Positions 1 to 63,634 of a stretch of 63,634 bases of DNA are shown here, piece by piece. This DNA is from a virus (taxonomy: Duplodnaviria; Caudoviricetes). The notes beneath the pieces were generated by a model. The model saw only the letters and a list, made by a program, of their open reading frames with translations, was not told the DNA's origin and did no database searches. The first letter of the stretch is position 1; each line of letters opens with the position of its first letter. Where the stretch lies: positions 1-63,634 of IMG/VR virus record IMGVR_UViG_3300030109_005543; one strand, 5' to 3'. The position numbers and the translations under genes were made by a program.

Positions 1-417
1 TGTCAGAAGGGTTACAAGACGCACCCGACTCGCAAAACTAAGAAGATGTATGGCAAGACATACAGAAACTGCATCAAGGCCGAAGAAGGTAAGGATCCCA
101 AGACTGGAACTGGTAAGAAACCAAAGGGCTCTGGTCGTAGACTTTACACTGACGAGGATCCAAGCGATACAGTTTCTGTAAAGTTCCGAACTGTCCAGGA
201 TGTGAAGGATACATTATCAAAGAAATCTTTCAAGGCAAAATCTCACAAGCGTCAATCCCAGATTATTAATCTTATTCACCAGCGTGTGCGAGCAGCTCAC
301 AAAAACGCTAAGGATCCAAAAACAAAAGCAAGGCTGAAGAAAGTTCTTGACCATGCCGAAAAGAGAAAAGAAGCCTCTAAAGAAAAAACAAAACGTTTAC
401 AGAAGAAAAAAGACTAA
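1..417 (+). CDS. Lys-rich hypothetical phage protein, 5'-truncated by the window edge
   Basis: The frame is open from base 1 (CQKGYKTHPTRKTKKMYGKTYRNCIKAEE...). The CxKGY...NC motif resembles small repeats of large marine phage proteins. Confidence 0.7.
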   Translation, partial: CQKGYKTHPTRKTKKMYGKTYRNCIKAEEGKDPKTGTGKKPKGSGRRLYTDEDPSDTVSVKFRTVQDVKDTLSKKSFKAKSHKRQSQIINLIHQRVRAAHKNAKDPKTKARLKKVLDHAEKRKEASKEKTKRLQKKKD

Positions 418-420
418 TTA
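413..420 (+). promoter_or_regulatory. Putative phage late promoter motif ACTAATTA
   Basis: Member of the recurrent CTA(A/T)TTA family, just upstream of start 425. Confidence 0.45.
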
Positions 421-424
421 GCAT

Positions 425-1495
425 ATGGGAGATCTGAATATGTCCGTAACTGGTAAAATTATTAAACTCGTTGAAGAAGAGTTGAAAAACGAAAATGCGT
501 TAAGTAAAACACTTGATAGTGCAAAAAATGTTGCCAAAAAGCTTGGCAAAAACATAGGGGACGAAGTAGAGGATTTTGTGGATCGACCGGTGACCTACGC
601 GGCTGGAGAGGTCCTCAAAGATGGACCTGCTGCGGAGGCACTTAGAGCTGCTACAGATCTGTTTTTACGAATCGCTGAGTCGAAGATTAAAGACCTTCTT
701 GTTGAGAACGCCGACGATATTGCCTCGCAGGTTGTGCCAGATATTCCATTTGATGGCGATGTGATTGAAGGATTGATGCAGAGAAAATTTTCTGAAATTG
801 TTGTAGATCAAGCCGATGAGATTGCAGCTATGGTAGTTAGCATGCTCAAGGAGCGGTATCTATCCGCATTGTCATCTGATACCAATCTTCAGGAGGCCTT
901 GCACGAAGCAGTGGACCAGGGCGGCGATCCAGTAGAGGCCGCCGAAGACGCTATTGAAGCCATGGATGATACTGCTCAAGACAAAATCCTGAATACACTA
1001 CTTGCCAAGATAGGTACGGATGATCTACAGGAGGCCAAAGGCAATCCAGTGTTGAAGACACTCCTAAATCTCCCGGGTGGTCGAGATCTGGCTGCTATGT
1101 ATATGGCTATCAACGACCGTGCCACGCCCAAAAAGCTTCGAATCTTAGCTGCTTTTGCTATTCTTAACTTGATTTCTCCTGTTGATGCCGGCACACTCAT
1201 GGGCCTTGATTTCCTTGGACCTCTGGGAGCGCTTGACGATATTATTCTCTTACGCAGAATGTTTAAGAAGTTCGAGAAGGCTGGTCTACCCTCTGAGAAA
1301 CATCACGACAAATTGCAACTCGCTGCGGGTGAGGATCTAAGTCCAGAACGCTCTGCTGAACAGGAGCTTGAAAAAGCTAAAGATCTTGCTCAGGGCCGCG
1401 GCCGGGCTGCCGTCGCGCAAGATAAAATGAGAAAGTTAGAGGAGCACAAGATGGTCGACCTCAAAGAGTCCTTTGGCCGATTCTTGGTAAAATAG
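425..1495 (+). CDS. Acidic phage protein with an internal YkvA/DUF1232-like membrane domain
   Basis: AAFAILNLISPVDAG...LGPLGALDDIILL resembles the DUF1232 consensus YxxSPIDxxPD...GxxDD. Several L-x-E motifs are present. Confidence 0.65.
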   Translation: MGDLNMSVTGKIIKLVEEELKNENALSKTLDSAKNVAKKLGKNIGDEVEDFVDRPVTYAAGEVLKDGPAAEALRAATDLFLRIAESKIKDLLVENADDIASQVVPDIPFDGDVIEGLMQRKFSEIVVDQADEIAAMVVSMLKERYLSALSSDTNLQEALHEAVDQGGDPVEAAEDAIEAMDDTAQDKILNTLLAKIGTDDLQEAKGNPVLKTLLNLPGGRDLAAMYMAINDRATPKKLRILAAFAILNLISPVDAGTLMGLDFLGPLGALDDIILLRRMFKKFEKAGLPSEKHHDKLQLAAGEDLSPERSAEQELEKAKDLAQGRGRAAVAQDKMRKLEEHKMVDLKESFGRFLVK

Positions 1496-1499
1496 TAAA

Positions 1500-1964
1500 A
1501 TGAGTATAGATTATAAACAACTTGAATCAATGGTTAAAGAGGCCCTCGCCGGCGATGGTCCTGGCGGAGTTATGGCGCCGTCTGCACCCGAAGGTGTACC
1601 GCACCGAATGCCAGCAGCCGACACGGAAACACCGGAGCACGAAAGAGGTGACAAGGATGCCAACAAGATGTACGAGATCGCTCTGGAGGCCAGAGAGGCC
1701 GCTGAGAAGCTCGTAGAGGCTCTGGACGAGCCTATCTATGATGGCGCATATGAATACGCCTTCAAGGCCTCTGCGTGCCTTAGAAAGGCTCTCAACGCGC
1801 TGGAGCAAGCCGGTGCATATCCAATGCCCGACCAGCGAGTAGTCGCCCCACCTAAGAGCCAGCAGCCATATGGAACTGGTGGCTCTGGTGCTATGAATGC
1901 TTACAGCATGGGTTATGCTGATTTTGGCGCACTTGGCGCCGGCTTAGAAGAGGAGAAAAAGTAA
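1500..1964 (+). CDS. Hypothetical phage protein, probably head-associated
   Basis: 154-aa ORF with N-terminal QLESMVKEAL; its stop overlaps the next start (TAATG). Confidence 0.7.
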   Translation: MSIDYKQLESMVKEALAGDGPGGVMAPSAPEGVPHRMPAADTETPEHERGDKDANKMYEIALEAREAAEKLVEALDEPIYDGAYEYAFKASACLRKALNALEQAGAYPMPDQRVVAPPKSQQPYGTGGSGAMNAYSMGYADFGALGAGLEEEKK

Positions 1965-2290
1965 TGAAAATTTCAAAAAATGCTCTCAAACAGATGATCG
2001 CAGAAGAATTAAGCAAGTCCTCTTCTGTGTTGCTTGAGGCACCAGAGATCGACGAGGGTATGCATCAGGCGCCAGAGCACGATAAGGATCCTGATGGTTA
2101 CGAAGGTCACATGGCAAGGAAGTCGCTTTATCATATGGCGGCACAAGCACAGCAGCTTCATGACATGCTCCATGATGATGAGAATCTTGAGCCTTGGGTT
2201 CAAGCAAAAATTACAAAGGCAGCCGACTATATTGAGGCCGCCTTCAAATCAATTACCTATGAAAAAGGTCCAGGAAAGGGGAAACTATAA
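1964..2290 (+). CDS. Hypothetical protein of a type seen in T4-like marine phages
   Basis: MKISKNALKQMIAEEL N-terminus and an EGHMARKSL...LHDML.DDENLEPWVQAKITKAADY block. Confidence 0.75.
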   Translation: MKISKNALKQMIAEELSKSSSVLLEAPEIDEGMHQAPEHDKDPDGYEGHMARKSLYHMAAQAQQLHDMLHDDENLEPWVQAKITKAADYIEAAFKSITYEKGPGKGKL

Positions 2291-2505
2291 TGAATTGGGA
2301 TTGGGCACATTTTAAAGCTGAGGGGTACATCTCTCACCTCAGGCGATCTGCGAAGCTTTCTGGGCTTCTACTTCTCGCTGGACTCGCTATGATTGTTCAC
2401 ATGCTTGTGCCGTTTTGGCAGCAGCCAAGGTGGTTATCAGGCTATGGAGTCCGCGACACACTTGATACAGAGCTAAAGACACACCAGGAAGCGAACAAGG
2501 AGTGA
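2290..2505 (+). CDS. Small membrane protein, DUF6356-like
   Basis: H...YISHLR...LLLAGLAMIVHMLVPF pattern with one hydrophobic segment; coupled start. Confidence 0.6.
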   Translation: MNWDWAHFKAEGYISHLRRSAKLSGLLLLAGLAMIVHMLVPFWQQPRWLSGYGVRDTLDTELKTHQEANKE

Positions 2506-2509
2506 TTAG

Positions 2510-2830
2510 ATGCTGCGGAGAATTGTTAAGCTAGTATACGTTTTAGCTTTTCTGATTCTCGTAGATTTAACCGCAACTTTATTCTGGGTACAGAATGGAC
2601 TAGCAACAGAAGCAAATCCTATCATGGATTTCTTTTTGCAGGCCTCTCCAATCTTGTTCGTCCTGGCTAAGCTAGGACTTAGTGGTGCAGGAATTTGGAT
2701 CCTCTACTATTTTAGAAAAAGATTCAAGAAAAAAATCTTTGCTGCTCTTTTAGGTCTTAATCTTGTTTATATCGCCGTTTTTGTTTATCATTTATGGGGC
2801 GCTCTCTTTCTGTTATTTTCAACTAATTAA
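2510..2830 (+). CDS. Membrane protein, DUF5658-like
   Basis: Three hydrophobic helices with a D-x-x-x-T...EANP motif. Confidence 0.7.
   Translation: MLRRIVKLVYVLAFLILVDLTATLFWVQNGLATEANPIMDFFLQASPILFVLAKLGLSGAGIWILYYFRKRFKKKIFAALLGLNLVYIAVFVYHLWGALFLLFSTN
2822..2829 (+). promoter_or_regulatory. Putative phage late promoter motif ACTAATTA
   Basis: Just upstream of start 2837. Confidence 0.45.
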
Positions 2831-2836
2831 TAGACA

Positions 2837-3598
2837 ATGCACAAATGCGTGAATAATACAGTGGGAAACGTATATCATCTTGAACAGATGGTTGACAACT
2901 TCTTTCCATACTCTCAGGAAAAACTTGGCTTTGATAAGCCAGTTACCATTTATTTCCAAAGCGACCCGGATAACTCCAACAAAATGCTAGGGAAGACAGC
3001 GTACTATGATCCTGAGAATATGGACGTCGTTCTGTACGTTGACAATCGTCATCCCAAGGACATTATGAGATCTTTGTCCCACGAGCTTGTTCATCATGCA
3101 CAGAACTGTCGCGGTGATTTTACAAGCGATAGTCAAACACACGAAGGGTATGCCCAGAGTGATCCTCATCTTCGTAATATGGAGAAAGAGGCATATACCA
3201 AAGGAAATTTAATATTTAGGGACTTTGAAGACCTAATTAAGACAGGAAAAATTGACGTAGAGATTGATTTTTCAAAAACAGGAGAACCAAAAATGTCACT
3301 TAAAGAGTGGAAAAACAACACAATCAACCAGAAGTTGATGAAAAAATGGGGACTTCTTAACGAAGCTGCCAAGCCAGACTTTCTTGATCTTGACAAGGAT
3401 GGCGATAAAGAAGAGCCTATGAAGGACGCCGCAAAGGATGCCAAGGAGAAGGATCTCGACGAGGCACACTGTGGCCGCGAAGAGGACGAGATCGAGGAGG
3501 CTGTTGAGGAAACAGCAGCTCCAAGAATGATTTCCCTCAAGGAAGCCAAAGACATCACTCGCAGAATTCTTGCGAAAATCAAAGAGGAGACCAAGTAA
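2837..3598 (+). CDS. HExxH zinc metallopeptidase-like protein with an acidic C-terminal EF-hand-like module
   Basis: RSLSHELVHHAQ plus a downstream Glu (MEKEAY); C-terminal DLDKDGDKEE loop. Confidence 0.7.
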   Translation: MHKCVNNTVGNVYHLEQMVDNFFPYSQEKLGFDKPVTIYFQSDPDNSNKMLGKTAYYDPENMDVVLYVDNRHPKDIMRSLSHELVHHAQNCRGDFTSDSQTHEGYAQSDPHLRNMEKEAYTKGNLIFRDFEDLIKTGKIDVEIDFSKTGEPKMSLKEWKNNTINQKLMKKWGLLNEAAKPDFLDLDKDGDKEEPMKDAAKDAKEKDLDEAHCGREEDEIEEAVEETAAPRMISLKEAKDITRRILAKIKEETK

Positions 3599-3599
3599 A

Positions 3600-3869
3600 A
3601 TGGTTGCACCACACGTTAAAAGAAGAAGAAAGGCCGAAGCCGCAAAGAAAGCCGCAGAGGCAGCAAAGCGGGAAGAGGCAGCAGCAAAGCCTGCGCCCGC
3701 TCCAACGGCCGCACCAGCTCCAGCAGCACCAAAAGCCGCACCAGCACCAGCAGCGCCAAAGGCTGCTCCGGTAGGAATTAAGGCACATGTTGATGAGGCC
3801 GTTGCAGCAGCAGCCGCTAAGCCAACAACTGCAGAGGCAGCCCCTAAAAAGACCGCCGCAAAGAAGTAA
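3600..3869 (+). CDS. Ala/Pro/Lys-rich basic protein (histone H1/AlgP-like composition)
   Basis: ATG at 3600 with GAGGAG about 10 nt upstream; 89 aa with KRRRK and AAPAPAAPK repeats. Confidence 0.7.
   Translation: MVAPHVKRRRKAEAAKKAAEAAKREEAAAKPAPAPTAAPAPAAPKAAPAPAAPKAAPVGIKAHVDEAVAAAAAKPTTAEAAPKKTAAKK
3708..3761 (+). repeat. 27-nt imperfect tandem repeat (2 copies) encoding AAPAPAAPK
   Basis: GCCGCACCAGCTCCAGCAGCACCAAAA / GCCGCACCAGCACCAGCAGCGCCAAAG. Confidence 0.85.
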
Positions 3870-3875
3870 TGACGC

Positions 3876-4121
3876 ATGGACTTTCGCCGGTTAACACGCC
3901 AGTTCATCCTTAATGAAGGCAAAGGACCTAGTGTATCTAGCTATCTTCAATCTATCTCTGAGGTTCTCCAGAATATATCTCCGCGTAGCCGCACTGACGA
4001 GCGACGGATTGAAATGGCTAGGCAAAGTCTTAAAGAAGTTAGGCGTCACATGCGACGACTTCAGGAACGTGTAAATGTTCTTGAAGAGCAGGTTACTATC
4101 TTAGAAGAAAACAAGGAGTAG
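3876..4121 (+). CDS. Hypothetical coiled-coil protein
   Basis: 81-aa ORF with a heptad-like C-terminus (LQERVNVLEEQVTILEE). Confidence 0.7.
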   Translation: MDFRRLTRQFILNEGKGPSVSSYLQSISEVLQNISPRSRTDERRIEMARQSLKEVRRHMRRLQERVNVLEEQVTILEENKE

Positions 4122-4123
4122 AT

Positions 4124-6364
4124 ATGTCCCTTCTCGAAGAAGGTAAAGCCAATACTCACCTTACCCACCTTGAAGAGCTTGTTCTAACACAAGGTCAGAA
4201 AGGTTATGGTATGGCGCGAGCGTTCCTGCTTGAATTGTTGGAGGAGCTGAAGGGCAATACAGACTCTAAGGTTCAGACATCCGTTAAGTGGGATGGTGCG
4301 CCAGCAATATTTGCCGGACGTAATCCTGAGAATGGTAAGTTCTTTGTTGGCACCAAGTCTATTTTCAATAAAACTCCAAAGATCAATTATACAGCTGCAG
4401 ATATTAAGAAGAATCACGGCCATGCGCCCGGGCTCGTGGACAAGCTGACAAGAGCATTAGATGCCCTTCCAGCTCTAGGAATCTCCAAAATCCTTCAGGG
4501 TGATTTTATGTTTGATGATGAGATGTTGTCGACGACCAGTATTGACGGTGAGGCCCACTATGTTTTCAAGCCAAATACTATCACATACGCTGTGCCAGTT
4601 GACTCCGATTTGGGTAAGGAGATTGGCAATGCAAAGTTTGGAATTGTCTTTCATACAACATACGATAGCCTGGACAGTGGCGCTACCTTTGGCGCAGACG
4701 TCAGTGGACTAAGACAGTCTCCAGGAGTTTGGTTTGACGATGCCTTTTTCACCGATGATACAGGAACGGTTACACTAACCAACGAAGAAGAAGCTGCTGT
4801 TAAAAAGCTAGTTGATTCTGCAGATACTGTTAACAGTAATATTGATTACGATGGCTTGCCGGCAGACCTTTTAAATATCTATATTAATAGCGAGATTAAA
4901 GAGGGTGAGTTCTTAACTGATCCGGCAAAATCTTTTGAAGGATTCAAGAACTGGTATTCTGGACGCCTAGAGAAAAGAATTGGTAGCCTTAAATCCGATC
5001 GCGGGAGAATGCGCGCTGATCAGCAAGGCCAGAAGATGCTTAACCTGTTCGATGCGCGGCGCGATGATATACTAAATCTGTTTGCGGTGTCTAGACTCTT
5101 ATTTCAAGCAAAAAACATTTTTATTGACAAGTACAACAATGCTGTCTACAACACCAAGCACTTCATTGATGATGGCTCAGGCGATCTTGTCGCGAGTAAT
5201 CCAGAAGGTTACGTCGCTGTTGACAGAGAGGGCAATGGCGTTAAATTTGTGGATAGGTTGGAGTTCAGCAAAGCAAACTTTGCAGTCGATAAAGGCGCCA
5301 AGTTCCAGCAGACTGAGAGCCTCACAGTTTATTGGGGATCTGACGGTTTCTCTGTTACCAAGAATCTTTTGGAGTGGTCCCAGAATCTTCCCGTTGTTGA
5401 AAACAAGAATCAGGAACTCTACGAGAACCTTCTCGGCGGCGCTCCAATTACCTCTTTGGTTCGAGATGCTAAGCATGTAAAGATTGCACTGGCTGAGGCT
5501 GTTAACTGGGCCCTGAACGAGAGTTTGGGCGACATGGCTGTTGACGCTGCTGTTGGTACCCTCAAGAAGTTCGTTGGCAAGAAGATGCCGGGCATGAAGG
5601 ACACACTAAACCTGATAGAGCAAGAGCAAAAGAGAATAATCGCTATTTATCCTGGTAGGTTCCAGCCAATGGGGCAGCACCACTATCAAACATATAAAGC
5701 TCTGGCCGACAAGTTTGGCGTAGAAAATACCTTTATTGCTACATCAAACGTTGTGGATCCGACGAAAGGATCTCCTTTAAGTTTTAATGAGAAAAGACGT
5801 ATAGCTATAGAACATGGTGTTCCTGGGGATAAAATCATCCTAACCCGTAACCCATATCAGGCAACTGAAATCACAGATGGTTTTGATGCTGATAAAACGT
5901 CGGTGGTATTTGCCGTTGGTGGCAAGGATATGCGTGAGAGCCCGAGATTTGCAAATCTAGACGGTTTAACCAAAAAAGGGACCCCTGCATACTATAAGAC
6001 ATACAAACCAGGAGAAGAGCTTGTGGGGTTCGACAAGCATGGATATATCACAGTTGCTCCACACGTTGAGATTGAGATCCCTGGTTTTGGCGAAATGTCT
6101 GGTACAACTTTAAGAAAAGCTCTGAAGGGCGCGACTCGTGAAGACTTCGAGAAGATCATGGGATTTTATAATCAAGAAATATATGATATACTGCAAGGGA
6201 AACTTGAAGAGATGTCAGCTATGGCTGGTGGAGCCGTAGGAGGCTTCGCAGGACGAGCGCCTGATGTTGTGGGCTCCGAGAAGAAAAAGAAGAAGGTTCT
6301 CCCGGAAGATGAAGAGTTAGTTAATGAAGTAATGGACTATTTACTAGGAATATCGGTGGGATAA
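4124..6364 (+). CDS. DUF6267-like (ligase/capping-type nucleotidyltransferase fold) domain fused to a HIGH-superfamily nucleotidyltransferase domain
   Basis: N-terminal VKWDG, LQGDFM, EGYV and VKFV correspond to ligase motifs I, III, IV and V. C-terminal YPGRFQPMGQHH and MSGTTLR follow. Confidence 0.7.
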   Translation: MSLLEEGKANTHLTHLEELVLTQGQKGYGMARAFLLELLEELKGNTDSKVQTSVKWDGAPAIFAGRNPENGKFFVGTKSIFNKTPKINYTAADIKKNHGHAPGLVDKLTRALDALPALGISKILQGDFMFDDEMLSTTSIDGEAHYVFKPNTITYAVPVDSDLGKEIGNAKFGIVFHTTYDSLDSGATFGADVSGLRQSPGVWFDDAFFTDDTGTVTLTNEEEAAVKKLVDSADTVNSNIDYDGLPADLLNIYINSEIKEGEFLTDPAKSFEGFKNWYSGRLEKRIGSLKSDRGRMRADQQGQKMLNLFDARRDDILNLFAVSRLLFQAKNIFIDKYNNAVYNTKHFIDDGSGDLVASNPEGYVAVDREGNGVKFVDRLEFSKANFAVDKGAKFQQTESLTVYWGSDGFSVTKNLLEWSQNLPVVENKNQELYENLLGGAPITSLVRDAKHVKIALAEAVNWALNESLGDMAVDAAVGTLKKFVGKKMPGMKDTLNLIEQEQKRIIAIYPGRFQPMGQHHYQTYKALADKFGVENTFIATSNVVDPTKGSPLSFNEKRRIAIEHGVPGDKIILTRNPYQATEITDGFDADKTSVVFAVGGKDMRESPRFANLDGLTKKGTPAYYKTYKPGEELVGFDKHGYITVAPHVEIEIPGFGEMSGTTLRKALKGATREDFEKIMGFYNQEIYDILQGKLEEMSAMAGGAVGGFAGRAPDVVGSEKKKKKVLPEDEELVNEVMDYLLGISVG

Positions 6365-6366
6365 TA

Positions 6367-7209
6367 ATGATTGAACGTAAAGAATTTACAGAAGAGATAA
6401 TGCTCCGTGAGAATGTGCGCAAGGCCATTCAGCATGTTTTGAGCAAAAGAGATGCTAAACAGCGTAAAGACGAGAGTCAACTCAGAGGCCTGATTAAGAA
6501 CCTTCTTGAGGGACAATCTGCAGTTGCTGCTGTTGCCAAGCATGACAGCACTGGTATCAACACTCTAGAGGATCTCCTCAAGAATTCCAATATTCTCTCT
6601 GTTGTAGAAACTGGATATAAGTCCCTCACTACCGACAAGCAGCAGAGAGAATCGTACAAGAACCATATTCTAAACGCTGTCGAGAAGTCTCTGGCCCCTG
6701 AAGAGGAGCGAAAAGAGGCTGGTGCAGACGGTGAGCTAGATACTGTAGAGGAAGATATTGATATCTCCATCTCTGGTGACAAGCCAGAGGATGATCCGGC
6801 ATTTATCGACATTGAAGATAAGGAAGAGCCCGCAGAAGAGACTGATGAGCGTGACGACTTTGGCATTGCTGGAGAAGATAAGACTGGACGTAACAGAGCA
6901 TATGATGACTTCCGAGATATTGAGAAAAACATCTTAACTGCTTTTGATAATCTCGACAATCCAAAAGATATCTCCATGTTTGAGGAGTATCTTCTCAAAA
7001 ACCTAGCTCTATACTTCGATAAGTTTGAGAGCGAACTCCAAGTAAACGTCGACGAGCCTGCTGCGGCCGCTGACGCTGTTCCGGATGCAGATAAGCCTGC
7101 AGATGTACCCGGCGAAGAGTCAGACCCTGAGACCGATCTCCCAGAGTTTGAACTTGAAGAGGGTGCAGAAATTAACTTAGAGAGTTTAGTCGACAGTCTT
7201 TTAGAATAA
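6367..7209 (+). CDS. Highly acidic hypothetical protein (possible head core or scaffold-type)
   Basis: 280 aa, D/E-rich, with L-x-E motifs. Confidence 0.7.
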   Translation: MIERKEFTEEIMLRENVRKAIQHVLSKRDAKQRKDESQLRGLIKNLLEGQSAVAAVAKHDSTGINTLEDLLKNSNILSVVETGYKSLTTDKQQRESYKNHILNAVEKSLAPEEERKEAGADGELDTVEEDIDISISGDKPEDDPAFIDIEDKEEPAEETDERDDFGIAGEDKTGRNRAYDDFRDIEKNILTAFDNLDNPKDISMFEEYLLKNLALYFDKFESELQVNVDEPAAAADAVPDADKPADVPGEESDPETDLPEFELEEGAEINLESLVDSLLE

Positions 7210-7215
7210 AAATAT

Positions 7216-7554
7216 ATGTCAAACCCTAGTACAGAAAAGGGTTTTAGCAGAAACAAGTCATTATCCAACAAGCTTCGCAAAGAGGGCAAATCCTCTGAGT
7301 CGTTTGAGATAATGCTATCTGCATTAACCCTCGAAGAAGTTATAGGACTTAAGCTAGAATGCTCCATGCGACTCACTAATGGTAAGTTGTATGGCTTTAA
7401 CCTTTGGTCAAAAATAGTTAATATAGCTAAAGAAGCATTGTATAATGCTACTGTTAGTGTAGCTGATACGAATGTTGAAATAAGAAGGATCCTTGGAATT
7501 AACCAAAGTTCGCTTGTTGAGATGAAGAAGAAGTTCAACATAGACAGAGAATAA
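7216..7554 (+). CDS. Hypothetical protein with a C-terminal Fis-like helix-turn-helix
   Basis: TNVEIRRILGINQSSLVEMKKKFNI resembles the Fis HTH [25 protein letters not shown]. Confidence 0.55.
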   Translation: MSNPSTEKGFSRNKSLSNKLRKEGKSSESFEIMLSALTLEEVIGLKLECSMRLTNGKLYGFNLWSKIVNIAKEALYNATVSVADTNVEIRRILGINQSSLVEMKKKFNIDRE

Positions 7555-7593
7555 ACTATTCTACTTTCTGTGTCAAGCACTATTTTGTAAAAG

Positions 7594-7675
7594 GGGGGTG
7601 GTTTGGGTTTCGACTGGGATTAAAACCTGCAATGGCAGTCTCAGGACCACGGTTCGACTCCGTGCACCTCCACCA
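7594..7675 (+). ncRNA. ssrA-like: Mini-tmRNA: tRNA-like domain of tmRNA only, with no mRNA-like domain
   Basis: Acceptor stem GGGGGTG/CACCTCC with G3-U70, discriminator A and CCA. D-loop analogue GG-GTTTCGAC; helix 2a CTGGGATT/AGTCTCAG; GAC linker; T-arm CACGG-TTCGACT-CCGTG. Only 15 nt lie where the tag frame and pseudoknots normally are. Confidence 0.85.
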
Positions 7676-7684
7676 AAAAAACTT

Positions 7685-7996
7685 ATGATTAAATGGTTAA
7701 AAACTAGAATATCTAACAAGTTAAACAACTTCTCCAAAGACAAGCTGAAGGCTTTTCTGAAAAAGAATGGACTTGCTTTTGTCATTATCTTTGTTGGTTG
7801 GGAAATTGTTGAGGATGTTGTATTCCCAATTATATTCGGTGTCCTTGGCAACTATGTGCACCCAGCATTTTACGCTGGAATCCCTGCGTCTCTGATCCTA
7901 TGTTTTCACTGGCTTGCAATTCCAATTCTTTGGGGCCTGTGGGTAAAACTGACAAACAAGCCAGACACTTACGACAAACACGACTGTTGCGAATAA
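7685..7996 (+). CDS. Small membrane protein
   Basis: Start reassigned to ATG 7685 (after the ncRNA); 103 aa with a basic N-terminus and 2-3 hydrophobic segments. Confidence 0.7.
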   Translation: MIKWLKTRISNKLNNFSKDKLKAFLKKNGLAFVIIFVGWEIVEDVVFPIIFGVLGNYVHPAFYAGIPASLILCFHWLAIPILWGLWVKLTNKPDTYDKHDCCE

Positions 7997-8011
7997 AAAT
8001 ATACTTTTTGC

Positions 8012-8040
8012 TTGCACTCTACAATTAATATTGTTATTAT
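8012..8040 (+). promoter_or_regulatory. Sigma70-like promoter
   Basis: TTGCAC-17 nt-TATTAT with an extended -10 TG, in an AT-rich intergenic gap upstream of 8055. Confidence 0.6.
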
Positions 8041-8054
8041 ATAATTAATATAAG

Positions 8055-8573
8055 GTGAATAAGATTGTAATTTGTTTATTGCTTCTACTTTGTTCCTGCT
8101 CTAATATAGGTGAAGAAGATATTAGAATAGAAGAGTATGGAGAGCAATATGCAATTATGGACTGCTGGTGGAGTAGGAATGAAGGTCCCAACACACTGGT
8201 CTTTTGGTGTGACAAGCAACTCGACACTCCACTGATATCCGGTTTTGTCAGCCTAGCTATTGAAAGAGATACTGAGGAAGAGCAATTCTTTTCTATCTGT
8301 GGAACAGATGTAATTCTTAATTCAGGATATGACCTGCATGATACTTTGATTGCCAGTCTTACTGATGATAATTATAACTGCTATAATCACTATGAAAATA
8401 ATATAGGTAATGAATTTGATTCCATATGGGATCCGGAAATCAATATTTTACAAATCATCTGGCGTCCACCAGATTCCACACATCAGGTTCTTACATTACA
8501 CATACCACCCTCAGAGGGAGATTCTGTAAGAGTTCTCGGTACCATCTATCACAAAATTGGCACATTTAACTAA
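8055..8573 (+). CDS. Putative lipoprotein
   Basis: MNKIVICLLLLLCSC signal peptide with a lipobox; GTG start. Confidence 0.65.
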   Translation: MNKIVICLLLLLCSCSNIGEEDIRIEEYGEQYAIMDCWWSRNEGPNTLVFWCDKQLDTPLISGFVSLAIERDTEEEQFFSICGTDVILNSGYDLHDTLIASLTDDNYNCYNHYENNIGNEFDSIWDPEINILQIIWRPPDSTHQVLTLHIPPSEGDSVRVLGTIYHKIGTFN

Positions 8574-8581
8574 GTATAAGT

Positions 8582-9166
8582 GTGAGTGATAATGTTAAAA
8601 TAATCCTTGGAGCACTTCTGTATGTCGTGTGCTTTGGTATGTCTGTTGTCTTGTTGGCCACCCCAGCCGATGCCAGCGACGTTCAAAGCAACTATGATAG
8701 AATTCCTCTTATTCATAACACTCCACCTCAAGTAGCGACTTGGGCCCTCACTCCTACAGTTATAGTCTGTGAGCATGCTCCTGTGAACCAAAGACAGATT
8801 ATTAAAGCAGTCAATTTCTGGAAACGTTTGGGATATAAATTCTACTCCACCCAATATAAACATGATCCCATGAATAAGTGCCTTATGGATGAGCCAATTG
8901 GTTATATTATTATTCATATGGTAACATCTGGTGTTCCAATGGAGGAAAAAGCACTCGCTCAAACACATTTCTATGTTGATAATCTTACAAACAAAATTTC
9001 GTATGCAAAAATATATATGAGATCAGATGTAAGAGAGACAGTCTTAGAGCATGAATTAGGTCATGCCCTAGGGTTCCTTCATTTCAACAAAATTAATCAT
9101 CTAATGAATGAAAAGTGGATGATGGGTGGCTGGGACACAGAAGGTCTCGAACAGCGCGCCCGCTAG
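8582..9166 (+). CDS. Secreted matrixin/M10-like metzincin metalloprotease
   Basis: HELGHALGFLH (HExxHxxGxxH) followed by the Met-turn HLM; N-terminal signal or TM segment. Confidence 0.85.
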   Translation: MSDNVKIILGALLYVVCFGMSVVLLATPADASDVQSNYDRIPLIHNTPPQVATWALTPTVIVCEHAPVNQRQIIKAVNFWKRLGYKFYSTQYKHDPMNKCLMDEPIGYIIIHMVTSGVPMEEKALAQTHFYVDNLTNKISYAKIYMRSDVRETVLEHELGHALGFLHFNKINHLMNEKWMMGGWDTEGLEQRAR

Positions 9167-9185
9167 CGGTTAAGGTAAACCGTTA
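9164..9185 (+). terminator. Possible weak hairpin/terminator
   Basis: TAGCGGTT-AAGGTA-AACCGTTA stem-loop at the gene end, followed by CTATTT. Confidence 0.3.
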
Positions 9186-9192
9186 CTATTTA
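9185..9192 (+). promoter_or_regulatory. Putative phage late promoter motif ACTATTTA
   Basis: Intergenic, upstream of 9219. Confidence 0.45.
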
Positions 9193-9218
9193 TAATATAA
9201 ACTCGGAGAGATACAGGT

Positions 9219-9407
9219 ATGTCAGATCAAGACGATAGAAAACTTCCATCATTTTTAAAAACTGTTTATCTCTCAAACAGAGAAATTCGCCTTATTCTTG
9301 CGGGCCTGTATTCTTTGAATATGTCCAAGGAAGAGGTTGAAGGTACTTTGTGGAAAAAGCTTTTGTTTGAGAAGCTCCATAAAAAGACAAGAAGAAAGAA
9401 AAACTAG
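9219..9407 (+). CDS. Hypothetical protein
   Basis: 62-aa ORF with GGAG upstream; coupled to the next gene. Confidence 0.6.
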   Translation: MSDQDDRKLPSFLKTVYLSNREIRLILAGLYSLNMSKEEVEGTLWKKLLFEKLHKKTRRKKN

Positions 9408-9697
9408 TGGCCAAATTCAGAAAGGACAAGATGTCCAAAAAGGAAGAAAGTGCTTTGCTTCTCAAGGCCATATCTGAGTTTGGTGATAGGGCATTGTATG
9501 AGATTAAAAATGGTACAATTGGAAAAACTCTTTACGCACATGCAGATAGCAAAGATGATGCACATGTGATAAGAGAGTTGATGCCACTAAAGTGGAACAA
9601 CCTGTACTGCATCGTACTCTATGATTCAGATCCGGAACCCGAATATGATGATGAGTTCGAAGAGTGGCACGATCCGACTCTGTACGATCCGTATTAA
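9407..9697 (+). CDS. Hypothetical protein
   Basis: 96-aa ORF with an acidic C-terminus. Confidence 0.6.
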   Translation: MAKFRKDKMSKKEESALLLKAISEFGDRALYEIKNGTIGKTLYAHADSKDDAHVIRELMPLKWNNLYCIVLYDSDPEPEYDDEFEEWHDPTLYDPY

Positions 9698-9700
9698 ATC

Positions 9701-10305
9701 ATGATAACAGCAATTGGCGACGTAATGAGAGAGTGCTACAAGCGCGGTTGGATAACCACCCGTGATGGCAACTGTTCGCTTAGGAGAACAGCTGACTCAA
9801 AAATCTATATCACCCCATCCGGAGTGCGCAAGACCCTCATTCATCCAGAATTTGTGGAATGCTTGCAAGTATCCGATGGAAAGGTGATATTGAAGGAGGG
9901 TGAAAATCCTTCCGGAGAATTGGAAATGCACTGGCAACTCCTAAGAGACGCCGCGAAGACTCGCTGCGTACTGCATGTTCACTCTACAAATATCGTGGCT
10001 GCGATGTATGCCGGCTGGGACCTCAAGAGCATGGCATTGCAATTCCCAGAGATTTATAGATACACCAAAGTGGGACCTAATGTTCCGGTACTCCCTGCCA
10101 TCTCGCAGGCTCTTGCTGACGAAACCTCAAGAGCCTTGGGTTTAAAGGACGGAAAGATCCAGTATGATGTGGTTGGCCAAGGCAATCACGGAGTTTGTTC
10201 CGTTGGTCAAAATCCCTGGGATGCTTTCGAGCATGTCGAAAGACTAGAACATATTTGTCAAATAGTATTGAATTCTGGTGTCAGACCTAGTATAATAAAC
10301 ACAAT

Positions 10306-10315
<10 letters not shown>
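9701..10315 (+). CDS. Class II aldolase/adducin family protein
   Basis: DGNCS, ITPSG, PSGELEMH, HVHS and NHGV motifs. Confidence 0.9.
10268..10296 (+). promoter_or_regulatory. Sigma70-like promoter for tRNA-Thr, inside the aldolase CDS
   Basis: TTGAAT-17 nt-TATAAT ending 10 nt before the tRNA. Confidence 0.65.
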
Positions 10316-10381
<66 letters not shown>

Positions 10382-10393
10382 TAAGGACATTAT

Positions 10394-10801
10394 ATGAGAG
10401 AGTGGAGCAACAAGGCACTATTAAAGACATTACCCAATCCCAGCGGTGATGGATATGAAATTAATATTAAGAACCCCGAGGTCACGTTTATAGGTGTAAA
10501 AGATCAACCTGATTTTGCCACAGTGTGGATCGTCTTTTATCCTAAAGACACTATTATAGAACTGAAATCGTTGAAGAAATATTTTCAGGACTTCAGAAAT
10601 CGTTTGCTTTCTTACGAGCGTTTAATTAACGTGGTCTATGATGATCTCATGAAAGTATATGAGCCCCATCGTTTGCGACTTGAAATGGACTTCAACCCGC
10701 GCGGCGGCCTCTCGTCAAAACTTTCTATTGATTCAGATTGGTCGATTCGTGGTGGTGAAGAGAAGTTTGCAGATTGGGCTGGAAAGGATCACCGATGGTA
10801 G
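10394..10801 (+). CDS. queF-like: QueF-like T-fold protein (preQ0 reductase family) lacking the catalytic Cys
   Basis: QPDFA, the QueF motif ELKSLKKY, and PRGG are present; PEVTFIGVKDQPD replaces PEFTxxCPxTGQPD. Confidence 0.8.
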   Translation: MREWSNKALLKTLPNPSGDGYEINIKNPEVTFIGVKDQPDFATVWIVFYPKDTIIELKSLKKYFQDFRNRLLSYERLINVVYDDLMKVYEPHRLRLEMDFNPRGGLSSKLSIDSDWSIRGGEEKFADWAGKDHRW

Positions 10802-11037
10802 AGAAGCAAGATTTAGAGGTATTGGAAGAGGCAGTGGCTGGAGTCTATTTGCGCCAGGCCGAATGTAGGATTGACCCAATTGTTGGACGAACCTATTATA
10901 CTTATTTAAGAGAAGACAAGACATCTTTCATTAGTGTTGTAGAACCAGAATACTGGGACTACAATAGATTTCCCATTAAGTTTGTCTGCAAAGCTACTTA
11001 TAATGAAAGCGGGTGGCGAGAGTTACCTGTAGAGTAA
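10795..11037 (+). CDS. DUF2452-like protein
   Basis: PIVGRTYYTY...FISVVEPEYW pattern; ATG 10795 overlaps the end of the previous gene. Confidence 0.6.
   Translation: MVEKQDLEVLEEAVAGVYLRQAECRIDPIVGRTYYTYLREDKTSFISVVEPEYWDYNRFPIKFVCKATYNESGWRELPVE
10871..10899 (+). promoter_or_regulatory. Possible sigma70-like promoter upstream of the tRNA Ala-Val-Pro cluster
   Basis: TTGACC-17 nt-TATTAT, intragenic. Confidence 0.4.
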
Positions 11038-11048
11038 TAAAACGGTAT

Positions 11049-11124
11049 GGGGATGTAGCTCAGTTGGGAGAGCAGTTGCCTTGCACGCATCAGGCCGCAG
11101 GTTCGACTCCTGTCATCTCCACCA
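11049..11124 (+). tRNA. tRNA-Ala(TGC)
   Basis: GGGGATG/CATCTCC with G3-U70, anticodon loop CT-TGC-AC, CCA. Confidence 0.95.
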
Positions 11125-11129
11125 TTTTA

Positions 11130-11205
11130 GGGCGGTTAGCTCAGCTGGGAGAGCGTCTCGTTTACACCGAGAGGGTCGGGGGTTCGAGCCCCTCACCGCC
11201 CACCA
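11130..11205 (+). tRNA. tRNA-Val(TAC)
   Basis: GGGCGGT/ACCGCCC, TCTCG-TT-TAC-AC-CGAGA, CCA. Confidence 0.95.
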
Positions 11206-11209
11206 TAAT

Positions 11210-11287
11210 CGGAGTATGGCGCAGTCTGGCTAGCGCACCTGCTTTGGGAGCAGGGGGTCGTAGGTTCGAATCCTACTACTCCGACCA
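11210..11287 (+). tRNA. tRNA-Pro(TGG)
   Basis: CGGAGTA/TACTCCG, CCTGC-TT-TGG-GA-GCAGG, CCA. Confidence 0.95.
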
Positions 11288-11312
11288 TTACTCTTCAACA
11301 TTAGGTACACTT

Positions 11313-11492
11313 ATGGATAAAACAACCCGTCGCCGCATCACCGACCTACAGAAAAAGAATGCAGACCTCCGCGCCCTTGTGGACACACTACAGATCGCCC
11401 TGAAGCGAGCACACAACGTCTTAGAGAACACGGACGACTATGACTATGTATTCGCTCAATCAGCCCGCTGGGCGATGAGTGAAAAACTTTAA
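11313..11492 (+). CDS. Small coiled-coil hypothetical protein
   Basis: ATG 11313 after tRNA-Pro; 59 aa, MDKTTRRRITDLQKKNADLRALV... Confidence 0.65.
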   Translation: MDKTTRRRITDLQKKNADLRALVDTLQIALKRAHNVLENTDDYDYVFAQSARWAMSEKL

Positions 11493-11501
11493 TGCATTAA
11501 G

Positions 11502-11509
11502 CCTATTTA
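11502..11509 (+). promoter_or_regulatory. Putative phage late promoter motif CCTATTTA
   Basis: Intergenic, just upstream of 11514. Confidence 0.45.
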
Positions 11510-11513
11510 ATAC

Positions 11514-12305
11514 ATGAGCAATACAGTATTATTATGTGCCCCCATTCACTTTGATGTGATTTACTCTATCAACCCTTGGATGGTTGGTGAGCCAGTTAAC
11601 AGCGCCGTCGCCCTTGAGCAGTGGTTTCGTCTTAAAGATACCCTTGAAGAGTGGGGTGTTAGTGTAAAGCTCATAGGACAAGTGGGTAATCTACCAGACA
11701 TGGTGTTTACCGCCAATGCTGGTACAGTTCGTGGCAATAAAGTAGTTTTAAGCAATTTTAGGTTCCCTGAAAGACAGCCCGAAACAGATGTATATGAGAA
11801 CTGGTTTAAGGAAGAGGGGTATGAAACCTACCGATTGCCAAAGAAGTATAACTTCGAAGGCTGTGGAGACACTGTAATCTCCGGAGATAAGATGTATGCA
11901 GGGTATGGTGTCCGCTCTGACCTTGGCGGGATTCGAAGAGCGGCCAAGATTCTCGACCTGGAACTGATCCCTTTGAAGTTGAGTCACAATAGTTTCTATC
12001 ATCTGGACACCTGCTTCTGTTTATTGAACAATCAGTGTGCCATGTATTATCCCGGAGCCTTTACACCTTCTGCACTGAAGAAATTACGCAAACATATTCC
12101 AGATCTGATTCCGTTAGATGTTCATGATGCAGCTCATTTCGCAGCAAATTCAGTAGTTTATCAAGAAAATAGAGTCCTCATGCCAGCTGGCCCACAGAAG
12201 ATCGTCGAGGAGCTGGACATCAGAGGCGTTGAAGTTACACACATCAATACAAGCGAGTTCCTAAAGTCCGGCGGCTCGCTACAATGTATGACACTATGGA
12301 TATAA
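11514..12305 (+). CDS. Amidinotransferase/dimethylargininase (pentein) family protein
   Basis: PDMVFTANAG, EGCGD, YHLDTCF and GGSLQCMT motifs (Cys-His-acid catalytic set). Confidence 0.9.
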   Translation: MSNTVLLCAPIHFDVIYSINPWMVGEPVNSAVALEQWFRLKDTLEEWGVSVKLIGQVGNLPDMVFTANAGTVRGNKVVLSNFRFPERQPETDVYENWFKEEGYETYRLPKKYNFEGCGDTVISGDKMYAGYGVRSDLGGIRRAAKILDLELIPLKLSHNSFYHLDTCFCLLNNQCAMYYPGAFTPSALKKLRKHIPDLIPLDVHDAAHFAANSVVYQENRVLMPAGPQKIVEELDIRGVEVTHINTSEFLKSGGSLQCMTLWI

Positions 12306-12634
12306 CACCTTACTGCTACAACGCGTTGATTACGAAGGTTTATGATGGTGACACTGTAACAGCCCTCGTTGATTTAGGCTTTAAGATCAAGACCACAATA
12401 AAAGTTAGATTAGCCGGGATCAACGCACCGGAAGTCCGCGGCAAGAGCAGGCCTGAAGGATTGAAGACCAGAGATTTCCTTAGAGATCTTATCCTAGATC
12501 AAGAGGTCATAATTCAGACACAAAAAGATAAAAAAGGTAAATATGGTCGTTATATTGGTGTAATATATCTGAAAGACAAGAATGTTAACGAACTATTAGT
12601 AGAAAAGAAGTTAGCAGTAAAGAAAGAATATTAG
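12284..12634 (+). CDS. Thermonuclease (SNase-like)
   Basis: KVYDGDTV, VRLAGINAPE and GKYGRYIG motifs; the start could be ATG 12296. Confidence 0.9.
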   Translation: MYDTMDITPYCYNALITKVYDGDTVTALVDLGFKIKTTIKVRLAGINAPEVRGKSRPEGLKTRDFLRDLILDQEVIIQTQKDKKGKYGRYIGVIYLKDKNVNELLVEKKLAVKKEY

Positions 12635-12708
12635 CGGGTGTAGCTCAGTGGTAGAGCATCGCCTTGCCAAGGCGAGGGTCGTGAGTTCGAATCTCATCAC
12701 CCGCTCCA
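12634..12708 (+). tRNA. tRNA-Gly(GCC)
   Basis: GCGGGTG/CACCCGC, TCGCC-TT-GCC-AA-GGCGA, U73, CCA. Confidence 0.95.
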
Positions 12709-12724
12709 AATAAGGGAGAGTTAG

Positions 12725-12958
12725 ATGAGAAACCAGATGGCAGAAAGACTGGTCAGAGCTAGTCTTGCAAAATTTGAGGCTGACAGACAAGAGGCGATTA
12801 CGGTAATTGAATTATATCTAAATAATCCAGTTGGCGTACCTGAGCATTCGTCGATAGTCAATGAATTAACAACAGCAATCACAAGATTGGCCGACGCCGA
12901 AGAAGCGATTGCCGCAATAGAAAGAAACTTTATTGGAGCAGAAGAAAATGATGAGTAG
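12725..12958 (+). CDS. Hypothetical phage protein
   Basis: 77 aa, YLNNPVGVPEH motif, GGGAG ribosome-binding site. Confidence 0.7.
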   Translation: MRNQMAERLVRASLAKFEADRQEAITVIELYLNNPVGVPEHSSIVNELTTAITRLADAEEAIAAIERNFIGAEENDE

Positions 12959-13469
12959 CGAAAAGCCTAGATCCACACCATATACAACCGTTTGTGTGTC
13001 TGGAGGATTTGACCCGGTACATATCGGTCACCTCCGCATGATTCAAGACGCTGCAAAATACGGTCACGTTATTGTAATTGTAAATTCAGATGATTGGCTG
13101 ATGAGAAAGAAGGGTTATATTTTTATGCCTTTCGAAGAGCGTTGTGAAATCCTGGAAGGCTTCAGTGCCACTGGTGAGACTACATTTGTTGATGACTCAG
13201 ACAACACAGTATGTGAGGCACTGCGACGACTCCAGCCCGATTATTTTGCCAATGGCGGAGATAGAAAGACCGACAATACTCCAGAGATGGATGTATGCGA
13301 AGAATTAGGAATTCAGTTGTTATGGGGTGTCGGCGGAGGAAAAATTCAAAGCTCTTCTACGCTTGTGGAAGATGCTGGAATGGTCGATAATGACTCAGCT
13401 GATATTATTAAACCGGACCGGGTTGAGGTTATACAATGTTCTCGCACCAAAAAGCCAGGAGAGAATTAA
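12948..13469 (+). CDS. Cytidylyl/adenylyltransferase (TagD/RfaE domain II-like)
   Basis: SGGFDPVHIGH (HIGH), NSD, NGGDR and SSS motifs. Confidence 0.9.
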   Translation: MMSSEKPRSTPYTTVCVSGGFDPVHIGHLRMIQDAAKYGHVIVIVNSDDWLMRKKGYIFMPFEERCEILEGFSATGETTFVDDSDNTVCEALRRLQPDYFANGGDRKTDNTPEMDVCEELGIQLLWGVGGGKIQSSSTLVEDAGMVDNDSADIIKPDRVEVIQCSRTKKPGEN

Positions 13470-13478
13470 TATAGACAA

Positions 13479-13486
13479 CCTATTTA
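13479..13486 (+). promoter_or_regulatory. Putative phage late promoter motif CCTATTTA
   Basis: Intergenic, upstream of phoH. Confidence 0.45.
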
Positions 13487-13505
13487 CATTACAGATAGGG
13501 TCGCT

Positions 13506-14825
13506 ATGAGCCGTAAAAAAATATATGTGTTAGACACGAGCGTATATCTAACAAACGCAGACGCAATATACGCTTTTAAGAATAATGATATTTATGTTCC
13601 CCTCAAGGTATTTGAGGAGATAGATAAACATAAGAAGCGTCAAGATCTTGTGGGCGCCCAAGCAAGAAAGATTATCCGTATCTGGGATGAACTTCGAGTC
13701 AAGGGCTGTCTTAAGAAAGGTGTCAGGATCCGTAAAGGTCTCGGGATTCTTCAGTCTGTTTCAGCTGCTGATATAGATCCTGATGACCTTCCGACAGATC
13801 TAGATATAAAGATCCCGGACCATCTGATTATTGCAACTGCTAGAGCAGTCGCAAGAGAAACAGATCGTCAAGTTATTCTTGTCTCGCGGGATATTAACAT
13901 GCGCGTCATTGCAGATGCAATTGGCCTGCCGTGTGAAGACTTCCAGAACCAACAGATAGTTGGCAACAGCGAGGAGATCTTTAAGGGATACTCTGAAGTC
14001 CTGGTTGATGATGAGGTCATTGATCAGTTCTATGAGAAAAAAGAAGTTTATCTTGAGAGCAAGAATCTTAGGACAAATGAGTATGTCATGCTGATCTCTA
14101 ATGCAAACGAGAAAAAGACAGCACTCGGAAGATTTATTAACGAGAACACACCGCTTAGACAGCTGCACAAAGACCGTCGTGGTGTTTGGGGCATTCGCGC
14201 TCGCAATAAGGAGCAGTCATTCTTGCTTGACGCTCTGATGGATCCTGACATCGAAGTTCTCACTGTGATCGGCAAAGCTGGTAGTGGTAAGACGCTCTGT
14301 GCCATCGCTGCAGGGCTTGCACAGACCTTGGACGATACATCGGCCGACTACAACCGCATAATCGTTTCTCGGCCCGTACAGCCGCTTGGAAAGGATATTG
14401 GCTTTTTGCCTGGAACCATGGAGGAGAAGATGTCCCCCTGGTTGATGCCTATTCAAGATAACCTGCAAACCCTTATGGGCAATGATAAAATGACCCTTGA
14501 TATTTACATGGAAAAGGGTACAATAGAGATTGAAGCTATTACTTATATTCGTGGTCGCTCGATCGGAAATGCTTTTATTATTATTGATGAAGCACAAAAC
14601 TTGACAACTCACGAATTAAAGACTATAATAACAAGAGTTGGTGAAGGAACAAAGATTATTTTGACTGGTGACGTAGAGCAGATTGATAACGTCTATATAG
14701 ATGCTACAACAAACGGATTGACCCATGCGGTTGAAAAGTTTAAGGATTTTGAACTCGCTGCACACGTTACACTCCTTAAGGGAGAACGATCAAGGGTCGC
14801 TTCGTTCGCCGCAGAAAATTTGTGA
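13506..14825 (+). CDS. phoH: PhoH-family ATPase with an N-terminal PIN domain (PhoH2/YlaK-type)
   Basis: VLDTSV and SRDINMR (PIN); GKAGSGKT, GFLPG, RGRS, IIDEAQN and GDVEQID (PhoH). Confidence 0.95.
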   Translation: MSRKKIYVLDTSVYLTNADAIYAFKNNDIYVPLKVFEEIDKHKKRQDLVGAQARKIIRIWDELRVKGCLKKGVRIRKGLGILQSVSAADIDPDDLPTDLDIKIPDHLIIATARAVARETDRQVILVSRDINMRVIADAIGLPCEDFQNQQIVGNSEEIFKGYSEVLVDDEVIDQFYEKKEVYLESKNLRTNEYVMLISNANEKKTALGRFINENTPLRQLHKDRRGVWGIRARNKEQSFLLDALMDPDIEVLTVIGKAGSGKTLCAIAAGLAQTLDDTSADYNRIIVSRPVQPLGKDIGFLPGTMEEKMSPWLMPIQDNLQTLMGNDKMTLDIYMEKGTIEIEAITYIRGRSIGNAFIIIDEAQNLTTHELKTIITRVGEGTKIILTGDVEQIDNVYIDATTNGLTHAVEKFKDFELAAHVTLLKGERSRVASFAAENL

Positions 14826-14832
14826 GAATAAA

Positions 14833-15081
14833 ATGGAATATACTGATACTGTAAGAACCGGAGTGATCACTTCGAATACCGGCCTTAAGGAGCTGGTGGT
14901 TAACTACATCGGGGAACGCCTCGCCGCCGATGAGGATATAACAGTCGATATGGCTGTTGAGGTATTCGCTGCAGAGTTCCCGGACTTCCTGCTCGCCATC
15001 GCAGAAGAAAACTTCCTTCGTGGATATGAGCAGGCCTTGACAGATGTTGAGGCTGTAGAGAACAAGAATAATAATGTTTAG
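14833..15081 (+). CDS. Hypothetical protein
   Basis: ATG 14833 just after the phoH stop; 82 aa. Confidence 0.7.
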   Translation: MEYTDTVRTGVITSNTGLKELVVNYIGERLAADEDITVDMAVEVFAAEFPDFLLAIAEENFLRGYEQALTDVEAVENKNNNV

Positions 15082-15700
15082 CCGTGAGTATTATATCTAC
15101 CACATCCCTGTGTTTGTGTTCGGAGAGACAGAGCCGGAAGTAGATATCCCACAGTTCTGTGCAGACATTGAAGAAATGTTGCCTCAGTCAGTCATGCGAA
15201 ACGTTGAGGTTTGTTATATCGCTGACAATCCGATACTAGACGGTCGTAATGCTGCCTATAGTGACGGTGCAATTTACATGAAGTTGGCAGAACCAACCAA
15301 CGACGATATGATTGAAAACTTCGTGCATGAGGTCGCACACGCTGTTGAGTCCGACGATCCTTATTTCATCTACGATGAAAGGATGCACATGGAGTTCATA
15401 GGGAAAAGAAAACGACTGTATCATCTCCTGCAGGCCGAGGGCTATGAACAAATGCCAGCAAGAATGTATGCAAACACTGAGTACAATGAGGCATTCGATA
15501 ACTTTTTGGCAAATGTTGTTGGATATCCAACGCTATTAAATCTTACTATGGGCCTGTTTTGTTCCCCATATGGCGCAACATCAATTCAAGAATATTTTGC
15601 CAATGGGTTCGAAAAGTACTTTACAGAGAGTCCAGAGTTTGTTAAAAGTGTAAGTCCGGTCCTGTACCAGAAAGTTGTAGCAGTCCTTAATGACGAATAA
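15074..15700 (+). CDS. HExxH zincin-like metallopeptidase
   Basis: FVHEVAHAVE and a distal QEYFANGF third-ligand motif. Confidence 0.7.
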   Translation: MFSREYYIYHIPVFVFGETEPEVDIPQFCADIEEMLPQSVMRNVEVCYIADNPILDGRNAAYSDGAIYMKLAEPTNDDMIENFVHEVAHAVESDDPYFIYDERMHMEFIGKRKRLYHLLQAEGYEQMPARMYANTEYNEAFDNFLANVVGYPTLLNLTMGLFCSPYGATSIQEYFANGFEKYFTESPEFVKSVSPVLYQKVVAVLNDE

Positions 15701-16472
15701 AAAAACACACATATCGTACTCTGAATTAAAAGATTGGGCTCACTGCCCGCATTACCACAAGAAGAGCTGGATTGAAAAGGTCGCTTCTTTTGAAGGTAAT
15801 GAATACACCGCTTTCGGATCAGCCATCCACGATGTCTGTGAAAAGAAGCTTCTCCGTGAGAACATCGACCAAGAACAGGTGTTTCAAATTGGTTTTGAAA
15901 AGGAACTTCAGAAACTGGCTGCAAAGAATGTTGAAGTAAACCAAAGCAACATTGAGCAAATGCGAACAGCAGGTCCCGAGATCCTTGCCGAGGTAGAGGA
16001 CGCTCTGGATGATTACTTTGGAGACTATGAAGTCTACTCCTCTGAAGAATTGTTATACGAAGAAATTGAGAACTTTGGATATAATTTTAAGGGCTTTGTC
16101 GACGCTGTAGTTAAGGTAGGTGATACATATCACATCTTTGATTGGAAAACATGCTCTTGGGGTTGGGATTCTAGGAAGAAGGCAGAAAAGTTAGTGACGT
16201 ATCAGCTAACATTGTATAAGCATTTCTTCTGCCAAAAGCACAACTTAGATCCAAAAAAGGTAGAAACACACTTTGCATTGCTAAAGAGAACGGCCAAAAA
16301 GGATCGTGTGGAAATATTTAGAGTAACTAGTGGGCCAAAGAAAACTGAAAACGCCCTTAAACTTCTGTATCAAGCCATATACAATATCCAAAAAGGCTTC
16401 ACAATCAAGAACAAGTTGAACTGTCGAAAGCCGTATCCCTGTTCACTGTACAATACAGAACACTGCAGTTAG
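15690..16472 (+). CDS. PD-(D/E)XK nuclease, Cas4/RecB/AddB-like with Fe-S cysteines
   Basis: SYSEL...CP, GSAIH, GFVD, DWKT, QLTLY and C-terminal C-x5-C-x7-C. Confidence 0.85.
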   Translation: MTNKKTHISYSELKDWAHCPHYHKKSWIEKVASFEGNEYTAFGSAIHDVCEKKLLRENIDQEQVFQIGFEKELQKLAAKNVEVNQSNIEQMRTAGPEILAEVEDALDDYFGDYEVYSSEELLYEEIENFGYNFKGFVDAVVKVGDTYHIFDWKTCSWGWDSRKKAEKLVTYQLTLYKHFFCQKHNLDPKKVETHFALLKRTAKKDRVEIFRVTSGPKKTENALKLLYQAIYNIQKGFTIKNKLNCRKPYPCSLYNTEHCS

Positions 16473-16480
16473 GAAAATAA

Positions 16481-17731
16481 ATGTCAGATAAGATTAAGAT
16501 TTTCACCATTAGCGATCATCCGCTATCTCCGAGTGGTGTCGGAACCCAAACAAAATACATGATCGAAGGAATGTTGAAGACTGGTAAGTACCAGTTTGTT
16601 TCTTTTGGTGGTGCCATCAAGCATCCAGAACACCAGCCTCAGAGAACTGAGCAGTGGGGAGACGACTGGATTATTTGGCCAGTTGATGGATATGGAAACC
16701 AAGATATGGTTAGAGCTATGATTCAGCAGCAGAAGCCAGACATTCTATGGTTTATGACGGATCCTCGTTTTTATGATTGGCTATGGGCCATTGAAAATGA
16801 GATCCGACCCCATGTTCCGATGGTTTATTATCATGTGTGGGATAACTATCCTTACCCAAGCTTCAACGCGCAATTCTACAATTCAAATGATCACATTGCA
16901 TGTATCTCAAAGCTGACATACGACATTGTTCAGACGGTGGCGCCCAACACGGACTCCACTTATATTCCGCACGCAGTTGATGGAGATATTTTCAAGCCGC
17001 ATGACGAAGAGACAGTGACACGGTGGAGACAGGAAAAGGGCCTTGACGACAAATTTGTTATTTTCTGGAACAGCCGCAACGCACGCCGGAAGCAATCTGG
17101 CAGTCTAATTTGGTGGTTCAAGACGTTCCTAGATAGAGTAGGACAGGACAAGGCCGTCCTCATCATGCATACAGACACCAAGGATGTACATGGACAGGAT
17201 CTAGAGGCTATCATTAACGAGCTAGGTCTGACAAACGGAGAGGTAATGTTCTCCAAGAATAAAGTGGAGTCCAAGGATTTGGCCGGAATGTACAACATGG
17301 CAGATGTCACATGTTGTATTTCAGATGCTGAAGGATTTGGTCTTTCGACTTTAGAGTCCCTCTCTAGTGGCACGCCAATTATCGTCACGATGACAGGTGG
17401 TCTTCAGGATCAGGTGACTGATGGCGAAGAGTTCTTTGGCATTGGGCTTGAGCCAGTTTCAAAGGCTGTCATTGGGTCTCAGCAGGTTCCCTTTATCTAT
17501 GAAGATCGTATCAGCGAGGAGCAAATCGTTGATGCATTGGTCAAGCTCTATGAAATGACACCCGAGGAACGCACTGCACTTGGTGCAAAGGGTCGCGCAT
17601 GGTCCCAGAAACAGTTTAATTTTGATACTTATACCCAGAGATGGGATGATCTTTTCACTTCAATCGTTGAAAAGAGCGGCTCCTGGGCCGACCGTAAAAA
17701 TTATAGTTCTTATGAAGTAAAGGTATTTTGA
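16481..17731 (+). CDS. Glycosyltransferase, GT4 family
   Basis: RNARRK and EGFGLSTLESLSSGTP. Confidence 0.9.
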   Translation: MSDKIKIFTISDHPLSPSGVGTQTKYMIEGMLKTGKYQFVSFGGAIKHPEHQPQRTEQWGDDWIIWPVDGYGNQDMVRAMIQQQKPDILWFMTDPRFYDWLWAIENEIRPHVPMVYYHVWDNYPYPSFNAQFYNSNDHIACISKLTYDIVQTVAPNTDSTYIPHAVDGDIFKPHDEETVTRWRQEKGLDDKFVIFWNSRNARRKQSGSLIWWFKTFLDRVGQDKAVLIMHTDTKDVHGQDLEAIINELGLTNGEVMFSKNKVESKDLAGMYNMADVTCCISDAEGFGLSTLESLSSGTPIIVTMTGGLQDQVTDGEEFFGIGLEPVSKAVIGSQQVPFIYEDRISEEQIVDALVKLYEMTPEERTALGAKGRAWSQKQFNFDTYTQRWDDLFTSIVEKSGSWADRKNYSSYEVKVF

Positions 17732-18999
17732 TGTTAAAAAGAATTTTAGTTAGAGGACCTCTCCTGTCACGATCTGGGTACGGAGAACAGTCTAGATTCG
17801 CTCTTCGAGCGCTCCGTTCCCGACCAGATTTGTATGAGATCTTCATGATCAACACACCATGGGGGAGAACGGGACAGGTCTCCGACACCTCCGAGGAAAC
17901 ACAGTGGATTCAAGATACTCTGCTTAGGACGGCTGCCTTTACTCAGAGTGGCGGCACGTTTGATGTGTCCTTGCAGGTCACAGTGCCGCACGAGTTTGAA
18001 AAGATAGCTCCGATCAACATTGGGTATACTGCTGGAATTGAAACGACCAAGGTATCTCCCCAATGGATTGACAAGACCAATAGCGCCGCTGACAAAGTTA
18101 TCGTTGTATCAAACCATTCCAAGCGAGTATTTGAGCAGACAACATACAATGTTGAGGATCAGAATGGTAACAAGCAGGAAAACTGGGGTGTGCAAGTTCC
18201 AATTGAGGCTGTAAACTACCCTGTTCGAGTTGCTGACCCAGTTGAGGTTAATATCGATTTTAAGACAGACAACAACTTTCTGATTGTATCTCAGTGGGGG
18301 CCTCGAAAGAACCTGGAAAACACCATTAAATGGTTTGTTGAGAACTTTAGAGACCGCGAAGACGTTGGTCTGGTTATCAAGACAAACACGGCATCCGATT
18401 CAGTTATGGATAGGACCTTCACGCAGAATCGTCTCGCTCACCTTCTCAGCATGCTTGGGGAAAAGAAGTGCACGGTATACCTAATTCACGGCGAAGTGTC
18501 TCCTGGAGAACTTACCTGGCTCTACCAGCACCCCACAATGAAGGCACTGATTAACATTGGCCATGGCGAGGGTTATGGTCTTCCATTGTTCGAAGCAGCT
18601 TATAATGGCCTTCCTCTCATCACAACCACTTGGTCTGGTCAGATGGATTTTATTACAAAGCCAAACAAAAAGGGCAAGAAGGTTCCACGAGTTCTCACAG
18701 TAGATTACGATATCCTACCAGTCCAGCACGACGCAGTGTGGGAGGGTATCATTCAGAAAGATTCCAGCTGGGCTTTCCCGAAGGAGATTTCGTTCAAGAG
18801 AGCACTCAATGAGTGTTTGGAAAAAGAGACACACTGGAAGAAAGAGGCAACCACCCTCATGAATCACATCCTGAAGAACTTTACAGAAGAGAAGATCTAT
18901 AATGATTTTGTTGAGGCTGTGGGGATTGGCAACCCTGATGCGGAGCAAATGAACAACTGGCTTGTGGACTTACAAGACGGCATTGAGGAATATGAGTGA
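17731..18999 (+). CDS. Glycosyltransferase, GT4-like
   Basis: SGYG, RKNLE and GEGYGLPLFEAAYNGLP; TGATG coupling with the previous gene. Confidence 0.85.
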   Translation: MLKRILVRGPLLSRSGYGEQSRFALRALRSRPDLYEIFMINTPWGRTGQVSDTSEETQWIQDTLLRTAAFTQSGGTFDVSLQVTVPHEFEKIAPINIGYTAGIETTKVSPQWIDKTNSAADKVIVVSNHSKRVFEQTTYNVEDQNGNKQENWGVQVPIEAVNYPVRVADPVEVNIDFKTDNNFLIVSQWGPRKNLENTIKWFVENFRDREDVGLVIKTNTASDSVMDRTFTQNRLAHLLSMLGEKKCTVYLIHGEVSPGELTWLYQHPTMKALINIGHGEGYGLPLFEAAYNGLPLITTTWSGQMDFITKPNKKGKKVPRVLTVDYDILPVQHDAVWEGIIQKDSSWAFPKEISFKRALNECLEKETHWKKEATTLMNHILKNFTEEKIYNDFVEAVGIGNPDAEQMNNWLVDLQDGIEEYE

Positions 19000-19828
19000 T
19001 TATACGTTTGTCGCTGATGTCTTTGTGGATCAGCTTGTTGGCGGCGGAGAGCTTAACGATTTTGAAGTAAAAAATCAGATCGAGAGCAAAGGGTATTCTA
19101 CGTCAAGAATCCATAGTCATCATCTCTACGCGGACCGACTCACAGAAGATACTTGCTATGTGGTATCAAACTTCTTAAACATGCCGCCAACAACGTTGCA
19201 GGCAATAAAAAATTATAAGTATGTGATCTATGAACATGATCACAAGTATCTTAGAACAAGAAATCCTGCTGTGTATGCAGACTTCCTCGCACCAAAAGAT
19301 CATGTTGTAAATCTAGAGCTGTATCAGAAAGCCAAGGCTGTATTCTGTCAGTCTAAATTTCATTTTGATATCATCCAAAAGAACACTGGCCTCGATAACC
19401 TAGTCAATCTGGGGGGAAACATGTGGAACCTGGAATCCCTAGCACACATGCGAACCATCGCTGAGGAAGAGAAGAGTGATACTGTAGCTGTTCTGGATTC
19501 AGTCATCCCTCATAAGAATACAAGCGATGCCGTTCGTTATTGTTTGGCGAAAAATGAGAAGTATCAACTGGTCTCGGATAAAGACTACATAACATTCCTT
19601 AACAAGCTCGGTAAGAATCGTAAGTTTGTCTTCTTCCCACAGACCCCTGAGACGCTCTCTAGGGTCTGTGTAGAGGCTAGAATGATGAACATGAGTGTTG
19701 TGTTGAATAAGCTTGTTGGAGCCCGTAGCGAGCCGTGGTTTGCGCTCAAGGGCCTGGAGCTGATCGATTGTATGACCGAGAAAAGAGACGAAATAACAAA
19801 CACAATATTGGGGGTGACCGGTGAGTAG
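18992..19828 (+). CDS. Putative GT-B fold glycosyltransferase
   Basis: GGGELND N-terminus and ETLSRVCVEARMM (E-x7-E). Confidence 0.65.
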   Translation: MSDYTFVADVFVDQLVGGGELNDFEVKNQIESKGYSTSRIHSHHLYADRLTEDTCYVVSNFLNMPPTTLQAIKNYKYVIYEHDHKYLRTRNPAVYADFLAPKDHVVNLELYQKAKAVFCQSKFHFDIIQKNTGLDNLVNLGGNMWNLESLAHMRTIAEEEKSDTVAVLDSVIPHKNTSDAVRYCLAKNEKYQLVSDKDYITFLNKLGKNRKFVFFPQTPETLSRVCVEARMMNMSVVLNKLVGARSEPWFALKGLELIDCMTEKRDEITNTILGVTGE

Positions 19829-20576
19829 TAACAATCGATTCATCATTGTGGTTCCATTCTACAATGTACAGGACTGGATTAAGTTTAATATAAGATCTGT
19901 TAAAAAGCAGGACTATGACAATTTTACATGTGTGTTGGTGGACGATATCTCAACGGACAACACAGCAGAAATCATTGAGAAAGAGATCGCCGGAGACGAC
20001 AGATTCGTTCTGGTCAGAAACCAGGAAAAGAAGTTTGCCCTCAGAAACATTTATGAGGGGATCCTTGTGGCCAACCCCCAACCAGAGGATATCATTGTAA
20101 CACTTGACGGAGACGACTGGCTTTCATCAGCTGATGTCTTGTCGTACTTAAACGATTATTATAATCGTGAGGATTGCTGGCTTACATATGGCAGCTACAT
20201 AGAGTATCCCAAGGGTACCAGAGGGAAGTTCGCCCGACAGATCCCACCAGCCGTAATTCACAACAGTGCATATAGAGTTAGTGAGTGGTGCTCTTCACAC
20301 CTTAGAACGTTCAAATACCACTTGTGGTCAAAGATTAAGATAGAAGACCTAAAGGATACCACGGGAGAGTTCTATAGAATGGCATGGGATTTATCTTTTA
20401 TGTTTCCAATGCTTGAGATGTGTGGCGCAGACAAAAGCCGCCACGTTGAGAAGATGCTGTATGTTTATAACTTATCTAACCCACTAAACGACCACAAGAC
20501 GGATCACTCACTCCAGCTAAGACTAGAGCATGAGATAAGATCAAAAACCAAATATGACAAGTTGGAGAACAAATGA
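19821..20576 (+). CDS. Glycosyltransferase, GT2 family
   Basis: IVVPFYN, VDDISTD and LDGDDW. Confidence 0.9.
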   Translation: MSSNNRFIIVVPFYNVQDWIKFNIRSVKKQDYDNFTCVLVDDISTDNTAEIIEKEIAGDDRFVLVRNQEKKFALRNIYEGILVANPQPEDIIVTLDGDDWLSSADVLSYLNDYYNREDCWLTYGSYIEYPKGTRGKFARQIPPAVIHNSAYRVSEWCSSHLRTFKYHLWSKIKIEDLKDTTGEFYRMAWDLSFMFPMLEMCGADKSRHVEKMLYVYNLSNPLNDHKTDHSLQLRLEHEIRSKTKYDKLENK

Positions 20577-21385
20577 TAACATGTCACGTTAAGGGCCCTA
20601 GTGAGATTGATGGACACTATCTCGCTGGTTTGGGAAACCAAATATTTACAATCGCTGCCACGCTAGCTCACGCTGCAGATAATAATGATGAAGCTGTTTT
20701 CCCTGATCTGCAGAACAGAGATTGGTTTGGCCCGTATGTGGACACCATATTTAGAAACCTTAATATCGAAGGCGACAAATCTTTCTGCAAGCACCTGTAC
20801 AGAGAACGAAGCTGGAAGCATCAGGACTTGCCATACGCATCTGATCTGTGTCTAGACGGGTATTTTCAATCGTATAAGTACTTTGAACACCAGAGAGAGT
20901 TGATCCTAGAGGCCTTCTCCATTCCAGCAGAGATCAAGGCACACATTGAGTCTAAATACGCTGATATTCTAGCGCTCGATAACACAGTTGCTGTCCACGT
21001 TAGGCGCGGCGACTTCCTGACACCAAGACTCAGCCAGTATCACTATGAGCAGAAACCAGAATATTATATTGAGGCCACATCAACGTTTGGGGAAGACAGC
21101 ACGTTTGTGTTTTTCAGCGACGACATTGAGTGGTGTAAGCTCACCTTCGGAGACAAGATCAAGAATGTTAGGTTCACCGAGGGCGAGACGGATGTTGTAG
21201 ACCTGTATTTCATGTCGTTGCTTAACAACAATATCATTGGTAACTCCACATTCTCGTTCTGGGGCGCCTGGTTGAACCAAAACGAGAATAAGAGAGTTAT
21301 CGCTCCAAAGAAGTGGTATGGCCCAAAGAACGCTCACCTTGAGGATCATGAGATAATTCCACCAACTTGGGAGGTGATGGGATGA
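20573..21385 (+). CDS. GT11 alpha-1,2-fucosyltransferase-like
   Basis: GLGNQIF, GYFQS, HVRRGD, FSDD and NSTFSFWGAWL. Confidence 0.92.
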   Translation: MITCHVKGPSEIDGHYLAGLGNQIFTIAATLAHAADNNDEAVFPDLQNRDWFGPYVDTIFRNLNIEGDKSFCKHLYRERSWKHQDLPYASDLCLDGYFQSYKYFEHQRELILEAFSIPAEIKAHIESKYADILALDNTVAVHVRRGDFLTPRLSQYHYEQKPEYYIEATSTFGEDSTFVFFSDDIEWCKLTFGDKIKNVRFTEGETDVVDLYFMSLLNNNIIGNSTFSFWGAWLNQNENKRVIAPKKWYGPKNAHLEDHEIIPPTWEVMG

Positions 21386-22086
21386 AAGTAGCAGTATTAA
21401 ACGTTGCGACAGGGGGGTATGTTGAACTAGCAGAAAACCTCCACAAGAGTCTAAACGAGAACTTCATGACAGATCATGAGGTGGATATTTTTCTTTTCAC
21501 GGACAGCGACAAAGAATTTGGCGAGAACGTAAAGAAATATCAAATAGAAAGAAAGGGATTCCCTGGAGATACACTGTATAGATACCATTATTTTCTGTTA
21601 GCTGAAGATGCTTTGAAGGATTATGACTTCTTATTTTACTTAGATGTCGATTTGAACGTTGAAAAGCCAATTGGAGAGGAGATAGTGGCCGATATTGTGG
21701 CATGCGAGCACCCTGGATTCTATAGAAGAAGCAATGGCACCTTTGAGCGAAGAACAATTTCGACAGCTTATGTCCCACCACAGATGTATCACCCTTATTA
21801 TTGCGGCGGAGTCCAGGGAGGACGACCAGAGTTTTACTTAGAGGCTGCCCGCATGATGAAGGCACGAATCGACACTGATGACAAGAATGGTGTCATGGCA
21901 GTGTGGCACGATGAATCTCACTGGAACCGTCAGCTTAAGGAATTCCCACCAACACTAGTCCTAGATCCTAGGTATTGTTATCCAACAGATGCGCACTTCC
22001 CTTGGATAGAACAGTTTAGCGACGATAGAATTATCACCACGGTCGCCAAAGACGAAGAGGAGATAAGAAAAGTCGATGACAAGTGA
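21382..22086 (+). CDS. GT6 (ABO/alpha-1,3-Gal/GalNAc transferase-like)
   Basis: ATGGY, FTD, LDVD, HPGFY, YYCGGVQGG and AVWHDESHWN. Confidence 0.9.
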   Translation: MKVAVLNVATGGYVELAENLHKSLNENFMTDHEVDIFLFTDSDKEFGENVKKYQIERKGFPGDTLYRYHYFLLAEDALKDYDFLFYLDVDLNVEKPIGEEIVADIVACEHPGFYRRSNGTFERRTISTAYVPPQMYHPYYCGGVQGGRPEFYLEAARMMKARIDTDDKNGVMAVWHDESHWNRQLKEFPPTLVLDPRYCYPTDAHFPWIEQFSDDRIITTVAKDEEEIRKVDDK

Positions 22087-22810
22087 ACTCAACTATAAGA
22101 AATACCTAGAAAACAAGACCGTTGCGGTCGTTGGGCCGTCAAAGACTGCCACCATGCAGGAGAACGGCGCAAAAATAGATGCGTGTGATGTGGTTGTCCG
22201 CGTCAATAACATGCTGGAAGTTGAGGAAGAATATCAGAAATACCTTGGTAGTAGGACCGATGTGGTCTACGCTACACTAGATGACCCTCCTCACAGGATG
22301 GTTCAGGCCTGTGTTAGAAACAGAGTTAAGTTTTTATCCTCGTCTTACCCAAAAAACGAGTGGTTTTTCCAAGAACGCATGGCACAAAACGTTGCGGTGC
22401 TAAAAACAATACCTTATTTCTCCACTGTTACCCTCCCAGAGGACCCATATTGGGAGATTAAGAGGTCAACCAACTCCAGACCCAACACAGGATTCTCTGC
22501 CATAATCGACTTATTATCGTCAGATTTGAAGGAACTTTACATAGTAGGCATTGATTTTTACCGTAGTGCAGCTTTAGAGGGTGGACAAGGGTATTATGAT
22601 GGTTATAATTGTCAGTGGACTGATAAAAGAAAGCAGGACTTTATCAATCTTGAGTATGATGGTCCCGATAGACATGATCCAGACAGTGCTTTTAGATACT
22701 TCAAGCACAATATGTATCTAAAGGACGATAGAATAGTTGTTGATCCCATCTTTGAGACCTTCCTACAGGACGAAAAGTATGAAGATTTGGCAAACTTATT
22801 TGTCGATTAG
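22076..22810 (+). CDS. GT29 sialyltransferase-like protein
   Basis: Sialylmotif L-like VAVVGPS...GAKIDACDVVVRVN...GSRT and S-like PNTGFSAI...LYIVGIDF. Confidence 0.75.
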   Translation: MTSELNYKKYLENKTVAVVGPSKTATMQENGAKIDACDVVVRVNNMLEVEEEYQKYLGSRTDVVYATLDDPPHRMVQACVRNRVKFLSSSYPKNEWFFQERMAQNVAVLKTIPYFSTVTLPEDPYWEIKRSTNSRPNTGFSAIIDLLSSDLKELYIVGIDFYRSAALEGGQGYYDGYNCQWTDKRKQDFINLEYDGPDRHDPDSAFRYFKHNMYLKDDRIVVDPIFETFLQDEKYEDLANLFVD

Positions 22811-22860
22811 TCTGTAAAATATTAGTCCATGCTGTAAAATGAATACAAAGGTTTAAGAAT

Positions 22861-23841
22861 ATGTTAGATATTGAAGATTTTGAGAGAAAGTACCGAGCTA
22901 TTGTTAGTAGCGAGCAGTATACCCAACTGCAGGAGGCATACAACAAGGCGAAGTATGTGTTCTTTTTTGGCCACGGTGGCAACATGGGCGTAGCAGAGCA
23001 CGCTGCTATTGATCATTCACGACTCACAGACAAGAATGTGTTCGCCCCCGGAGGCGGAGTCATCGTCACATCAATTCAGGGAGACACCAACTTCAATGAT
23101 TGGATTATGAATTGGTTAGATATCCGAACAAGAGGTCTAGATCTGAGCGAATGTTTGGCTATCGGCATCTCCTGTTCAACTAATGGCATATCGTCTGATT
23201 GTTTGTCGACTGCTTTAAACTGGGCCGCAGAAAACGGAATGCCTGCATGTTTATGGGCTGCGCAACCAAAAGAAAAGGGAATCAACCCAAAGGTCAATCA
23301 GATTATTCAGCATGCAAAGTTTTATCATACTTCTGAGATGCTCTCTTTAACGATGACCTACGAGCTTATTCATGGTGCTGGCTTCATGTGTCCTGCAATT
23401 TCTACTAAGGCACAGCAGCGCCGTTTTGAAAAGTTGGGCATTGAGTCCGAAGTGGAGACATTAAATCAGCACGTTCCTCCTGGCATGGAGACACAGCTCA
23501 ATAATTTGGCTATTGATTTTGATGGTGTAATCCACAACTTTGATAAGGGTTGGCACGATGGAACTTGTTATGGTGACCCTCTGCCTGGAGCGTTGGATGC
23601 TATTCGCACACTGTCTGAGGATTGGAACATTATTGTTTTCTCTGCAAAGGTTCGTCCCGATCGTCCATTAGTCGACGGCAAGACTGGATACGAACTTGTT
23701 GATGAGTGGCTGCAGGACCACGGGGTTCGTGATCTGGTGGCAGAGATTACTCACGAAAAGCCGCGCGCTCAATACTATATTGATGATAAGGCCATTGAGT
23801 TTACCAACAATTGGACTGAGGTTCTGGAGCGTCTCAAGTGA
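22861..23841 (+). CDS. SIS (GmhA-like sugar-phosphate isomerase) domain fused to a HAD phosphatase
   Basis: FGHGGNMGVAEH, TSIQGD and IGISCS; C-terminal IDFDGV, KP and YIDDKA. Confidence 0.75.
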   Translation: MLDIEDFERKYRAIVSSEQYTQLQEAYNKAKYVFFFGHGGNMGVAEHAAIDHSRLTDKNVFAPGGGVIVTSIQGDTNFNDWIMNWLDIRTRGLDLSECLAIGISCSTNGISSDCLSTALNWAAENGMPACLWAAQPKEKGINPKVNQIIQHAKFYHTSEMLSLTMTYELIHGAGFMCPAISTKAQQRRFEKLGIESEVETLNQHVPPGMETQLNNLAIDFDGVIHNFDKGWHDGTCYGDPLPGALDAIRTLSEDWNIIVFSAKVRPDRPLVDGKTGYELVDEWLQDHGVRDLVAEITHEKPRAQYYIDDKAIEFTNNWTEVLERLK

Positions 23842-24509
23842 CAGAAAAAAGAATCACGGCCATAGTCCCGGTGCGTAAGGGTTCCGTAAGAGTAAAGAAT
23901 AAGAATCTTAAGCCGTTTGCTGGCAAGACGTTGTTACAGATTAAGATTGAGCAACTCAAGCAAGTTAGCTCGATTGACAGTATCGTTGTTAGCTCAGACT
24001 GTGACGAAATGCTTCAGCTTGCGGCATCTCTTGGTGTCGATACACACCGCCGTGATGAATATTATGCTTCCTCAGAAGCCACAAACTCTGAGTTTTTTGA
24101 GGACCTAGGCCGATCGATCGACGGCGAATACCTTATGTATAGTCCAGTGACTTGTCCCCTTATTTCACTAGAGACCTATCACGACTGTATTAAAACCTTC
24201 AAGGAGGATGCAGAAGTTACCAACTTGGTGACAGTATCCCCTGTCAAGCATCATTTATGGCTTGATGGTGAGCCGCTTAACTACGATGTAGAAAACTCAC
24301 CAAACAGCCAGGATCTTCCTGATATCTATGCTGTAACTTACGGAGTTTGTATTGTATCGAAAGAAGACATGATAGGGTGCCGCAATGTGGTTACCTCAAA
24401 CCCTACCTTTAAAATACTAGACGAAATTGAGTCGGTTGACATTGACACTGAGTTTGACTTCATGGTTGCAGAGGTTATATACAATAAAATTTATGGAGAT
24501 CTAAATTGA
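23838..24509 (+). CDS. neuA-like: CMP-N-acylneuraminate/ulosonate cytidylyltransferase
   Basis: IVPVRKGSVRVKNKN, VSSD and DIDTEFDF. Confidence 0.88.
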   Translation: MTEKRITAIVPVRKGSVRVKNKNLKPFAGKTLLQIKIEQLKQVSSIDSIVVSSDCDEMLQLAASLGVDTHRRDEYYASSEATNSEFFEDLGRSIDGEYLMYSPVTCPLISLETYHDCIKTFKEDAEVTNLVTVSPVKHHLWLDGEPLNYDVENSPNSQDLPDIYAVTYGVCIVSKEDMIGCRNVVTSNPTFKILDEIESVDIDTEFDFMVAEVIYNKIYGDLN

Positions 24510-25729
24510 GAAGAAATTACTGCCTTGTTTGCCAGTCGACTGAACTGGAGTGCATCCTAGATCTAGGAGCCCACGCCTACGCTGATACTTTTGTTCCTGT
24601 GGATAAGAGGTGCGATCCTTTGGTGACCTATAATCTTTCGTGCGTGCTTTGCAAGTCTTGCGGAAACGTACAGACTCTATCTAAAACCGAACCGGTTGAT
24701 CGATATGCATCACTATATGAATATTCCTATACATCCTCCAACTCTAACACTTCCAAGAAACATTGGATTAACTTTTGTCTGGAGGTATCTGACAACATAT
24801 CTTTACCCGACCGCTCTTTTGTGGTTGAGGTCGGTTCCAATGACGGGTTCCTGCTCAAGCAGTTCGAGGACGACCGCAGCGCCCGAACACTTGGTATTGA
24901 TGCATCACCTCATGTGTCGCAGATTGCACGAACAATAAACGGTATTGACACAAGGGTGGCCGTCTTTGATAGTCAAGTTGCCGAGTCTGTTCTGGAAGAA
25001 CATGGTCATGCCAACTTGGTGGTAGCAAATAACGTTTTTAATCACTCTGAAGATCCTGTTGACTTTGCTAAAGCAGCCTCGGCACTCTTGACCGATGACG
25101 GTACATTCGTATTTGAGGCACCCTACTGGAAATGTTCGATCGAATCAGAGAAGATCGATCAGGTCTATCATGAGCACGTTACATACCTTACCGTTAAGGC
25201 AGCCCGCGAGATGCTTCGTCGAGCAAACATGGTGATTGTGGATGTTCAGGTGGTCGATTATCACGGTGGGTCCTTGAGAGTATACGCTCAGAAGACTGGA
25301 GCCGAAGAGTCTGAGTTGGTGCGCACCATGATCGAAGAGGAAGAGAATATTGGACTCTACGATCTTAGTACATATGAGAATTTATCAAGCCGACTGCAAG
25401 AGTCGAAGTTCAACTTCTTGAAGAGGATTTATGAAATCAAAGCCGCCGGAGGATCTCTGGTAGCTGTGGGGGCCGCAGCCAAGGGAAACACATTCCTAAC
25501 GCTGTTAAATCTGGATAACTCAGTGATTGATTATGTAACTGACGCGTCCGAATACAAGCAGGGCAAGCTCACGCCGCTAACAAGTATCCCCATTCGTGGA
25601 GATGAGGTATTCGCTGAGTATGGCGAAGTATATGCAATAATCTTGTCATGGAATATCTCTGACAAAATTAAGCAGAAGCTGAATGAGATAAATCCTGAGA
25701 TTAAGTTTTTAGTTTTTAGTGATTTTTAG
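24506..25729 (+). CDS. NDP-sugar C-methyltransferase-like, with an N-terminal Zn site
   Basis: CxxC...CxxC, EVGSNDG, NVFNH, YHEH, HGGSLR and GAAAKGNT. Confidence 0.88.
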   Translation: MRRNYCLVCQSTELECILDLGAHAYADTFVPVDKRCDPLVTYNLSCVLCKSCGNVQTLSKTEPVDRYASLYEYSYTSSNSNTSKKHWINFCLEVSDNISLPDRSFVVEVGSNDGFLLKQFEDDRSARTLGIDASPHVSQIARTINGIDTRVAVFDSQVAESVLEEHGHANLVVANNVFNHSEDPVDFAKAASALLTDDGTFVFEAPYWKCSIESEKIDQVYHEHVTYLTVKAAREMLRRANMVIVDVQVVDYHGGSLRVYAQKTGAEESELVRTMIEEEENIGLYDLSTYENLSSRLQESKFNFLKRIYEIKAAGGSLVAVGAAAKGNTFLTLLNLDNSVIDYVTDASEYKQGKLTPLTSIPIRGDEVFAEYGEVYAIILSWNISDKIKQKLNEINPEIKFLVFSDF

Positions 25730-25741
25730 GGAGATTTACGA

Positions 25742-26161
25742 ATGCAAAAGAAAAACGTTTACGAAAATGTAGAGGCCCCATTGGAGAGGCATGAAGATGA
25801 TCGAGGAGTTATTGCCGACATCTTCTACAAAAGTGGCATTGATCATGTTGCTATCATCAGATCAAATGCCGGCGCAGTTAGAGGAAACCACTACCATGAG
25901 GTTTCAACACAGCACATGCTGATTACAAAGGGATCTCTGGAGTATTGGTATGCCGATCTAGACTCTCTTGACGATGCAAAGTGTATAGTGCTTAACGAGG
26001 GTGACATTCTCTCAACCCCTCCATATGAGGTCCACGCTCTGAACATTACAGTTGATAACGAGTTTATTGTCTTCAGCGAAGGCCTCCGAGGCGGCGCAGA
26101 CTATGAGAGCGATACGATTAGGATTGATGGAAACATTATTGGAGCCGTAAAGGGTGAGTAA
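25742..26161 (+). CDS. Cupin (sugar ketoisomerase/epimerase-like)
   Basis: DDRG, RGNHYH and PPYEVHA. Confidence 0.75.
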   Translation: MQKKNVYENVEAPLERHEDDRGVIADIFYKSGIDHVAIIRSNAGAVRGNHYHEVSTQHMLITKGSLEYWYADLDSLDDAKCIVLNEGDILSTPPYEVHALNITVDNEFIVFSEGLRGGADYESDTIRIDGNIIGAVKGE

Positions 26162-26726
26162 TAAAGTCCGATTACATTTAGGAAGTGGCCACAGGTATCT
26201 GCCGGGGTTTGTTAATATTGATCAAGACCACCTAGATCATGTGGATCAAGTGATGGATATTAAGGATCTGTCAGCTTTTGAAGATGAGAGCGTGGATGAA
26301 ATTTACTCCTGTGGCGTCATTATCTATTTTGATAGATATGAGATTGTTGATGTCCTGGCTGAGTGGCGCCGGGTCCTCAAGCCTGGTGGTCTGCTGAGGA
26401 CGTCCATAGCGGACTTTGAGATGATGGTAGAGAACTACCTGACAAACGGTAAGGACCTCGACGCGCAAGGCCTTCTAGGGCCCTTGTTCGGCCGCTGGGA
26501 GATCGTTAACGAAGCCGGCCTCAATGAGGTGATCTACCAGAGAACATCCTATGACTTCTCGTCCCTCCAGAAAATGCTTTTGGATAACGGGTTCCAGAAC
26601 GTCGAACGATATGATTGGCGCGAGTTTCTGCCAGAAGGATATGATGACTACTCCCGAGCGTATATTCCACACATGGATGAAAGTGGGTTACACTTAGCTC
26701 TGAATGTGGTTTGCGAGAAGAAATGA
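26154..26726 (+). CDS. Class I SAM-dependent methyltransferase
   Basis: LHLGSG...NID and EWRRVLKPGG. Confidence 0.85.
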   Translation: MSNKVRLHLGSGHRYLPGFVNIDQDHLDHVDQVMDIKDLSAFEDESVDEIYSCGVIIYFDRYEIVDVLAEWRRVLKPGGLLRTSIADFEMMVENYLTNGKDLDAQGLLGPLFGRWEIVNEAGLNEVIYQRTSYDFSSLQKMLLDNGFQNVERYDWREFLPEGYDDYSRAYIPHMDESGLHLALNVVCEKK

Positions 26727-27193
26727 AAAGTATCACCACAAATCCATTGAGTGCAGACTGTTGGTGGCCACCTGGCTATCACTCTGTTGCGCACAAGATT
26801 GTGACAGTTGATCTTAATCATATCCGTGATGGGATTGTTAATCGGGTGGATCGACAGAACTTAAGAATCCTGTCGTTAGAGCCAACTCTGATAAAAGATA
26901 CTCCACACTTCCAGTATGCGCTTGGGAACACAAAGCCGTATGAGGAGTATCTAGAGAAGTGTAAACACATTACATGGGCTCGTGCTGCTATCAATGAAGA
27001 GCATCTGGAAATGCAGTATATGTTTGATAAGTTTGATAAGATTCTGAACACTGACGCTGCCTATCTAGACCCTCCACATCAAGACAAATACATAATTATT
27101 AACCAACAGGGTCATCTGATTGATGGCCTCCACCGCTCTGTGGCACTATTGAGAGCAGGTATCAATATAGTGCCGGCCGCACTGACAGCGTAG
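26723..27193 (+). CDS. ParB/Srx-like domain protein
   Basis: C-terminal LIDGLHR...A motif; ATGA coupling. Confidence 0.55.
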   Translation: MKSITTNPLSADCWWPPGYHSVAHKIVTVDLNHIRDGIVNRVDRQNLRILSLEPTLIKDTPHFQYALGNTKPYEEYLEKCKHITWARAAINEEHLEMQYMFDKFDKILNTDAAYLDPPHQDKYIIINQQGHLIDGLHRSVALLRAGINIVPAALTA

Positions 27194-27209
27194 AAAGAAG
27201 AGAGACAAG

Positions 27210-27902
27210 ATGCTTTACCCCTTGATCAACCCACACAAGAAATTTATAGTGTGCTGGAATGCCAAAGCCGGCTGCACCGCCGTAAAAAGGTGGTACTTAC
27301 AGACAATGGGCGTCGATCCAGACTCGGTTAATCCACATGTTTTTTTGGGCCAGCGCGCCCCGAAGTTTAACACAACACAACTTGATGAGTTGTATCCAGA
27401 CTACTATAGGTTTATAGTGTGTAGAAATCCTTGGAAGAGAATTGTCAGCTATTACAAAAATAAGAAGGTCGCTGTTTGGTGGAAAAATTCCACATGGCCC
27501 ATTGACATACGGCAGCAGAACATGAACAGCGAAGATTTTACCTTTAGAGATTTGGTAAACTTTGTTTGCGACACTCCAGACCAGTATCTGGAGCAACACC
27601 TCCAGAGTCAGACTAGTGAATTGGGAGATATGAAGTTCGACCAGATTGTAAGGTTGGAAGATTACGCTGATGGTATGAATCAGGTGTGTGATCATCTTGG
27701 TATTGATGTGAGAGATTTCCGTAACCCCAACAAGACGTTAGAGACTGAAAACAAGGTAAATGTTAGTGACTTGCCTCCGAAAGAGTTCAACACCGACAAT
27801 ATGCCATCATACGACTGTTTTTATGACGATGAACTTAGAGATATGGTTGAACAATATTTCAAAAATGATATAGAATATTTTAGTTACAAGTTTGAGGATT
27901 AA
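27210..27902 (+). CDS. Sulfotransferase family 2 (carbohydrate sulfotransferase-like)
   Basis: 5'-PSB-like AKAGCT, 3'-PB RNPWKRIVSYY, and C-terminal D...F.Y. Confidence 0.8.
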   Translation: MLYPLINPHKKFIVCWNAKAGCTAVKRWYLQTMGVDPDSVNPHVFLGQRAPKFNTTQLDELYPDYYRFIVCRNPWKRIVSYYKNKKVAVWWKNSTWPIDIRQQNMNSEDFTFRDLVNFVCDTPDQYLEQHLQSQTSELGDMKFDQIVRLEDYADGMNQVCDHLGIDVRDFRNPNKTLETENKVNVSDLPPKEFNTDNMPSYDCFYDDELRDMVEQYFKNDIEYFSYKFED

Positions 27903-27904
27903 AA

Positions 27905-28318
27905 GTGAAAAAGATCTTTTCAAAAGTGGAAGAAGGCCTTCTGATGCATACCATCAATCGGTATGATGAGATCGCTGAAAAAAGAACCGATCTAAGCCCC
28001 GAAGAAGAGTTCTTACAAGTATCGGTCTTTCGTTTAAACGAAGGGAAGACTTTCAGGGCACACCAGCATATTGAATGCAACAAGGTTGCCAACATAACAC
28101 AAGAGTCTTGGGTTGTTGTCAAGGGCTCTGTAAAAGTGTTTCTGTACGACGTTGATCAGACCCTTCTCGCAGAGGAAACATTGGGACAAGGGGATTGCAC
28201 CATATCGTTTAGAGGTGGTCACAACTACCTTTGCCTTGAGGATGATACAGTTGTATACGAATATAAGACTGGCCCATATTATGGCCAGGAGTTAGATAAG
28301 GAATTTATTGATGTATGA
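27905..28318 (+). CDS. Cupin-fold protein (WbuC-like)
   Basis: AHQH...QE...KG...GGH. Confidence 0.7.
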   Translation: MKKIFSKVEEGLLMHTINRYDEIAEKRTDLSPEEEFLQVSVFRLNEGKTFRAHQHIECNKVANITQESWVVVKGSVKVFLYDVDQTLLAEETLGQGDCTISFRGGHNYLCLEDDTVVYEYKTGPYYGQELDKEFIDV

Positions 28319-29132
28319 TATAAAAGTACGTTTGGCCGAAAGGTCGTTGGGTCCAAGTGTCTATGGCGACCTGTTCACAGACCAGCCATCAGATATTACG
28401 GTGTATGCCGATGTGGCCTGCTGGTCCGCACCGCATCACCATAGTAAATATAAAATTGCATTGTTGATTGAGCCGATTACGGTTGCAGGCGGGACATACA
28501 AGTGGGTATACCAGAATCATTCATATTTTGACCTGATCATGACACATAACAAGGACATGGCAGCGAATGCTGATAAGTTTGTATACTATCCAATATGGCC
28601 AAAGATCTGGATTCCTAAAGAAGACAGAAAGATGTACGATAAGTCTAAGATGGCATCTGCTATCTTCTCTGCGGCGGCTGTGACCCAAGGTCATCGCTTC
28701 CGACACGAAATCGTTAAGGAATTGAAGGATCTTAATGTGATGGATGTGTATGGTAGAGAATACAATCCTGTTGAAACAAAAACAGAGGGTCTAGCAGACT
28801 ATCGATACCATGTTGTGGTTGAGAATGAAGAAAACGGATACGCCAGCGAAAAGGTCAATGATGCGTTCTGTTGTGGGTCCATCCCCATATACTGGGGCAA
28901 CGAAGGCTCGAACATTCATGATTATTATAATACCGAAGGTGTCTTGTTCTTCCAGACGATAGACGAGCTGAAAGATATTCTGACCAACGTTGTCTCTGAA
29001 GAGCATTACAACAGCAAGCTGAGCGTGGTAGAAGAGAATTACAACTTAGCTAAAGACTTGACTCTAGATCATATATACTGGAATTACGGTATTAAGCAGT
29101 TTGCTGAACAAAAAGGATTGATAGATAAATGA
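28311..29132 (+). CDS. GT10-like (alpha-1,3-fucosyltransferase motif) glycosyltransferase
   Basis: YRYHVVVEN...YASEKVNDAFCCGSIPIYWG. Confidence 0.75.
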   Translation: MYDIKVRLAERSLGPSVYGDLFTDQPSDITVYADVACWSAPHHHSKYKIALLIEPITVAGGTYKWVYQNHSYFDLIMTHNKDMAANADKFVYYPIWPKIWIPKEDRKMYDKSKMASAIFSAAAVTQGHRFRHEIVKELKDLNVMDVYGREYNPVETKTEGLADYRYHVVVENEENGYASEKVNDAFCCGSIPIYWGNEGSNIHDYYNTEGVLFFQTIDELKDILTNVVSEEHYNSKLSVVEENYNLAKDLTLDHIYWNYGIKQFAEQKGLIDK

Positions 29133-29728
29133 GTTTTGAGCCCGTAAGAAAGTTTGAAAATCAATTGGCCGAGTTTTTTGGCTGCCCATACGCTGTTGCA
29201 GTGGACAGTTGCACGCATGGCATAGAACTTTGTGTGCGATACCAAAAGCTCGATAAGATAAATGTTCCGAGAAGAACATACCTGTCAGTTCCATTCTTGG
29301 CTAACAAATTAAACATTGGCCTTGAATGGAGAGACGAAGCATGGCAAGATTGCTACAAGATAAACGATGAGCCAAAGCCGATCTATGATGCAGCCGTACT
29401 CTGGACAAGAAATAGTTACATCCCTGGATCCTTCATGTGTATCAGTTTCCAGTATGCGAAGCACTTGAGTCTTGGTCGTGGTGGTGTCATTCTTTTAGAT
29501 GACGAAAAGGATGCGATCCAATTAAAAAAGATGTCATACGATGGTAGAATACCAGATATACCGTGGAGAGAGCAGAACATTGATACCTTCGGACTTCATT
29601 ACTATATGACACCGGAGGTTGCTTCGCTGGGACTAGAAAAGCTTCCAGAAGCTATAAAGACTAAGCCACATAAATGGGTCGTTACAGATTGGCCTGACCT
29701 TACAAAATTGGAGATTTTTAAGAAATGA
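29129..29728 (+). CDS. Short DegT/DnrJ/EryC1/StrS PLP-dependent aminotransferase
   Basis: FENQLAEF, AVAVDSCT, DAA and SFQYAKHL..GRGG with the PLP Lys; only 199 aa. Confidence 0.8.
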   Translation: MSFEPVRKFENQLAEFFGCPYAVAVDSCTHGIELCVRYQKLDKINVPRRTYLSVPFLANKLNIGLEWRDEAWQDCYKINDEPKPIYDAAVLWTRNSYIPGSFMCISFQYAKHLSLGRGGVILLDDEKDAIQLKKMSYDGRIPDIPWREQNIDTFGLHYYMTPEVASLGLEKLPEAIKTKPHKWVVTDWPDLTKLEIFKK

Positions 29729-30699
29729 AGAAGAAAGCACTGATTACAGGAATCGCTGGCCAAGACGGCAGCTATTTGACAGAGCACCTACTGTCGTTGG
29801 GATACGAAGTCCACGGCATTGTCCGTCGCCACTCGGTCGCGGAGAACCAGAACCACAGACTCCACAAGTACGGTCTGGGAGAGAACGTCCACGCTTACTA
29901 TGGAGATCTTCTAGACTATCCTTCGTTGGTTAGAATCGTATCGCAGGTAATGCCAGATGAGATTTACAACCTTGGCGCCATGAGTCATGTCCGCGTCAGC
30001 TTCGATATGCCTTCTTTTACAATTCAGACAAATGCTCTTGGTGTCCTGCACCTTCTAGAGGTCTACCGTACGATCTGCCCCGGAGCTAAGTTCTATCAGG
30101 CCAGCTCCTCCGAGATGTTTGGCAACTCCGTCGACGACGATGGCTTCCAGAGGCTCACAACGCCCATGAATCCCGTTAGTCCTTACGGCTGCGCTAAAGT
30201 TATGGGATACAACCTTGTAAGGCATTATAGACACGCTTACGGCCTTCATGCATGCAACGGTATTCTTTTTAATCATGAGTCCCCACGCCGAGGTTCTAAC
30301 TTCGTCACCAACAAGGTTGTCAAGGGAGCCGTGGCTATCAAAAAGGGTCTGCAGGAAAACCTTGAGCTTGGCAATATGGATTCTTACCGTGACTGGGGAC
30401 ACTCCCAGGACTATGTGAGAGCCATGCACATGATTGTCAATCATGATGTTGCTGACGAATTTATCGTTGCAACCGGCGAAGCTCACTCTGTTAGAGACCT
30501 GTGTGATACAGTCTTTACCAAGCTAGGAATGGACTATCGCGATTATGTCGTCCAGAACCCGAAGTACATGCGACCAGAGGAACTCAAATACCTCAAGGGT
30601 GACTCCTCCAAGTCCAGAGAGGTCTTGGGTTGGACACCAGAGTTCACTTTCGAGACTCTGTTGGATGACATGATTGAGAGATGGCAAAACGAACTCTAA
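29725..30699 (+). CDS. gmd: GDP-mannose 4,6-dehydratase
   Basis: ITGIAGQDGSYL, SHVRVSF, QASSSEMFG, YGCAK, FNHESPRRG and RDWGH. Confidence 0.97.
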   Translation: MKKKALITGIAGQDGSYLTEHLLSLGYEVHGIVRRHSVAENQNHRLHKYGLGENVHAYYGDLLDYPSLVRIVSQVMPDEIYNLGAMSHVRVSFDMPSFTIQTNALGVLHLLEVYRTICPGAKFYQASSSEMFGNSVDDDGFQRLTTPMNPVSPYGCAKVMGYNLVRHYRHAYGLHACNGILFNHESPRRGSNFVTNKVVKGAVAIKKGLQENLELGNMDSYRDWGHSQDYVRAMHMIVNHDVADEFIVATGEAHSVRDLCDTVFTKLGMDYRDYVVQNPKYMRPEELKYLKGDSSKSREVLGWTPEFTFETLLDDMIERWQNEL

Positions 30700-30700
30700 A

Positions 30701-31534
30701 ATGAAAATCCTAATCACGGGTCACAGAGGCTACATTGGCTCGCATCTGCTCTCCCATCTACAAGAAAATTGCTCTTCGGAAACATATATCCGCGGCATTG
30801 ACCTTAAAGAGGGAGAGGATATAGCCAACTGCTTGCCTGATGAAGACTTTGATTACGTTTTTCACATGGCTGCGCTACCAAGAGTCAATTATTCTGTAGA
30901 ACAGCCAAGTTATACATTCAGGCATAACGCCTATGTCACATCCATCCTGCTAGAATGGGCTAAGAACCATGGGGTTGCAAGGGTAATCTTCAGCTCCTCA
31001 TCAGCAGTGTTAGGTGATGGAGATGGTCCGAACTCTCCATATGGCCTTCACAAGCTAATCTCAGAACAAGAGTGTAAATTATACTCGCAGCTATATGGAC
31101 TAGACACGGTTTGCTTGCGCTATTTCAACGTCTTCTCGGAAGATCAGGAGTATGGTGGATCCTACTCAACAGTTATTTGTGCATGGATGGAGATGATTAG
31201 CAAGGGTCTCCCACTCCGCTTAGACGGGGACGGAACACAAAGCAGAGACTTTGTTCATGTAGATGACATCGTTGCGGCTAATGTATTCTGCATGAACTAT
31301 GATAAAGACTTTGGTGGAGAATGGTTTGACGTCGGCTCCGGCACCGTCATTTCTCTGAACGACATAAAGCAAATTGTAGAAGATAACAATCAGGTCAAAT
31401 TCTCTTACGTCCCAGAACGTGTAGGGGATGTGAAAACAACAAAGGCGGATACAGCTAAATTAAAAAATATTGGCTGGTCTGCTACAATAGATTCAAAGAA
31501 AGCAATCAAAGATTGTTTTATTAAGGAGACATAA
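30701..31534 (+). CDS. NAD-dependent epimerase/dehydratase
   Basis: ITGHRGYIGS, SSSS, YGLHK, LRYFNV and RDFVHV. Confidence 0.9.
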   Translation: MKILITGHRGYIGSHLLSHLQENCSSETYIRGIDLKEGEDIANCLPDEDFDYVFHMAALPRVNYSVEQPSYTFRHNAYVTSILLEWAKNHGVARVIFSSSSAVLGDGDGPNSPYGLHKLISEQECKLYSQLYGLDTVCLRYFNVFSEDQEYGGSYSTVICAWMEMISKGLPLRLDGDGTQSRDFVHVDDIVAANVFCMNYDKDFGGEWFDVGSGTVISLNDIKQIVEDNNQVKFSYVPERVGDVKTTKADTAKLKNIGWSATIDSKKAIKDCFIKET

Positions 31535-31535
31535 A

Positions 31536-31754
31536 ATGAAACTATCAAACCAAGCAGTTGGGGCCTTAATGATGGCCCTCCAGCGATCACTCATGGAGCA
31601 GAGCGACATTGTTCCAATTCTTCAGGACATGGACTTTCAGGTCAACCCCGAGGACAACTCCCATTCCGAGTTAGTGGTCACAAATCCTCCTGTGGTTAAC
31701 TTTGAGGATGTCACTGTCGAAGAAAATACTTTACCTTTAGAAGGAGATGAATAA
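31536..31754 (+). CDS. Hypothetical protein
   Basis: 72-aa ORF with an AAGGAG ribosome-binding site. Confidence 0.7.
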   Translation: MKLSNQAVGALMMALQRSLMEQSDIVPILQDMDFQVNPEDNSHSELVVTNPPVVNFEDVTVEENTLPLEGDE

Positions 31755-31755
31755 G

Positions 31756-31911
31756 ATGTTAAAGAAGAAGACTGATTTTATTACTAAGATTGAAACAACG
31801 GAACTCGTTGACTCTCAGATCCGTGAGGCCCTCCGCGAACAGGCGAGATCGCTTGAGAAGCACCTTACTGACATTGATAAGAGACTTAGGACCCTCGAAC
31901 GCAAGAAGTAA
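31756..31911 (+). CDS. Small coiled-coil protein missing from the ORF track
   Basis: AAGGAG 9 nt upstream; 51 aa (MLKKKTDF...LTDIDKRLRTLERKK); fills the gap exactly and is TAATG-coupled to the next gene. Confidence 0.7.
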   Translation: MLKKKTDFITKIETTELVDSQIREALREQARSLEKHLTDIDKRLRTLERKK

Positions 31912-32159
31912 TGCCACGATATCAATATCGTTGCACAACATGCGATAAGATTTCCGTCATAAGTCACGCTTCTAGCGACGTTGAAACCGATTGCCCTGAG
32001 TGTGGTAACAAAGATACGTTAGTAAAAATGCTAACGCAGTTCAGGACCAACAAGGCGGGAACAGAAAAGAAAAAAGTTGGTCAAATAACTGAACGATTTA
32101 TAGAAGATTCGCGACACGAATTGCAGCAGCAAAGAAAAAAATTGGATAAAGATAGATAA
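31911..32159 (+). CDS. FmdB-family zinc-ribbon protein
   Basis: MPRYQYRCTTC...CPECG. Confidence 0.85.
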   Translation: MPRYQYRCTTCDKISVISHASSDVETDCPECGNKDTLVKMLTQFRTNKAGTEKKKVGQITERFIEDSRHELQQQRKKLDKDR

Positions 32160-32531
32160 ATGTCGACAATTTATGTTTTAATTGCTATTTCAATCGTAGT
32201 GAATGTACTACTAGCTTGGTATGTTACTCGTCTATTGCAAAAGTTTTTGTACTTGTCGGACACCATATCTGAACTGTATTTGATGACAAAGGCATTTCAG
32301 GTGTTTGTTAAAGACATGTATGGCATGGATTCATATCATGGAGAACCTATTATACAGGAACTCCTCGACCGCATTAGGCAGGTCAATGATGAGATGCAGA
32401 ACTTTCGGGATGTATTTGAGTACACAATAGACGAGGAGCTAGAGGAAGAACTAGAGGAAGCATTAAATGCCGAGGAAGAAGAGCAAGAAAAATCATTACT
32501 TTACGCAGGTACACGAGGACGCAATAGTTAA
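32160..32531 (+). CDS. Membrane-anchored hypothetical protein
   Basis: N-terminal TM helix and acidic coiled C-terminus. Confidence 0.7.
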   Translation: MSTIYVLIAISIVVNVLLAWYVTRLLQKFLYLSDTISELYLMTKAFQVFVKDMYGMDSYHGEPIIQELLDRIRQVNDEMQNFRDVFEYTIDEELEEELEEALNAEEEEQEKSLLYAGTRGRNS

Positions 32532-33153
32532 ATACGCCCTGACAGATGACAGGGAGTTGCGATCTAAGTTGTACGAGGAGTACATCCAGCCTGCGTTTGA
32601 TCACATGGTAGATAAGATTATCTACACCTATCGTTTTACGACACTGCCAAATATTGAATATTTGCGAGCTGACTGCAAGGTTTGGCTCACAACCATTCTA
32701 AACAAGTATGACCCCAACAAGGGCTCGAAGGCCTTTTCGTATTTCTCAGTCGTCACCAAAAACTGGTTTATTCACAAAGTTAAGAGAACCAAGAAGCGCC
32801 TTCAGACGGAGGTCTTCATGGAGGATGTTCTTAATGAAGTGGACGAGGATCTGGTTTCTGACGAGATCACATACTATGACAAAAGGTCTGAGATAGAATT
32901 TTGGACTTCTCTCAACAGTGAGATAGAGACTTGGGACTCCTTTATGATTAAGGAGAACGAGAAAAAGGTTCTCATGGCTGTTCGAATCCTGCTAGACTCC
33001 GCCGATCAAATAGAAATTTTCAATAAAAAAGCTATTTACTTATACCTTCGGGAGATCACGGGGTTAAACACTAAGCAGGTGGTTAACAACTTGAATAAAC
33101 TCCGAAAGAGATATAGGACGTTCAAAGTAAAATGGGAAAACAGCGAGATCTAA
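32467..33153 (+). CDS. Phage RNA polymerase sigma factor (region-2/gp55-like, probably late)
   Basis: KNHYF...; KYDPNKGSKAFSYFSVVTKNWF resembles sigma region 2.3-2.4; C-terminal HTH-like segment. Confidence 0.7.
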   Translation: MPRKKSKKNHYFTQVHEDAIVKYALTDDRELRSKLYEEYIQPAFDHMVDKIIYTYRFTTLPNIEYLRADCKVWLTTILNKYDPNKGSKAFSYFSVVTKNWFIHKVKRTKKRLQTEVFMEDVLNEVDEDLVSDEITYYDKRSEIEFWTSLNSEIETWDSFMIKENEKKVLMAVRILLDSADQIEIFNKKAIYLYLREITGLNTKQVVNNLNKLRKRYRTFKVKWENSEI

Positions 33154-33443
33154 GTTTAGAAACCTACATCGAGGAAACCACCAAGAACATCAAGGAAGAC
33201 CGTGCCATGGCCAAAACACTCCTAATGGATGTTATGGCCGACATGGCGACTTCCTCACACGACCGCAGAGAGTTTGGTCCTCTGGCGGCAAAGTTTGTTG
33301 AAAATCTTCAACGTTCAAATGAGCAGATGGTGAAGCTTGCAGCCATCCTTCAGAGACAAAAAACAGGAAATGTTGGTCTTACTGACGATGACAAGGAACA
33401 ACTGTTTGATCTTCTGAACGAGAACAAAGAAGATGACAGGTAA
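33132..33443 (+). CDS. Hypothetical protein
   Basis: 103-aa helical ORF overlapping both neighbours. Confidence 0.65.
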   Translation: MGKQRDLSLETYIEETTKNIKEDRAMAKTLLMDVMADMATSSHDRREFGPLAAKFVENLQRSNEQMVKLAAILQRQKTGNVGLTDDDKEQLFDLLNENKEDDR

Positions 33444-34620
33444 ACTCAGACTTGATCAGATACCGTTTGGTACACTAAACAACATATCTGACGCTGGCGG
33501 TCCCTCCACCGATCGGAGGAGAACCGACCCCCTTGAGTTTCTGCGATTATCAACAGAAGAGGCCTACGGTCGAGATGCCCTTGCGAACAAGGACTCCTTT
33601 GAGGGCATTGTGATCGCGAAAAGAACAATCACATTCCCGTCAGTAAAAAATAAGTCAGCACTGTTTAGGGATTATGTCCTTAAGGTTGCACAAGAATCTG
33701 AGGAGTCTGAGGGCTCCGACGCCGCCGAGACTGCTGATTATCCGACATTTGTTTATAAAGTATACATCCCTGAGCTTGAACCACGGCCAGCCCCTAGGGG
33801 TACCAACGATCCAATCATCGCTACATACTCTGATGTTTACTCCGATGTCACCCCCACCGAGATTGGGATTGAGATCGGATCTATAGTTAGAGTAATATAT
33901 GAGGACGTAGGAACTCTCTATGGGCCTAAGATCAGCTCCATCGTCGGCCCTCCTGTTCAACTGGCAGGATATGAGCAAGCACAAAGTCTAGACACTGCAT
34001 TCAAGAATGGAACGCCCCTTCCTCTTCTTGACTCCACTCCAGAAAGGAAACTTCTCTCTGGAGAGATCAAGAATTTAGCAGCTAATCGACCTGACTTTAC
34101 TGGAGAGACACCCAACGCGGACAAACTCCGTGCAGCCCTGAGAGAGCTAGGTTATAGAGAGAAGGGCAGTGAGTTGTCAAATGCCGGCGATATCACAGCA
34201 AAGATGGCCGATGTGGGCATAGAAGTGTTCAAGCAGATCAAGAAACAACTACCAAGCGTTGGCATAATAGCCACTGGCGGTAATGATAAATATCACAAAG
34301 TAATTGATGATGCTAGAAAAGCTGGCCGAAAGGGCGCTTATACAAGCAGACATGTCCTTGGGAACGCCTTAGACTTTGTATTTTTTCCAGTTAATGAAGC
34401 TAACGAATCAGCTATACTAAAAATACTACAAGGATACAGCGCTGTCAACTCGGCGTTTAGATTTAAGGACGAGTATACGACATTAACTTCCGCCGCTTCG
34501 GGCCAGCACTTCCACTTTTCGTTCGGTGAAGGAACAGAGAGTATTAAAGAGCAGAATGAGGCAAAGCGACTTCTCGCTGCCGGAAGTATTGTAGGATATA
34601 AGATAGGAGAAACTAGCTAA
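33433..34620 (+). CDS. Putative baseplate hub/tail-associated lysin with a C-terminal M15-type (LAS) zinc peptidase
   Basis: SRHVLGNALD (SxHxxGxAxD) and QHFH (HxH); possible OB-fold-like N-terminal part; located at the start of the baseplate module. Confidence 0.6.
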   Translation: MTGKLRLDQIPFGTLNNISDAGGPSTDRRRTDPLEFLRLSTEEAYGRDALANKDSFEGIVIAKRTITFPSVKNKSALFRDYVLKVAQESEESEGSDAAETADYPTFVYKVYIPELEPRPAPRGTNDPIIATYSDVYSDVTPTEIGIEIGSIVRVIYEDVGTLYGPKISSIVGPPVQLAGYEQAQSLDTAFKNGTPLPLLDSTPERKLLSGEIKNLAANRPDFTGETPNADKLRAALRELGYREKGSELSNAGDITAKMADVGIEVFKQIKKQLPSVGIIATGGNDKYHKVIDDARKAGRKGAYTSRHVLGNALDFVFFPVNEANESAILKILQGYSAVNSAFRFKDEYTTLTSAASGQHFHFSFGEGTESIKEQNEAKRLLAAGSIVGYKIGETS

Positions 34621-35606
34621 TGGCATCGCGCAAAAAACCAGCAATTGATTTAAGTTTGCTTTCGCCCGAGCAACGACAGGCCTATGATGGCATGTCAGAG
34701 CAAGAACAGGCAGAGTTTCTTGGCTTCGGCCAGGGCACAAGAGAAGATTTTGATACCCCTGAGTTTATTTCAATAGACGAAGAGATGGCGACCCACAAGG
34801 GTAATTGTGGAATTGTATTGGGGCTAGATAGGCCAAGCAATATCCTGTCTGGTTTCGGGGGGTCCAAGGACACACACTGTGCCGCAGTGGATATTGTCGC
34901 GGGGCGATTGGGATATCGAGCACGCCATCGCAACAAAAGAGGCAAAGCGCTTCGAGTCGATCCTAACTTCAAACTAGATGCCGCTCGTATCTATGTCTCA
35001 CAAAAGTCTGACCCTGATTCGTATTTTGGTTTGGCCGCAGGCACTGTTGGAAACACTACACCAGACTCTCCTCGAAGCACCGTTGCACTCAAAGCTGACA
35101 CACTTCGATTCATTGCGCGTGAGAATATCAAACTTGTGACTCGAACCGACAAGAAAAACTCACAGGGTGGTGACCTCACAAACGCATCGACAAAGGGTTA
35201 TGGTATCGACCTGATCGCTTGCAACGATGATCGTGACATGCAACCGCTGGTAAAAGGAACAAACCTAACAATGTGTTTGATAGAGACCTGTGATGCTGTC
35301 CATGACCTTAGAGAGCTATTCAAAAACTTTTTGGAGTACAACCGACAACTCACAAAAGCCCTGATGACCCACACTCACAGATCTCCGTTCTACGGACAAC
35401 TCACAGCCCCGGACTTTGAAACCTTGCTCCCTTCTGCCACTGAGAGCATCATTAACAACCTCGCAAATGTTGAGGCGCAATTGATGTTGCACATGCAGAA
35501 AGTTAGCGGGATCAAGAGAACCTATCTCGGAATTCCAGGCGGAGCAGAGACAAAGACCCCACTAGGCGGCTCATTTATATTAAGCAAATATAACAATACG
35601 AATTAA
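34620..35606 (+). CDS. Putative baseplate spike (gp5 C-terminal-like) protein
   Basis: Beta-strand repeats (ARIYVSQ, VALKADTLRFIARENIKL), PLVKG and an HTH (His-x-His) apex motif. Confidence 0.5.
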   Translation: MASRKKPAIDLSLLSPEQRQAYDGMSEQEQAEFLGFGQGTREDFDTPEFISIDEEMATHKGNCGIVLGLDRPSNILSGFGGSKDTHCAAVDIVAGRLGYRARHRNKRGKALRVDPNFKLDAARIYVSQKSDPDSYFGLAAGTVGNTTPDSPRSTVALKADTLRFIARENIKLVTRTDKKNSQGGDLTNASTKGYGIDLIACNDDRDMQPLVKGTNLTMCLIETCDAVHDLRELFKNFLEYNRQLTKALMTHTHRSPFYGQLTAPDFETLLPSATESIINNLANVEAQLMLHMQKVSGIKRTYLGIPGGAETKTPLGGSFILSKYNNTN

Positions 35607-35613
35607 TTAAGAT

Positions 35614-38600
35614 ATGACTTCCATCATAACAAAAAAATATCTAAGTAAAACTTTTAATGTGCCGTTTTATGAGCGGTCAAGTGAATCTAGCAAAGTCCGA
35701 ATGAAGGTTGGCCGCGCCAATAGTGCTGACGAGATTGTTGGCAACAGCGCCAATATCCGTGATGCAGCACGCGAGTTCATTACATCATACCTCCCTGAGT
35801 TTTACTCTGCCCTATATGATGAGGAATATTTTGCAACAGAGGCCAATGGTGATCTTGATTTAGCAAATCAACTAGTGCTCGATATCCAAGATTCTATCAC
35901 TGTTGAATCATTCTACCAGACATTCCCTCCATCGAACAAAACAGTCGTTATTTTTAGATCTGTTTATAACTTCGACAAAAAGAGGGAGGAACTGCTTTCG
36001 AATGATACGATGCCTGACTTCGATGCAAACCTGGCGTTCTTCAATGAACAACAGAGCATCGTAGGAGAGATTTCAGAGACCACACTTACGGTTGGGACAC
36101 TCGGTAGCCAAAATAATCTTCTGAACAATGGTCTTAAGTCCTTTGATACACAGTATGGTGGCTTTGAGGGACAGATAGACATCAACGTTGCATTTGGTCC
36201 CCTGCAATTGCAGGCAACGGGTATTCTGAATGTACTTGTGGCCATCCTGTCTGAGCAGACAAAGATCCAGAGCCCCAGCTATGATTTCTCCGAAGCTGAT
36301 ACAATCACCATAATTTTTGGCAAGAAGCGCGGGAAGCTTGCTGTGTCTAGAATAGATTATCTCCTCGTCGAGGATTCGATTGAAAGTCAGCCTCTGCGCG
36401 TGGGTTACTTCTCGATCATCAAGAATAACAAACTACTAAAAGACCCGCTGACTCTGGCGATCCTAAGAAACTATCAGAACCTGCTCACAGCATTCCAGGG
36501 TAACATCGACACACAAAACCCGTATTCTTTCTTTGACTTTCTGAACGATGACTCGGTTAGAGACTCGCTAGGACTCACAGGAGACCTGATAGAGAACTTC
36601 CAACTCCAACCCAAGAAGGATATGACCAATGAACTCCTCCGGGTGGCATCAGATCAGGGCCTTATAGATATCAATAACGTTGATCAGTTGGAAAAAGGAT
36701 TCAAGGATTACTTCACATCGGAGGAATACAGAAAGCTCAAGCAGGAAGTCGCTGACAATCCAGAGGTGTTTAAGAGAGTTGCTGCAGCCCAGTCTGTCAA
36801 AGCTCTTACAACTGCAGCAGATGTTTCAAATACCATCGCTAATGTTATTGAACAGGGCCCATTGGGTCTAATTCAGAAGAAGAACCCAAAAGTTGCATAC
36901 ATCATGCGACAGTTTGGAATTGATGAGATTGCAAAAGAAGCGTTCTTGTGCTTAACTTTCGGCGCCTCTGCAGCCGCTGCAAGAGTCGGCCGTGCTACAG
37001 CTAATGCTCTGACAAGTGCTGCAGCCTCAGTTTACATACCTCCTGACTTGCCAAAGCGCGCTCCAATTAGCTTGCCGGAAATTGATTTTGAGAAGTTCAA
37101 GCCATTTACGATCTCTGGGGACTTGTGGAAACAAATCGAGAAAGTTCTGATCGATACAGTTCAGCAGATTGTCTTGGAGATCATCAAGCAGCTTGCCGAC
37201 TTGCTGAGGGAAAATTGCCCAACTACATCACCACGATCTACCGATTATGGTCAGAACGACATCACAAGCTTTATTAACGATAACTCCAATCCGCAATTGG
37301 ATGGTCTACCACAGGTAGGTGCCACATCACAGCTCGACCAACTGTCAGCGAAGAATGGCCTCTCGGTCCAACAGACACTGGACTATCTGAGCGCCCTTTC
37401 ATCTATACTAAGCTCGATTGATATTTGCACACTGATGTTGAATAGAAACGATGCACCACCCGATCTACTCGATAAGATATTGGACTTCAATGCAGAGTAT
37501 TCAGATACCGTAGTTGGCGAGAGGCTGGACTCAATAACCCAAATTCTAGGGTTCTTTGAAGACTTGTCTGCAAGCGTTGACGTAACCGACCTCTGTAATC
37601 AAATTGCCAACGACCTTTATGCCCTTAATCAAGACAACGTATGTCTAGATGCAGGGATCTTTGATGACGAAAATATCAACGATCTGTTAAGACTTATAGA
37701 AGACGGGCTGGTGATTGATCTTCCAGACCTTGATCTCGATTGCCCAGATTCAGAGTTCCTAGATCCAACAATCGGTAAGTCAGTACCAGAGACATTCAAT
37801 GTATTGGCAGAAACAGTGCAGCTCCAGTTTATTGCCTCTGGTGATTCAGTGAAGGAGATTATGCTGCAGCCAGTTCAGGCAAATGAATCCCCAGTGCTTA
37901 GCGGTATTCAGTATGCTGATGAGCTTCGAGGTATAGAAAGAGACCTGGGTCCAGGCATCTCTCCGGAGTTCTTGCAAAAAATTGTGAGTGTCCTACAGGA
38001 TGTGAAGGATGGCTTCGACGATCTTGAGACTAGACTACAAGAATGCGATGTCGATATCGCTCGTATTCTGGGCACAGACCAGGCCGCTGCAATTGGAACC
38101 GTCAGCACAATGGCCGGCGCCCTAACGGATGCTTCCAATGACCCTAACTTCAGAGACGCGATACAAAACGTCATTGATAACATTCAGGGACTGGACAACC
38201 CAGCAAACATAGAAAACCCGGTTTTCACAACGTATAAATTTAATCAAAACTTTATCGATGCTCTTAGGGATTACATAATCCCCGAGACGTTTGAGTATGA
38301 TTCTCAAACACTTCAAACACTGACGCAGAGGTTTTACAGTTCGTATATTGTTGCAGCCGGCGAACCCGACGCGTACAAAGATCTACAGCTCCTGTTTAGG
38401 TTTGCGGAGGAGAATGACATCTCCCTTCTGCCATCCCTTAACGAAAGTGGGCAGCACTTCCACTACTACGTCAACGCTGCCAACGATCCAAGCGGATTGG
38501 GCTACGTTATACATCAAGATGATGAGCCAATCTTTTCCCCGAACTCGACGCTTGTGAGGCAAGAAGCCGGCCTTCCGGCCAATGAATATGACATAAACGA

Positions 38601-40953
38601 CTTTACGCGAATTGACCCACCATACACTAGCAATCAATTAAGATACGTCAACACTCATGTGTCCACCAATACTACAACAAATGCCATTTCGGTCTACCTA
38701 TCGTTTAATGATCTAGATGATAAAGATGAATACTATGTTTTGGAAGAAGCGCAACTCTTCATTATGAACCAGTATCCTAACGCTGAGATGAGAAACGTTG
38801 TGCCACAAGTTAGGTATCAAAATTACGATGTGCAATATAACGTTCCTACAGGTCCTGAGTTTTATGGATATCAAATTAATGGGCGCCTCGATGTAACAAT
38901 AGAGGATCCACAGGTTGGCGATGGTGTTCACGATACAGAAAATGGTATATACATTCCATCCCATAATCACCCTGGTTACCCTGAATGGGGCCCTTCAACT
39001 CTGCAGGCACCATTCGCCATCGACCAGCAGGCAACCTCCACCACAACAGCGTTTCAGCCCCTTGCGGAGAACCTTCAGAATTCATTCCTTGAGTCGTATG
39101 CGAATACAGGTCTTGGAGAACAGGTTGGTACGCCTCCTTCAGGCTTCCCGAACTCTCTTGCTATAACGTATCCTGCAAAGCCCGAAGACTATGAAGAGCC
39201 TCAGCTGATCGCTGATTTTAATCTGCGCAGATTTTTCCTTAACAACGCAGAAGACGAAATCATCGGTGGCTCAAAGACGGCAACAGTTTCAGAGATTGAA
39301 TATAATGACTCTTCGGTTAACAGTCTGGGTGACACCGCAAATGCCTTTGTGTATAAGTTTGCAGAGGCAATCATTAGCGAAATGGATTCCCCTGATACTG
39401 AGAATGGGCTGGAGGTATACTACAGTGACTTCCCGCAAGCATATGGTCAGCTTGTTGATAATGCATTTGATTATGTTTTAAACAATGGTATTTTTGACGC
39501 TGCGACACTTCAGTCGCTAAACTTCTTCACTCAGACAGAAAACTGCCCGCCATCTGAGCTAGGTGATCTCCTCGATATAGACGGAATTATTCAGCAGATG
39601 ATGGATGAGTATAAGGAGGGTTGTGCAGATGACATCCCTCTAAGCTCTAAGATTAGAAACGTGATCAAATACGGCATGTATCAGCTCCTGGTTCAGGTCC
39701 ACATCGCTGAGGTTATTATTAAGAACATTTTTGTTCTGTCGGCCTATAACATCGACGGTCTCCTCGATCGCGATAACTTTGTGTTTGCCTTCATTAGAGG
39801 TCAGATATTGCAGTCACTGCTAGTTTACTTTGACCAGAACGGCCCACAATTGGGCAATGTGGTGCGCTTGGATCTGGTCTCGTATTTCAATACGAAGACT
39901 AAGAGAATACCTGTAGTTAACCAAGGTGGTATTCTCTATCAGGATGGTACCGTTGCAATCCCTGACGGCACTGAGTTCTCGGTCACTACTGAACCCACCT
40001 TTTTTGGTTTCGATGAGATCTTAGACTTTATTATCACAGATCGAATAGATCGCAGCAGGCTGGCAATCAACAACGCTCTCCGGAAGGCGCTCCCAAACAC
40101 TAACCAATTATCTTTTGATGAGTCTGTGTTGCGGACACTTCCTGGCCTGACAGTCGAGACCGATACACCTGAAGCGATCAGTCAGATACTATCAAGCATC
40201 GAGGAATCTTCATTGACAGCTGAGGTTCTGAACATTCCTGAAGTTGGATTGATAATGACATTGAGAGTTGAGAACATTTATGCAGACAGTTCAACAGCAT
40301 CTGAGGAGGCAGCTCAAACGTACGAAAACTTAACCACTCTGCAAAGACAAGAAAATAACCTTGCCCCAATTGAATATGACCCCGGTGATTTTACTCTAAT
40401 CAATCCGCCATATACCAGCAGTCAACTAAGATATGTTAACGGCCATGTATCTATTAATACCTCAAATAATGCGGTATCGGTATACACCGCACGCAATGAT
40501 ATCGACGACGATGAGTTTACAGTGCTCAGTGTAGCTCAAGCGGAGGTGGCCGCCCTGTATCCTCAGTATGCAAACGTTGAAATGAGGAACGTGGTCGCGC
40601 AGGTTAGGTTTCAGTATGTGGATTTCAGTTTCAACCCGCCTATTCCTTCGGGCCCTGAGTTTTATGGATATCAGGTCAACGGCCGCCTGGATACAACGCT
40701 GGAGCAGCCAACCGCCGCTGAAGCTATAGAGGAGATTCTTGGTGACCCAATCGACTCTAACAGACACTTCAAGCTCTGGTTCAAAAAAGGAAACGATGTT
40801 TATTTGCTAATTGATCTGGGTTATACACCAGCTGGCGGCCCACCTGAACCGCCACCATCACTTATCCCGCCTGTTGCAGAATCAGAAGGACTTCTGCAGT
40901 ACTCACAGGACAATTTTTCAACTCCTTCTATTCCGCCTATGGTTGGGCCATAA
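35614..40953 (+). CDS. Large virion structural protein (1779 aa) with an internal domain duplication
   Basis: Long acidic ORF in the baseplate module containing two ~110-aa paralogous segments. Confidence 0.7.
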   Translation: MTSIITKKYLSKTFNVPFYERSSESSKVRMKVGRANSADEIVGNSANIRDAAREFITSYLPEFYSALYDEEYFATEANGDLDLANQLVLDIQDSITVESFYQTFPPSNKTVVIFRSVYNFDKKREELLSNDTMPDFDANLAFFNEQQSIVGEISETTLTVGTLGSQNNLLNNGLKSFDTQYGGFEGQIDINVAFGPLQLQATGILNVLVAILSEQTKIQSPSYDFSEADTITIIFGKKRGKLAVSRIDYLLVEDSIESQPLRVGYFSIIKNNKLLKDPLTLAILRNYQNLLTAFQGNIDTQNPYSFFDFLNDDSVRDSLGLTGDLIENFQLQPKKDMTNELLRVASDQGLIDINNVDQLEKGFKDYFTSEEYRKLKQEVADNPEVFKRVAAAQSVKALTTAADVSNTIANVIEQGPLGLIQKKNPKVAYIMRQFGIDEIAKEAFLCLTFGASAAAARVGRATANALTSAAASVYIPPDLPKRAPISLPEIDFEKFKPFTISGDLWKQIEKVLIDTVQQIVLEIIKQLADLLRENCPTTSPRSTDYGQNDITSFINDNSNPQLDGLPQVGATSQLDQLSAKNGLSVQQTLDYLSALSSILSSIDICTLMLNRNDAPPDLLDKILDFNAEYSDTVVGERLDSITQILGFFEDLSASVDVTDLCNQIANDLYALNQDNVCLDAGIFDDENINDLLRLIEDGLVIDLPDLDLDCPDSEFLDPTIGKSVPETFNVLAETVQLQFIASGDSVKEIMLQPVQANESPVLSGIQYADELRGIERDLGPGISPEFLQKIVSVLQDVKDGFDDLETRLQECDVDIARILGTDQAAAIGTVSTMAGALTDASNDPNFRDAIQNVIDNIQGLDNPANIENPVFTTYKFNQNFIDALRDYIIPETFEYDSQTLQTLTQRFYSSYIVAAGEPDAYKDLQLLFRFAEENDISLLPSLNESGQHFHYYVNAANDPSGLGYVIHQDDEPIFSPNSTLVRQEAGLPANEYDINDFTRIDPPYTSNQLRYVNTHVSTNTTTNAISVYLSFNDLDDKDEYYVLEEAQLFIMNQYPNAEMRNVVPQVRYQNYDVQYNVPTGPEFYGYQINGRLDVTIEDPQVGDGVHDTENGIYIPSHNHPGYPEWGPSTLQAPFAIDQQATSTTTAFQPLAENLQNSFLESYANTGLGEQVGTPPSGFPNSLAITYPAKPEDYEEPQLIADFNLRRFFLNNAEDEIIGGSKTATVSEIEYNDSSVNSLGDTANAFVYKFAEAIISEMDSPDTENGLEVYYSDFPQAYGQLVDNAFDYVLNNGIFDAATLQSLNFFTQTENCPPSELGDLLDIDGIIQQMMDEYKEGCADDIPLSSKIRNVIKYGMYQLLVQVHIAEVIIKNIFVLSAYNIDGLLDRDNFVFAFIRGQILQSLLVYFDQNGPQLGNVVRLDLVSYFNTKTKRIPVVNQGGILYQDGTVAIPDGTEFSVTTEPTFFGFDEILDFIITDRIDRSRLAINNALRKALPNTNQLSFDESVLRTLPGLTVETDTPEAISQILSSIEESSLTAEVLNIPEVGLIMTLRVENIYADSSTASEEAAQTYENLTTLQRQENNLAPIEYDPGDFTLINPPYTSSQLRYVNGHVSINTSNNAVSVYTARNDIDDDEFTVLSVAQAEVAALYPQYANVEMRNVVAQVRFQYVDFSFNPPIPSGPEFYGYQVNGRLDTTLEQPTAAEAIEEILGDPIDSNRHFKLWFKKGNDVYLLIDLGYTPAGGPPEPPPSLIPPVAESEGLLQYSQDNFSTPSIPPMVGP
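38584..40710 (+). repeat. Dispersed intragenic duplication (about 38584-38910 and 40372-40710)
   Basis: EYD..DFT.I.PPYTS.QLRYVN.HVS.NT..NA.SVY...EMRNVV.QVR.Q...GPEFYGYQ.NGRLD occurs in both copies. Confidence 0.9.
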
Positions 40954-40965
40954 AGAGAGAATGAT

Positions 40966-42465
40966 ATGCCGACTTATACACTAGGAACAACTGCTAACCT
41001 TGCCATTGATGATATTCTCACCGACGCCGGCCTGCCGTTGTCTTCAACCAGCAATGGTGGTCCCGGTTGGAGTCCGAAGCCAGATGGCCTTCTGACGAAT
41101 CCTTTAGTTGATGGAAATCTAGGTAATGCCAACAGCACTCGCCGCGGCGAATGGGCAACAGAACTTGCCAACATGAACACTCTTATTCAGAGAGCAGCCG
41201 GCATCTTTGGCAATACCTCAAGCCAACTAAAGGCTGTATATTTTCCAGTCCTATCCTCGCAATGGATTAATCTGAGTGAGATTTTTCTATATAACGATAT
41301 TAGCGCTTTTGAGGGTTATAGCCGCGCCAATGCAGAGCGGTTTTTCTGGAGTGAACTTAATGGCCCCGAAAGTTATACAGTAAAGAACACAATTTTACTG
41401 TATCAAGCCCTCCTTGGCGATGGTGGATATGATCCCCTCCCGGATGCATCAACGGTTGTCACCACAGATGGTACCCTCGGCCGATGGTCCCTGACGCGTG
41501 TCCGGGATCTGATATTCGTTGTGGATCGAGAGTTAACCTTAAGAGAAGATGCGCGAGACGCCGCCATCGAGACCGAAGAGTACATTCTTAACTCGACTGG
41601 GATTGACTATTCTGCAACCGACGTCGATTTCATTCTTAGCAATGACGAGTGGTCAAGGTGGTTCTCAACAACGTTTGATTCAGACTCAATCTCACTGGTG
41701 CCATTGATCTACAACTTCTATCTGACAGGGCAGTATTTCCCAGAGTTACAACGAGCCTTCCGAGCACCTAAAGACAGAGTTATGAGCATTCTGATATCTA
41801 CAATTGCAAATGATAACAACTTTGACGCAAACCCGGATATGTCACGCCCAGCAAGCAACGCAGCACTCGCAAGCTCAACAGGTCAAGACCAGACAGCTGC
41901 ATTCAACTCCGCCGCCCGAGACTTTATCCTCAAGATGTTGATTAAGACACCTATTGATATTCTTAAGGGAGTCGTCGAACTGACAGACCCTCACGTTGCA
42001 ATCACCAAGGTCATCAAGACTGGTACCGGTTTTGCCTTTAATTCGTTGGCAGAGGTGATGGATTCAGCAGGCATCGCAGAGGGAGTGAATGAAGCACTCA
42101 CTCAAATAGGTCTCGACCCAACTCTTAACGGAGAGGACCTGGCCAAGCTCCTGTTATGTCTGATTGATTTTGCTATGCAAGAGGGAATGACAGCGGGCAT
42201 CGATGCATTGCAGCCACCTCCTGATGACGGAAACCCTGGAGTCCCTGAGAACTTCTTCCCGCGTGTATCCCTTGATGGCGTTGACTTTACTGGAACGATT
42301 TCTGGAATGTTAATGATGCCACCAGGCCCACTGGGTATAATTTATCTGCTGTTAGAACTACTTAGAAGTGAAATTGACAACCAAAATGAAAATGTTTCAA
42401 ATGGTGGTGTAGAAAACGCACTAGCAAACGAGTGTAACGACGACGCTGAAACGGAGGAGACCTAA
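40966..42465 (+). CDS. Putative virion structural protein
   Basis: 499-aa ORF immediately before the gp25-like gene. Confidence 0.65.
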   Translation: MPTYTLGTTANLAIDDILTDAGLPLSSTSNGGPGWSPKPDGLLTNPLVDGNLGNANSTRRGEWATELANMNTLIQRAAGIFGNTSSQLKAVYFPVLSSQWINLSEIFLYNDISAFEGYSRANAERFFWSELNGPESYTVKNTILLYQALLGDGGYDPLPDASTVVTTDGTLGRWSLTRVRDLIFVVDRELTLREDARDAAIETEEYILNSTGIDYSATDVDFILSNDEWSRWFSTTFDSDSISLVPLIYNFYLTGQYFPELQRAFRAPKDRVMSILISTIANDNNFDANPDMSRPASNAALASSTGQDQTAAFNSAARDFILKMLIKTPIDILKGVVELTDPHVAITKVIKTGTGFAFNSLAEVMDSAGIAEGVNEALTQIGLDPTLNGEDLAKLLLCLIDFAMQEGMTAGIDALQPPPDDGNPGVPENFFPRVSLDGVDFTGTISGMLMMPPGPLGIIYLLLELLRSEIDNQNENVSNGGVENALANECNDDAETEET

Positions 42466-42467
42466 AC

Positions 42468-42866
42468 ATGGCATCAGGATTATCACCAAAGCTACCGCTT
42501 GTGGTGAGCGAAGTATTTGGTCCCTACGAACTGAACACTAACTTTGAAGATTTAGCCCGGCAAAATCTAAAAATGCTCATCCTGACAGTCCCTGGCGAGA
42601 GGATAATGGATCCAAGATTCGGAGTTGGGCTTAAAGCGTATTTGTTTGAGCAAAACGACTCAAGCACTTACACCACAATAGAGAACAATATTCGCAAGCA
42701 AACAGCAAAATACCTGAGTTATATTCAGATAGACAAAGTTGAGTTCCAAATTCCCGAACAAAATCCAGACTTGTTCCCCAATAGCTTGTCTGTCTCGATA
42801 TCTTTCACTATATTGCCCCTTCAGCTATCAACATTACTGCAAATTGATGTCGATCAACCTATTTAG
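42468..42866 (+). CDS. Baseplate wedge protein, gp25/GPW-like
   Basis: NLKMLILTVPGERIMDPRFGVGL..YLFE. Confidence 0.9.
   Translation: MASGLSPKLPLVVSEVFGPYELNTNFEDLARQNLKMLILTVPGERIMDPRFGVGLKAYLFEQNDSSTYTTIENNIRKQTAKYLSYIQIDKVEFQIPEQNPDLFPNSLSVSISFTILPLQLSTLLQIDVDQPI
42858..42865 (+). promoter_or_regulatory. Putative phage late promoter motif CCTATTTA
   Basis: Upstream of the gp6-like start 42878. Confidence 0.45.
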
Positions 42867-42877
42867 AGAAATAAACT

Positions 42878-44677
42878 ATGGCCAAAAAACTACAACCAAT
42901 TGATTATACAAGTCGCGACTTTGATTCTATCCGCAGGGATCTGGAAAACTACGCGAAAAGATACTATCCTGATACCTACAAGGACTTTAATCAAGCGTCT
43001 TTCGGTTCTTTGATGCTGGATACGGTGTCCTACATCGGCGATATCCTGTCATTTTACTTAGATTATCAGACAAACGAGTCGTTTTTAGAGACCTCTATAG
43101 AATATAACAACGTTGTCCGACTTGCTCGCCAGATGGGTTTCAAGTTGAATACAAGCCCATCGTCTTTTGGGTTGCTCACATTTTACGTTCAAGTTCCATC
43201 TGACACTTCGACAGTCGGTCCAAACCTGAGCTACGCCCCGGTCCTCCGCGCCGGTTCGATCTTTTCCTCCACCGGAGGTGGCCTATACACACTTATCGAA
43301 GACGTTGATTTCTCTGTTTCCACAAATCAGGTTGTGGTGGGGACAGTGGACTCCTCAACAGGTAATCCTACGAACTTTGTCATTAGAGCCCAGGGCCGTG
43401 CAGTTTCGGGCAGAACACTGTTCAAGGAAGTAGAGGTAGGGAATTTCCAGAGGTTCCTCAGAGTAGAACTCCAGAACAACCGAGTGGCAGAAGTTATCTC
43501 GGTTACAGATTCCGAGGGTCACGAGTATATTGAGGTAGATCATCTATCTCAGAATGTTGTCTACAAGGGTGTGAGAAACACGAACACATCGACTAACTCA
43601 ACGGTTGCGAACATTTTAAAGGCAGTCCCAGTTGCTCGACGCTTTACTGTTGAGCGCGAGGGGGATAGAACATTCCTGCAGTTTGGATATGGTTCGGATA
43701 CTGAACTGTTGTCTAACTCGATCACAGATCCATCTAACCTTGTTTTGGATCTTAATGGTCGAGATTACACCACCGACATTGATTTTGACCCAACTAAGCT
43801 CATTAGCACAGATAAGTTTGGTATCGCCCCATCCAACACAACTCTGAGAATCGGATACAGAGTCAACCTCGCAAACGATGTGAACGCCGCTGTCAATTCG
43901 ATTACAGGAGTGGATCGCCCCTTGGTGCGCTTTACATCCCAAGGATCTCTGTCGCAAACACTCCGTAACGGTGTTCTTACTTCGCTAGAAGTTCTAAACG
44001 AAGAGCCTTTCGTTGGTGATATCTCGCTGCCGTCCTCTGAGGAGATCAAGCAGAGAGTCTTTGGCTTTTATGCAACACAGAACAGAGCAGTGACAATTCA
44101 GGACTACCAGTCGATCTGCTATGGCATGCCGGCCAAGTTTGGATCAATCAAAAGAGCAGCAGTGGTTAGAGACTTTGACGAGTTCAAGAGAAACCTGAAT
44201 ATCTTTGTTATTTCGCAGGATACAAGCGGAAAGCTCCTGGCCGCGAACACAACTCTTAAAAATAACTTAAGAAATTGGCTTTTACAGTATAAAGTTGTAA
44301 ACGACACAATCGATATTTTGGACGCTGAGATCGTCAACTTTGGTATCAACTATGTTGCGGCCGTTGATTTGTCCGCAAACCGATTCACAGTCATTAATCG
44401 CGCAAACGCAGCATTGAGAGAATTTTTGTTCAAGAATCAGTATGAAATTGGCGAGTCGATCCTCATAACTGACTTCTACAAGGTCCTTCAAAAGGTCGAC
44501 GGCATCATCGACGTTGTAGATCTAGAAATCGTTGAAAGAACCGGCACATCGTATAGTCAGTCATCCTTTGATTTTGAAGGAGCACTATCAGCAGATGGTC
44601 GAAGAATCGAGGCCCAGAATAACGCTATCTTTGAACTTAAGTTCCCCAATGTGGACATTAAGGGAGCTATTCAGTAA
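42878..44677 (+). CDS. Baseplate wedge subunit, T4 gp6/baseplate J-like
   Basis: YTSRDFDSI, DFNQASFG.L.LD, ESFLET and QNRAVTIQDY. Confidence 0.88.
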   Translation: MAKKLQPIDYTSRDFDSIRRDLENYAKRYYPDTYKDFNQASFGSLMLDTVSYIGDILSFYLDYQTNESFLETSIEYNNVVRLARQMGFKLNTSPSSFGLLTFYVQVPSDTSTVGPNLSYAPVLRAGSIFSSTGGGLYTLIEDVDFSVSTNQVVVGTVDSSTGNPTNFVIRAQGRAVSGRTLFKEVEVGNFQRFLRVELQNNRVAEVISVTDSEGHEYIEVDHLSQNVVYKGVRNTNTSTNSTVANILKAVPVARRFTVEREGDRTFLQFGYGSDTELLSNSITDPSNLVLDLNGRDYTTDIDFDPTKLISTDKFGIAPSNTTLRIGYRVNLANDVNAAVNSITGVDRPLVRFTSQGSLSQTLRNGVLTSLEVLNEEPFVGDISLPSSEEIKQRVFGFYATQNRAVTIQDYQSICYGMPAKFGSIKRAAVVRDFDEFKRNLNIFVISQDTSGKLLAANTTLKNNLRNWLLQYKVVNDTIDILDAEIVNFGINYVAAVDLSANRFTVINRANAALREFLFKNQYEIGESILITDFYKVLQKVDGIIDVVDLEIVERTGTSYSQSSFDFEGALSADGRRIEAQNNAIFELKFPNVDIKGAIQ

Positions 44678-46206
44678 TGGCTATTACAAGGTATACGGCC
44701 AGCGCCGATAACACTATTACAAATGCATTTGAAGCAAACCTGCTAACCAGAGGCTCAGGTTCAAACATGGGCTTCGCCGACTCTCTAGAAGTCTTTTCAA
44801 TTTACGGTCAGGACTCTGGTTCCAATGGTCAGTCGTCAGAGCTGTCCAGGATACTTATCCAGTTTCCTGTCGCATCAATTAGTGCGGACAGAACTGCGGG
44901 GATTATCCCAGCGTCCGGCTCGGTTTCTTTTTATCTTAAGATGTTTAATGCAGAGCATCCATTCACGTTGCCACAAGACTTCAACTTGGTTGTCGCTCCT
45001 ATTTCACAGTCCTGGAATGAGGGCACTGGCCTTGACATGGACAATTACCAGGACCTTGGGTTTTCAAACTGGGGTTCTGCTAGCTCGACTGCCGGCTGGA
45101 CCAATATAGGTGGTGACTATCTGTCATCCGATAACTATAACATCAGGTTTCAGCAAGGCTATGAGGACATGGAGGTTGATGTTACCACAGTGGTGGAAAA
45201 CTGGATTATCGGTGAAGAAGGTGGTAAATATAACAACTATGGTTTCGGTATTCGTCTAACTGCTTCGCAGGAAGCATACTTCTCTTCCTCGTTGGGTACA
45301 ACATCAGGGTCTGTGTTGCAGAACATCAATGGCGCAACAGAGTCTTATTATACCAAAAAGTTCTTCGCTCGGTCTACAGAGTTCTTCTTCAAGAGACCAG
45401 TTCTCGAAGCACGATATGATTCCCGTGTCACAGATGATAGAGAGAACTTCTACTACTCATCGTCCCGCGCAGAGGCTCCATTTAACTTAAATAACCTCTA
45501 TGTATATAACTACGTTCGAGGCCGTTTGCGAAACCTTCCAAATGTTGGAACAAACGATCTGTTGGTTTCTTTCTATTCAAGTTCTTTTGGAACCCCAACC
45601 GGCTCAAAGTTGGCGATCTCACTTGGTGGTACAACGGCCGCAGACGGCGATCTGAACACTACAGCGAGTTTTGTGAGCACTGGTATCTATTCGTGCTCCG
45701 TGGCCCTCACAGCGGCTTCTACGCCGCTCCAAGAGATTCATGATGTCTGGCACTCCGGAGGAGTTGAGTATTTCACTGGATCGTTCTTCCCTGAGACTCT
45801 CCGAGAGTATGACAGTGCCCCAACGTTTAACAGGATTACGTCGTGCAAGAACCTCAAGAAAGTTTACTCTAAGCAGGATAAGGCAAGATTCAGATTCTTT
45901 GTCCGAGATAGGGACTGGTCCCCAACCCTCTACACAGTTGCAACGGCCAATAATCCAACTGAGATTATTGAAAGTGCATCCTTCAGTATTCACAGGGTTA
46001 TTGATAACACACCAGCTGTGTCATATGGAACAGGGTCTGATTTCAGCACCTATCTGTCGTACGATAAGGAAGGAAGTTATTTCGATTTGGATATGTCCCT
46101 TTTGGAAACTGATTACATGTATGAAATCAGACTTGCTTACTACAATGACAGCATAGGAGACTGGCAAGAACAACCACAAACGTTCAAATTTAGAGTTGAA
46201 GAATAA
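44677..46206 (+). CDS. Virion structural protein (DNRLRE/CBM-like N-terminal domain possible)
   Basis: ADNTI...SRILIQF...SWNEGTG...W...GGD...DVT..V..W...NYGF pattern. Confidence 0.6.
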   Translation: MAITRYTASADNTITNAFEANLLTRGSGSNMGFADSLEVFSIYGQDSGSNGQSSELSRILIQFPVASISADRTAGIIPASGSVSFYLKMFNAEHPFTLPQDFNLVVAPISQSWNEGTGLDMDNYQDLGFSNWGSASSTAGWTNIGGDYLSSDNYNIRFQQGYEDMEVDVTTVVENWIIGEEGGKYNNYGFGIRLTASQEAYFSSSLGTTSGSVLQNINGATESYYTKKFFARSTEFFFKRPVLEARYDSRVTDDRENFYYSSSRAEAPFNLNNLYVYNYVRGRLRNLPNVGTNDLLVSFYSSSFGTPTGSKLAISLGGTTAADGDLNTTASFVSTGIYSCSVALTAASTPLQEIHDVWHSGGVEYFTGSFFPETLREYDSAPTFNRITSCKNLKKVYSKQDKARFRFFVRDRDWSPTLYTVATANNPTEIIESASFSIHRVIDNTPAVSYGTGSDFSTYLSYDKEGSYFDLDMSLLETDYMYEIRLAYYNDSIGDWQEQPQTFKFRVEE

Positions 46207-46213
46207 TTAAAGT

Positions 46214-49200
46214 ATGAGCCTTAAAAAGTATTTTGAGATCACTGATAAAATCAAATCTCTTTCCGGTAAAACGGCGGATCAAATCGGCTCTCAAGTCGAG
46301 TCCGTCGCTTACCATGAACAAGATATCATCGAAGAGGAAAGGTTTATTCCAAGAGTAGACTTCTCCGACCCGAAGAATTTTGCTCGCTATGGCTCCGCCG
46401 AAGAATATTATGATCAGTCTGTAAAGAGGATCTACAACGAGTATCCTTATGATGGCTCGTTAAGAGAGAAGCTGGAATGGAGAAACGCTTCAACCTATAT
46501 CGATCTCCATGTATTCGACAATCTGTATCCAAGAACAAACGGATACATTATCCACGGACTAGACTGGGGTACCACGCGTACAATGACAGACGGGTATGGA
46601 GACCCGGCTGATGATGAGTACATCTTTGTAAAGGGCGGCCCGAATGCCAACCCTAACGGGATGTCCCCAAAGTCAACTCAGTTTACTGGCTCTAACTACT
46701 ACGAGCCATCAATGAACAGAGGGTCAAACCTAGAGTTTGATCTAACAACTCATGGCGCCACATTAGAGTTCTGGCTGAACAAGACCGAATTTATCACTGG
46801 CTCGACAGAAAAAGAGGTTATCTTTGACCTCTGGAACGGCGCCCTCTCGTCCTCTGCAGATTATTTACGATTCAGGCTGGAGCTGTCAGGCACCACATCG
46901 GGTGCGGATCCGTGGCTCCTGACGGTAATTTCGGGAACAACAGGTTTTCAGTCAACTTCAGTCGCAGCTTCTAGCATCACAACAGCTTCCGTCGCAGACG
47001 GCAACTGGCATCACTACGCAGTTACTGTTAAGTCTGACACTGATAATGATGTTATAGAGACAAGATTCTACGTCGATGGTAACCTCAATAGGCAGCAACT
47101 TCTCGGCAAAGCCGTCAACGATACTGATGGTTCTTCACACCGCGCCTACATTGGTGCTCTCATCGCGCCACCATCTAGCTCCACAGCGAATGCCTCTGCC
47201 GGTAAACTCTCTGCTTCGCTTGATGAATTGCGCTACTGGAAGACACAGCGAAGCTCCGAAGAGATCGGCCGCTTCTGGTTTACACAGGTAGGTGGCGGCG
47301 TCAATACAGACCCCACTCCATTTACGACCACTGAAGAGTCGGCTAACATTGACCTTGGTGTGTACTTTAAGTTTAACGAAGGAATCACCGGGACCAGCTC
47401 CACCGACAGCACAGTGTTGGATTACTCTGGTCGTTTCTCGAATGGTTCGTGGACTGGGTATGCGTCTGGCGCGCGACAGACTGGATCTGCTATTGTCCTC
47501 TCTAATGCGGCCACCAAGGAGTTCAAGGACCCGATTATTTATGCCTTCCACCCGGATGTAAAGTCCATCGCCGCCGGCCTTCAGGCATCTGGCTCTGCAC
47601 ACGATAACGAGAACAACGCGGCGATCTATAACTCAATCCCTTCATGGATTACAGAAGAGGATCAAGAGGGTACAAAGAATGTTAAGTATCTTACACAGAT
47701 TATTTCTAGCTATTTTGATACCCTGCACTTACAGATTGACAGTCTAAACAGTCTCAAAAATATTGAATACCCCAGTGGCAGTGATAAGCCGCTGCCTTTT
47801 GCTGAGAGACTTCTAAACTCATATGGCTTTGTTGCTCCGGAAATCTTCCTAGATTCCGATGTATTAGAAAAGCTTGCTGACAGAAGCGAAGATAGGGTTT
47901 ATGAGAAGTCGCTCCATGATATTAAGAACACGATTTATCAGAATATTTACAACAACTTAAACTACATCTATAAGACAAAGGGCACAGAGAAGGGATTCAG
48001 AAACCTTATTCGCTGCTTTGGCATTGATGATGAGCTGGTTAAGCTCAATATGTACGCTGATAATATCAAGTATGACCTCGACAACAACAGAAGAAACATC
48101 ATTGTTGCTGACAAATTTGCTAACTTCAACACATCTGACGGCCAGACAGCTGTAATCTACAACTACAAGGACACTACAAACTCTAATTCTGTTGGTTTTG
48201 TAACGGCTAGCGCTGATCTACAGAATGGCTATGCCTCCACTTTGGAAACAGAGGTCCTGCTTCCACTCAAGCTAGCCCGCGACTCCCGAGCATTTGTTGA
48301 TACAAACACTATCAGTGCATCGCTGTTCGGAACCCACGGGACTGTTTACTCTGGGACAGACACCACTTGGGATCCCGAAGATAGGGTTAACTTCCAGGTT
48401 TACGCCGTTCGTGATGAGATCAACTCAACAAACGCTAAGTTCGTCTTAACCGGCACTGCGGGAGGCTTTGTCCCATCGCTGGAATCACAGTTGTATGAAG
48501 ACATATATAACAACACCAGGTGGAATCTTTCTGTTCGAATTAGACCAGACCAATATCCACTTACAAACCTCGTTCACGGCACTGATAACGATTATGTCGT
48601 CGAGCTGCATGGTGTTCAGGCCGAAGCTGGCGAGATTCTCCAGGAGTTTACTGTTTCTGGAACCGTGACAGCCCCACCAGCTGGTTTTGTTACAGGCAGC
48701 AAGCGTGTATATGTTGGCGCACATAGAACAAACTTCACCGGCGCTGTCCTTCAGTCGGCCGACGTTAAGGTCAATTCGTGTAGATATTGGCTTGACTACA
48801 TTAACGATGAGGCCCTTGAGGGCCACATCCTCGACACCGAGAACTTCGGTGCACTCCAGCCACACTTGTATGCGTATGAGTTTAAGATGTCTGGTTCCAA
48901 TATGGACATCTCCAAGTTTGATACGCTTGCATTCAACTGGGAGTTCTTGACAAACACAGGCTCCAACGCCGGCGGCCAGTTCATTGTCGATGATCTTAGC
49001 TCTGGTTCTGCTGAATTAACAACATTTGGTGAGCTAGGAAACATTCTGAACAAGCAGTATACGGCCCGAGGCGACTTCTTCAAAGCATCCTCCACCGATC
49101 CTATCGACAAAGACTTTGTTGTTTCCTCTAAGTTAAATCTACCAGAGAACGTCCAATCACAAGATATGGTCCGAGTGCTGAATGCACAAGAGCAGGACGT

Positions 49201-52200
49201 CTTTACAACAGAGTCTAGGCCCATCAACTACTTCTTTGCTTTCGAAAAGAGCATGTATCAGACAATCTCAGAGGAGATAATCAATTACTTCGCGACACTG
49301 AGAGACCTTCATAATCTGATCGGTGATCCAGTCGAGAAGTATAGAACTGACTACAAGCAGATGGCGTATATGCGCCGAAAGTTCTTCGAGAAGGTAGGCA
49401 ATGATGAGCTAGACTTTGACAAGTTCTATGAGTTCTATAAGTGGTTTGATACCTCACTATCCTTAATGCTGGGTCAGTTGGTGCCAGCCTCCGCAGATTT
49501 TGCTGACACTGTTCGAACGGTGGTTGAGAATCATGTTCTGGAAAGACCTAAGTACCAGCGTAAGTTCCCATTCCTACAGAGGGAGGGCGGAGTAGACCTT
49601 GAAGGAACCCTTACATCATCAAACGTCTCGGCTCCTTCTCGTCCAGAGCCAGGCTCGCCTTCGATGGTATACCTTGCCAACACGGCGATTACTCGACGAC
49701 AGATCGGTACATCCAATCCTACTCGATTTAAAGAATACAAGTTTAACCATGCTCCACTTTCGGGAGCTAACGCTCACCTGCCATGGCAGAGGTATAGACA
49801 GGGCACAGGCAGTGCCTCAGACCCGCGTGCAGGCATTCTGGCGGCACTTAATTCGACTTACACCCGAATGATCGGAGCCCCGGTAAACGTTAATTTTGGA
49901 GCCGTACAAACCATTGGCGGTGTACTCCGCCACTCAAGCAATAAGCCGAACTTCACATTTGCTGCAGCAGCCCCATATGGCCCAAATGTCGATCAGCCCT
50001 CGACAAACATTCCGGTTAACATTATGCTGTCCTTTGATACCGATATTGAACAGCTTGTTGATACTCCGGACGTCTACTTCGCTAATCGAAAGCAACGCCT
50101 GGGCTTTGGCCTGAACCCATCACAAAACCGCAGCGGTTCAGAGGATTTAAAATTTGATGGCAACATGTATGCACCATTTAGTTTGTACAGCTCATCCGTC
50201 CAGACTGGTTACAACGCTGCCATTGTTGAAAGTTACTCCACGGGCGCGATGATTACAAACCTGCATAACGATTTTGTTAACAGCACAGACACGGGTCTCC
50301 AGGGGCCGTTTACAGAGAAGTTTGTCGGCGGCCGCTTCTATCGACACGCAGAACTAAACGATGGCACCGATAGAAGAACAAACAGACCCGAAGGTTTCCG
50401 ACTCCTCTTGGGTCTTGGGTACCCTCCAACTCTAGAAGTTCCTGTTGGAGCCTCCGGTGCCCTGGGCATTGTGGCACCAAACTATCCGTTCGCAGATTCC
50501 CCAGCTGGGTCAGCACCTGACGGCTTCTTGCCAGAGACACCAACAGCACAGCGCTTCCGCGATGAAACTGCAAAGCGTCCGGTTAACATTAAGAACATTC
50601 TTATGTCTACCGGATCGACAGCTGTAAGGCTTTCCGGCACCATTGTTCACAACCAGATTGGTAACTATCAGAAGAACTATCAAGTCATCCAGACTGCAGG
50701 ACGTACGATTAACGATCCATTCTTCAAGGATCAGTCTATTACTTTTGCTGCAGATCCAGAGACAACTGCAACACGAGGGCGCTTCCCGCTAGGCACCGCA
50801 ACATCATCTACAGCGAACACTGGCGGAGACATTGACTTTACACTGCCAGACAGAACGGGTGCCAACTCTAATGAGACAGTATTCGTCAACCTGTTCTCGT
50901 CCCCCGGATCTTTTGAAGTATTGTCAAGAGGCTATCTTGATCCTGCTCACGAAGAGTTGTCGGTATATAACGCAAGCCCATACCGCAACCGAGGTATTAT
51001 CTCTCATGGTATGTCAGGTTCTGCCTCCCTTGATCCTGATGAGGCCAACACCATTGCCGTAGTTGACCAGATCGATAAGAATCGTGGCCTGAATCAGCTG
51101 GCAACTCTGCACGCTGGACGTTTTGGATCCGATGCAGCATATGGATCCGTCCCGGCAGCGAGTTATGTAACAGTTCCATCTTGGCATAAGACAAACCGAA
51201 ACAGAGCCCGTCGCCCCGAGTTGTCGGGAACACACACTCTCTTTACGGGTTCGCACTTCGATAACCTGTTCGTTCAGCACGCAATCCCTCGATCACTTCA
51301 GCAATACACTTGGGTAACAGCCTCATTGGGGCAGAACCAGATAATCTACTCCAACAACAGGCCAACTTGTTTCAGCGCTAGTTCGCTGGATGAGCTGACG
51401 CAGACAGGATCCTACTCAAACGTAACATTTGTTGGTCTCAACACACGCTTGATTGATCCAGTGTCTGCCTCCGCGCATGTTCTTGGTTTCCCATCAAGTT
51501 CAAACGCTAGCTCCTCCTACATCAACGCTGATTTCTTCCCTGGCAATCCGTTGGACAACGAGGCTGATTTGCTTAACGTATTGACTACCATGCGTAATGG
51601 AGCATTTGGATATCCAACCTGGAAGCAGATCCGCACCGGCGAGACAAAGACAGCACGCGCGCTGATTAGAACAAACCAGATCGGATATCTGCCGTTGCCA
51701 GAGAGGCTCCCTTCGGGTCCTCAGCGAACCCAACCAGCCCAAGGATTGCAACCAAATAACTTTATTGACCTTACCGAGGCACCAATCTCTCTCAATGCTT
51801 CGCCGATTACATTCGCATTGGAGGACAACACAGCTAACTCCGATCCAGCAAACAACATGGTTGTTACGGTTCCGTTTAGAAACCAGATCGATTACTTCTC
51901 GCATAATGAATTGAACAACTTCTATAACCTGAAGTCCGACCCGAGCAACCTAAACTCATACAACACAATTCTTGACTTTACATTGAGCAGTAGCTTGAGT
52001 GTTGTGGTCTCATACACGGAAAACCTGTACCCGGCGGATATCAACATGTTTGATGATCGGGTAAGACGACGAACCGGATTCACGATTGACAATGCTTGGA
52101 ACGATGACCGCACTCAGCGCAGCTTGATAGGGCCACGCATAGCAAGATCCGGCATTTCCGGGTTCCCTGGCCTGATTAGCTCCCAGGGAGTGAATGTTGA

Positions 52201-55000
52201 GTCAGCATCTGTTTTCACCCTAGATGCTCGTTTGTTCTTTACAACTGAATTAGGAACCGTTCCAACGGGTACCCACACCTCCGCCCCGTTCGCCACTGGC
52301 TTAGGCGCCGGCGAACTTCTGAACCATTATTCGCGCTATTCTACATTGTTCGAAGTCGACTCCGGCACAAAGCATGCCACCATCAAGGCCGCCGCCACTT
52401 ACGCCGCCCTCGTCCCTGCAGGAAGCTCCAGCGCCACGGATCCTCGGGTCAGCCAGTCACCATTGGTTTATGCTGGGGACGCTCTTTGGCAAGCCGGTGA
52501 TCAATCTGGTAAAGCGCCTCATCAAAACTACACTTCATATGCTGACAGGATTGCCTTGGCAGGAAAAGACCACTCTATTATACCAGAGTTCCGTATAAGT
52601 GAATTGATGGCAACCTATGTTGACGATCAGTCTGGTGATTTCCTGGCTGAAATTGATAACATCTTTAGTTTGACTGGTGCAGCGCTCCCTGATAGCTCAA
52701 AGGAAAACTTCTACAAGACATATACAAATGCAGACTTCTTAAAATACTTCTCGGTTATCGATGAGGATCTTAACGACCAGCGGTCCGCGCCCCTTAAGAT
52801 CAAGAGAGATAAGGTCTCGCTTCGTTGCAATGCAATCACTAAGTTCTTGCCATACAAGGGATTTTACCCAGCTGAGAGAACCGTGGAGCTTGCAACTATC
52901 CTATCGCAATCCTATGGGCAATACATTGAGATCGCCGGCGTTGGCGGCTCGACGGGCCGCACCATGGTCTTGCGGGCATTCCTGGAGCCTCTATATGCAC
53001 CAGGAATCATGTATAATACAATCAAGAGTGGCCTTGCGGTTAGCAACTATGTGCTGGTTAACACCGGTAGCGATGCCAGCACAGTTAAAGGCACTCTATC
53101 GCCGCCAATCTGCAGTGGTGCTATTTCTCCACTACCAGAGGGGACGGTCCAATATAGAGAAATGCTTAATCCAAAGGGCAACGACCCGACCCTTGGTGAG
53201 AACAATGGATACCTAGTCCAAAAACTGCCTTTTGAAACGCTGCAGCGACCGTTGGCATTCATGGATACTGGACGCCTTTCCGGATCCGGCGCGATATTCG
53301 ATACTGGAGTTTCGACAGGTTCTGATGCACTCCCAAACCACGCCCTCTCCACCACTGGTGGCGGAACGGTCGGTCTAGATTTTATCAAAATCAACAACGG
53401 TAAGAGACTTTATGAACTGGCTATCGATAACTTCTTATGTGAAACTACTAACTTCTTCATGGATGGCCTTGCAAGTTTCCGCTCCAATCGAGAAGACCAG
53501 TTTGGCACGGTGGAAAGTGGTAGTACTTACCGAATGAGGATTGATATGTTCCGCACGTTGGATGCAGACTTGAAAGTTGACCGTGACTCGTTTGATCTAT
53601 ATGCCCGAGAGTCGGCCTTCGGATACCCATTGGGTCAAGGCGAAGCCCCAGGAACTACTCAGACTGCATCGTTCAACCACGTTGTTCCATCTTACTATCA
53701 TGGCCGCGGCACAGTAGACTATACTTTTGTCGCACCGAATACGGGCCGTCCAACACTGGATGAGATTCTTGCAAACACATCGATTCGCTTCACCACAGAG
53801 TATCCGTATGATGTGATTGATCAGTGCACAATGAACATTGGAGATTCGATAAACCTGACAGACTTCTTCACGGAAGTCCCAGAGAATACTGTCGAGCAGA
53901 AAAAGGTATGGCTGATTCAGTCTAAATTCGAGACACCTGTGCTTAACTTTGCAAATGTTTCGTATACAGCCCCAACCGCAAGTTTTGTTGGCCCAGATCT
54001 TTCCAGCTCTGCCGACATTAAGATTAATGGCATGTGGCACCAGTATGGTACAGCCCCAACAGCAGATAACGAGGGCGTCTTCATGAAGATCCGCGAAGGC
54101 GCTGAGTCCGCTGGATTTGAAGATCTTGCCCGAGTTGTTGGTTTTGAGACCGGTAAGCCAGTAAGAATTGGCCAGCCAAAGCAAGCAAACTTGCTTGAAG
54201 AGGCGGTGGTCGCAATTCCATTCAAGACGGTCAACAACCGTAGAAAGTTCTTCTCAGTCCAGGGAGGTAATGGCCAGCTTGATGATATCACAGCGCTCAT
54301 GGAGAAGTACATCTTCCCGCCACGATTTGATTTTGTTCTGAATGAGACAGTAGATCCAATCCTTTTGTATGGTTTTGAGTTCTCGCAAACTGTCTCCAAT
54401 AAAGACATCACTGATATGTGGCAGAACTTGCCACCAAGCATTGGTGAAAGCTTCCAACAGAAAGAGGTTGTTATCGATGACCAGCAGGTTCTTGACCTGC
54501 TTATCAACAACTCAGAGAATATTGAGTGGCTTGTGTTCAAGGTTAAGAAGCGAGGCGCTAGCTCGTATAACAAGTTTAGAAGATCGCTTGTCACAGAAGA
54601 TACTTCTGCTCTACCAGATGAGATTGGTAACTACTCATACAACTGGCCGTACGATTACTTCTCGCTGGTCGAGCTGGTTAAGATGGACGAAACTGTGCAG
54701 TACGCATCGCAGGATCTTCTTGATCCGTCAGATCCAACTGGTATTACACCAACAACCACCCGTGCAGCCACGCCGCCAACTACCAGTAGGGCGCCCCAAG
54801 GATCAGACACGGCGACTGCAACAGCACCAATCGCGCCGGCTATCACGAGAGCAGCGCCTGCAAGAGCGGCTACTGCAACTACGACAGCACCAGTGACCCC
54901 AGCAGCTCCAGCGACAACCACAACTGCTCCGGTCACAGCTGCTCCAAGGACAACCAGAGGCCGACGCGGCGGCGGCGGCAGTAGAGGAGGCGGCTACTAA
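46214..55000 (+). CDS. Giant baseplate/tail protein (2928 aa) with LamG/concanavalin-like domain(s)
   Basis: TLEFW, DGNWHHYAVT, FYVDG and LDELRYW (LamG); IYKTKGT (baseplate wedge-like); T/A/P-rich tail. Confidence 0.75.
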   Translation: MSLKKYFEITDKIKSLSGKTADQIGSQVESVAYHEQDIIEEERFIPRVDFSDPKNFARYGSAEEYYDQSVKRIYNEYPYDGSLREKLEWRNASTYIDLHVFDNLYPRTNGYIIHGLDWGTTRTMTDGYGDPADDEYIFVKGGPNANPNGMSPKSTQFTGSNYYEPSMNRGSNLEFDLTTHGATLEFWLNKTEFITGSTEKEVIFDLWNGALSSSADYLRFRLELSGTTSGADPWLLTVISGTTGFQSTSVAASSITTASVADGNWHHYAVTVKSDTDNDVIETRFYVDGNLNRQQLLGKAVNDTDGSSHRAYIGALIAPPSSSTANASAGKLSASLDELRYWKTQRSSEEIGRFWFTQVGGGVNTDPTPFTTTEESANIDLGVYFKFNEGITGTSSTDSTVLDYSGRFSNGSWTGYASGARQTGSAIVLSNAATKEFKDPIIYAFHPDVKSIAAGLQASGSAHDNENNAAIYNSIPSWITEEDQEGTKNVKYLTQIISSYFDTLHLQIDSLNSLKNIEYPSGSDKPLPFAERLLNSYGFVAPEIFLDSDVLEKLADRSEDRVYEKSLHDIKNTIYQNIYNNLNYIYKTKGTEKGFRNLIRCFGIDDELVKLNMYADNIKYDLDNNRRNIIVADKFANFNTSDGQTAVIYNYKDTTNSNSVGFVTASADLQNGYASTLETEVLLPLKLARDSRAFVDTNTISASLFGTHGTVYSGTDTTWDPEDRVNFQVYAVRDEINSTNAKFVLTGTAGGFVPSLESQLYEDIYNNTRWNLSVRIRPDQYPLTNLVHGTDNDYVVELHGVQAEAGEILQEFTVSGTVTAPPAGFVTGSKRVYVGAHRTNFTGAVLQSADVKVNSCRYWLDYINDEALEGHILDTENFGALQPHLYAYEFKMSGSNMDISKFDTLAFNWEFLTNTGSNAGGQFIVDDLSSGSAELTTFGELGNILNKQYTARGDFFKASSTDPIDKDFVVSSKLNLPENVQSQDMVRVLNAQEQDVFTTESRPINYFFAFEKSMYQTISEEIINYFATLRDLHNLIGDPVEKYRTDYKQMAYMRRKFFEKVGNDELDFDKFYEFYKWFDTSLSLMLGQLVPASADFADTVRTVVENHVLERPKYQRKFPFLQREGGVDLEGTLTSSNVSAPSRPEPGSPSMVYLANTAITRRQIGTSNPTRFKEYKFNHAPLSGANAHLPWQRYRQGTGSASDPRAGILAALNSTYTRMIGAPVNVNFGAVQTIGGVLRHSSNKPNFTFAAAAPYGPNVDQPSTNIPVNIMLSFDTDIEQLVDTPDVYFANRKQRLGFGLNPSQNRSGSEDLKFDGNMYAPFSLYSSSVQTGYNAAIVESYSTGAMITNLHNDFVNSTDTGLQGPFTEKFVGGRFYRHAELNDGTDRRTNRPEGFRLLLGLGYPPTLEVPVGASGALGIVAPNYPFADSPAGSAPDGFLPETPTAQRFRDETAKRPVNIKNILMSTGSTAVRLSGTIVHNQIGNYQKNYQVIQTAGRTINDPFFKDQSITFAADPETTATRGRFPLGTATSSTANTGGDIDFTLPDRTGANSNETVFVNLFSSPGSFEVLSRGYLDPAHEELSVYNASPYRNRGIISHGMSGSASLDPDEANTIAVVDQIDKNRGLNQLATLHAGRFGSDAAYGSVPAASYVTVPSWHKTNRNRARRPELSGTHTLFTGSHFDNLFVQHAIPRSLQQYTWVTASLGQNQIIYSNNRPTCFSASSLDELTQTGSYSNVTFVGLNTRLIDPVSASAHVLGFPSSSNASSSYINADFFPGNPLDNEADLLNVLTTMRNGAFGYPTWKQIRTGETKTARALIRTNQIGYLPLPERLPSGPQRTQPAQGLQPNNFIDLTEAPISLNASPITFALEDNTANSDPANNMVVTVPFRNQIDYFSHNELNNFYNLKSDPSNLNSYNTILDFTLSSSLSVVVSYTENLYPADINMFDDRVRRRTGFTIDNAWNDDRTQRSLIGPRIARSGISGFPGLISSQGVNVESASVFTLDARLFFTTELGTVPTGTHTSAPFATGLGAGELLNHYSRYSTLFEVDSGTKHATIKAAATYAALVPAGSSSATDPRVSQSPLVYAGDALWQAGDQSGKAPHQNYTSYADRIALAGKDHSIIPEFRISELMATYVDDQSGDFLAEIDNIFSLTGAALPDSSKENFYKTYTNADFLKYFSVIDEDLNDQRSAPLKIKRDKVSLRCNAITKFLPYKGFYPAERTVELATILSQSYGQYIEIAGVGGSTGRTMVLRAFLEPLYAPGIMYNTIKSGLAVSNYVLVNTGSDASTVKGTLSPPICSGAISPLPEGTVQYREMLNPKGNDPTLGENNGYLVQKLPFETLQRPLAFMDTGRLSGSGAIFDTGVSTGSDALPNHALSTTGGGTVGLDFIKINNGKRLYELAIDNFLCETTNFFMDGLASFRSNREDQFGTVESGSTYRMRIDMFRTLDADLKVDRDSFDLYARESAFGYPLGQGEAPGTTQTASFNHVVPSYYHGRGTVDYTFVAPNTGRPTLDEILANTSIRFTTEYPYDVIDQCTMNIGDSINLTDFFTEVPENTVEQKKVWLIQSKFETPVLNFANVSYTAPTASFVGPDLSSSADIKINGMWHQYGTAPTADNEGVFMKIREGAESAGFEDLARVVGFETGKPVRIGQPKQANLLEEAVVAIPFKTVNNRRKFFSVQGGNGQLDDITALMEKYIFPPRFDFVLNETVDPILLYGFEFSQTVSNKDITDMWQNLPPSIGESFQQKEVVIDDQQVLDLLINNSENIEWLVFKVKKRGASSYNKFRRSLVTEDTSALPDEIGNYSYNWPYDYFSLVELVKMDETVQYASQDLLDPSDPTGITPTTTRAATPPTTSRAPQGSDTATATAPIAPAITRAAPARAATATTTAPVTPAAPATTTTAPVTAAPRTTRGRRGGGGSRGGGY

Positions 55001-55917
55001 TGGAATTTTTCAATAAAAAAGAGGATGTACTAGAGGTAAAGCTTACCAACTATGGCAAAGACAGGCTCGCAGCCGGCCAGCTCAACCCAACGTTCTATGC
55101 ATTTTTTGACGATGATGTGCTGTATGATGTCAGCGGCTCCGGATTCGAGGAGACTCAAAATAGTGCAGAGGGTAGAATTCAGAGCGACACCCCTAAGTTG
55201 AGAGCGATCCCCACCCGAGAAGGCGCAGAGACAAGAGTTAACAGGTTTATTGACAATGTTTCCTCGTCTTTTAATGGCACCATCGGTGGGCAAACTTCTG
55301 ATCCGGCAGAGTATGTGGAGATATATCAGCAGCAGCCATACGGCGACAAGGGCAAGCTTGATGCATACCCGCTTGGTAGATCATCCCTGAATGAACAAAG
55401 CGCTCCTGCGTGGCAGCTAGAGCTGCTGTCGAATCCAACAGCGTCAGTTTCGGGCCGTACTTTGAACGAAGATGACTATATTCAACCGATTCCTCAAATT
55501 GATATAACTATTGATTATGAAACCTTTTACGAGTTTGGTGATTTGACTGATGAGTCCATAACCCAACATCTTGATGGAACCAATATATTCCTGGCTTTAA
55601 AAGAGAATTATCTGATGGTAGAATTGCAAGAGGAAAACACTCCGTTCGAGAAAGAAAACTTTGAGTTTGAGGTGTTCCTATCGGGCTCTACTTCCGATGA
55701 GTACACGCAATTAAGCTTCACACCTGAAAGTCCCACTGAGTTTATTGCTCCAACAGTTAATAACATTGAATACTTTATGAACATTGTAACTGACTCAGAT
55801 ATTCCGGACGAAGTTCTTGAGGAACTAAATATTAATGAAGACGCCGTCCGCACGAGTGCAGCAAGAGTTAGGTTGAATAGAGATTTGTATTCAACCAACA
55901 ATGAGGAGCCTTGTTAA
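55000..55917 (+). CDS. Putative structural protein, N-terminus paralogous to 61405..62331
   Basis: LTNYGKDRLAAG...YAFFDDDVLYD. Confidence 0.65.
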   Translation: MEFFNKKEDVLEVKLTNYGKDRLAAGQLNPTFYAFFDDDVLYDVSGSGFEETQNSAEGRIQSDTPKLRAIPTREGAETRVNRFIDNVSSSFNGTIGGQTSDPAEYVEIYQQQPYGDKGKLDAYPLGRSSLNEQSAPAWQLELLSNPTASVSGRTLNEDDYIQPIPQIDITIDYETFYEFGDLTDESITQHLDGTNIFLALKENYLMVELQEENTPFEKENFEFEVFLSGSTSDEYTQLSFTPESPTEFIAPTVNNIEYFMNIVTDSDIPDEVLEELNINEDAVRTSAARVRLNRDLYSTNNEEPC

Positions 55918-58619
55918 TGTCAATTTCTCTCGGTCCATATGAAAGATCAATTCCCTTTGCAAGCATCCAAGATATTAGGTTTGATGTAAACGACGAGGGC
56001 CAGTATGTTGTTGTATTGGGTGTGTCGAATGAAAAAGTGATCGAAGATGGATCCACCCCCGGCGCCACCAGCTTTGGCAACTTTATTTATTTCTCCGACA
56101 ACAAGACAGAAATTGATTCACTAAGCAGCTCACAATCAGAACTTCTCAGGGTTATCAGGGGAAATGGTAAAAATCGTTTTAACCTGCGTCCAACGACTGA
56201 CATGTTTACACTCAAAGCCACGGCAGAGAAAAGCAACAGTGTGTACAGCTATTTGAACAGAAAGAGGTTTGTTCTAGAAAAATCACAACAGCTTTATGTC
56301 TTGGTGTGCTCGTATATCGAAGTAAACAATGCTTTTATCATTGGAAATGTGACAAAAGAGACGATCATCGCCAATGATGTAACTCCCATTAATGCAACAG
56401 TTTATACTTTGGATGAGACAGTTGAGGGCTATGGCACCAAAGATACAGTCTGGCCTGGATCTGTGCACCTTCACAATAATCAATTTATGGCAGGCAATGC
56501 GCATGTGTTGGAACAGCACCCTGATGTAACTCCGAGAACTGTTCTTAACGTGCGGTTGAAAGACCTGCGAGTTATAAAAGCCGCCAACTCTCTGAACTAT
56601 AAGTTTGAAAAGAGCGCAGCGCCGTATTTTTCTCCGGCAACCTTATCGCGTGTGCCTTCTGGAGACGTCAATGGTTCATTCACGTTTAATCGGCAGGCGT
56701 TCGCTGAAAATGTTAGCAAATATGGTGGCCTTATCAAGAACAACGAAACATTGTTGTCGACCGTTATTATTAAAGACGTTGTAATTTACCAAAAGATATC
56801 TGACAGAGATATTGGCGGAAACGCACTGACTACAGGCAAATCCACGAAGTGTGGCCTTGAAGAGGCGAACACAATGCAGACAGTTGCAAATTTAAACAAC
56901 AACTGCTCTATTGTGGCCAACACCACCGAGAACACAGACTTGGTTGAGATATTCTTTACTGACAACACCACAACAGAGGTGAACTCAGGCGCAGCTGAAT
57001 ATAAAGCTGAGGTGATTGTAGAAGATAAGACAGGAGAAATGCTTAACGACCTAATCACCAGGATAACCAATCAGATGCAGAAGATTAACGATGTCCAAGA
57101 TATCGCAGATAGTCAGGCTGTTTATGACGCTGTAGTAATCGAGTATCTTGCCGCAGTATCAACGATCTTTGGCACTCAGCCATTTAACAAGTTCTCGCAA
57201 AAGTTCTGGAGAAAAAATCTACTTGCGTTGGTTAACAGGTTTAATCCAAACTATGATGAAGACAAGCAGTTGTTTATCAAGACTATCAGTGATTTTGTTG
57301 CTAAGCTGGAATCCATACGCAACAAGCAAGCCAAAAAGACCGATACGTTTAATATCAATTCTGCAATGTACATTTCCAAGAAAGATGGGATTCTCACAGC
57401 ACGCAAATCTTTTGTTAACAAGTATACCTTTACTGGCACTAGAGATTTTGGTCTAAGCATTATTGACAACGACATCGAGCCTTCAAGCGTGTCCGTGCCT
57501 ACAATCACGTTTGACAATTACAAATCTCGTGCAAGACAAGAGGTGTCGAAATATGAAATCGTCAATACTCAAGCGACTGCTTTGAACCCGTTCGGATTCC
57601 TGTCGGCGCAGTCAATTAATCTGACACCCAACCCCACAAGATTTAGTATGGCTAAGCTGAATGCTCCAACGAGCCTGGCACTACCACTAATACAAAGTAA
57701 CACACAGAAGAGAAATGTATTGGACTTAAACAAAAAAGAGAAGCCAGCCACTACAACAAAGAATGTTTTAAGCACGTTGAATGTTAATGTTGCTCCTCAG
57801 CGCGTGCCACTTCGAGAGGTCGTCAACACACCATCAAGAGCGATGGCCCGAGATATCATTGATGCAGCAGAATTTCTGTCGGAGACTTCTGATTTTATTT
57901 ACGAAGACAAGGCTAACATACCAACTTCTGGCTCAAAGAGTTCAAATGTCCCCAATCCTAAGAAGGACAGAGTTCTCAGCGCGCCTCTTGTACAATCTTT
58001 TATTGAACGAACGGTGACGTCATTTAAGCGTCCTACTCGCATCGTTGAAGCTGAATCACTCCAGGGATCACCAGCACTTCAGAAACTAAGAGAAGATTCT
58101 ACCGTGATCGCATCTGGCTCAGCACTGTCAAACGCCGTTAATTTTAATTCGGTCGTCCAGGTGCAATACTTGGCCTCCTATGATACCAAGAAGGGTATAA
58201 CACAGCAGAACTGGAATGTGTTAACACCTGAGATCCTTGATGCTAAGAGTGCCAGAAACCAGCCTATGGTGTGTAAGATGGTCAAGGTCTCCAGTGCCCT
58301 GGGCGTCCCTGATGTCTTGAATCTTCAGCCGATGTCTAGCATGTTTGTGATTGGGACACCCCAGAAGCTTGCCCCTGCATCTGCTGCAGTTGCTCCTACA
58401 ATTGTGGCAGAGCGAGCCAGACAGACTCTGCAAAATCAGTCCCCAGATCTCAATCTCAATCTGGACAACGTTAACATACTATATTCAAAAAATGTGCCGG
58501 TTGCTTCCACAACAAGTACGGCGCCTGCAGCTGCGCCGTCGACGGCTCAAGCACCAGCTCAACAAAATCCCGCAGTGCAGCTAATTACTAGCAGGCCACC
58601 GACCGGGTTGGGTTATTGA
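55917..58619 (+). CDS. Putative structural protein (900 aa)
   Basis: TAATG-coupled start; A/P/T-rich tail ending in GY. Confidence 0.65.
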   Translation: MSISLGPYERSIPFASIQDIRFDVNDEGQYVVVLGVSNEKVIEDGSTPGATSFGNFIYFSDNKTEIDSLSSSQSELLRVIRGNGKNRFNLRPTTDMFTLKATAEKSNSVYSYLNRKRFVLEKSQQLYVLVCSYIEVNNAFIIGNVTKETIIANDVTPINATVYTLDETVEGYGTKDTVWPGSVHLHNNQFMAGNAHVLEQHPDVTPRTVLNVRLKDLRVIKAANSLNYKFEKSAAPYFSPATLSRVPSGDVNGSFTFNRQAFAENVSKYGGLIKNNETLLSTVIIKDVVIYQKISDRDIGGNALTTGKSTKCGLEEANTMQTVANLNNNCSIVANTTENTDLVEIFFTDNTTTEVNSGAAEYKAEVIVEDKTGEMLNDLITRITNQMQKINDVQDIADSQAVYDAVVIEYLAAVSTIFGTQPFNKFSQKFWRKNLLALVNRFNPNYDEDKQLFIKTISDFVAKLESIRNKQAKKTDTFNINSAMYISKKDGILTARKSFVNKYTFTGTRDFGLSIIDNDIEPSSVSVPTITFDNYKSRARQEVSKYEIVNTQATALNPFGFLSAQSINLTPNPTRFSMAKLNAPTSLALPLIQSNTQKRNVLDLNKKEKPATTTKNVLSTLNVNVAPQRVPLREVVNTPSRAMARDIIDAAEFLSETSDFIYEDKANIPTSGSKSSNVPNPKKDRVLSAPLVQSFIERTVTSFKRPTRIVEAESLQGSPALQKLREDSTVIASGSALSNAVNFNSVVQVQYLASYDTKKGITQQNWNVLTPEILDAKSARNQPMVCKMVKVSSALGVPDVLNLQPMSSMFVIGTPQKLAPASAAVAPTIVAERARQTLQNQSPDLNLNLDNVNILYSKNVPVASTTSTAPAAAPSTAQAPAQQNPAVQLITSRPPTGLGY

Positions 58620-58622
58620 TAA

Positions 58623-61364
58623 ATGCAAGATGATAGCTATAAAGATAGATTACTAATTGTTGACAACAATTTGATTGGTATTAAAAACAGAGGCGTGAAC
58701 ACAAACAACGCTGAGATTGTTGGAAATCCAGTCAACTTCCACCCAATGCTTAGGGACAACTGGGGGATTGAGGACCCATTGCGTGGTGTGCTGGGTTCGT
58801 ATTACACACGATACCTTAGTACTAAGGGTGAAACATTATACAACTACGCCTCGGCCTTAGAGGTACTAAAAGCTGGCGGCAACGTAGGAGCAGTTGACCA
58901 AGACCCTAATGGAATTGGGGCCCTGCGGTATCAACTAGAGGGAAACAATTACGGCCGTAATCTTGTTTTTGACCCGCAGTTTCTCCCGGGTGACACAGAC
59001 ATAATGCTGACGTTTGCTCCTTTTACTTGGGATCAGTACCCATCTGCCGACAATACGTTGGGTAATGGATCACAGTGGTTCATTGATAATATCGTTGATT
59101 ATGTGGGTGATTTTGACCTCTCAACTCCTAATGTCACAGTTACCGATATAGTCAATGGCAACCAATATTCCTATCCGGGCCTCCTCAATCTGTTAAACTT
59201 CGAGAACAAGGCTTTCGCTGATCATACGTCTAGACATTTCTTACTACCTAGAAAAAAGACTATCAGAGAAAGATCGGGTGTTTTAACTGGCGTAGAGCCC
59301 GTTTACAACTTCTATATCAACTCCAATCCAGACTATGAAGATGTCATCGCAGATCCTAGAGTGGAAGAATATTTAATTCCCAACTCCTATTATTTGCAGA
59401 TAGAGTTGAGAAATGAGACTGACCTGCCCTTCGAGCCGGGTCATGTCACTGCCATACAGTTTGGTGGCCAGTTCACTACCTTCCCAGCAATCGTCAGGGC
59501 CCAAACAGCTAATGGTCCAGTTGATTGGTTCCAGACGTCCACCGCAGGTATGTCCGAAAGTAACATCGGGGTTTACTACAATTTATACTCTGATGGAATG
59601 GCTGCTGCTATTGAAACCATGAGCGAAGATATGAAGGATAGCATCAAGGCAGTCAACGGTGACCTGGCTGTTGTCAGATCCGATCTTCCCATTCTCGACC
59701 CCGACACACTCGATCTCAACAAGATTCCATTTTATAATAAGCTTGTAATTGGAGATGACACGGATTCTGCCCAAGGCCCAGCTGGCCTATTGATGGCAAT
59801 GTCCACCAACCCGGATACGGCACCTTTCATTGACGTATTACAGACAGCCGCTGTGTTTGCTTACTATATTCAGGGCTTTTTACCTGCACCAGAGTTTGCC
59901 ACAAGGTTCAGGCGACTTAATGATGTCAGCGACTTATCAGATTATGACTTCGACGCACCGACCGACCCAGCTCGACTACCGATACTTTTGGATTTGGGAG
60001 ACATTCTTGCGAACGGCCTGAATGATGTGGTTAATTTTGTTCGATTCATGCAAAACAAGGGCCTGGGCCTCCTTAGCCTAGTGCCGGTCAACTTCTTGAG
60101 AGACTATCTTGGAAAAGATCTCCCAACTCTTTTTGAAAACCCACCAGATGTAGCGCTGTCAATGGACCACACTATGGCCACTTATTTTCCTGGTGGCCTC
60201 CCCGGCTCTTTGATAAGTTCGTTTAAGCGCACACTAGAAGAAATATTCAATAACAAGATTTGTCACGCAGAGACATTGATGTATGTTGTTGAGAAATACA
60301 GAGTCGACGACGACGATGACGTAGGCACACTCGTTCAAAGATTCTTTATTTCCCCGAGAATTGAGAAGCCACCGATTACAGGTCCAATGCCAACTTACTA
60401 TGATTCGCAAATTAAGTACGGCCAGAGGTATCGGTATGATCTTAAGAAAATGGTTATTGTATATGGAAACCAATATACATATCCGAGAAGATCCCTCGTC
60501 TATCCAGGTCAGACAACACTGATCAAGGGAGTTGTCAACGAAATGTCCATCAAGGTCATCTTGGCACCGTACGGAATGGGTGACGCTGGTCTTCATGTTA
60601 TGATGATGGATAAGCCACCCGTTTCTCCAAACCTGTCTTTCTATCCTATAAAGGGGAATGACAGAAACATCAAGATCCTGCTCAACGCCCACACAGGCGA
60701 ATTTGAAGACAGGCCGGTGCAGATTCAAGATTCGGATGCTGCCTACTTCGAAGATCTATACTTCGCTCAAACAGAGGTTAGTAAGACATTTGAAGAAATC
60801 ACTGAAGATGGTCTCAAGATAGCATTCTCATCTGATGACCCAGTTAACAAGTATCAACTGTTCAGGATAAGCGAAAAGCCCACCTCGTATCGTGACTTTA
60901 ATAACGAGTTCATCGAAATTGATCCGGATGTGGGCGTTCCAGGATACTACCAAGACACTATCGTGCCAAACAGGAAGTATTATTACTGCGCTAGAGCAGT
61001 GGATGTCCACGACAACGTTTCGAACCCAACATACATTTTTGAAATAGAAATGGTGAATAATGAGGGTCAGATATTCCTGAGACAGGAGTTATTTACTTTT
61101 GAGAGGGAAAAACCAACATTCACTAAGCCCGGCCGAAGATTTATTTATGTTGAACCTAGTTTCAATCAGGTTGCACTTGACCAGCAGGTAAATGCACCAG
61201 GGGACATACAGATTCCGCCATCAGACAACATTCTGGGCGCTCAGACAAACGAACAATCTTGCTGGAACAAGACCTTCAAAATTAGAGTTACGAGCAAAAA
61301 GACAGGCAAGAAAATTGATTTAAATTTAACTTTTAAAAATTCAGGGGTTACAAATCCAAGCTAA
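58623..61364 (+). CDS. Putative structural protein with a C-terminal FN3-like domain
   Basis: YQLFR...YQDTIVPNRKYYYCARAVD...S. Confidence 0.65.
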   Translation: MQDDSYKDRLLIVDNNLIGIKNRGVNTNNAEIVGNPVNFHPMLRDNWGIEDPLRGVLGSYYTRYLSTKGETLYNYASALEVLKAGGNVGAVDQDPNGIGALRYQLEGNNYGRNLVFDPQFLPGDTDIMLTFAPFTWDQYPSADNTLGNGSQWFIDNIVDYVGDFDLSTPNVTVTDIVNGNQYSYPGLLNLLNFENKAFADHTSRHFLLPRKKTIRERSGVLTGVEPVYNFYINSNPDYEDVIADPRVEEYLIPNSYYLQIELRNETDLPFEPGHVTAIQFGGQFTTFPAIVRAQTANGPVDWFQTSTAGMSESNIGVYYNLYSDGMAAAIETMSEDMKDSIKAVNGDLAVVRSDLPILDPDTLDLNKIPFYNKLVIGDDTDSAQGPAGLLMAMSTNPDTAPFIDVLQTAAVFAYYIQGFLPAPEFATRFRRLNDVSDLSDYDFDAPTDPARLPILLDLGDILANGLNDVVNFVRFMQNKGLGLLSLVPVNFLRDYLGKDLPTLFENPPDVALSMDHTMATYFPGGLPGSLISSFKRTLEEIFNNKICHAETLMYVVEKYRVDDDDDVGTLVQRFFISPRIEKPPITGPMPTYYDSQIKYGQRYRYDLKKMVIVYGNQYTYPRRSLVYPGQTTLIKGVVNEMSIKVILAPYGMGDAGLHVMMMDKPPVSPNLSFYPIKGNDRNIKILLNAHTGEFEDRPVQIQDSDAAYFEDLYFAQTEVSKTFEEITEDGLKIAFSSDDPVNKYQLFRISEKPTSYRDFNNEFIEIDPDVGVPGYYQDTIVPNRKYYYCARAVDVHDNVSNPTYIFEIEMVNNEGQIFLRQELFTFEREKPTFTKPGRRFIYVEPSFNQVALDQQVNAPGDIQIPPSDNILGAQTNEQSCWNKTFKIRVTSKKTGKKIDLNLTFKNSGVTNPS

Positions 61365-61378
61365 TAAGCAAAATTAAA

Positions 61379-61386
61379 ACTATTTA
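61379..61386 (+). promoter_or_regulatory. Putative phage late promoter motif ACTATTTA
   Basis: Intergenic, upstream of 61405. Confidence 0.5.
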
Positions 61387-61404
61387 AAGGAAGAGGATAA
61401 CAAT

Positions 61405-62331
61405 ATGGGTTTCTTAGACAATTCTGGCGACATTATTTTAGACGCTGTACTTACCGACTTAGGCAGAAAGAGATTAGCCGAAGGAAATGGTAGATTTAAC
61501 ATTTCAAAGTTCGCTTTAGGCGACGACGAGATTGACTACGGTCTGTATGACAAAACACACGCAAGTGGTTCTGCATACTACGATCTTAACATTCTGCAGA
61601 CGCCGGTCTTGGAATCGTTTACAAACAACATGTCCAGCATGAAGTCGCGTTTGCTGTCATATGCCAGAAACGACCTGCTTTACTTACCAGTGATTCTTGC
61701 AAATACAACAGCTGGTGGACAGCCTTTCTTTAGTGGTCTGAACTCCTACATCATTTTGGTTGACCAGACCACGGTAGATACTGTTTCTTCTACTGGCCAG
61801 AACGCTCTTGCCGCCGGTGTCCTTAATGGCTTCAGGCCTGCTCAGGGCGCAAATCTTATTGAAGCAGATCAGGGTCTTGACACCACAGAACTTTCCAACG
61901 AGGTAAGTCTGGCCGCAGAGGACGATACTCTTGTCGAAACACAATATTTTGTTCAGATCGACAATCGTCTCGGTCAGCTGCGCTCGGCAGCTGGGGACGC
62001 TTCGTATAGTCCATCCTCCATTGATGATGATAACATTGCAACGTATATTTTTAGTCGCAACGATGACACAGGAGCTGTTTCGGATCTGAATCCGGCTGCA
62101 GCCTCAATCCTGAGAGGACCAAGAGGCTCTAGAGTTCAGCTTAAGGTTGCCTCCTCGCTTGATCTTAAGACAAGCTCGTTCCTGTTCACACAGCTGGGAT
62201 CCCCAGGTGTGTCAGCTATTGGTGACCTCGCCGCCGCAAACTACAGATTTATTGACTCGACGGTTAGGATTTCTGGCGTTTCGACGGGATATACACTGGA
62301 TGTTCCAGTTAGATTTGTGAAGCAAAACTAG
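61405..62331 (+). CDS. Large-phage structural (baseplate/tail) protein
   Basis: MGFLDNS.DIILDAVLTDLGRKRLA...KFALGDDEIDY N-terminus; GAGG ribosome-binding site. Confidence 0.7.
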   Translation: MGFLDNSGDIILDAVLTDLGRKRLAEGNGRFNISKFALGDDEIDYGLYDKTHASGSAYYDLNILQTPVLESFTNNMSSMKSRLLSYARNDLLYLPVILANTTAGGQPFFSGLNSYIILVDQTTVDTVSSTGQNALAAGVLNGFRPAQGANLIEADQGLDTTELSNEVSLAAEDDTLVETQYFVQIDNRLGQLRSAAGDASYSPSSIDDDNIATYIFSRNDDTGAVSDLNPAAASILRGPRGSRVQLKVASSLDLKTSSFLFTQLGSPGVSAIGDLAAANYRFIDSTVRISGVSTGYTLDVPVRFVKQN

Positions 62332-62351
62332 TTAAGTAAAAGGATATAATA

Positions 62352-63434
62352 ATGGCAACTTCATTTAAAGCGTTAGAAAGCGGAAGAGACTCCGTAGTAA
62401 CAAGAAACCTCTTGCATGAGGCAATTCCGATCACGGGATCTATCGTTTCGGGCACATACGCCACTGAGAACATCAAAGAGTTTTCGCATGGAATGTTCCA
62501 GTCAGTATATGACTATCCTTTCCTCAGCTCCTCGGCCAATCACATTCTTGATTTGACTGTTGGTTACTCGGCTGTTTCGGGACTCTCGGGCACCGGATAT
62601 CCTGCCGCAGCGCAGCAGGACAAGAAGATCAACATCTATAACGAGTTTGCTCAGGTCCTCGTCGGCTACAATGAGAACGGTGCGATCCGACGCTTCGATG
62701 AAGATGGAGACCTCACAGGAGGCACTAAGATCGACGAGGCTTACTTCTTCAACTTTACACGCCTCCTGACAAAGGATGAGATTAAAAAGGGCTCCTTCAA
62801 CCTCACACTGGGCGTGAGCGCCTCGTTTACTACTCCGTTCGGAACAGGCACAGGCTCAGTCACTCTTAGAGACTACAGTGGTTCTAGCGGCTACAAGGTT
62901 AACTCCCCTGCTGGAGAGTATGGAGTCCTGTACGCTACAGGTAACTTGCTCCACGGTGGAGACGCTACACCAGATGAAAACGGTAATGTCCCTGCTGGTC
63001 TTCTTTACTACCAGGCTGGTGTCGCGGTTGTTACAGCTTCTATCTTCCAGGGTCTGCTTGGAATTAACGCGCAGGTGAACGCGGCCACAGAGATTGCAGA
63101 TGCAGTTCTCACTGGTTCCTCAATTAACCTCAACGCTGACGGTATTCGACACAGAGTTGAAAACATCTCGTTTAACAACACGACAGAGCTGAACTCGACA
63201 GTTTACTTCTGCCGCGTGAACAACACTGATTTCAACTACTCCGCAAACCCAACATATCTTTCGAGCAGTAAGATGGTGGTCAAGACAAACTCACAGGATC
63301 TTCCAGTATCCTATGTAACTGCAGTTGGTCTTTATTCACCTGACAACGAATTGCTCGCGGTTGCTAAATTGTCGGAGCCTCTGAAAAAGGATCCAAGCGC
63401 TGAGTTCACAATTCGTGTGAGACTAGACTACTAA
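62352..63434 (+). CDS. Large-phage structural (baseplate/tail) protein
   Basis: FNYSANPT...YVTAVGLYSPDNELLAVAKLSEPLKK C-terminus. Confidence 0.7.
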   Translation: MATSFKALESGRDSVVTRNLLHEAIPITGSIVSGTYATENIKEFSHGMFQSVYDYPFLSSSANHILDLTVGYSAVSGLSGTGYPAAAQQDKKINIYNEFAQVLVGYNENGAIRRFDEDGDLTGGTKIDEAYFFNFTRLLTKDEIKKGSFNLTLGVSASFTTPFGTGTGSVTLRDYSGSSGYKVNSPAGEYGVLYATGNLLHGGDATPDENGNVPAGLLYYQAGVAVVTASIFQGLLGINAQVNAATEIADAVLTGSSINLNADGIRHRVENISFNNTTELNSTVYFCRVNNTDFNYSANPTYLSSSKMVVKTNSQDLPVSYVTAVGLYSPDNELLAVAKLSEPLKKDPSAEFTIRVRLDY

Positions 63435-63454
63435 AGTGAAGATGCGGTCATGCC

Positions 63455-63634
63455 ATGCCTTACTACAAGTTTAAACGGAATGAAGTATATAACAATACTT
63501 TAGTAACATACCCAAGTGTTAAATTCGTAGTCTACAGCGGCTCGGCGTACTATAACAACACCCCAACTATCTCAGGTGCTCTTGCCAATCCAATCAGGCT
63601 AACTGATGGCGGCAACGTATCCCTCTACGAAATT
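63455..63634 (+). CDS. Structural protein, 3'-truncated by the window edge
   Basis: MPYYKFKRNEVYNNTLVTYPSVKF... open to the end of the window. Confidence 0.6.
   Translation, partial: MPYYKFKRNEVYNNTLVTYPSVKFVVYSGSAYYNNTPTISGALANPIRLTDGGNVSLYEI

What the first reader, a model, noticed from the sequence alone, without database searches (positions are those of the whole stretch)
7594..7675. Phage-encoded mini-tmRNA: an intact tRNA-like domain with the whole message/tag domain missing
Seen in the sequence: this 82-nt element matches the two ends of bacterial tmRNA element by element. It has a 7-bp acceptor stem GGGGGTG/CACCTCC with G3-U70, A73 and CCA; a stemless D-loop ending GG-GTTTCGAC (E. 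coli ssrA: GG-ATTCGAC); an 8-bp helix 2a CTGGGATT/AGTCTCAG; the GAC linker; and a perfect T-arm. Helix 2a is closed by only 15 nt. Established: G3-U70 is the AlaRS identity element, the D-loop/linker elbow binds SmpB, and normal tmRNA carries about 270 nt of pseudoknots and tag frame at this position. Tagless tmRNAs are known from jakobid and oomycete mitochondria. Inference: this RNA could be alanylated and enter stalled ribosomes with SmpB but cannot add a degradation tag. It could therefore act as an SmpB/EF-Tu decoy that inhibits trans-translation, or as a tag-free rescue or Ala-adding RNA that protects phage proteins. All stems are intact, which argues against a decayed pseudogene.
Basis: partly seen in the sequence, partly recalled or inferred. 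Interest (0 to 1): 0.95.

Follow-up and report, generated by a model that had tools for sequence, protein, structure and literature searches.

The report
Tagless mini-tmRNA of a marine phage
This 82-base phage gene encodes only the tRNA-like head of the bacterial ribosome-rescue RNA (tmRNA), without its tag message, and it belongs to a large, conserved and nearly virus-only RNA family that probably interferes with or bypasses the host's rescue-and-tag system.

Summary
Window 7594-7675 (+) matches Rfam tmRNA end to end (67 bits, cut-off 47), with 306 model positions replaced by 13 nt. It is not an artefact. Independent marine contigs bridge it unchanged. Five related phage records, one 100% complete, each carry only an 82-83 nt form, with no full-length tmRNA and no SmpB. 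Stems covary strongly: 98% of cells are paired against 68-69% when shuffled, 0/500 shuffles reaching it, in two separate sets. The same pattern in bacterial genomes gave minis in only 9 of 106 hits. The kind is already known. Mycobacteriophage DS6A has a 'TLD only' tmRNA, and the SmpB-titration idea is in print (PMC4131195, PMC11915505). My model scores DS6A at 63.9 bits. The most likely function is a competitor of host tmRNA for SmpB, EF-Tu and stalled ribosomes. Tag-free rescue is the main rival. No function was tested here. It is a new member of a known kind, but the family's breadth appears unreported in the texts I searched.

The parts
7594..7675 (+). Whole mini-tmRNA (tRNA-like domain only, 82 nt, CCA encoded)
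   Evidence: Rfam RF00023 67.0 bits, model 1-374; own model R1 91.8 bits
7594..7600 (+). Acceptor stem, 5' strand (GGGGGUG); G3 at 7596
   Evidence: Pairs 7/7 with 7665-7671. Positions 5-7 covary across the family
7601..7613 (+). D-loop analogue without a stem (..GGGUUUCGA)
   Evidence: Aligned to the Rfam consensus GAucuGGaUUCGA. 11-16 nt long across the family
7614..7621 (+). Helix 2a, 5' strand (CUGGGAUU)
   Evidence: Pairs with 7637-7644. The first 6 pairs are 95-96% paired across the family, and 5 of those 6 show compensatory changes
7622..7636 (+). 15-nt cap in place of pseudoknots and tag frame: an A-run, then CC..GG
   Evidence: Too short for a resume codon plus a frame. It resembles the 5' strand of canonical helix 2b-d in the Rfam consensus. 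An A-run followed by CC occurs in 101 of 158 distinct homologues
7637..7644 (+). Helix 2a, 3' strand (AGUCUCAG)
7645..7647 (+). GAC linker
   Evidence: GAC in 83 of 96 homologues from the scan that fixed only AC
7648..7664 (+). T arm (5 bp plus the UUCGACU loop)
   Evidence: 99.8-100% of cells paired. 5 of 5 pairs show compensatory changes in A4 and 4 of 5 in A5
7665..7671 (+). Acceptor stem, 3' strand (CACCUCC); U70 at 7669
7672..7675 (+). Discriminator A and encoded CCA
7571..7576 (+). TGTCAA motif 17 nt upstream of the mature 5' end, function unknown (it reads TTGACA on the minus strand)
   Evidence: Invariant in 11 of 11 contigs of the window's clade while the surrounding flanks diverge. 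Listed as a minus-strand -35-like hexamer
7216..7554 (+). Upstream ORF (112 aa, no PHROG match), same strand
7685..7996 (+). Downstream ORF (103 aa, no PHROG match). Its ATG lies 9 nt after the CCA and no terminator lies between them
   Evidence: The same ORF follows the element in 7 of 11 clade members

Best explanation
The element is a functional phage gene for a tmRNA that has been reduced to its tRNA-like domain (TLD). Shown here: it has the tmRNA acceptor stem with G3.U70 and A73-CCA, a stemless D-loop, helix 2a and a T arm, but no pseudoknots and no tag frame. It belongs to a large, almost virus-only family whose stems covary. The phage clade carries no full-length tmRNA and no SmpB. Inferred: it is transcribed with its same-strand neighbours and cut out by host RNase P and 3' trimming. 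It is then charged with alanine by host AlaRS and bound by host SmpB and EF-Tu. In that form it competes with host tmRNA for SmpB and for stalled ribosomes. Because it has no resume codon, no degradation tag is added. The net effect is that host trans-translation tagging is damped or blocked during infection. I put the identity as a selected TLD-only tmRNA at about 0.95. The confidence below is for the competitor mechanism.
For: Identity: RF00023 67 bits end to end. 7 of 7 other minis tested also pass the Rfam cut-off (51-75 bits). Selection, set A4 of 88 distinct sequences: 98.5% of cells paired against 69.4% shuffled and 47-55% with partners slid; 486 cells changed on both sides against 129; 0 of 500 shuffles reach the observed value. 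Set A5, none of whose sequences went into the model, has 80 distinct sequences and gives 98.1% against 68.4%. G3.U70 is present in 79 of 79 distinct sequences of scan 1, where only U70 was imposed, and in DS6A, which no pattern selected. Virus link: 99 of 104 IMG/VR pattern hits are minis, against 9 of 106 hits in bacterial and archaeal genomes. Dependence on the host: SmpB found in 0 of 6 records, counting the window. No full-length or permuted tmRNA over the cut-off. No conserved neighbouring protein. Not an artefact: bridging contigs from two other studies and no joints. [quoted passage not shown] A TLD-only tmRNA undergoes peptidyl transfer in vitro (PMC3895274, citing Shimizu and Ueda 2006). 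A truncated tmRNA with SmpB and EF-Tu was crystallised on the ribosome (PMC8363625). One listed reference title says minimal translation of the tag region is required for ribosome release (O'Connor 2007, seen), which favours blocking over rescue.
Against: Nothing here shows expression, processing, charging or SmpB binding. No RNA run was listed. The host is unknown. I could not read Mao et al. 2009, the experiment behind the decoy idea, and know it only through two citing papers. Some phages need trans-translation: lambda-immP22 plates 10,000-fold worse on ssrA or smpB mutants (PMC2862035), so blocking it is not obviously useful to a phage. If titrating SmpB does not need charging, as the Hudson 2014 passage says, then the strict conservation of G3.U70 and the acceptor stem suggests that charging and ribosome entry are what is selected. 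That fits a ribosome-level competitor, but it fits tag-free rescue equally well. The recurrent cap motif is not explained by this model.
Confidence: 0.5

Rival explanations
1. Tag-free rescue RNA. The charged mini-tmRNA, with host SmpB, enters stalled ribosomes and accepts the nascent chain on its alanine. The peptidyl-RNA is then released by host ArfB or Pth, or by drop-off. This frees ribosomes for phage translation without tagging, and adds rescue capacity when infection or host nucleases create many broken mRNAs.
For: G3.U70, A73 and the full EF-Tu-binding acceptor and T helices are strictly kept, which is more than SmpB titration alone would seem to need. TLD-only tmRNA accepts peptide in vitro (PMC3895274 passage). 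lambda-immP22 growth depends on ribosome recycling and not on proteolysis targeting (PMC2862035 Background). CDS-less organellar tmRNAs that co-occur with SmpB are thought to help with incomplete mRNAs (PMC11915505 passage).
Against: There is no stop codon, so no ordinary termination. One reference title (O'Connor 2007, seen) says minimal translation of the tag region is required for release. Neither an RF-1/ArfB-like gene nor a Pth gene was found in any of 5 records of the clade (0 of 5 each), one of them 100% complete, so release would rest entirely on the host. According to the passages, expression of a similar molecule inhibited tmRNA.
Confidence: 0.25
2. Decoy for host immunity rather than for quality control. 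The TLD soaks up or misleads host factors that read tmRNA or tRNA-like shapes, for example defence proteins with SmpB-like domains, RNase R, or tRNA-cutting nucleases.
For: CoCoNuT defence systems carry SmpB-like domains predicted to bind tmRNA (PMC11090510 passages). A phage anti-CRISPR protein acts together with tRNA and tmRNA fragments of about 90 nt that bind RNase R (PMC11662646 passages). The family is almost confined to viruses. 27 of 100 minis lie within 200 nt of a phage tRNA gene.
Against: This is purely circumstantial, and no defence or anti-defence gene is linked to the locus. Conservation of the exact AlaRS and EF-Tu determinants is not needed for a protein decoy.
Confidence: 0.1
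3. Half of a new split tmRNA. The conserved cap, a relic of the 5' strand of helix 2b-d, pairs in trans with a separately encoded message piece, or with host RNA, so tagging still takes place.
For: The cap resembles the canonical helix 2 5' strand whose cis partner has been deleted. Two-piece tmRNAs exist in nature (RF04321; the RpAliso example).
Against: No significant complement of the cap occurs in the window: 3 matches at up to 2 mismatches, one of them the element itself, against 1.97 expected. No permuted tmRNA is over the cut-off in 4 records. In 76 of 158 homologues the cap can form its own 3-bp hairpin.
Confidence: 0.03
4. Non-functional remnant: a decaying ssrA pseudogene, an attP fragment for integration into host ssrA, or an assembly deletion.
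For: Phages often integrate into ssrA and carry its 3' end (PMC9004378 passage).
Against: Both strands of the acceptor stem are present and covary. There are 158 distinct sequences, most often 81-83 nt long. No integrase was found in any of 5 records of the clade. Independent contigs bridge the element with no joint. Within the clade the flanks diverge while the element stays conserved, with compensatory T-stem changes.
Confidence: 0.02

Closest known systems
Mycobacteriophage DS6A 'TLD only' tmRNA (tmRNA Website; Hudson, Lau and Williams 2014; Mao et al. 2009, known to me only through citations)
   Same: Phage-encoded, 83 nt, same order of parts: acceptor with G3.U70, stemless D-loop, short helix 2a, small cap, T arm. 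My model built from IMG/VR minis scores it 63.9 bits end to end. Its cap shares the A-run plus CCGCACGCGG hairpin with several IMG/VR minis. It is intergenic and unannotated in the GenBank record.
   Different: DS6A is a 60.6-kb actinophage, whereas the window is a fragment of a marine myovirus whose complete relative is 194 kb. DS6A has GGUCGAC where the window has UUUCGAC, a CAC linker instead of GAC, and no encoded CCA. It scores 43.2 bits with Rfam tmRNA, below the cut-off of 47, against 67 for the window element.
Canonical one-piece tmRNA (Rfam RF00023)
   Same: The 5' and 3' ends align to the model, including G3.U70, the D-loop, helix 2a, the GAC linker, the T arm and ACCA. The cap keeps a trace of the helix 2b-d 5' strand.
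   Different: It lacks about 300 nt: pseudoknots PK1-4, the resume codon, the tag frame and the 3' strand of helix 2b-d. It therefore cannot template a tag.
CDS-less organellar tmRNAs (jakobid mitochondria, Rfam RF02544; Mallomonadaceae plastids, about 65 bp)
   Same: tmRNA reduced to a tRNA-like domain with no tag frame (PMC11915505 passage).
   Different: The mt-tmRNA model finds nothing in the window at E up to 10. Those are organellar, vertically inherited and paired with a dedicated SmpB. This one is viral and has no SmpB of its own.
Engineered TLD constructs used in biochemistry and crystallography
   Same: An acceptor, T arm, D-loop and helix 2a unit closed by a short loop. [quoted passage not shown]
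   Different: Those are laboratory truncations. I did not compare sequences or structures with them here.
tRNA-Ala
   Same: G3.U70, A73, CCA and the T arm.
   Different: The element has no D stem and no anticodon arm. ARAGORN does not call it a tRNA. With the tmRNA model it scores 67 bits, against 32.7 for the phage's real tRNA-Ala.

Membership tests
tmRNA (Rfam RF00023) | Scores above the curated gathering threshold of the covariance model | tested here: met
   67.0 bits against 47, model 1-374
tmRNA (Rfam RF00023) | tRNA-like domain: 7-bp acceptor stem with G3.U70, discriminator A, CCA, T arm, D-loop without a stem | tested here: met
   Read directly and aligned to the consensus
tmRNA (Rfam RF00023) | mRNA-like domain with a resume codon, a tag reading frame and a stop | tested here: not met
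   Only 15 nt lie between the helix 2a strands. 306 model positions are replaced by 13 nt
tmRNA (Rfam RF00023) | Pseudoknot ring (PK1-PK4) | tested here: not met
   Absent, as for the tag frame
tmRNA (Rfam RF00023) | Charged by AlaRS and bound by SmpB and EF-Tu | not testable with these tools
   Only the sequence determinants are present
TLD-only (CDS-less) phage tmRNA, DS6A type | Complete tRNA-like domain, with helix 2a closed by a short cap and no tag frame | tested here: met
   Same architecture in DS6A
TLD-only (CDS-less) phage tmRNA, DS6A type | One sequence-and-structure model covers both it and DS6A | tested here: met
   R1 scores the window 91.8 bits and DS6A 63.9 bits, both 1-82. The window's own sequence was among the 24 used to build R1; DS6A was not
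TLD-only (CDS-less) phage tmRNA, DS6A type | Encoded by a phage that has no full-length tmRNA | tested here: met
   The window is an IMG/VR virus record with PhoH and a baseplate wedge gene. 5 of 5 relatives have only the mini over the cut-off, and there is no permuted form. The window itself is only about 40% of a genome
TLD-only (CDS-less) phage tmRNA, DS6A type | Inhibits host tmRNA function when expressed | not testable with these tools
   Reported for a similar molecule, according to passages in PMC4131195 and PMC11915505
mt-tmRNA (Rfam RF02544) | Match to the family's covariance model | tested here: not met
   No match at E up to 10
tRNA (Rfam RF00005) | Cloverleaf with a D stem and an anticodon arm | tested here: not met
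   Not called by ARAGORN. tmRNA is the best model of the clan at this place. There is no D stem and no 7-nt anticodon loop

The most novel reading that the evidence does not exclude
Mini-tmRNAs are a widespread class of phage-encoded RNA effector that acts on the host's ribosome-rescue and RNA-surveillance machinery. A charged TLD enters stalled ribosomes with hijacked SmpB and EF-Tu. There it either shuts down tagging or adds untemplated alanine. Its conserved cap, an A-run plus a small CC..GG hairpin, would be a docking site for an unknown partner, which could include host defence proteins with SmpB-like domains. On this reading it would be an anti-quality-control or anti-defence RNA and not a degenerate gene.
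Probability: 0.15. Interest if true: 0.85.

Novelty: new member of a known kind. Interest (0 to 1): 0.6.

Why it matters
Trans-translation is nearly universal in bacteria and is an antibiotic target. How phages deal with it is largely unknown. In the papers I could search, a phage tmRNA reduced to its tRNA-like domain appears as a single curiosity, DS6A. This window shows the same device in an unrelated large marine myovirus. The follow-up shows that it is a family: at least 195 further viral loci and 158 distinct sequences, from scans that were cut short. The family has strong covariation, a tight size of about 81-83 nt, and almost no presence in cellular genomes. That turns a one-off into a testable hypothesis, namely that many phages carry a small RNA that competes with or replaces host tmRNA. 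It also exposes an annotation gap. ARAGORN missed 94 of 100 minis and mis-called 6 as tmRNAs of about 320-400 nt with invented tags. The DS6A element is unannotated in GenBank.

Tried and rejected
The MFE fold of the element alone gives a non-canonical fold with z -1.2. That is uninformative, as is usual for tRNA-like RNAs. The canonical fold lies within 2-5 kcal/mol of it.

ARAGORN gave no tmRNA call in the window. The mt-tmRNA model gave no match.

BLAST against 50,697 phage records gave no match for window 6500-9000. The 82-nt query gave only partial T-arm hits. Its best hit, Ruegeria phage RpAliso, turned out to carry a full permuted tmRNA and not a mini. Three other minis used as queries found only the DS6A records, plus a weak tRNA-like hit in Tunturiibacter phage Tunturi_5 (30.9 bits, no UUCGAC D-loop). 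The nearest cultured phages by baseplate protein, at about 29-30% identity, are Microcystis phage Mel-JY01 and Flavobacterium phage immuto. Neither has a mini. I therefore found no cultured host-phage pair other than DS6A. These were a few BLAST queries and not a model scan of that collection.

Expression: no RNA holder was listed, so nothing can be said about expression. Only DNA contigs were laid.

Partner genes: no protein family is conserved next to the minis. The best cluster spans 5 clades and 7 loci within 3 kb either side. No SmpB, integrase, RF-1/ArfB or Pth was found in the clade. The window and three of the five relatives are under 60% complete by CheckV, a fourth is 82%, and one is 100%.

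Trans-pairing partner for the cap: not above chance in the window.

MAFFT alignment A1 of all 79 sequences misaligned the 5' ends, so I did not use it for pair counts. I used anchor-based counts and model-based alignments instead. The latter lean towards the model's structure.

Selection caveats. Scan 1 imposed UUCGAC, GGAC, the T-loop core, CUCC and ACCA. Scan 2 imposed GGGG, UCGAC, AC, part of the T loop and CUCC. I then kept only hits with a 7/7 acceptor (scan 1), or a 7/7 acceptor plus a 5/5 T stem (scan 2). Conservation of those letters, and acceptor pairing as such, are therefore partly built in. Pairing in the T stem (scan 1) and in helix 2a was not selected.

Rows dropped: 5 of 104 hits in scan 1 (L095, cut by the contig end; L018, L039, L077, L093). 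2 of 98 new loci in scan 2 (L225, and L258 with 6/7). 97 of 106 genome hits, which are the 3' ends of ordinary tmRNAs.

Host: not determined. Single versus multiple origins of the family: not tested.

Literature. Searches found no paper describing a phage family of TLD-only tmRNAs beyond DS6A. The library lacks most subscription journals, and Mao et al. 2009 could not be read. Supplementary files were not opened. Table S1 of PMC9004378, which lists phage tmRNAs, might include such forms.

Full report
WHAT IS THERE. Window 7594-7675 (+) reads as follows. A 7-bp acceptor stem (GGGGGUG/CACCUCC, with G3.U70). A 13-nt D-loop analogue with no stem, followed by the C of UUUCGAC that opens helix 2a. 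An 8-bp helix 2a, two pairs of which are G.U. A 15-nt cap. A GAC linker. A perfect 5-bp T arm with loop UUCGACU. Then A and CCA. Rfam's tmRNA model (RF00023) matches exactly these coordinates end to end: 67.0 bits against a gathering score of 47, E 6e-24, with 306 internal model positions replaced by 13 nt. The phage's genuine tRNA-Ala at 11049 scores only 32.7 bits with that model. A pattern for the tRNA-like domain occurs once in the window and in 0 of 100 shuffles.

ARAGORN does not call the element. The unconstrained MFE is a different fold (-29.4 kcal/mol, z -1.2), while the canonical fold is worth -24.5 to -27.4 kcal/mol.

CONTEXT. The window is an IMG/VR virus record, linear and about 40% complete. 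It carries PhoH, glycosyltransferases and a T4-type baseplate wedge protein. It has five tRNA genes 2.6-5 kb downstream of the element. Its baseplate protein is only about 29-30% identical to the nearest cultured phages, Microcystis phage Mel-JY01 and Flavobacterium phage immuto. The DNA is held by marine metagenome runs from nine studies.

The element sits between two same-strand ORFs, 7216-7554 and 7685-7996. The downstream ATG is 9 nt after the CCA and no terminator lies between them. Release from a longer transcript by RNase P and 3' trimming is therefore the likely route. This is an inference.

NOT AN ARTEFACT, NOT A REMNANT. Contigs from two other studies bridge the element. One, of 326 nt, covers 7538-7863 with no difference. 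The other, of 322 nt, covers 7367-7689 with three substitutions and a 1-nt deletion just upstream of the element. No joints were reported.

Ten other IMG/VR contigs carry near-identical 82-83 nt copies. In an alignment with 150-nt flanks, the element is almost invariant while the flanks diverge. The few changes include compensatory ones, for example T stem CACGG/CCGUG to CGCGG/CCGCG. The downstream neighbour differs in 4 of 11.

Whole-record searches of five of these relatives, one of them 193,778 bases and 100% complete, find one over-threshold tmRNA hit each. In every case it is the mini. They find no permuted tmRNA, no SmpB, no integrase, no RF-1/ArfB and no Pth.

A FAMILY. A strict pattern for the domain hit 104 IMG/VR stretches. 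99 of these have a perfect 7-bp acceptor stem starting GGGG. With the window, they make 79 distinct sequences of 74-92 nt.

Of its 98 new loci, 96 have a 7/7 acceptor and a 5/5 T stem, giving 79 further distinct sequences. 80 of the 96 lack an encoded CCA.

Lengths across the 158 distinct sequences peak at 82 nt (44), 81 nt (29) and 83 nt (28). 7 of 7 other members that I tested pass Rfam's tmRNA threshold end to end.

As a control, the strict pattern in 596 Gb of bacterial and archaeal genomes hit 106 stretches. Only 9 are minis. The other 97 are the 3' ends of ordinary tmRNAs. One of the nine lies in a Prochlorococcus single-cell assembly, at the same coordinates on a contig of the same length as an IMG/VR virus contig.

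COVARIATION. Counts anchored on fixed motifs, which need no alignment, show the following in the 79 sequences of scan 1.
- T-stem pairs 1 and 2 use all four Watson-Crick pairs about equally. 78-79 of 79 are paired at every T-stem position.
- Helix 2a positions 2-6 are paired in 79, 79, 75, 73 and 66 of 79, with 5-6 pair types each.
- Acceptor positions 5-7 covary.

I built a covariance model (R1) from 24 members. On 88 distinct sequences aligned to it, 98.5% of cells are paired, against 69.4% in shuffles and 47-55% with partners slid. 486 cells are changed on both sides, against 129. 13 of 18 pairs show compensatory change, and 0 of 500 shuffles reach the observed value.

The scan-2 set, none of whose sequences went into the model, gives 98.1% against 68.4% and 444 against 131 cells (97 of 98 loci hit, 80 distinct).

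Caveats. The acceptor pairing, and in scan 2 the T-stem pairing too, were selection criteria. Model-fitted alignments lean towards the model. Shuffles ignore relatedness, though the slid controls keep it.

THE CAP. The 12-35 nt between the helix 2a strands cannot hold a resume codon and a tag. The cap is not random, however. 101 of 158 have an A-run followed by CC. 76 can form a 3-bp CCN/NGG hairpin. 19 keep a string like the 5' strand of canonical helix 2b-d, as seen in the Rfam consensus.

I infer that the minis arose by deletion of everything between that strand and the 3' strand of helix 2a. Why the motif persists is unexplained. I found no complementary partner for it in the window.

WHAT IS KNOWN. 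Hudson, Lau and Williams 2014 list 'Mycobacterium phage DS6A (TLD only)'. [quoted passage not shown] The 2025 tmRNA database paper groups DS6A with CDS-less tmRNAs of jakobid mitochondria and Mallomonadaceae plastids (passage).

I located the DS6A element at 28478-28560 of JN698994. It is 83 nt, intergenic and unannotated. It scores 43.2 bits with Rfam, below the threshold, but 63.9 bits end to end with R1. It shares the A-run plus CCGCACGCGG cap with several IMG/VR members. The window's element is therefore a new member of the DS6A kind.

Six full-text searches found no description of a broad phage family. The library is incomplete, and I could not read Mao et al. 2009 or any supplement.

HOW IT LIKELY WORKS. 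Established knowledge, taken from passages: G3.U70 is the alanine identity pair shared by tmRNAs and tRNA-Ala. TLD-only tmRNA accepts peptide in vitro. A truncated tmRNA with SmpB and EF-Tu was crystallised on the ribosome.

Since the phage clade has no SmpB, the RNA must use the host's. The best-supported model (0.5) is a competitor. Charged or not, it ties up SmpB, and probably EF-Tu and stalled ribosomes too, so host tmRNA cannot tag nascent chains.

The main rival (0.25) is tag-free rescue, with release by host ArfB or Pth, or by drop-off. The strict retention of charging and EF-Tu determinants fits this at least as well. The lack of any stop codon counts against it, as does the reported inhibitory effect of a similar molecule.

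Lesser rivals are a decoy for host defence proteins with SmpB-like domains or for RNase R (0.1), one half of a split tmRNA (0.03), and a dead remnant (0.02).

The minis have no conserved protein neighbour. 27 of 100 lie within 200 nt of a tRNA gene, which is consistent with a stand-alone RNA gene processed like phage tRNAs.

VERDICT. The added value is the size, conservation and virus-specificity of the family, and the fact that standard annotation misses it. ARAGORN missed 94 of 100 minis and mis-called 6 as tmRNAs of about 320-400 nt with unidentified tags.

Noticed in passing
L035 13302-13377 (-); L045 1621-1716 (+): Pistol ribozyme (RF02679) hits at 69.6 and 54.8 bits (cut-off 34.5) lie a few kb from the mini-tmRNA in two related viral contigs. 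One of the two is the same contig as a Prochlorococcus single-cell assembly record.
   Followed up: no
L089 5493-5835, L006, L017, L029 5905-6228, L074, L081: ARAGORN calls six minis as tmRNAs of about 320-400 nt by joining the mini's 3' half to a spurious upstream 5' domain. It reports 'Tag not identified' in the three inspected. Such calls in phage annotations may hide mini-tmRNAs.
   Followed up: partly
L108 2895-3116 (OR257569, Ruegeria phage RpAliso): A full permuted (two-piece) tmRNA, 129.5 bits with RF04321, sits in a region with no annotated feature in the GenBank record, next to a tRNA array.
   Followed up: no
window 7571-7576: TGTCAA (TTGACA on the minus strand), 17 nt before the mature 5' end, is invariant in all 11 contigs of the clade, although the surrounding intergenic sequence diverges. 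It could be a promoter or processing signal.
   Followed up: partly
window 7578-7712, run X1: Summed contig depth rises from about 14 to 54-137 only over the element. Loose ends there read like the caps of other mini-tmRNA lineages seen in L010 and L106. Several phage lineages with different minis seem to share the same marine samples.
   Followed up: no
L135 and L159: Two different contigs of one Bacillota MAG each carry an 80-nt mini-tmRNA, and the two sequences are slightly different. This could be two phages or prophages, or a binning effect.
   Followed up: no
window 12284-12634 (+) and 12634-12708 (+): An ORF matching the PHROG endonuclease family phrog_452 (E 1.4e-29) ends at the first base of tRNA-Gly, inside the phage tRNA cluster.
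   Followed up: no
window 35614-40953 and 46214-55000 (+): Two very large ORFs (1779 and 2928 aa) lie in the structural region near the baseplate wedge gene. I did not examine them.
   Followed up: no
L319 1453-1530 (PP885688, Tunturiibacter phage Tunturi_5): A weak tRNA-like element (R1 30.9 bits) has a tmRNA-like T arm and ACCA but no UUCGAC D-loop. It is unannotated, in a 308.7-kb phage.
   Followed up: partly
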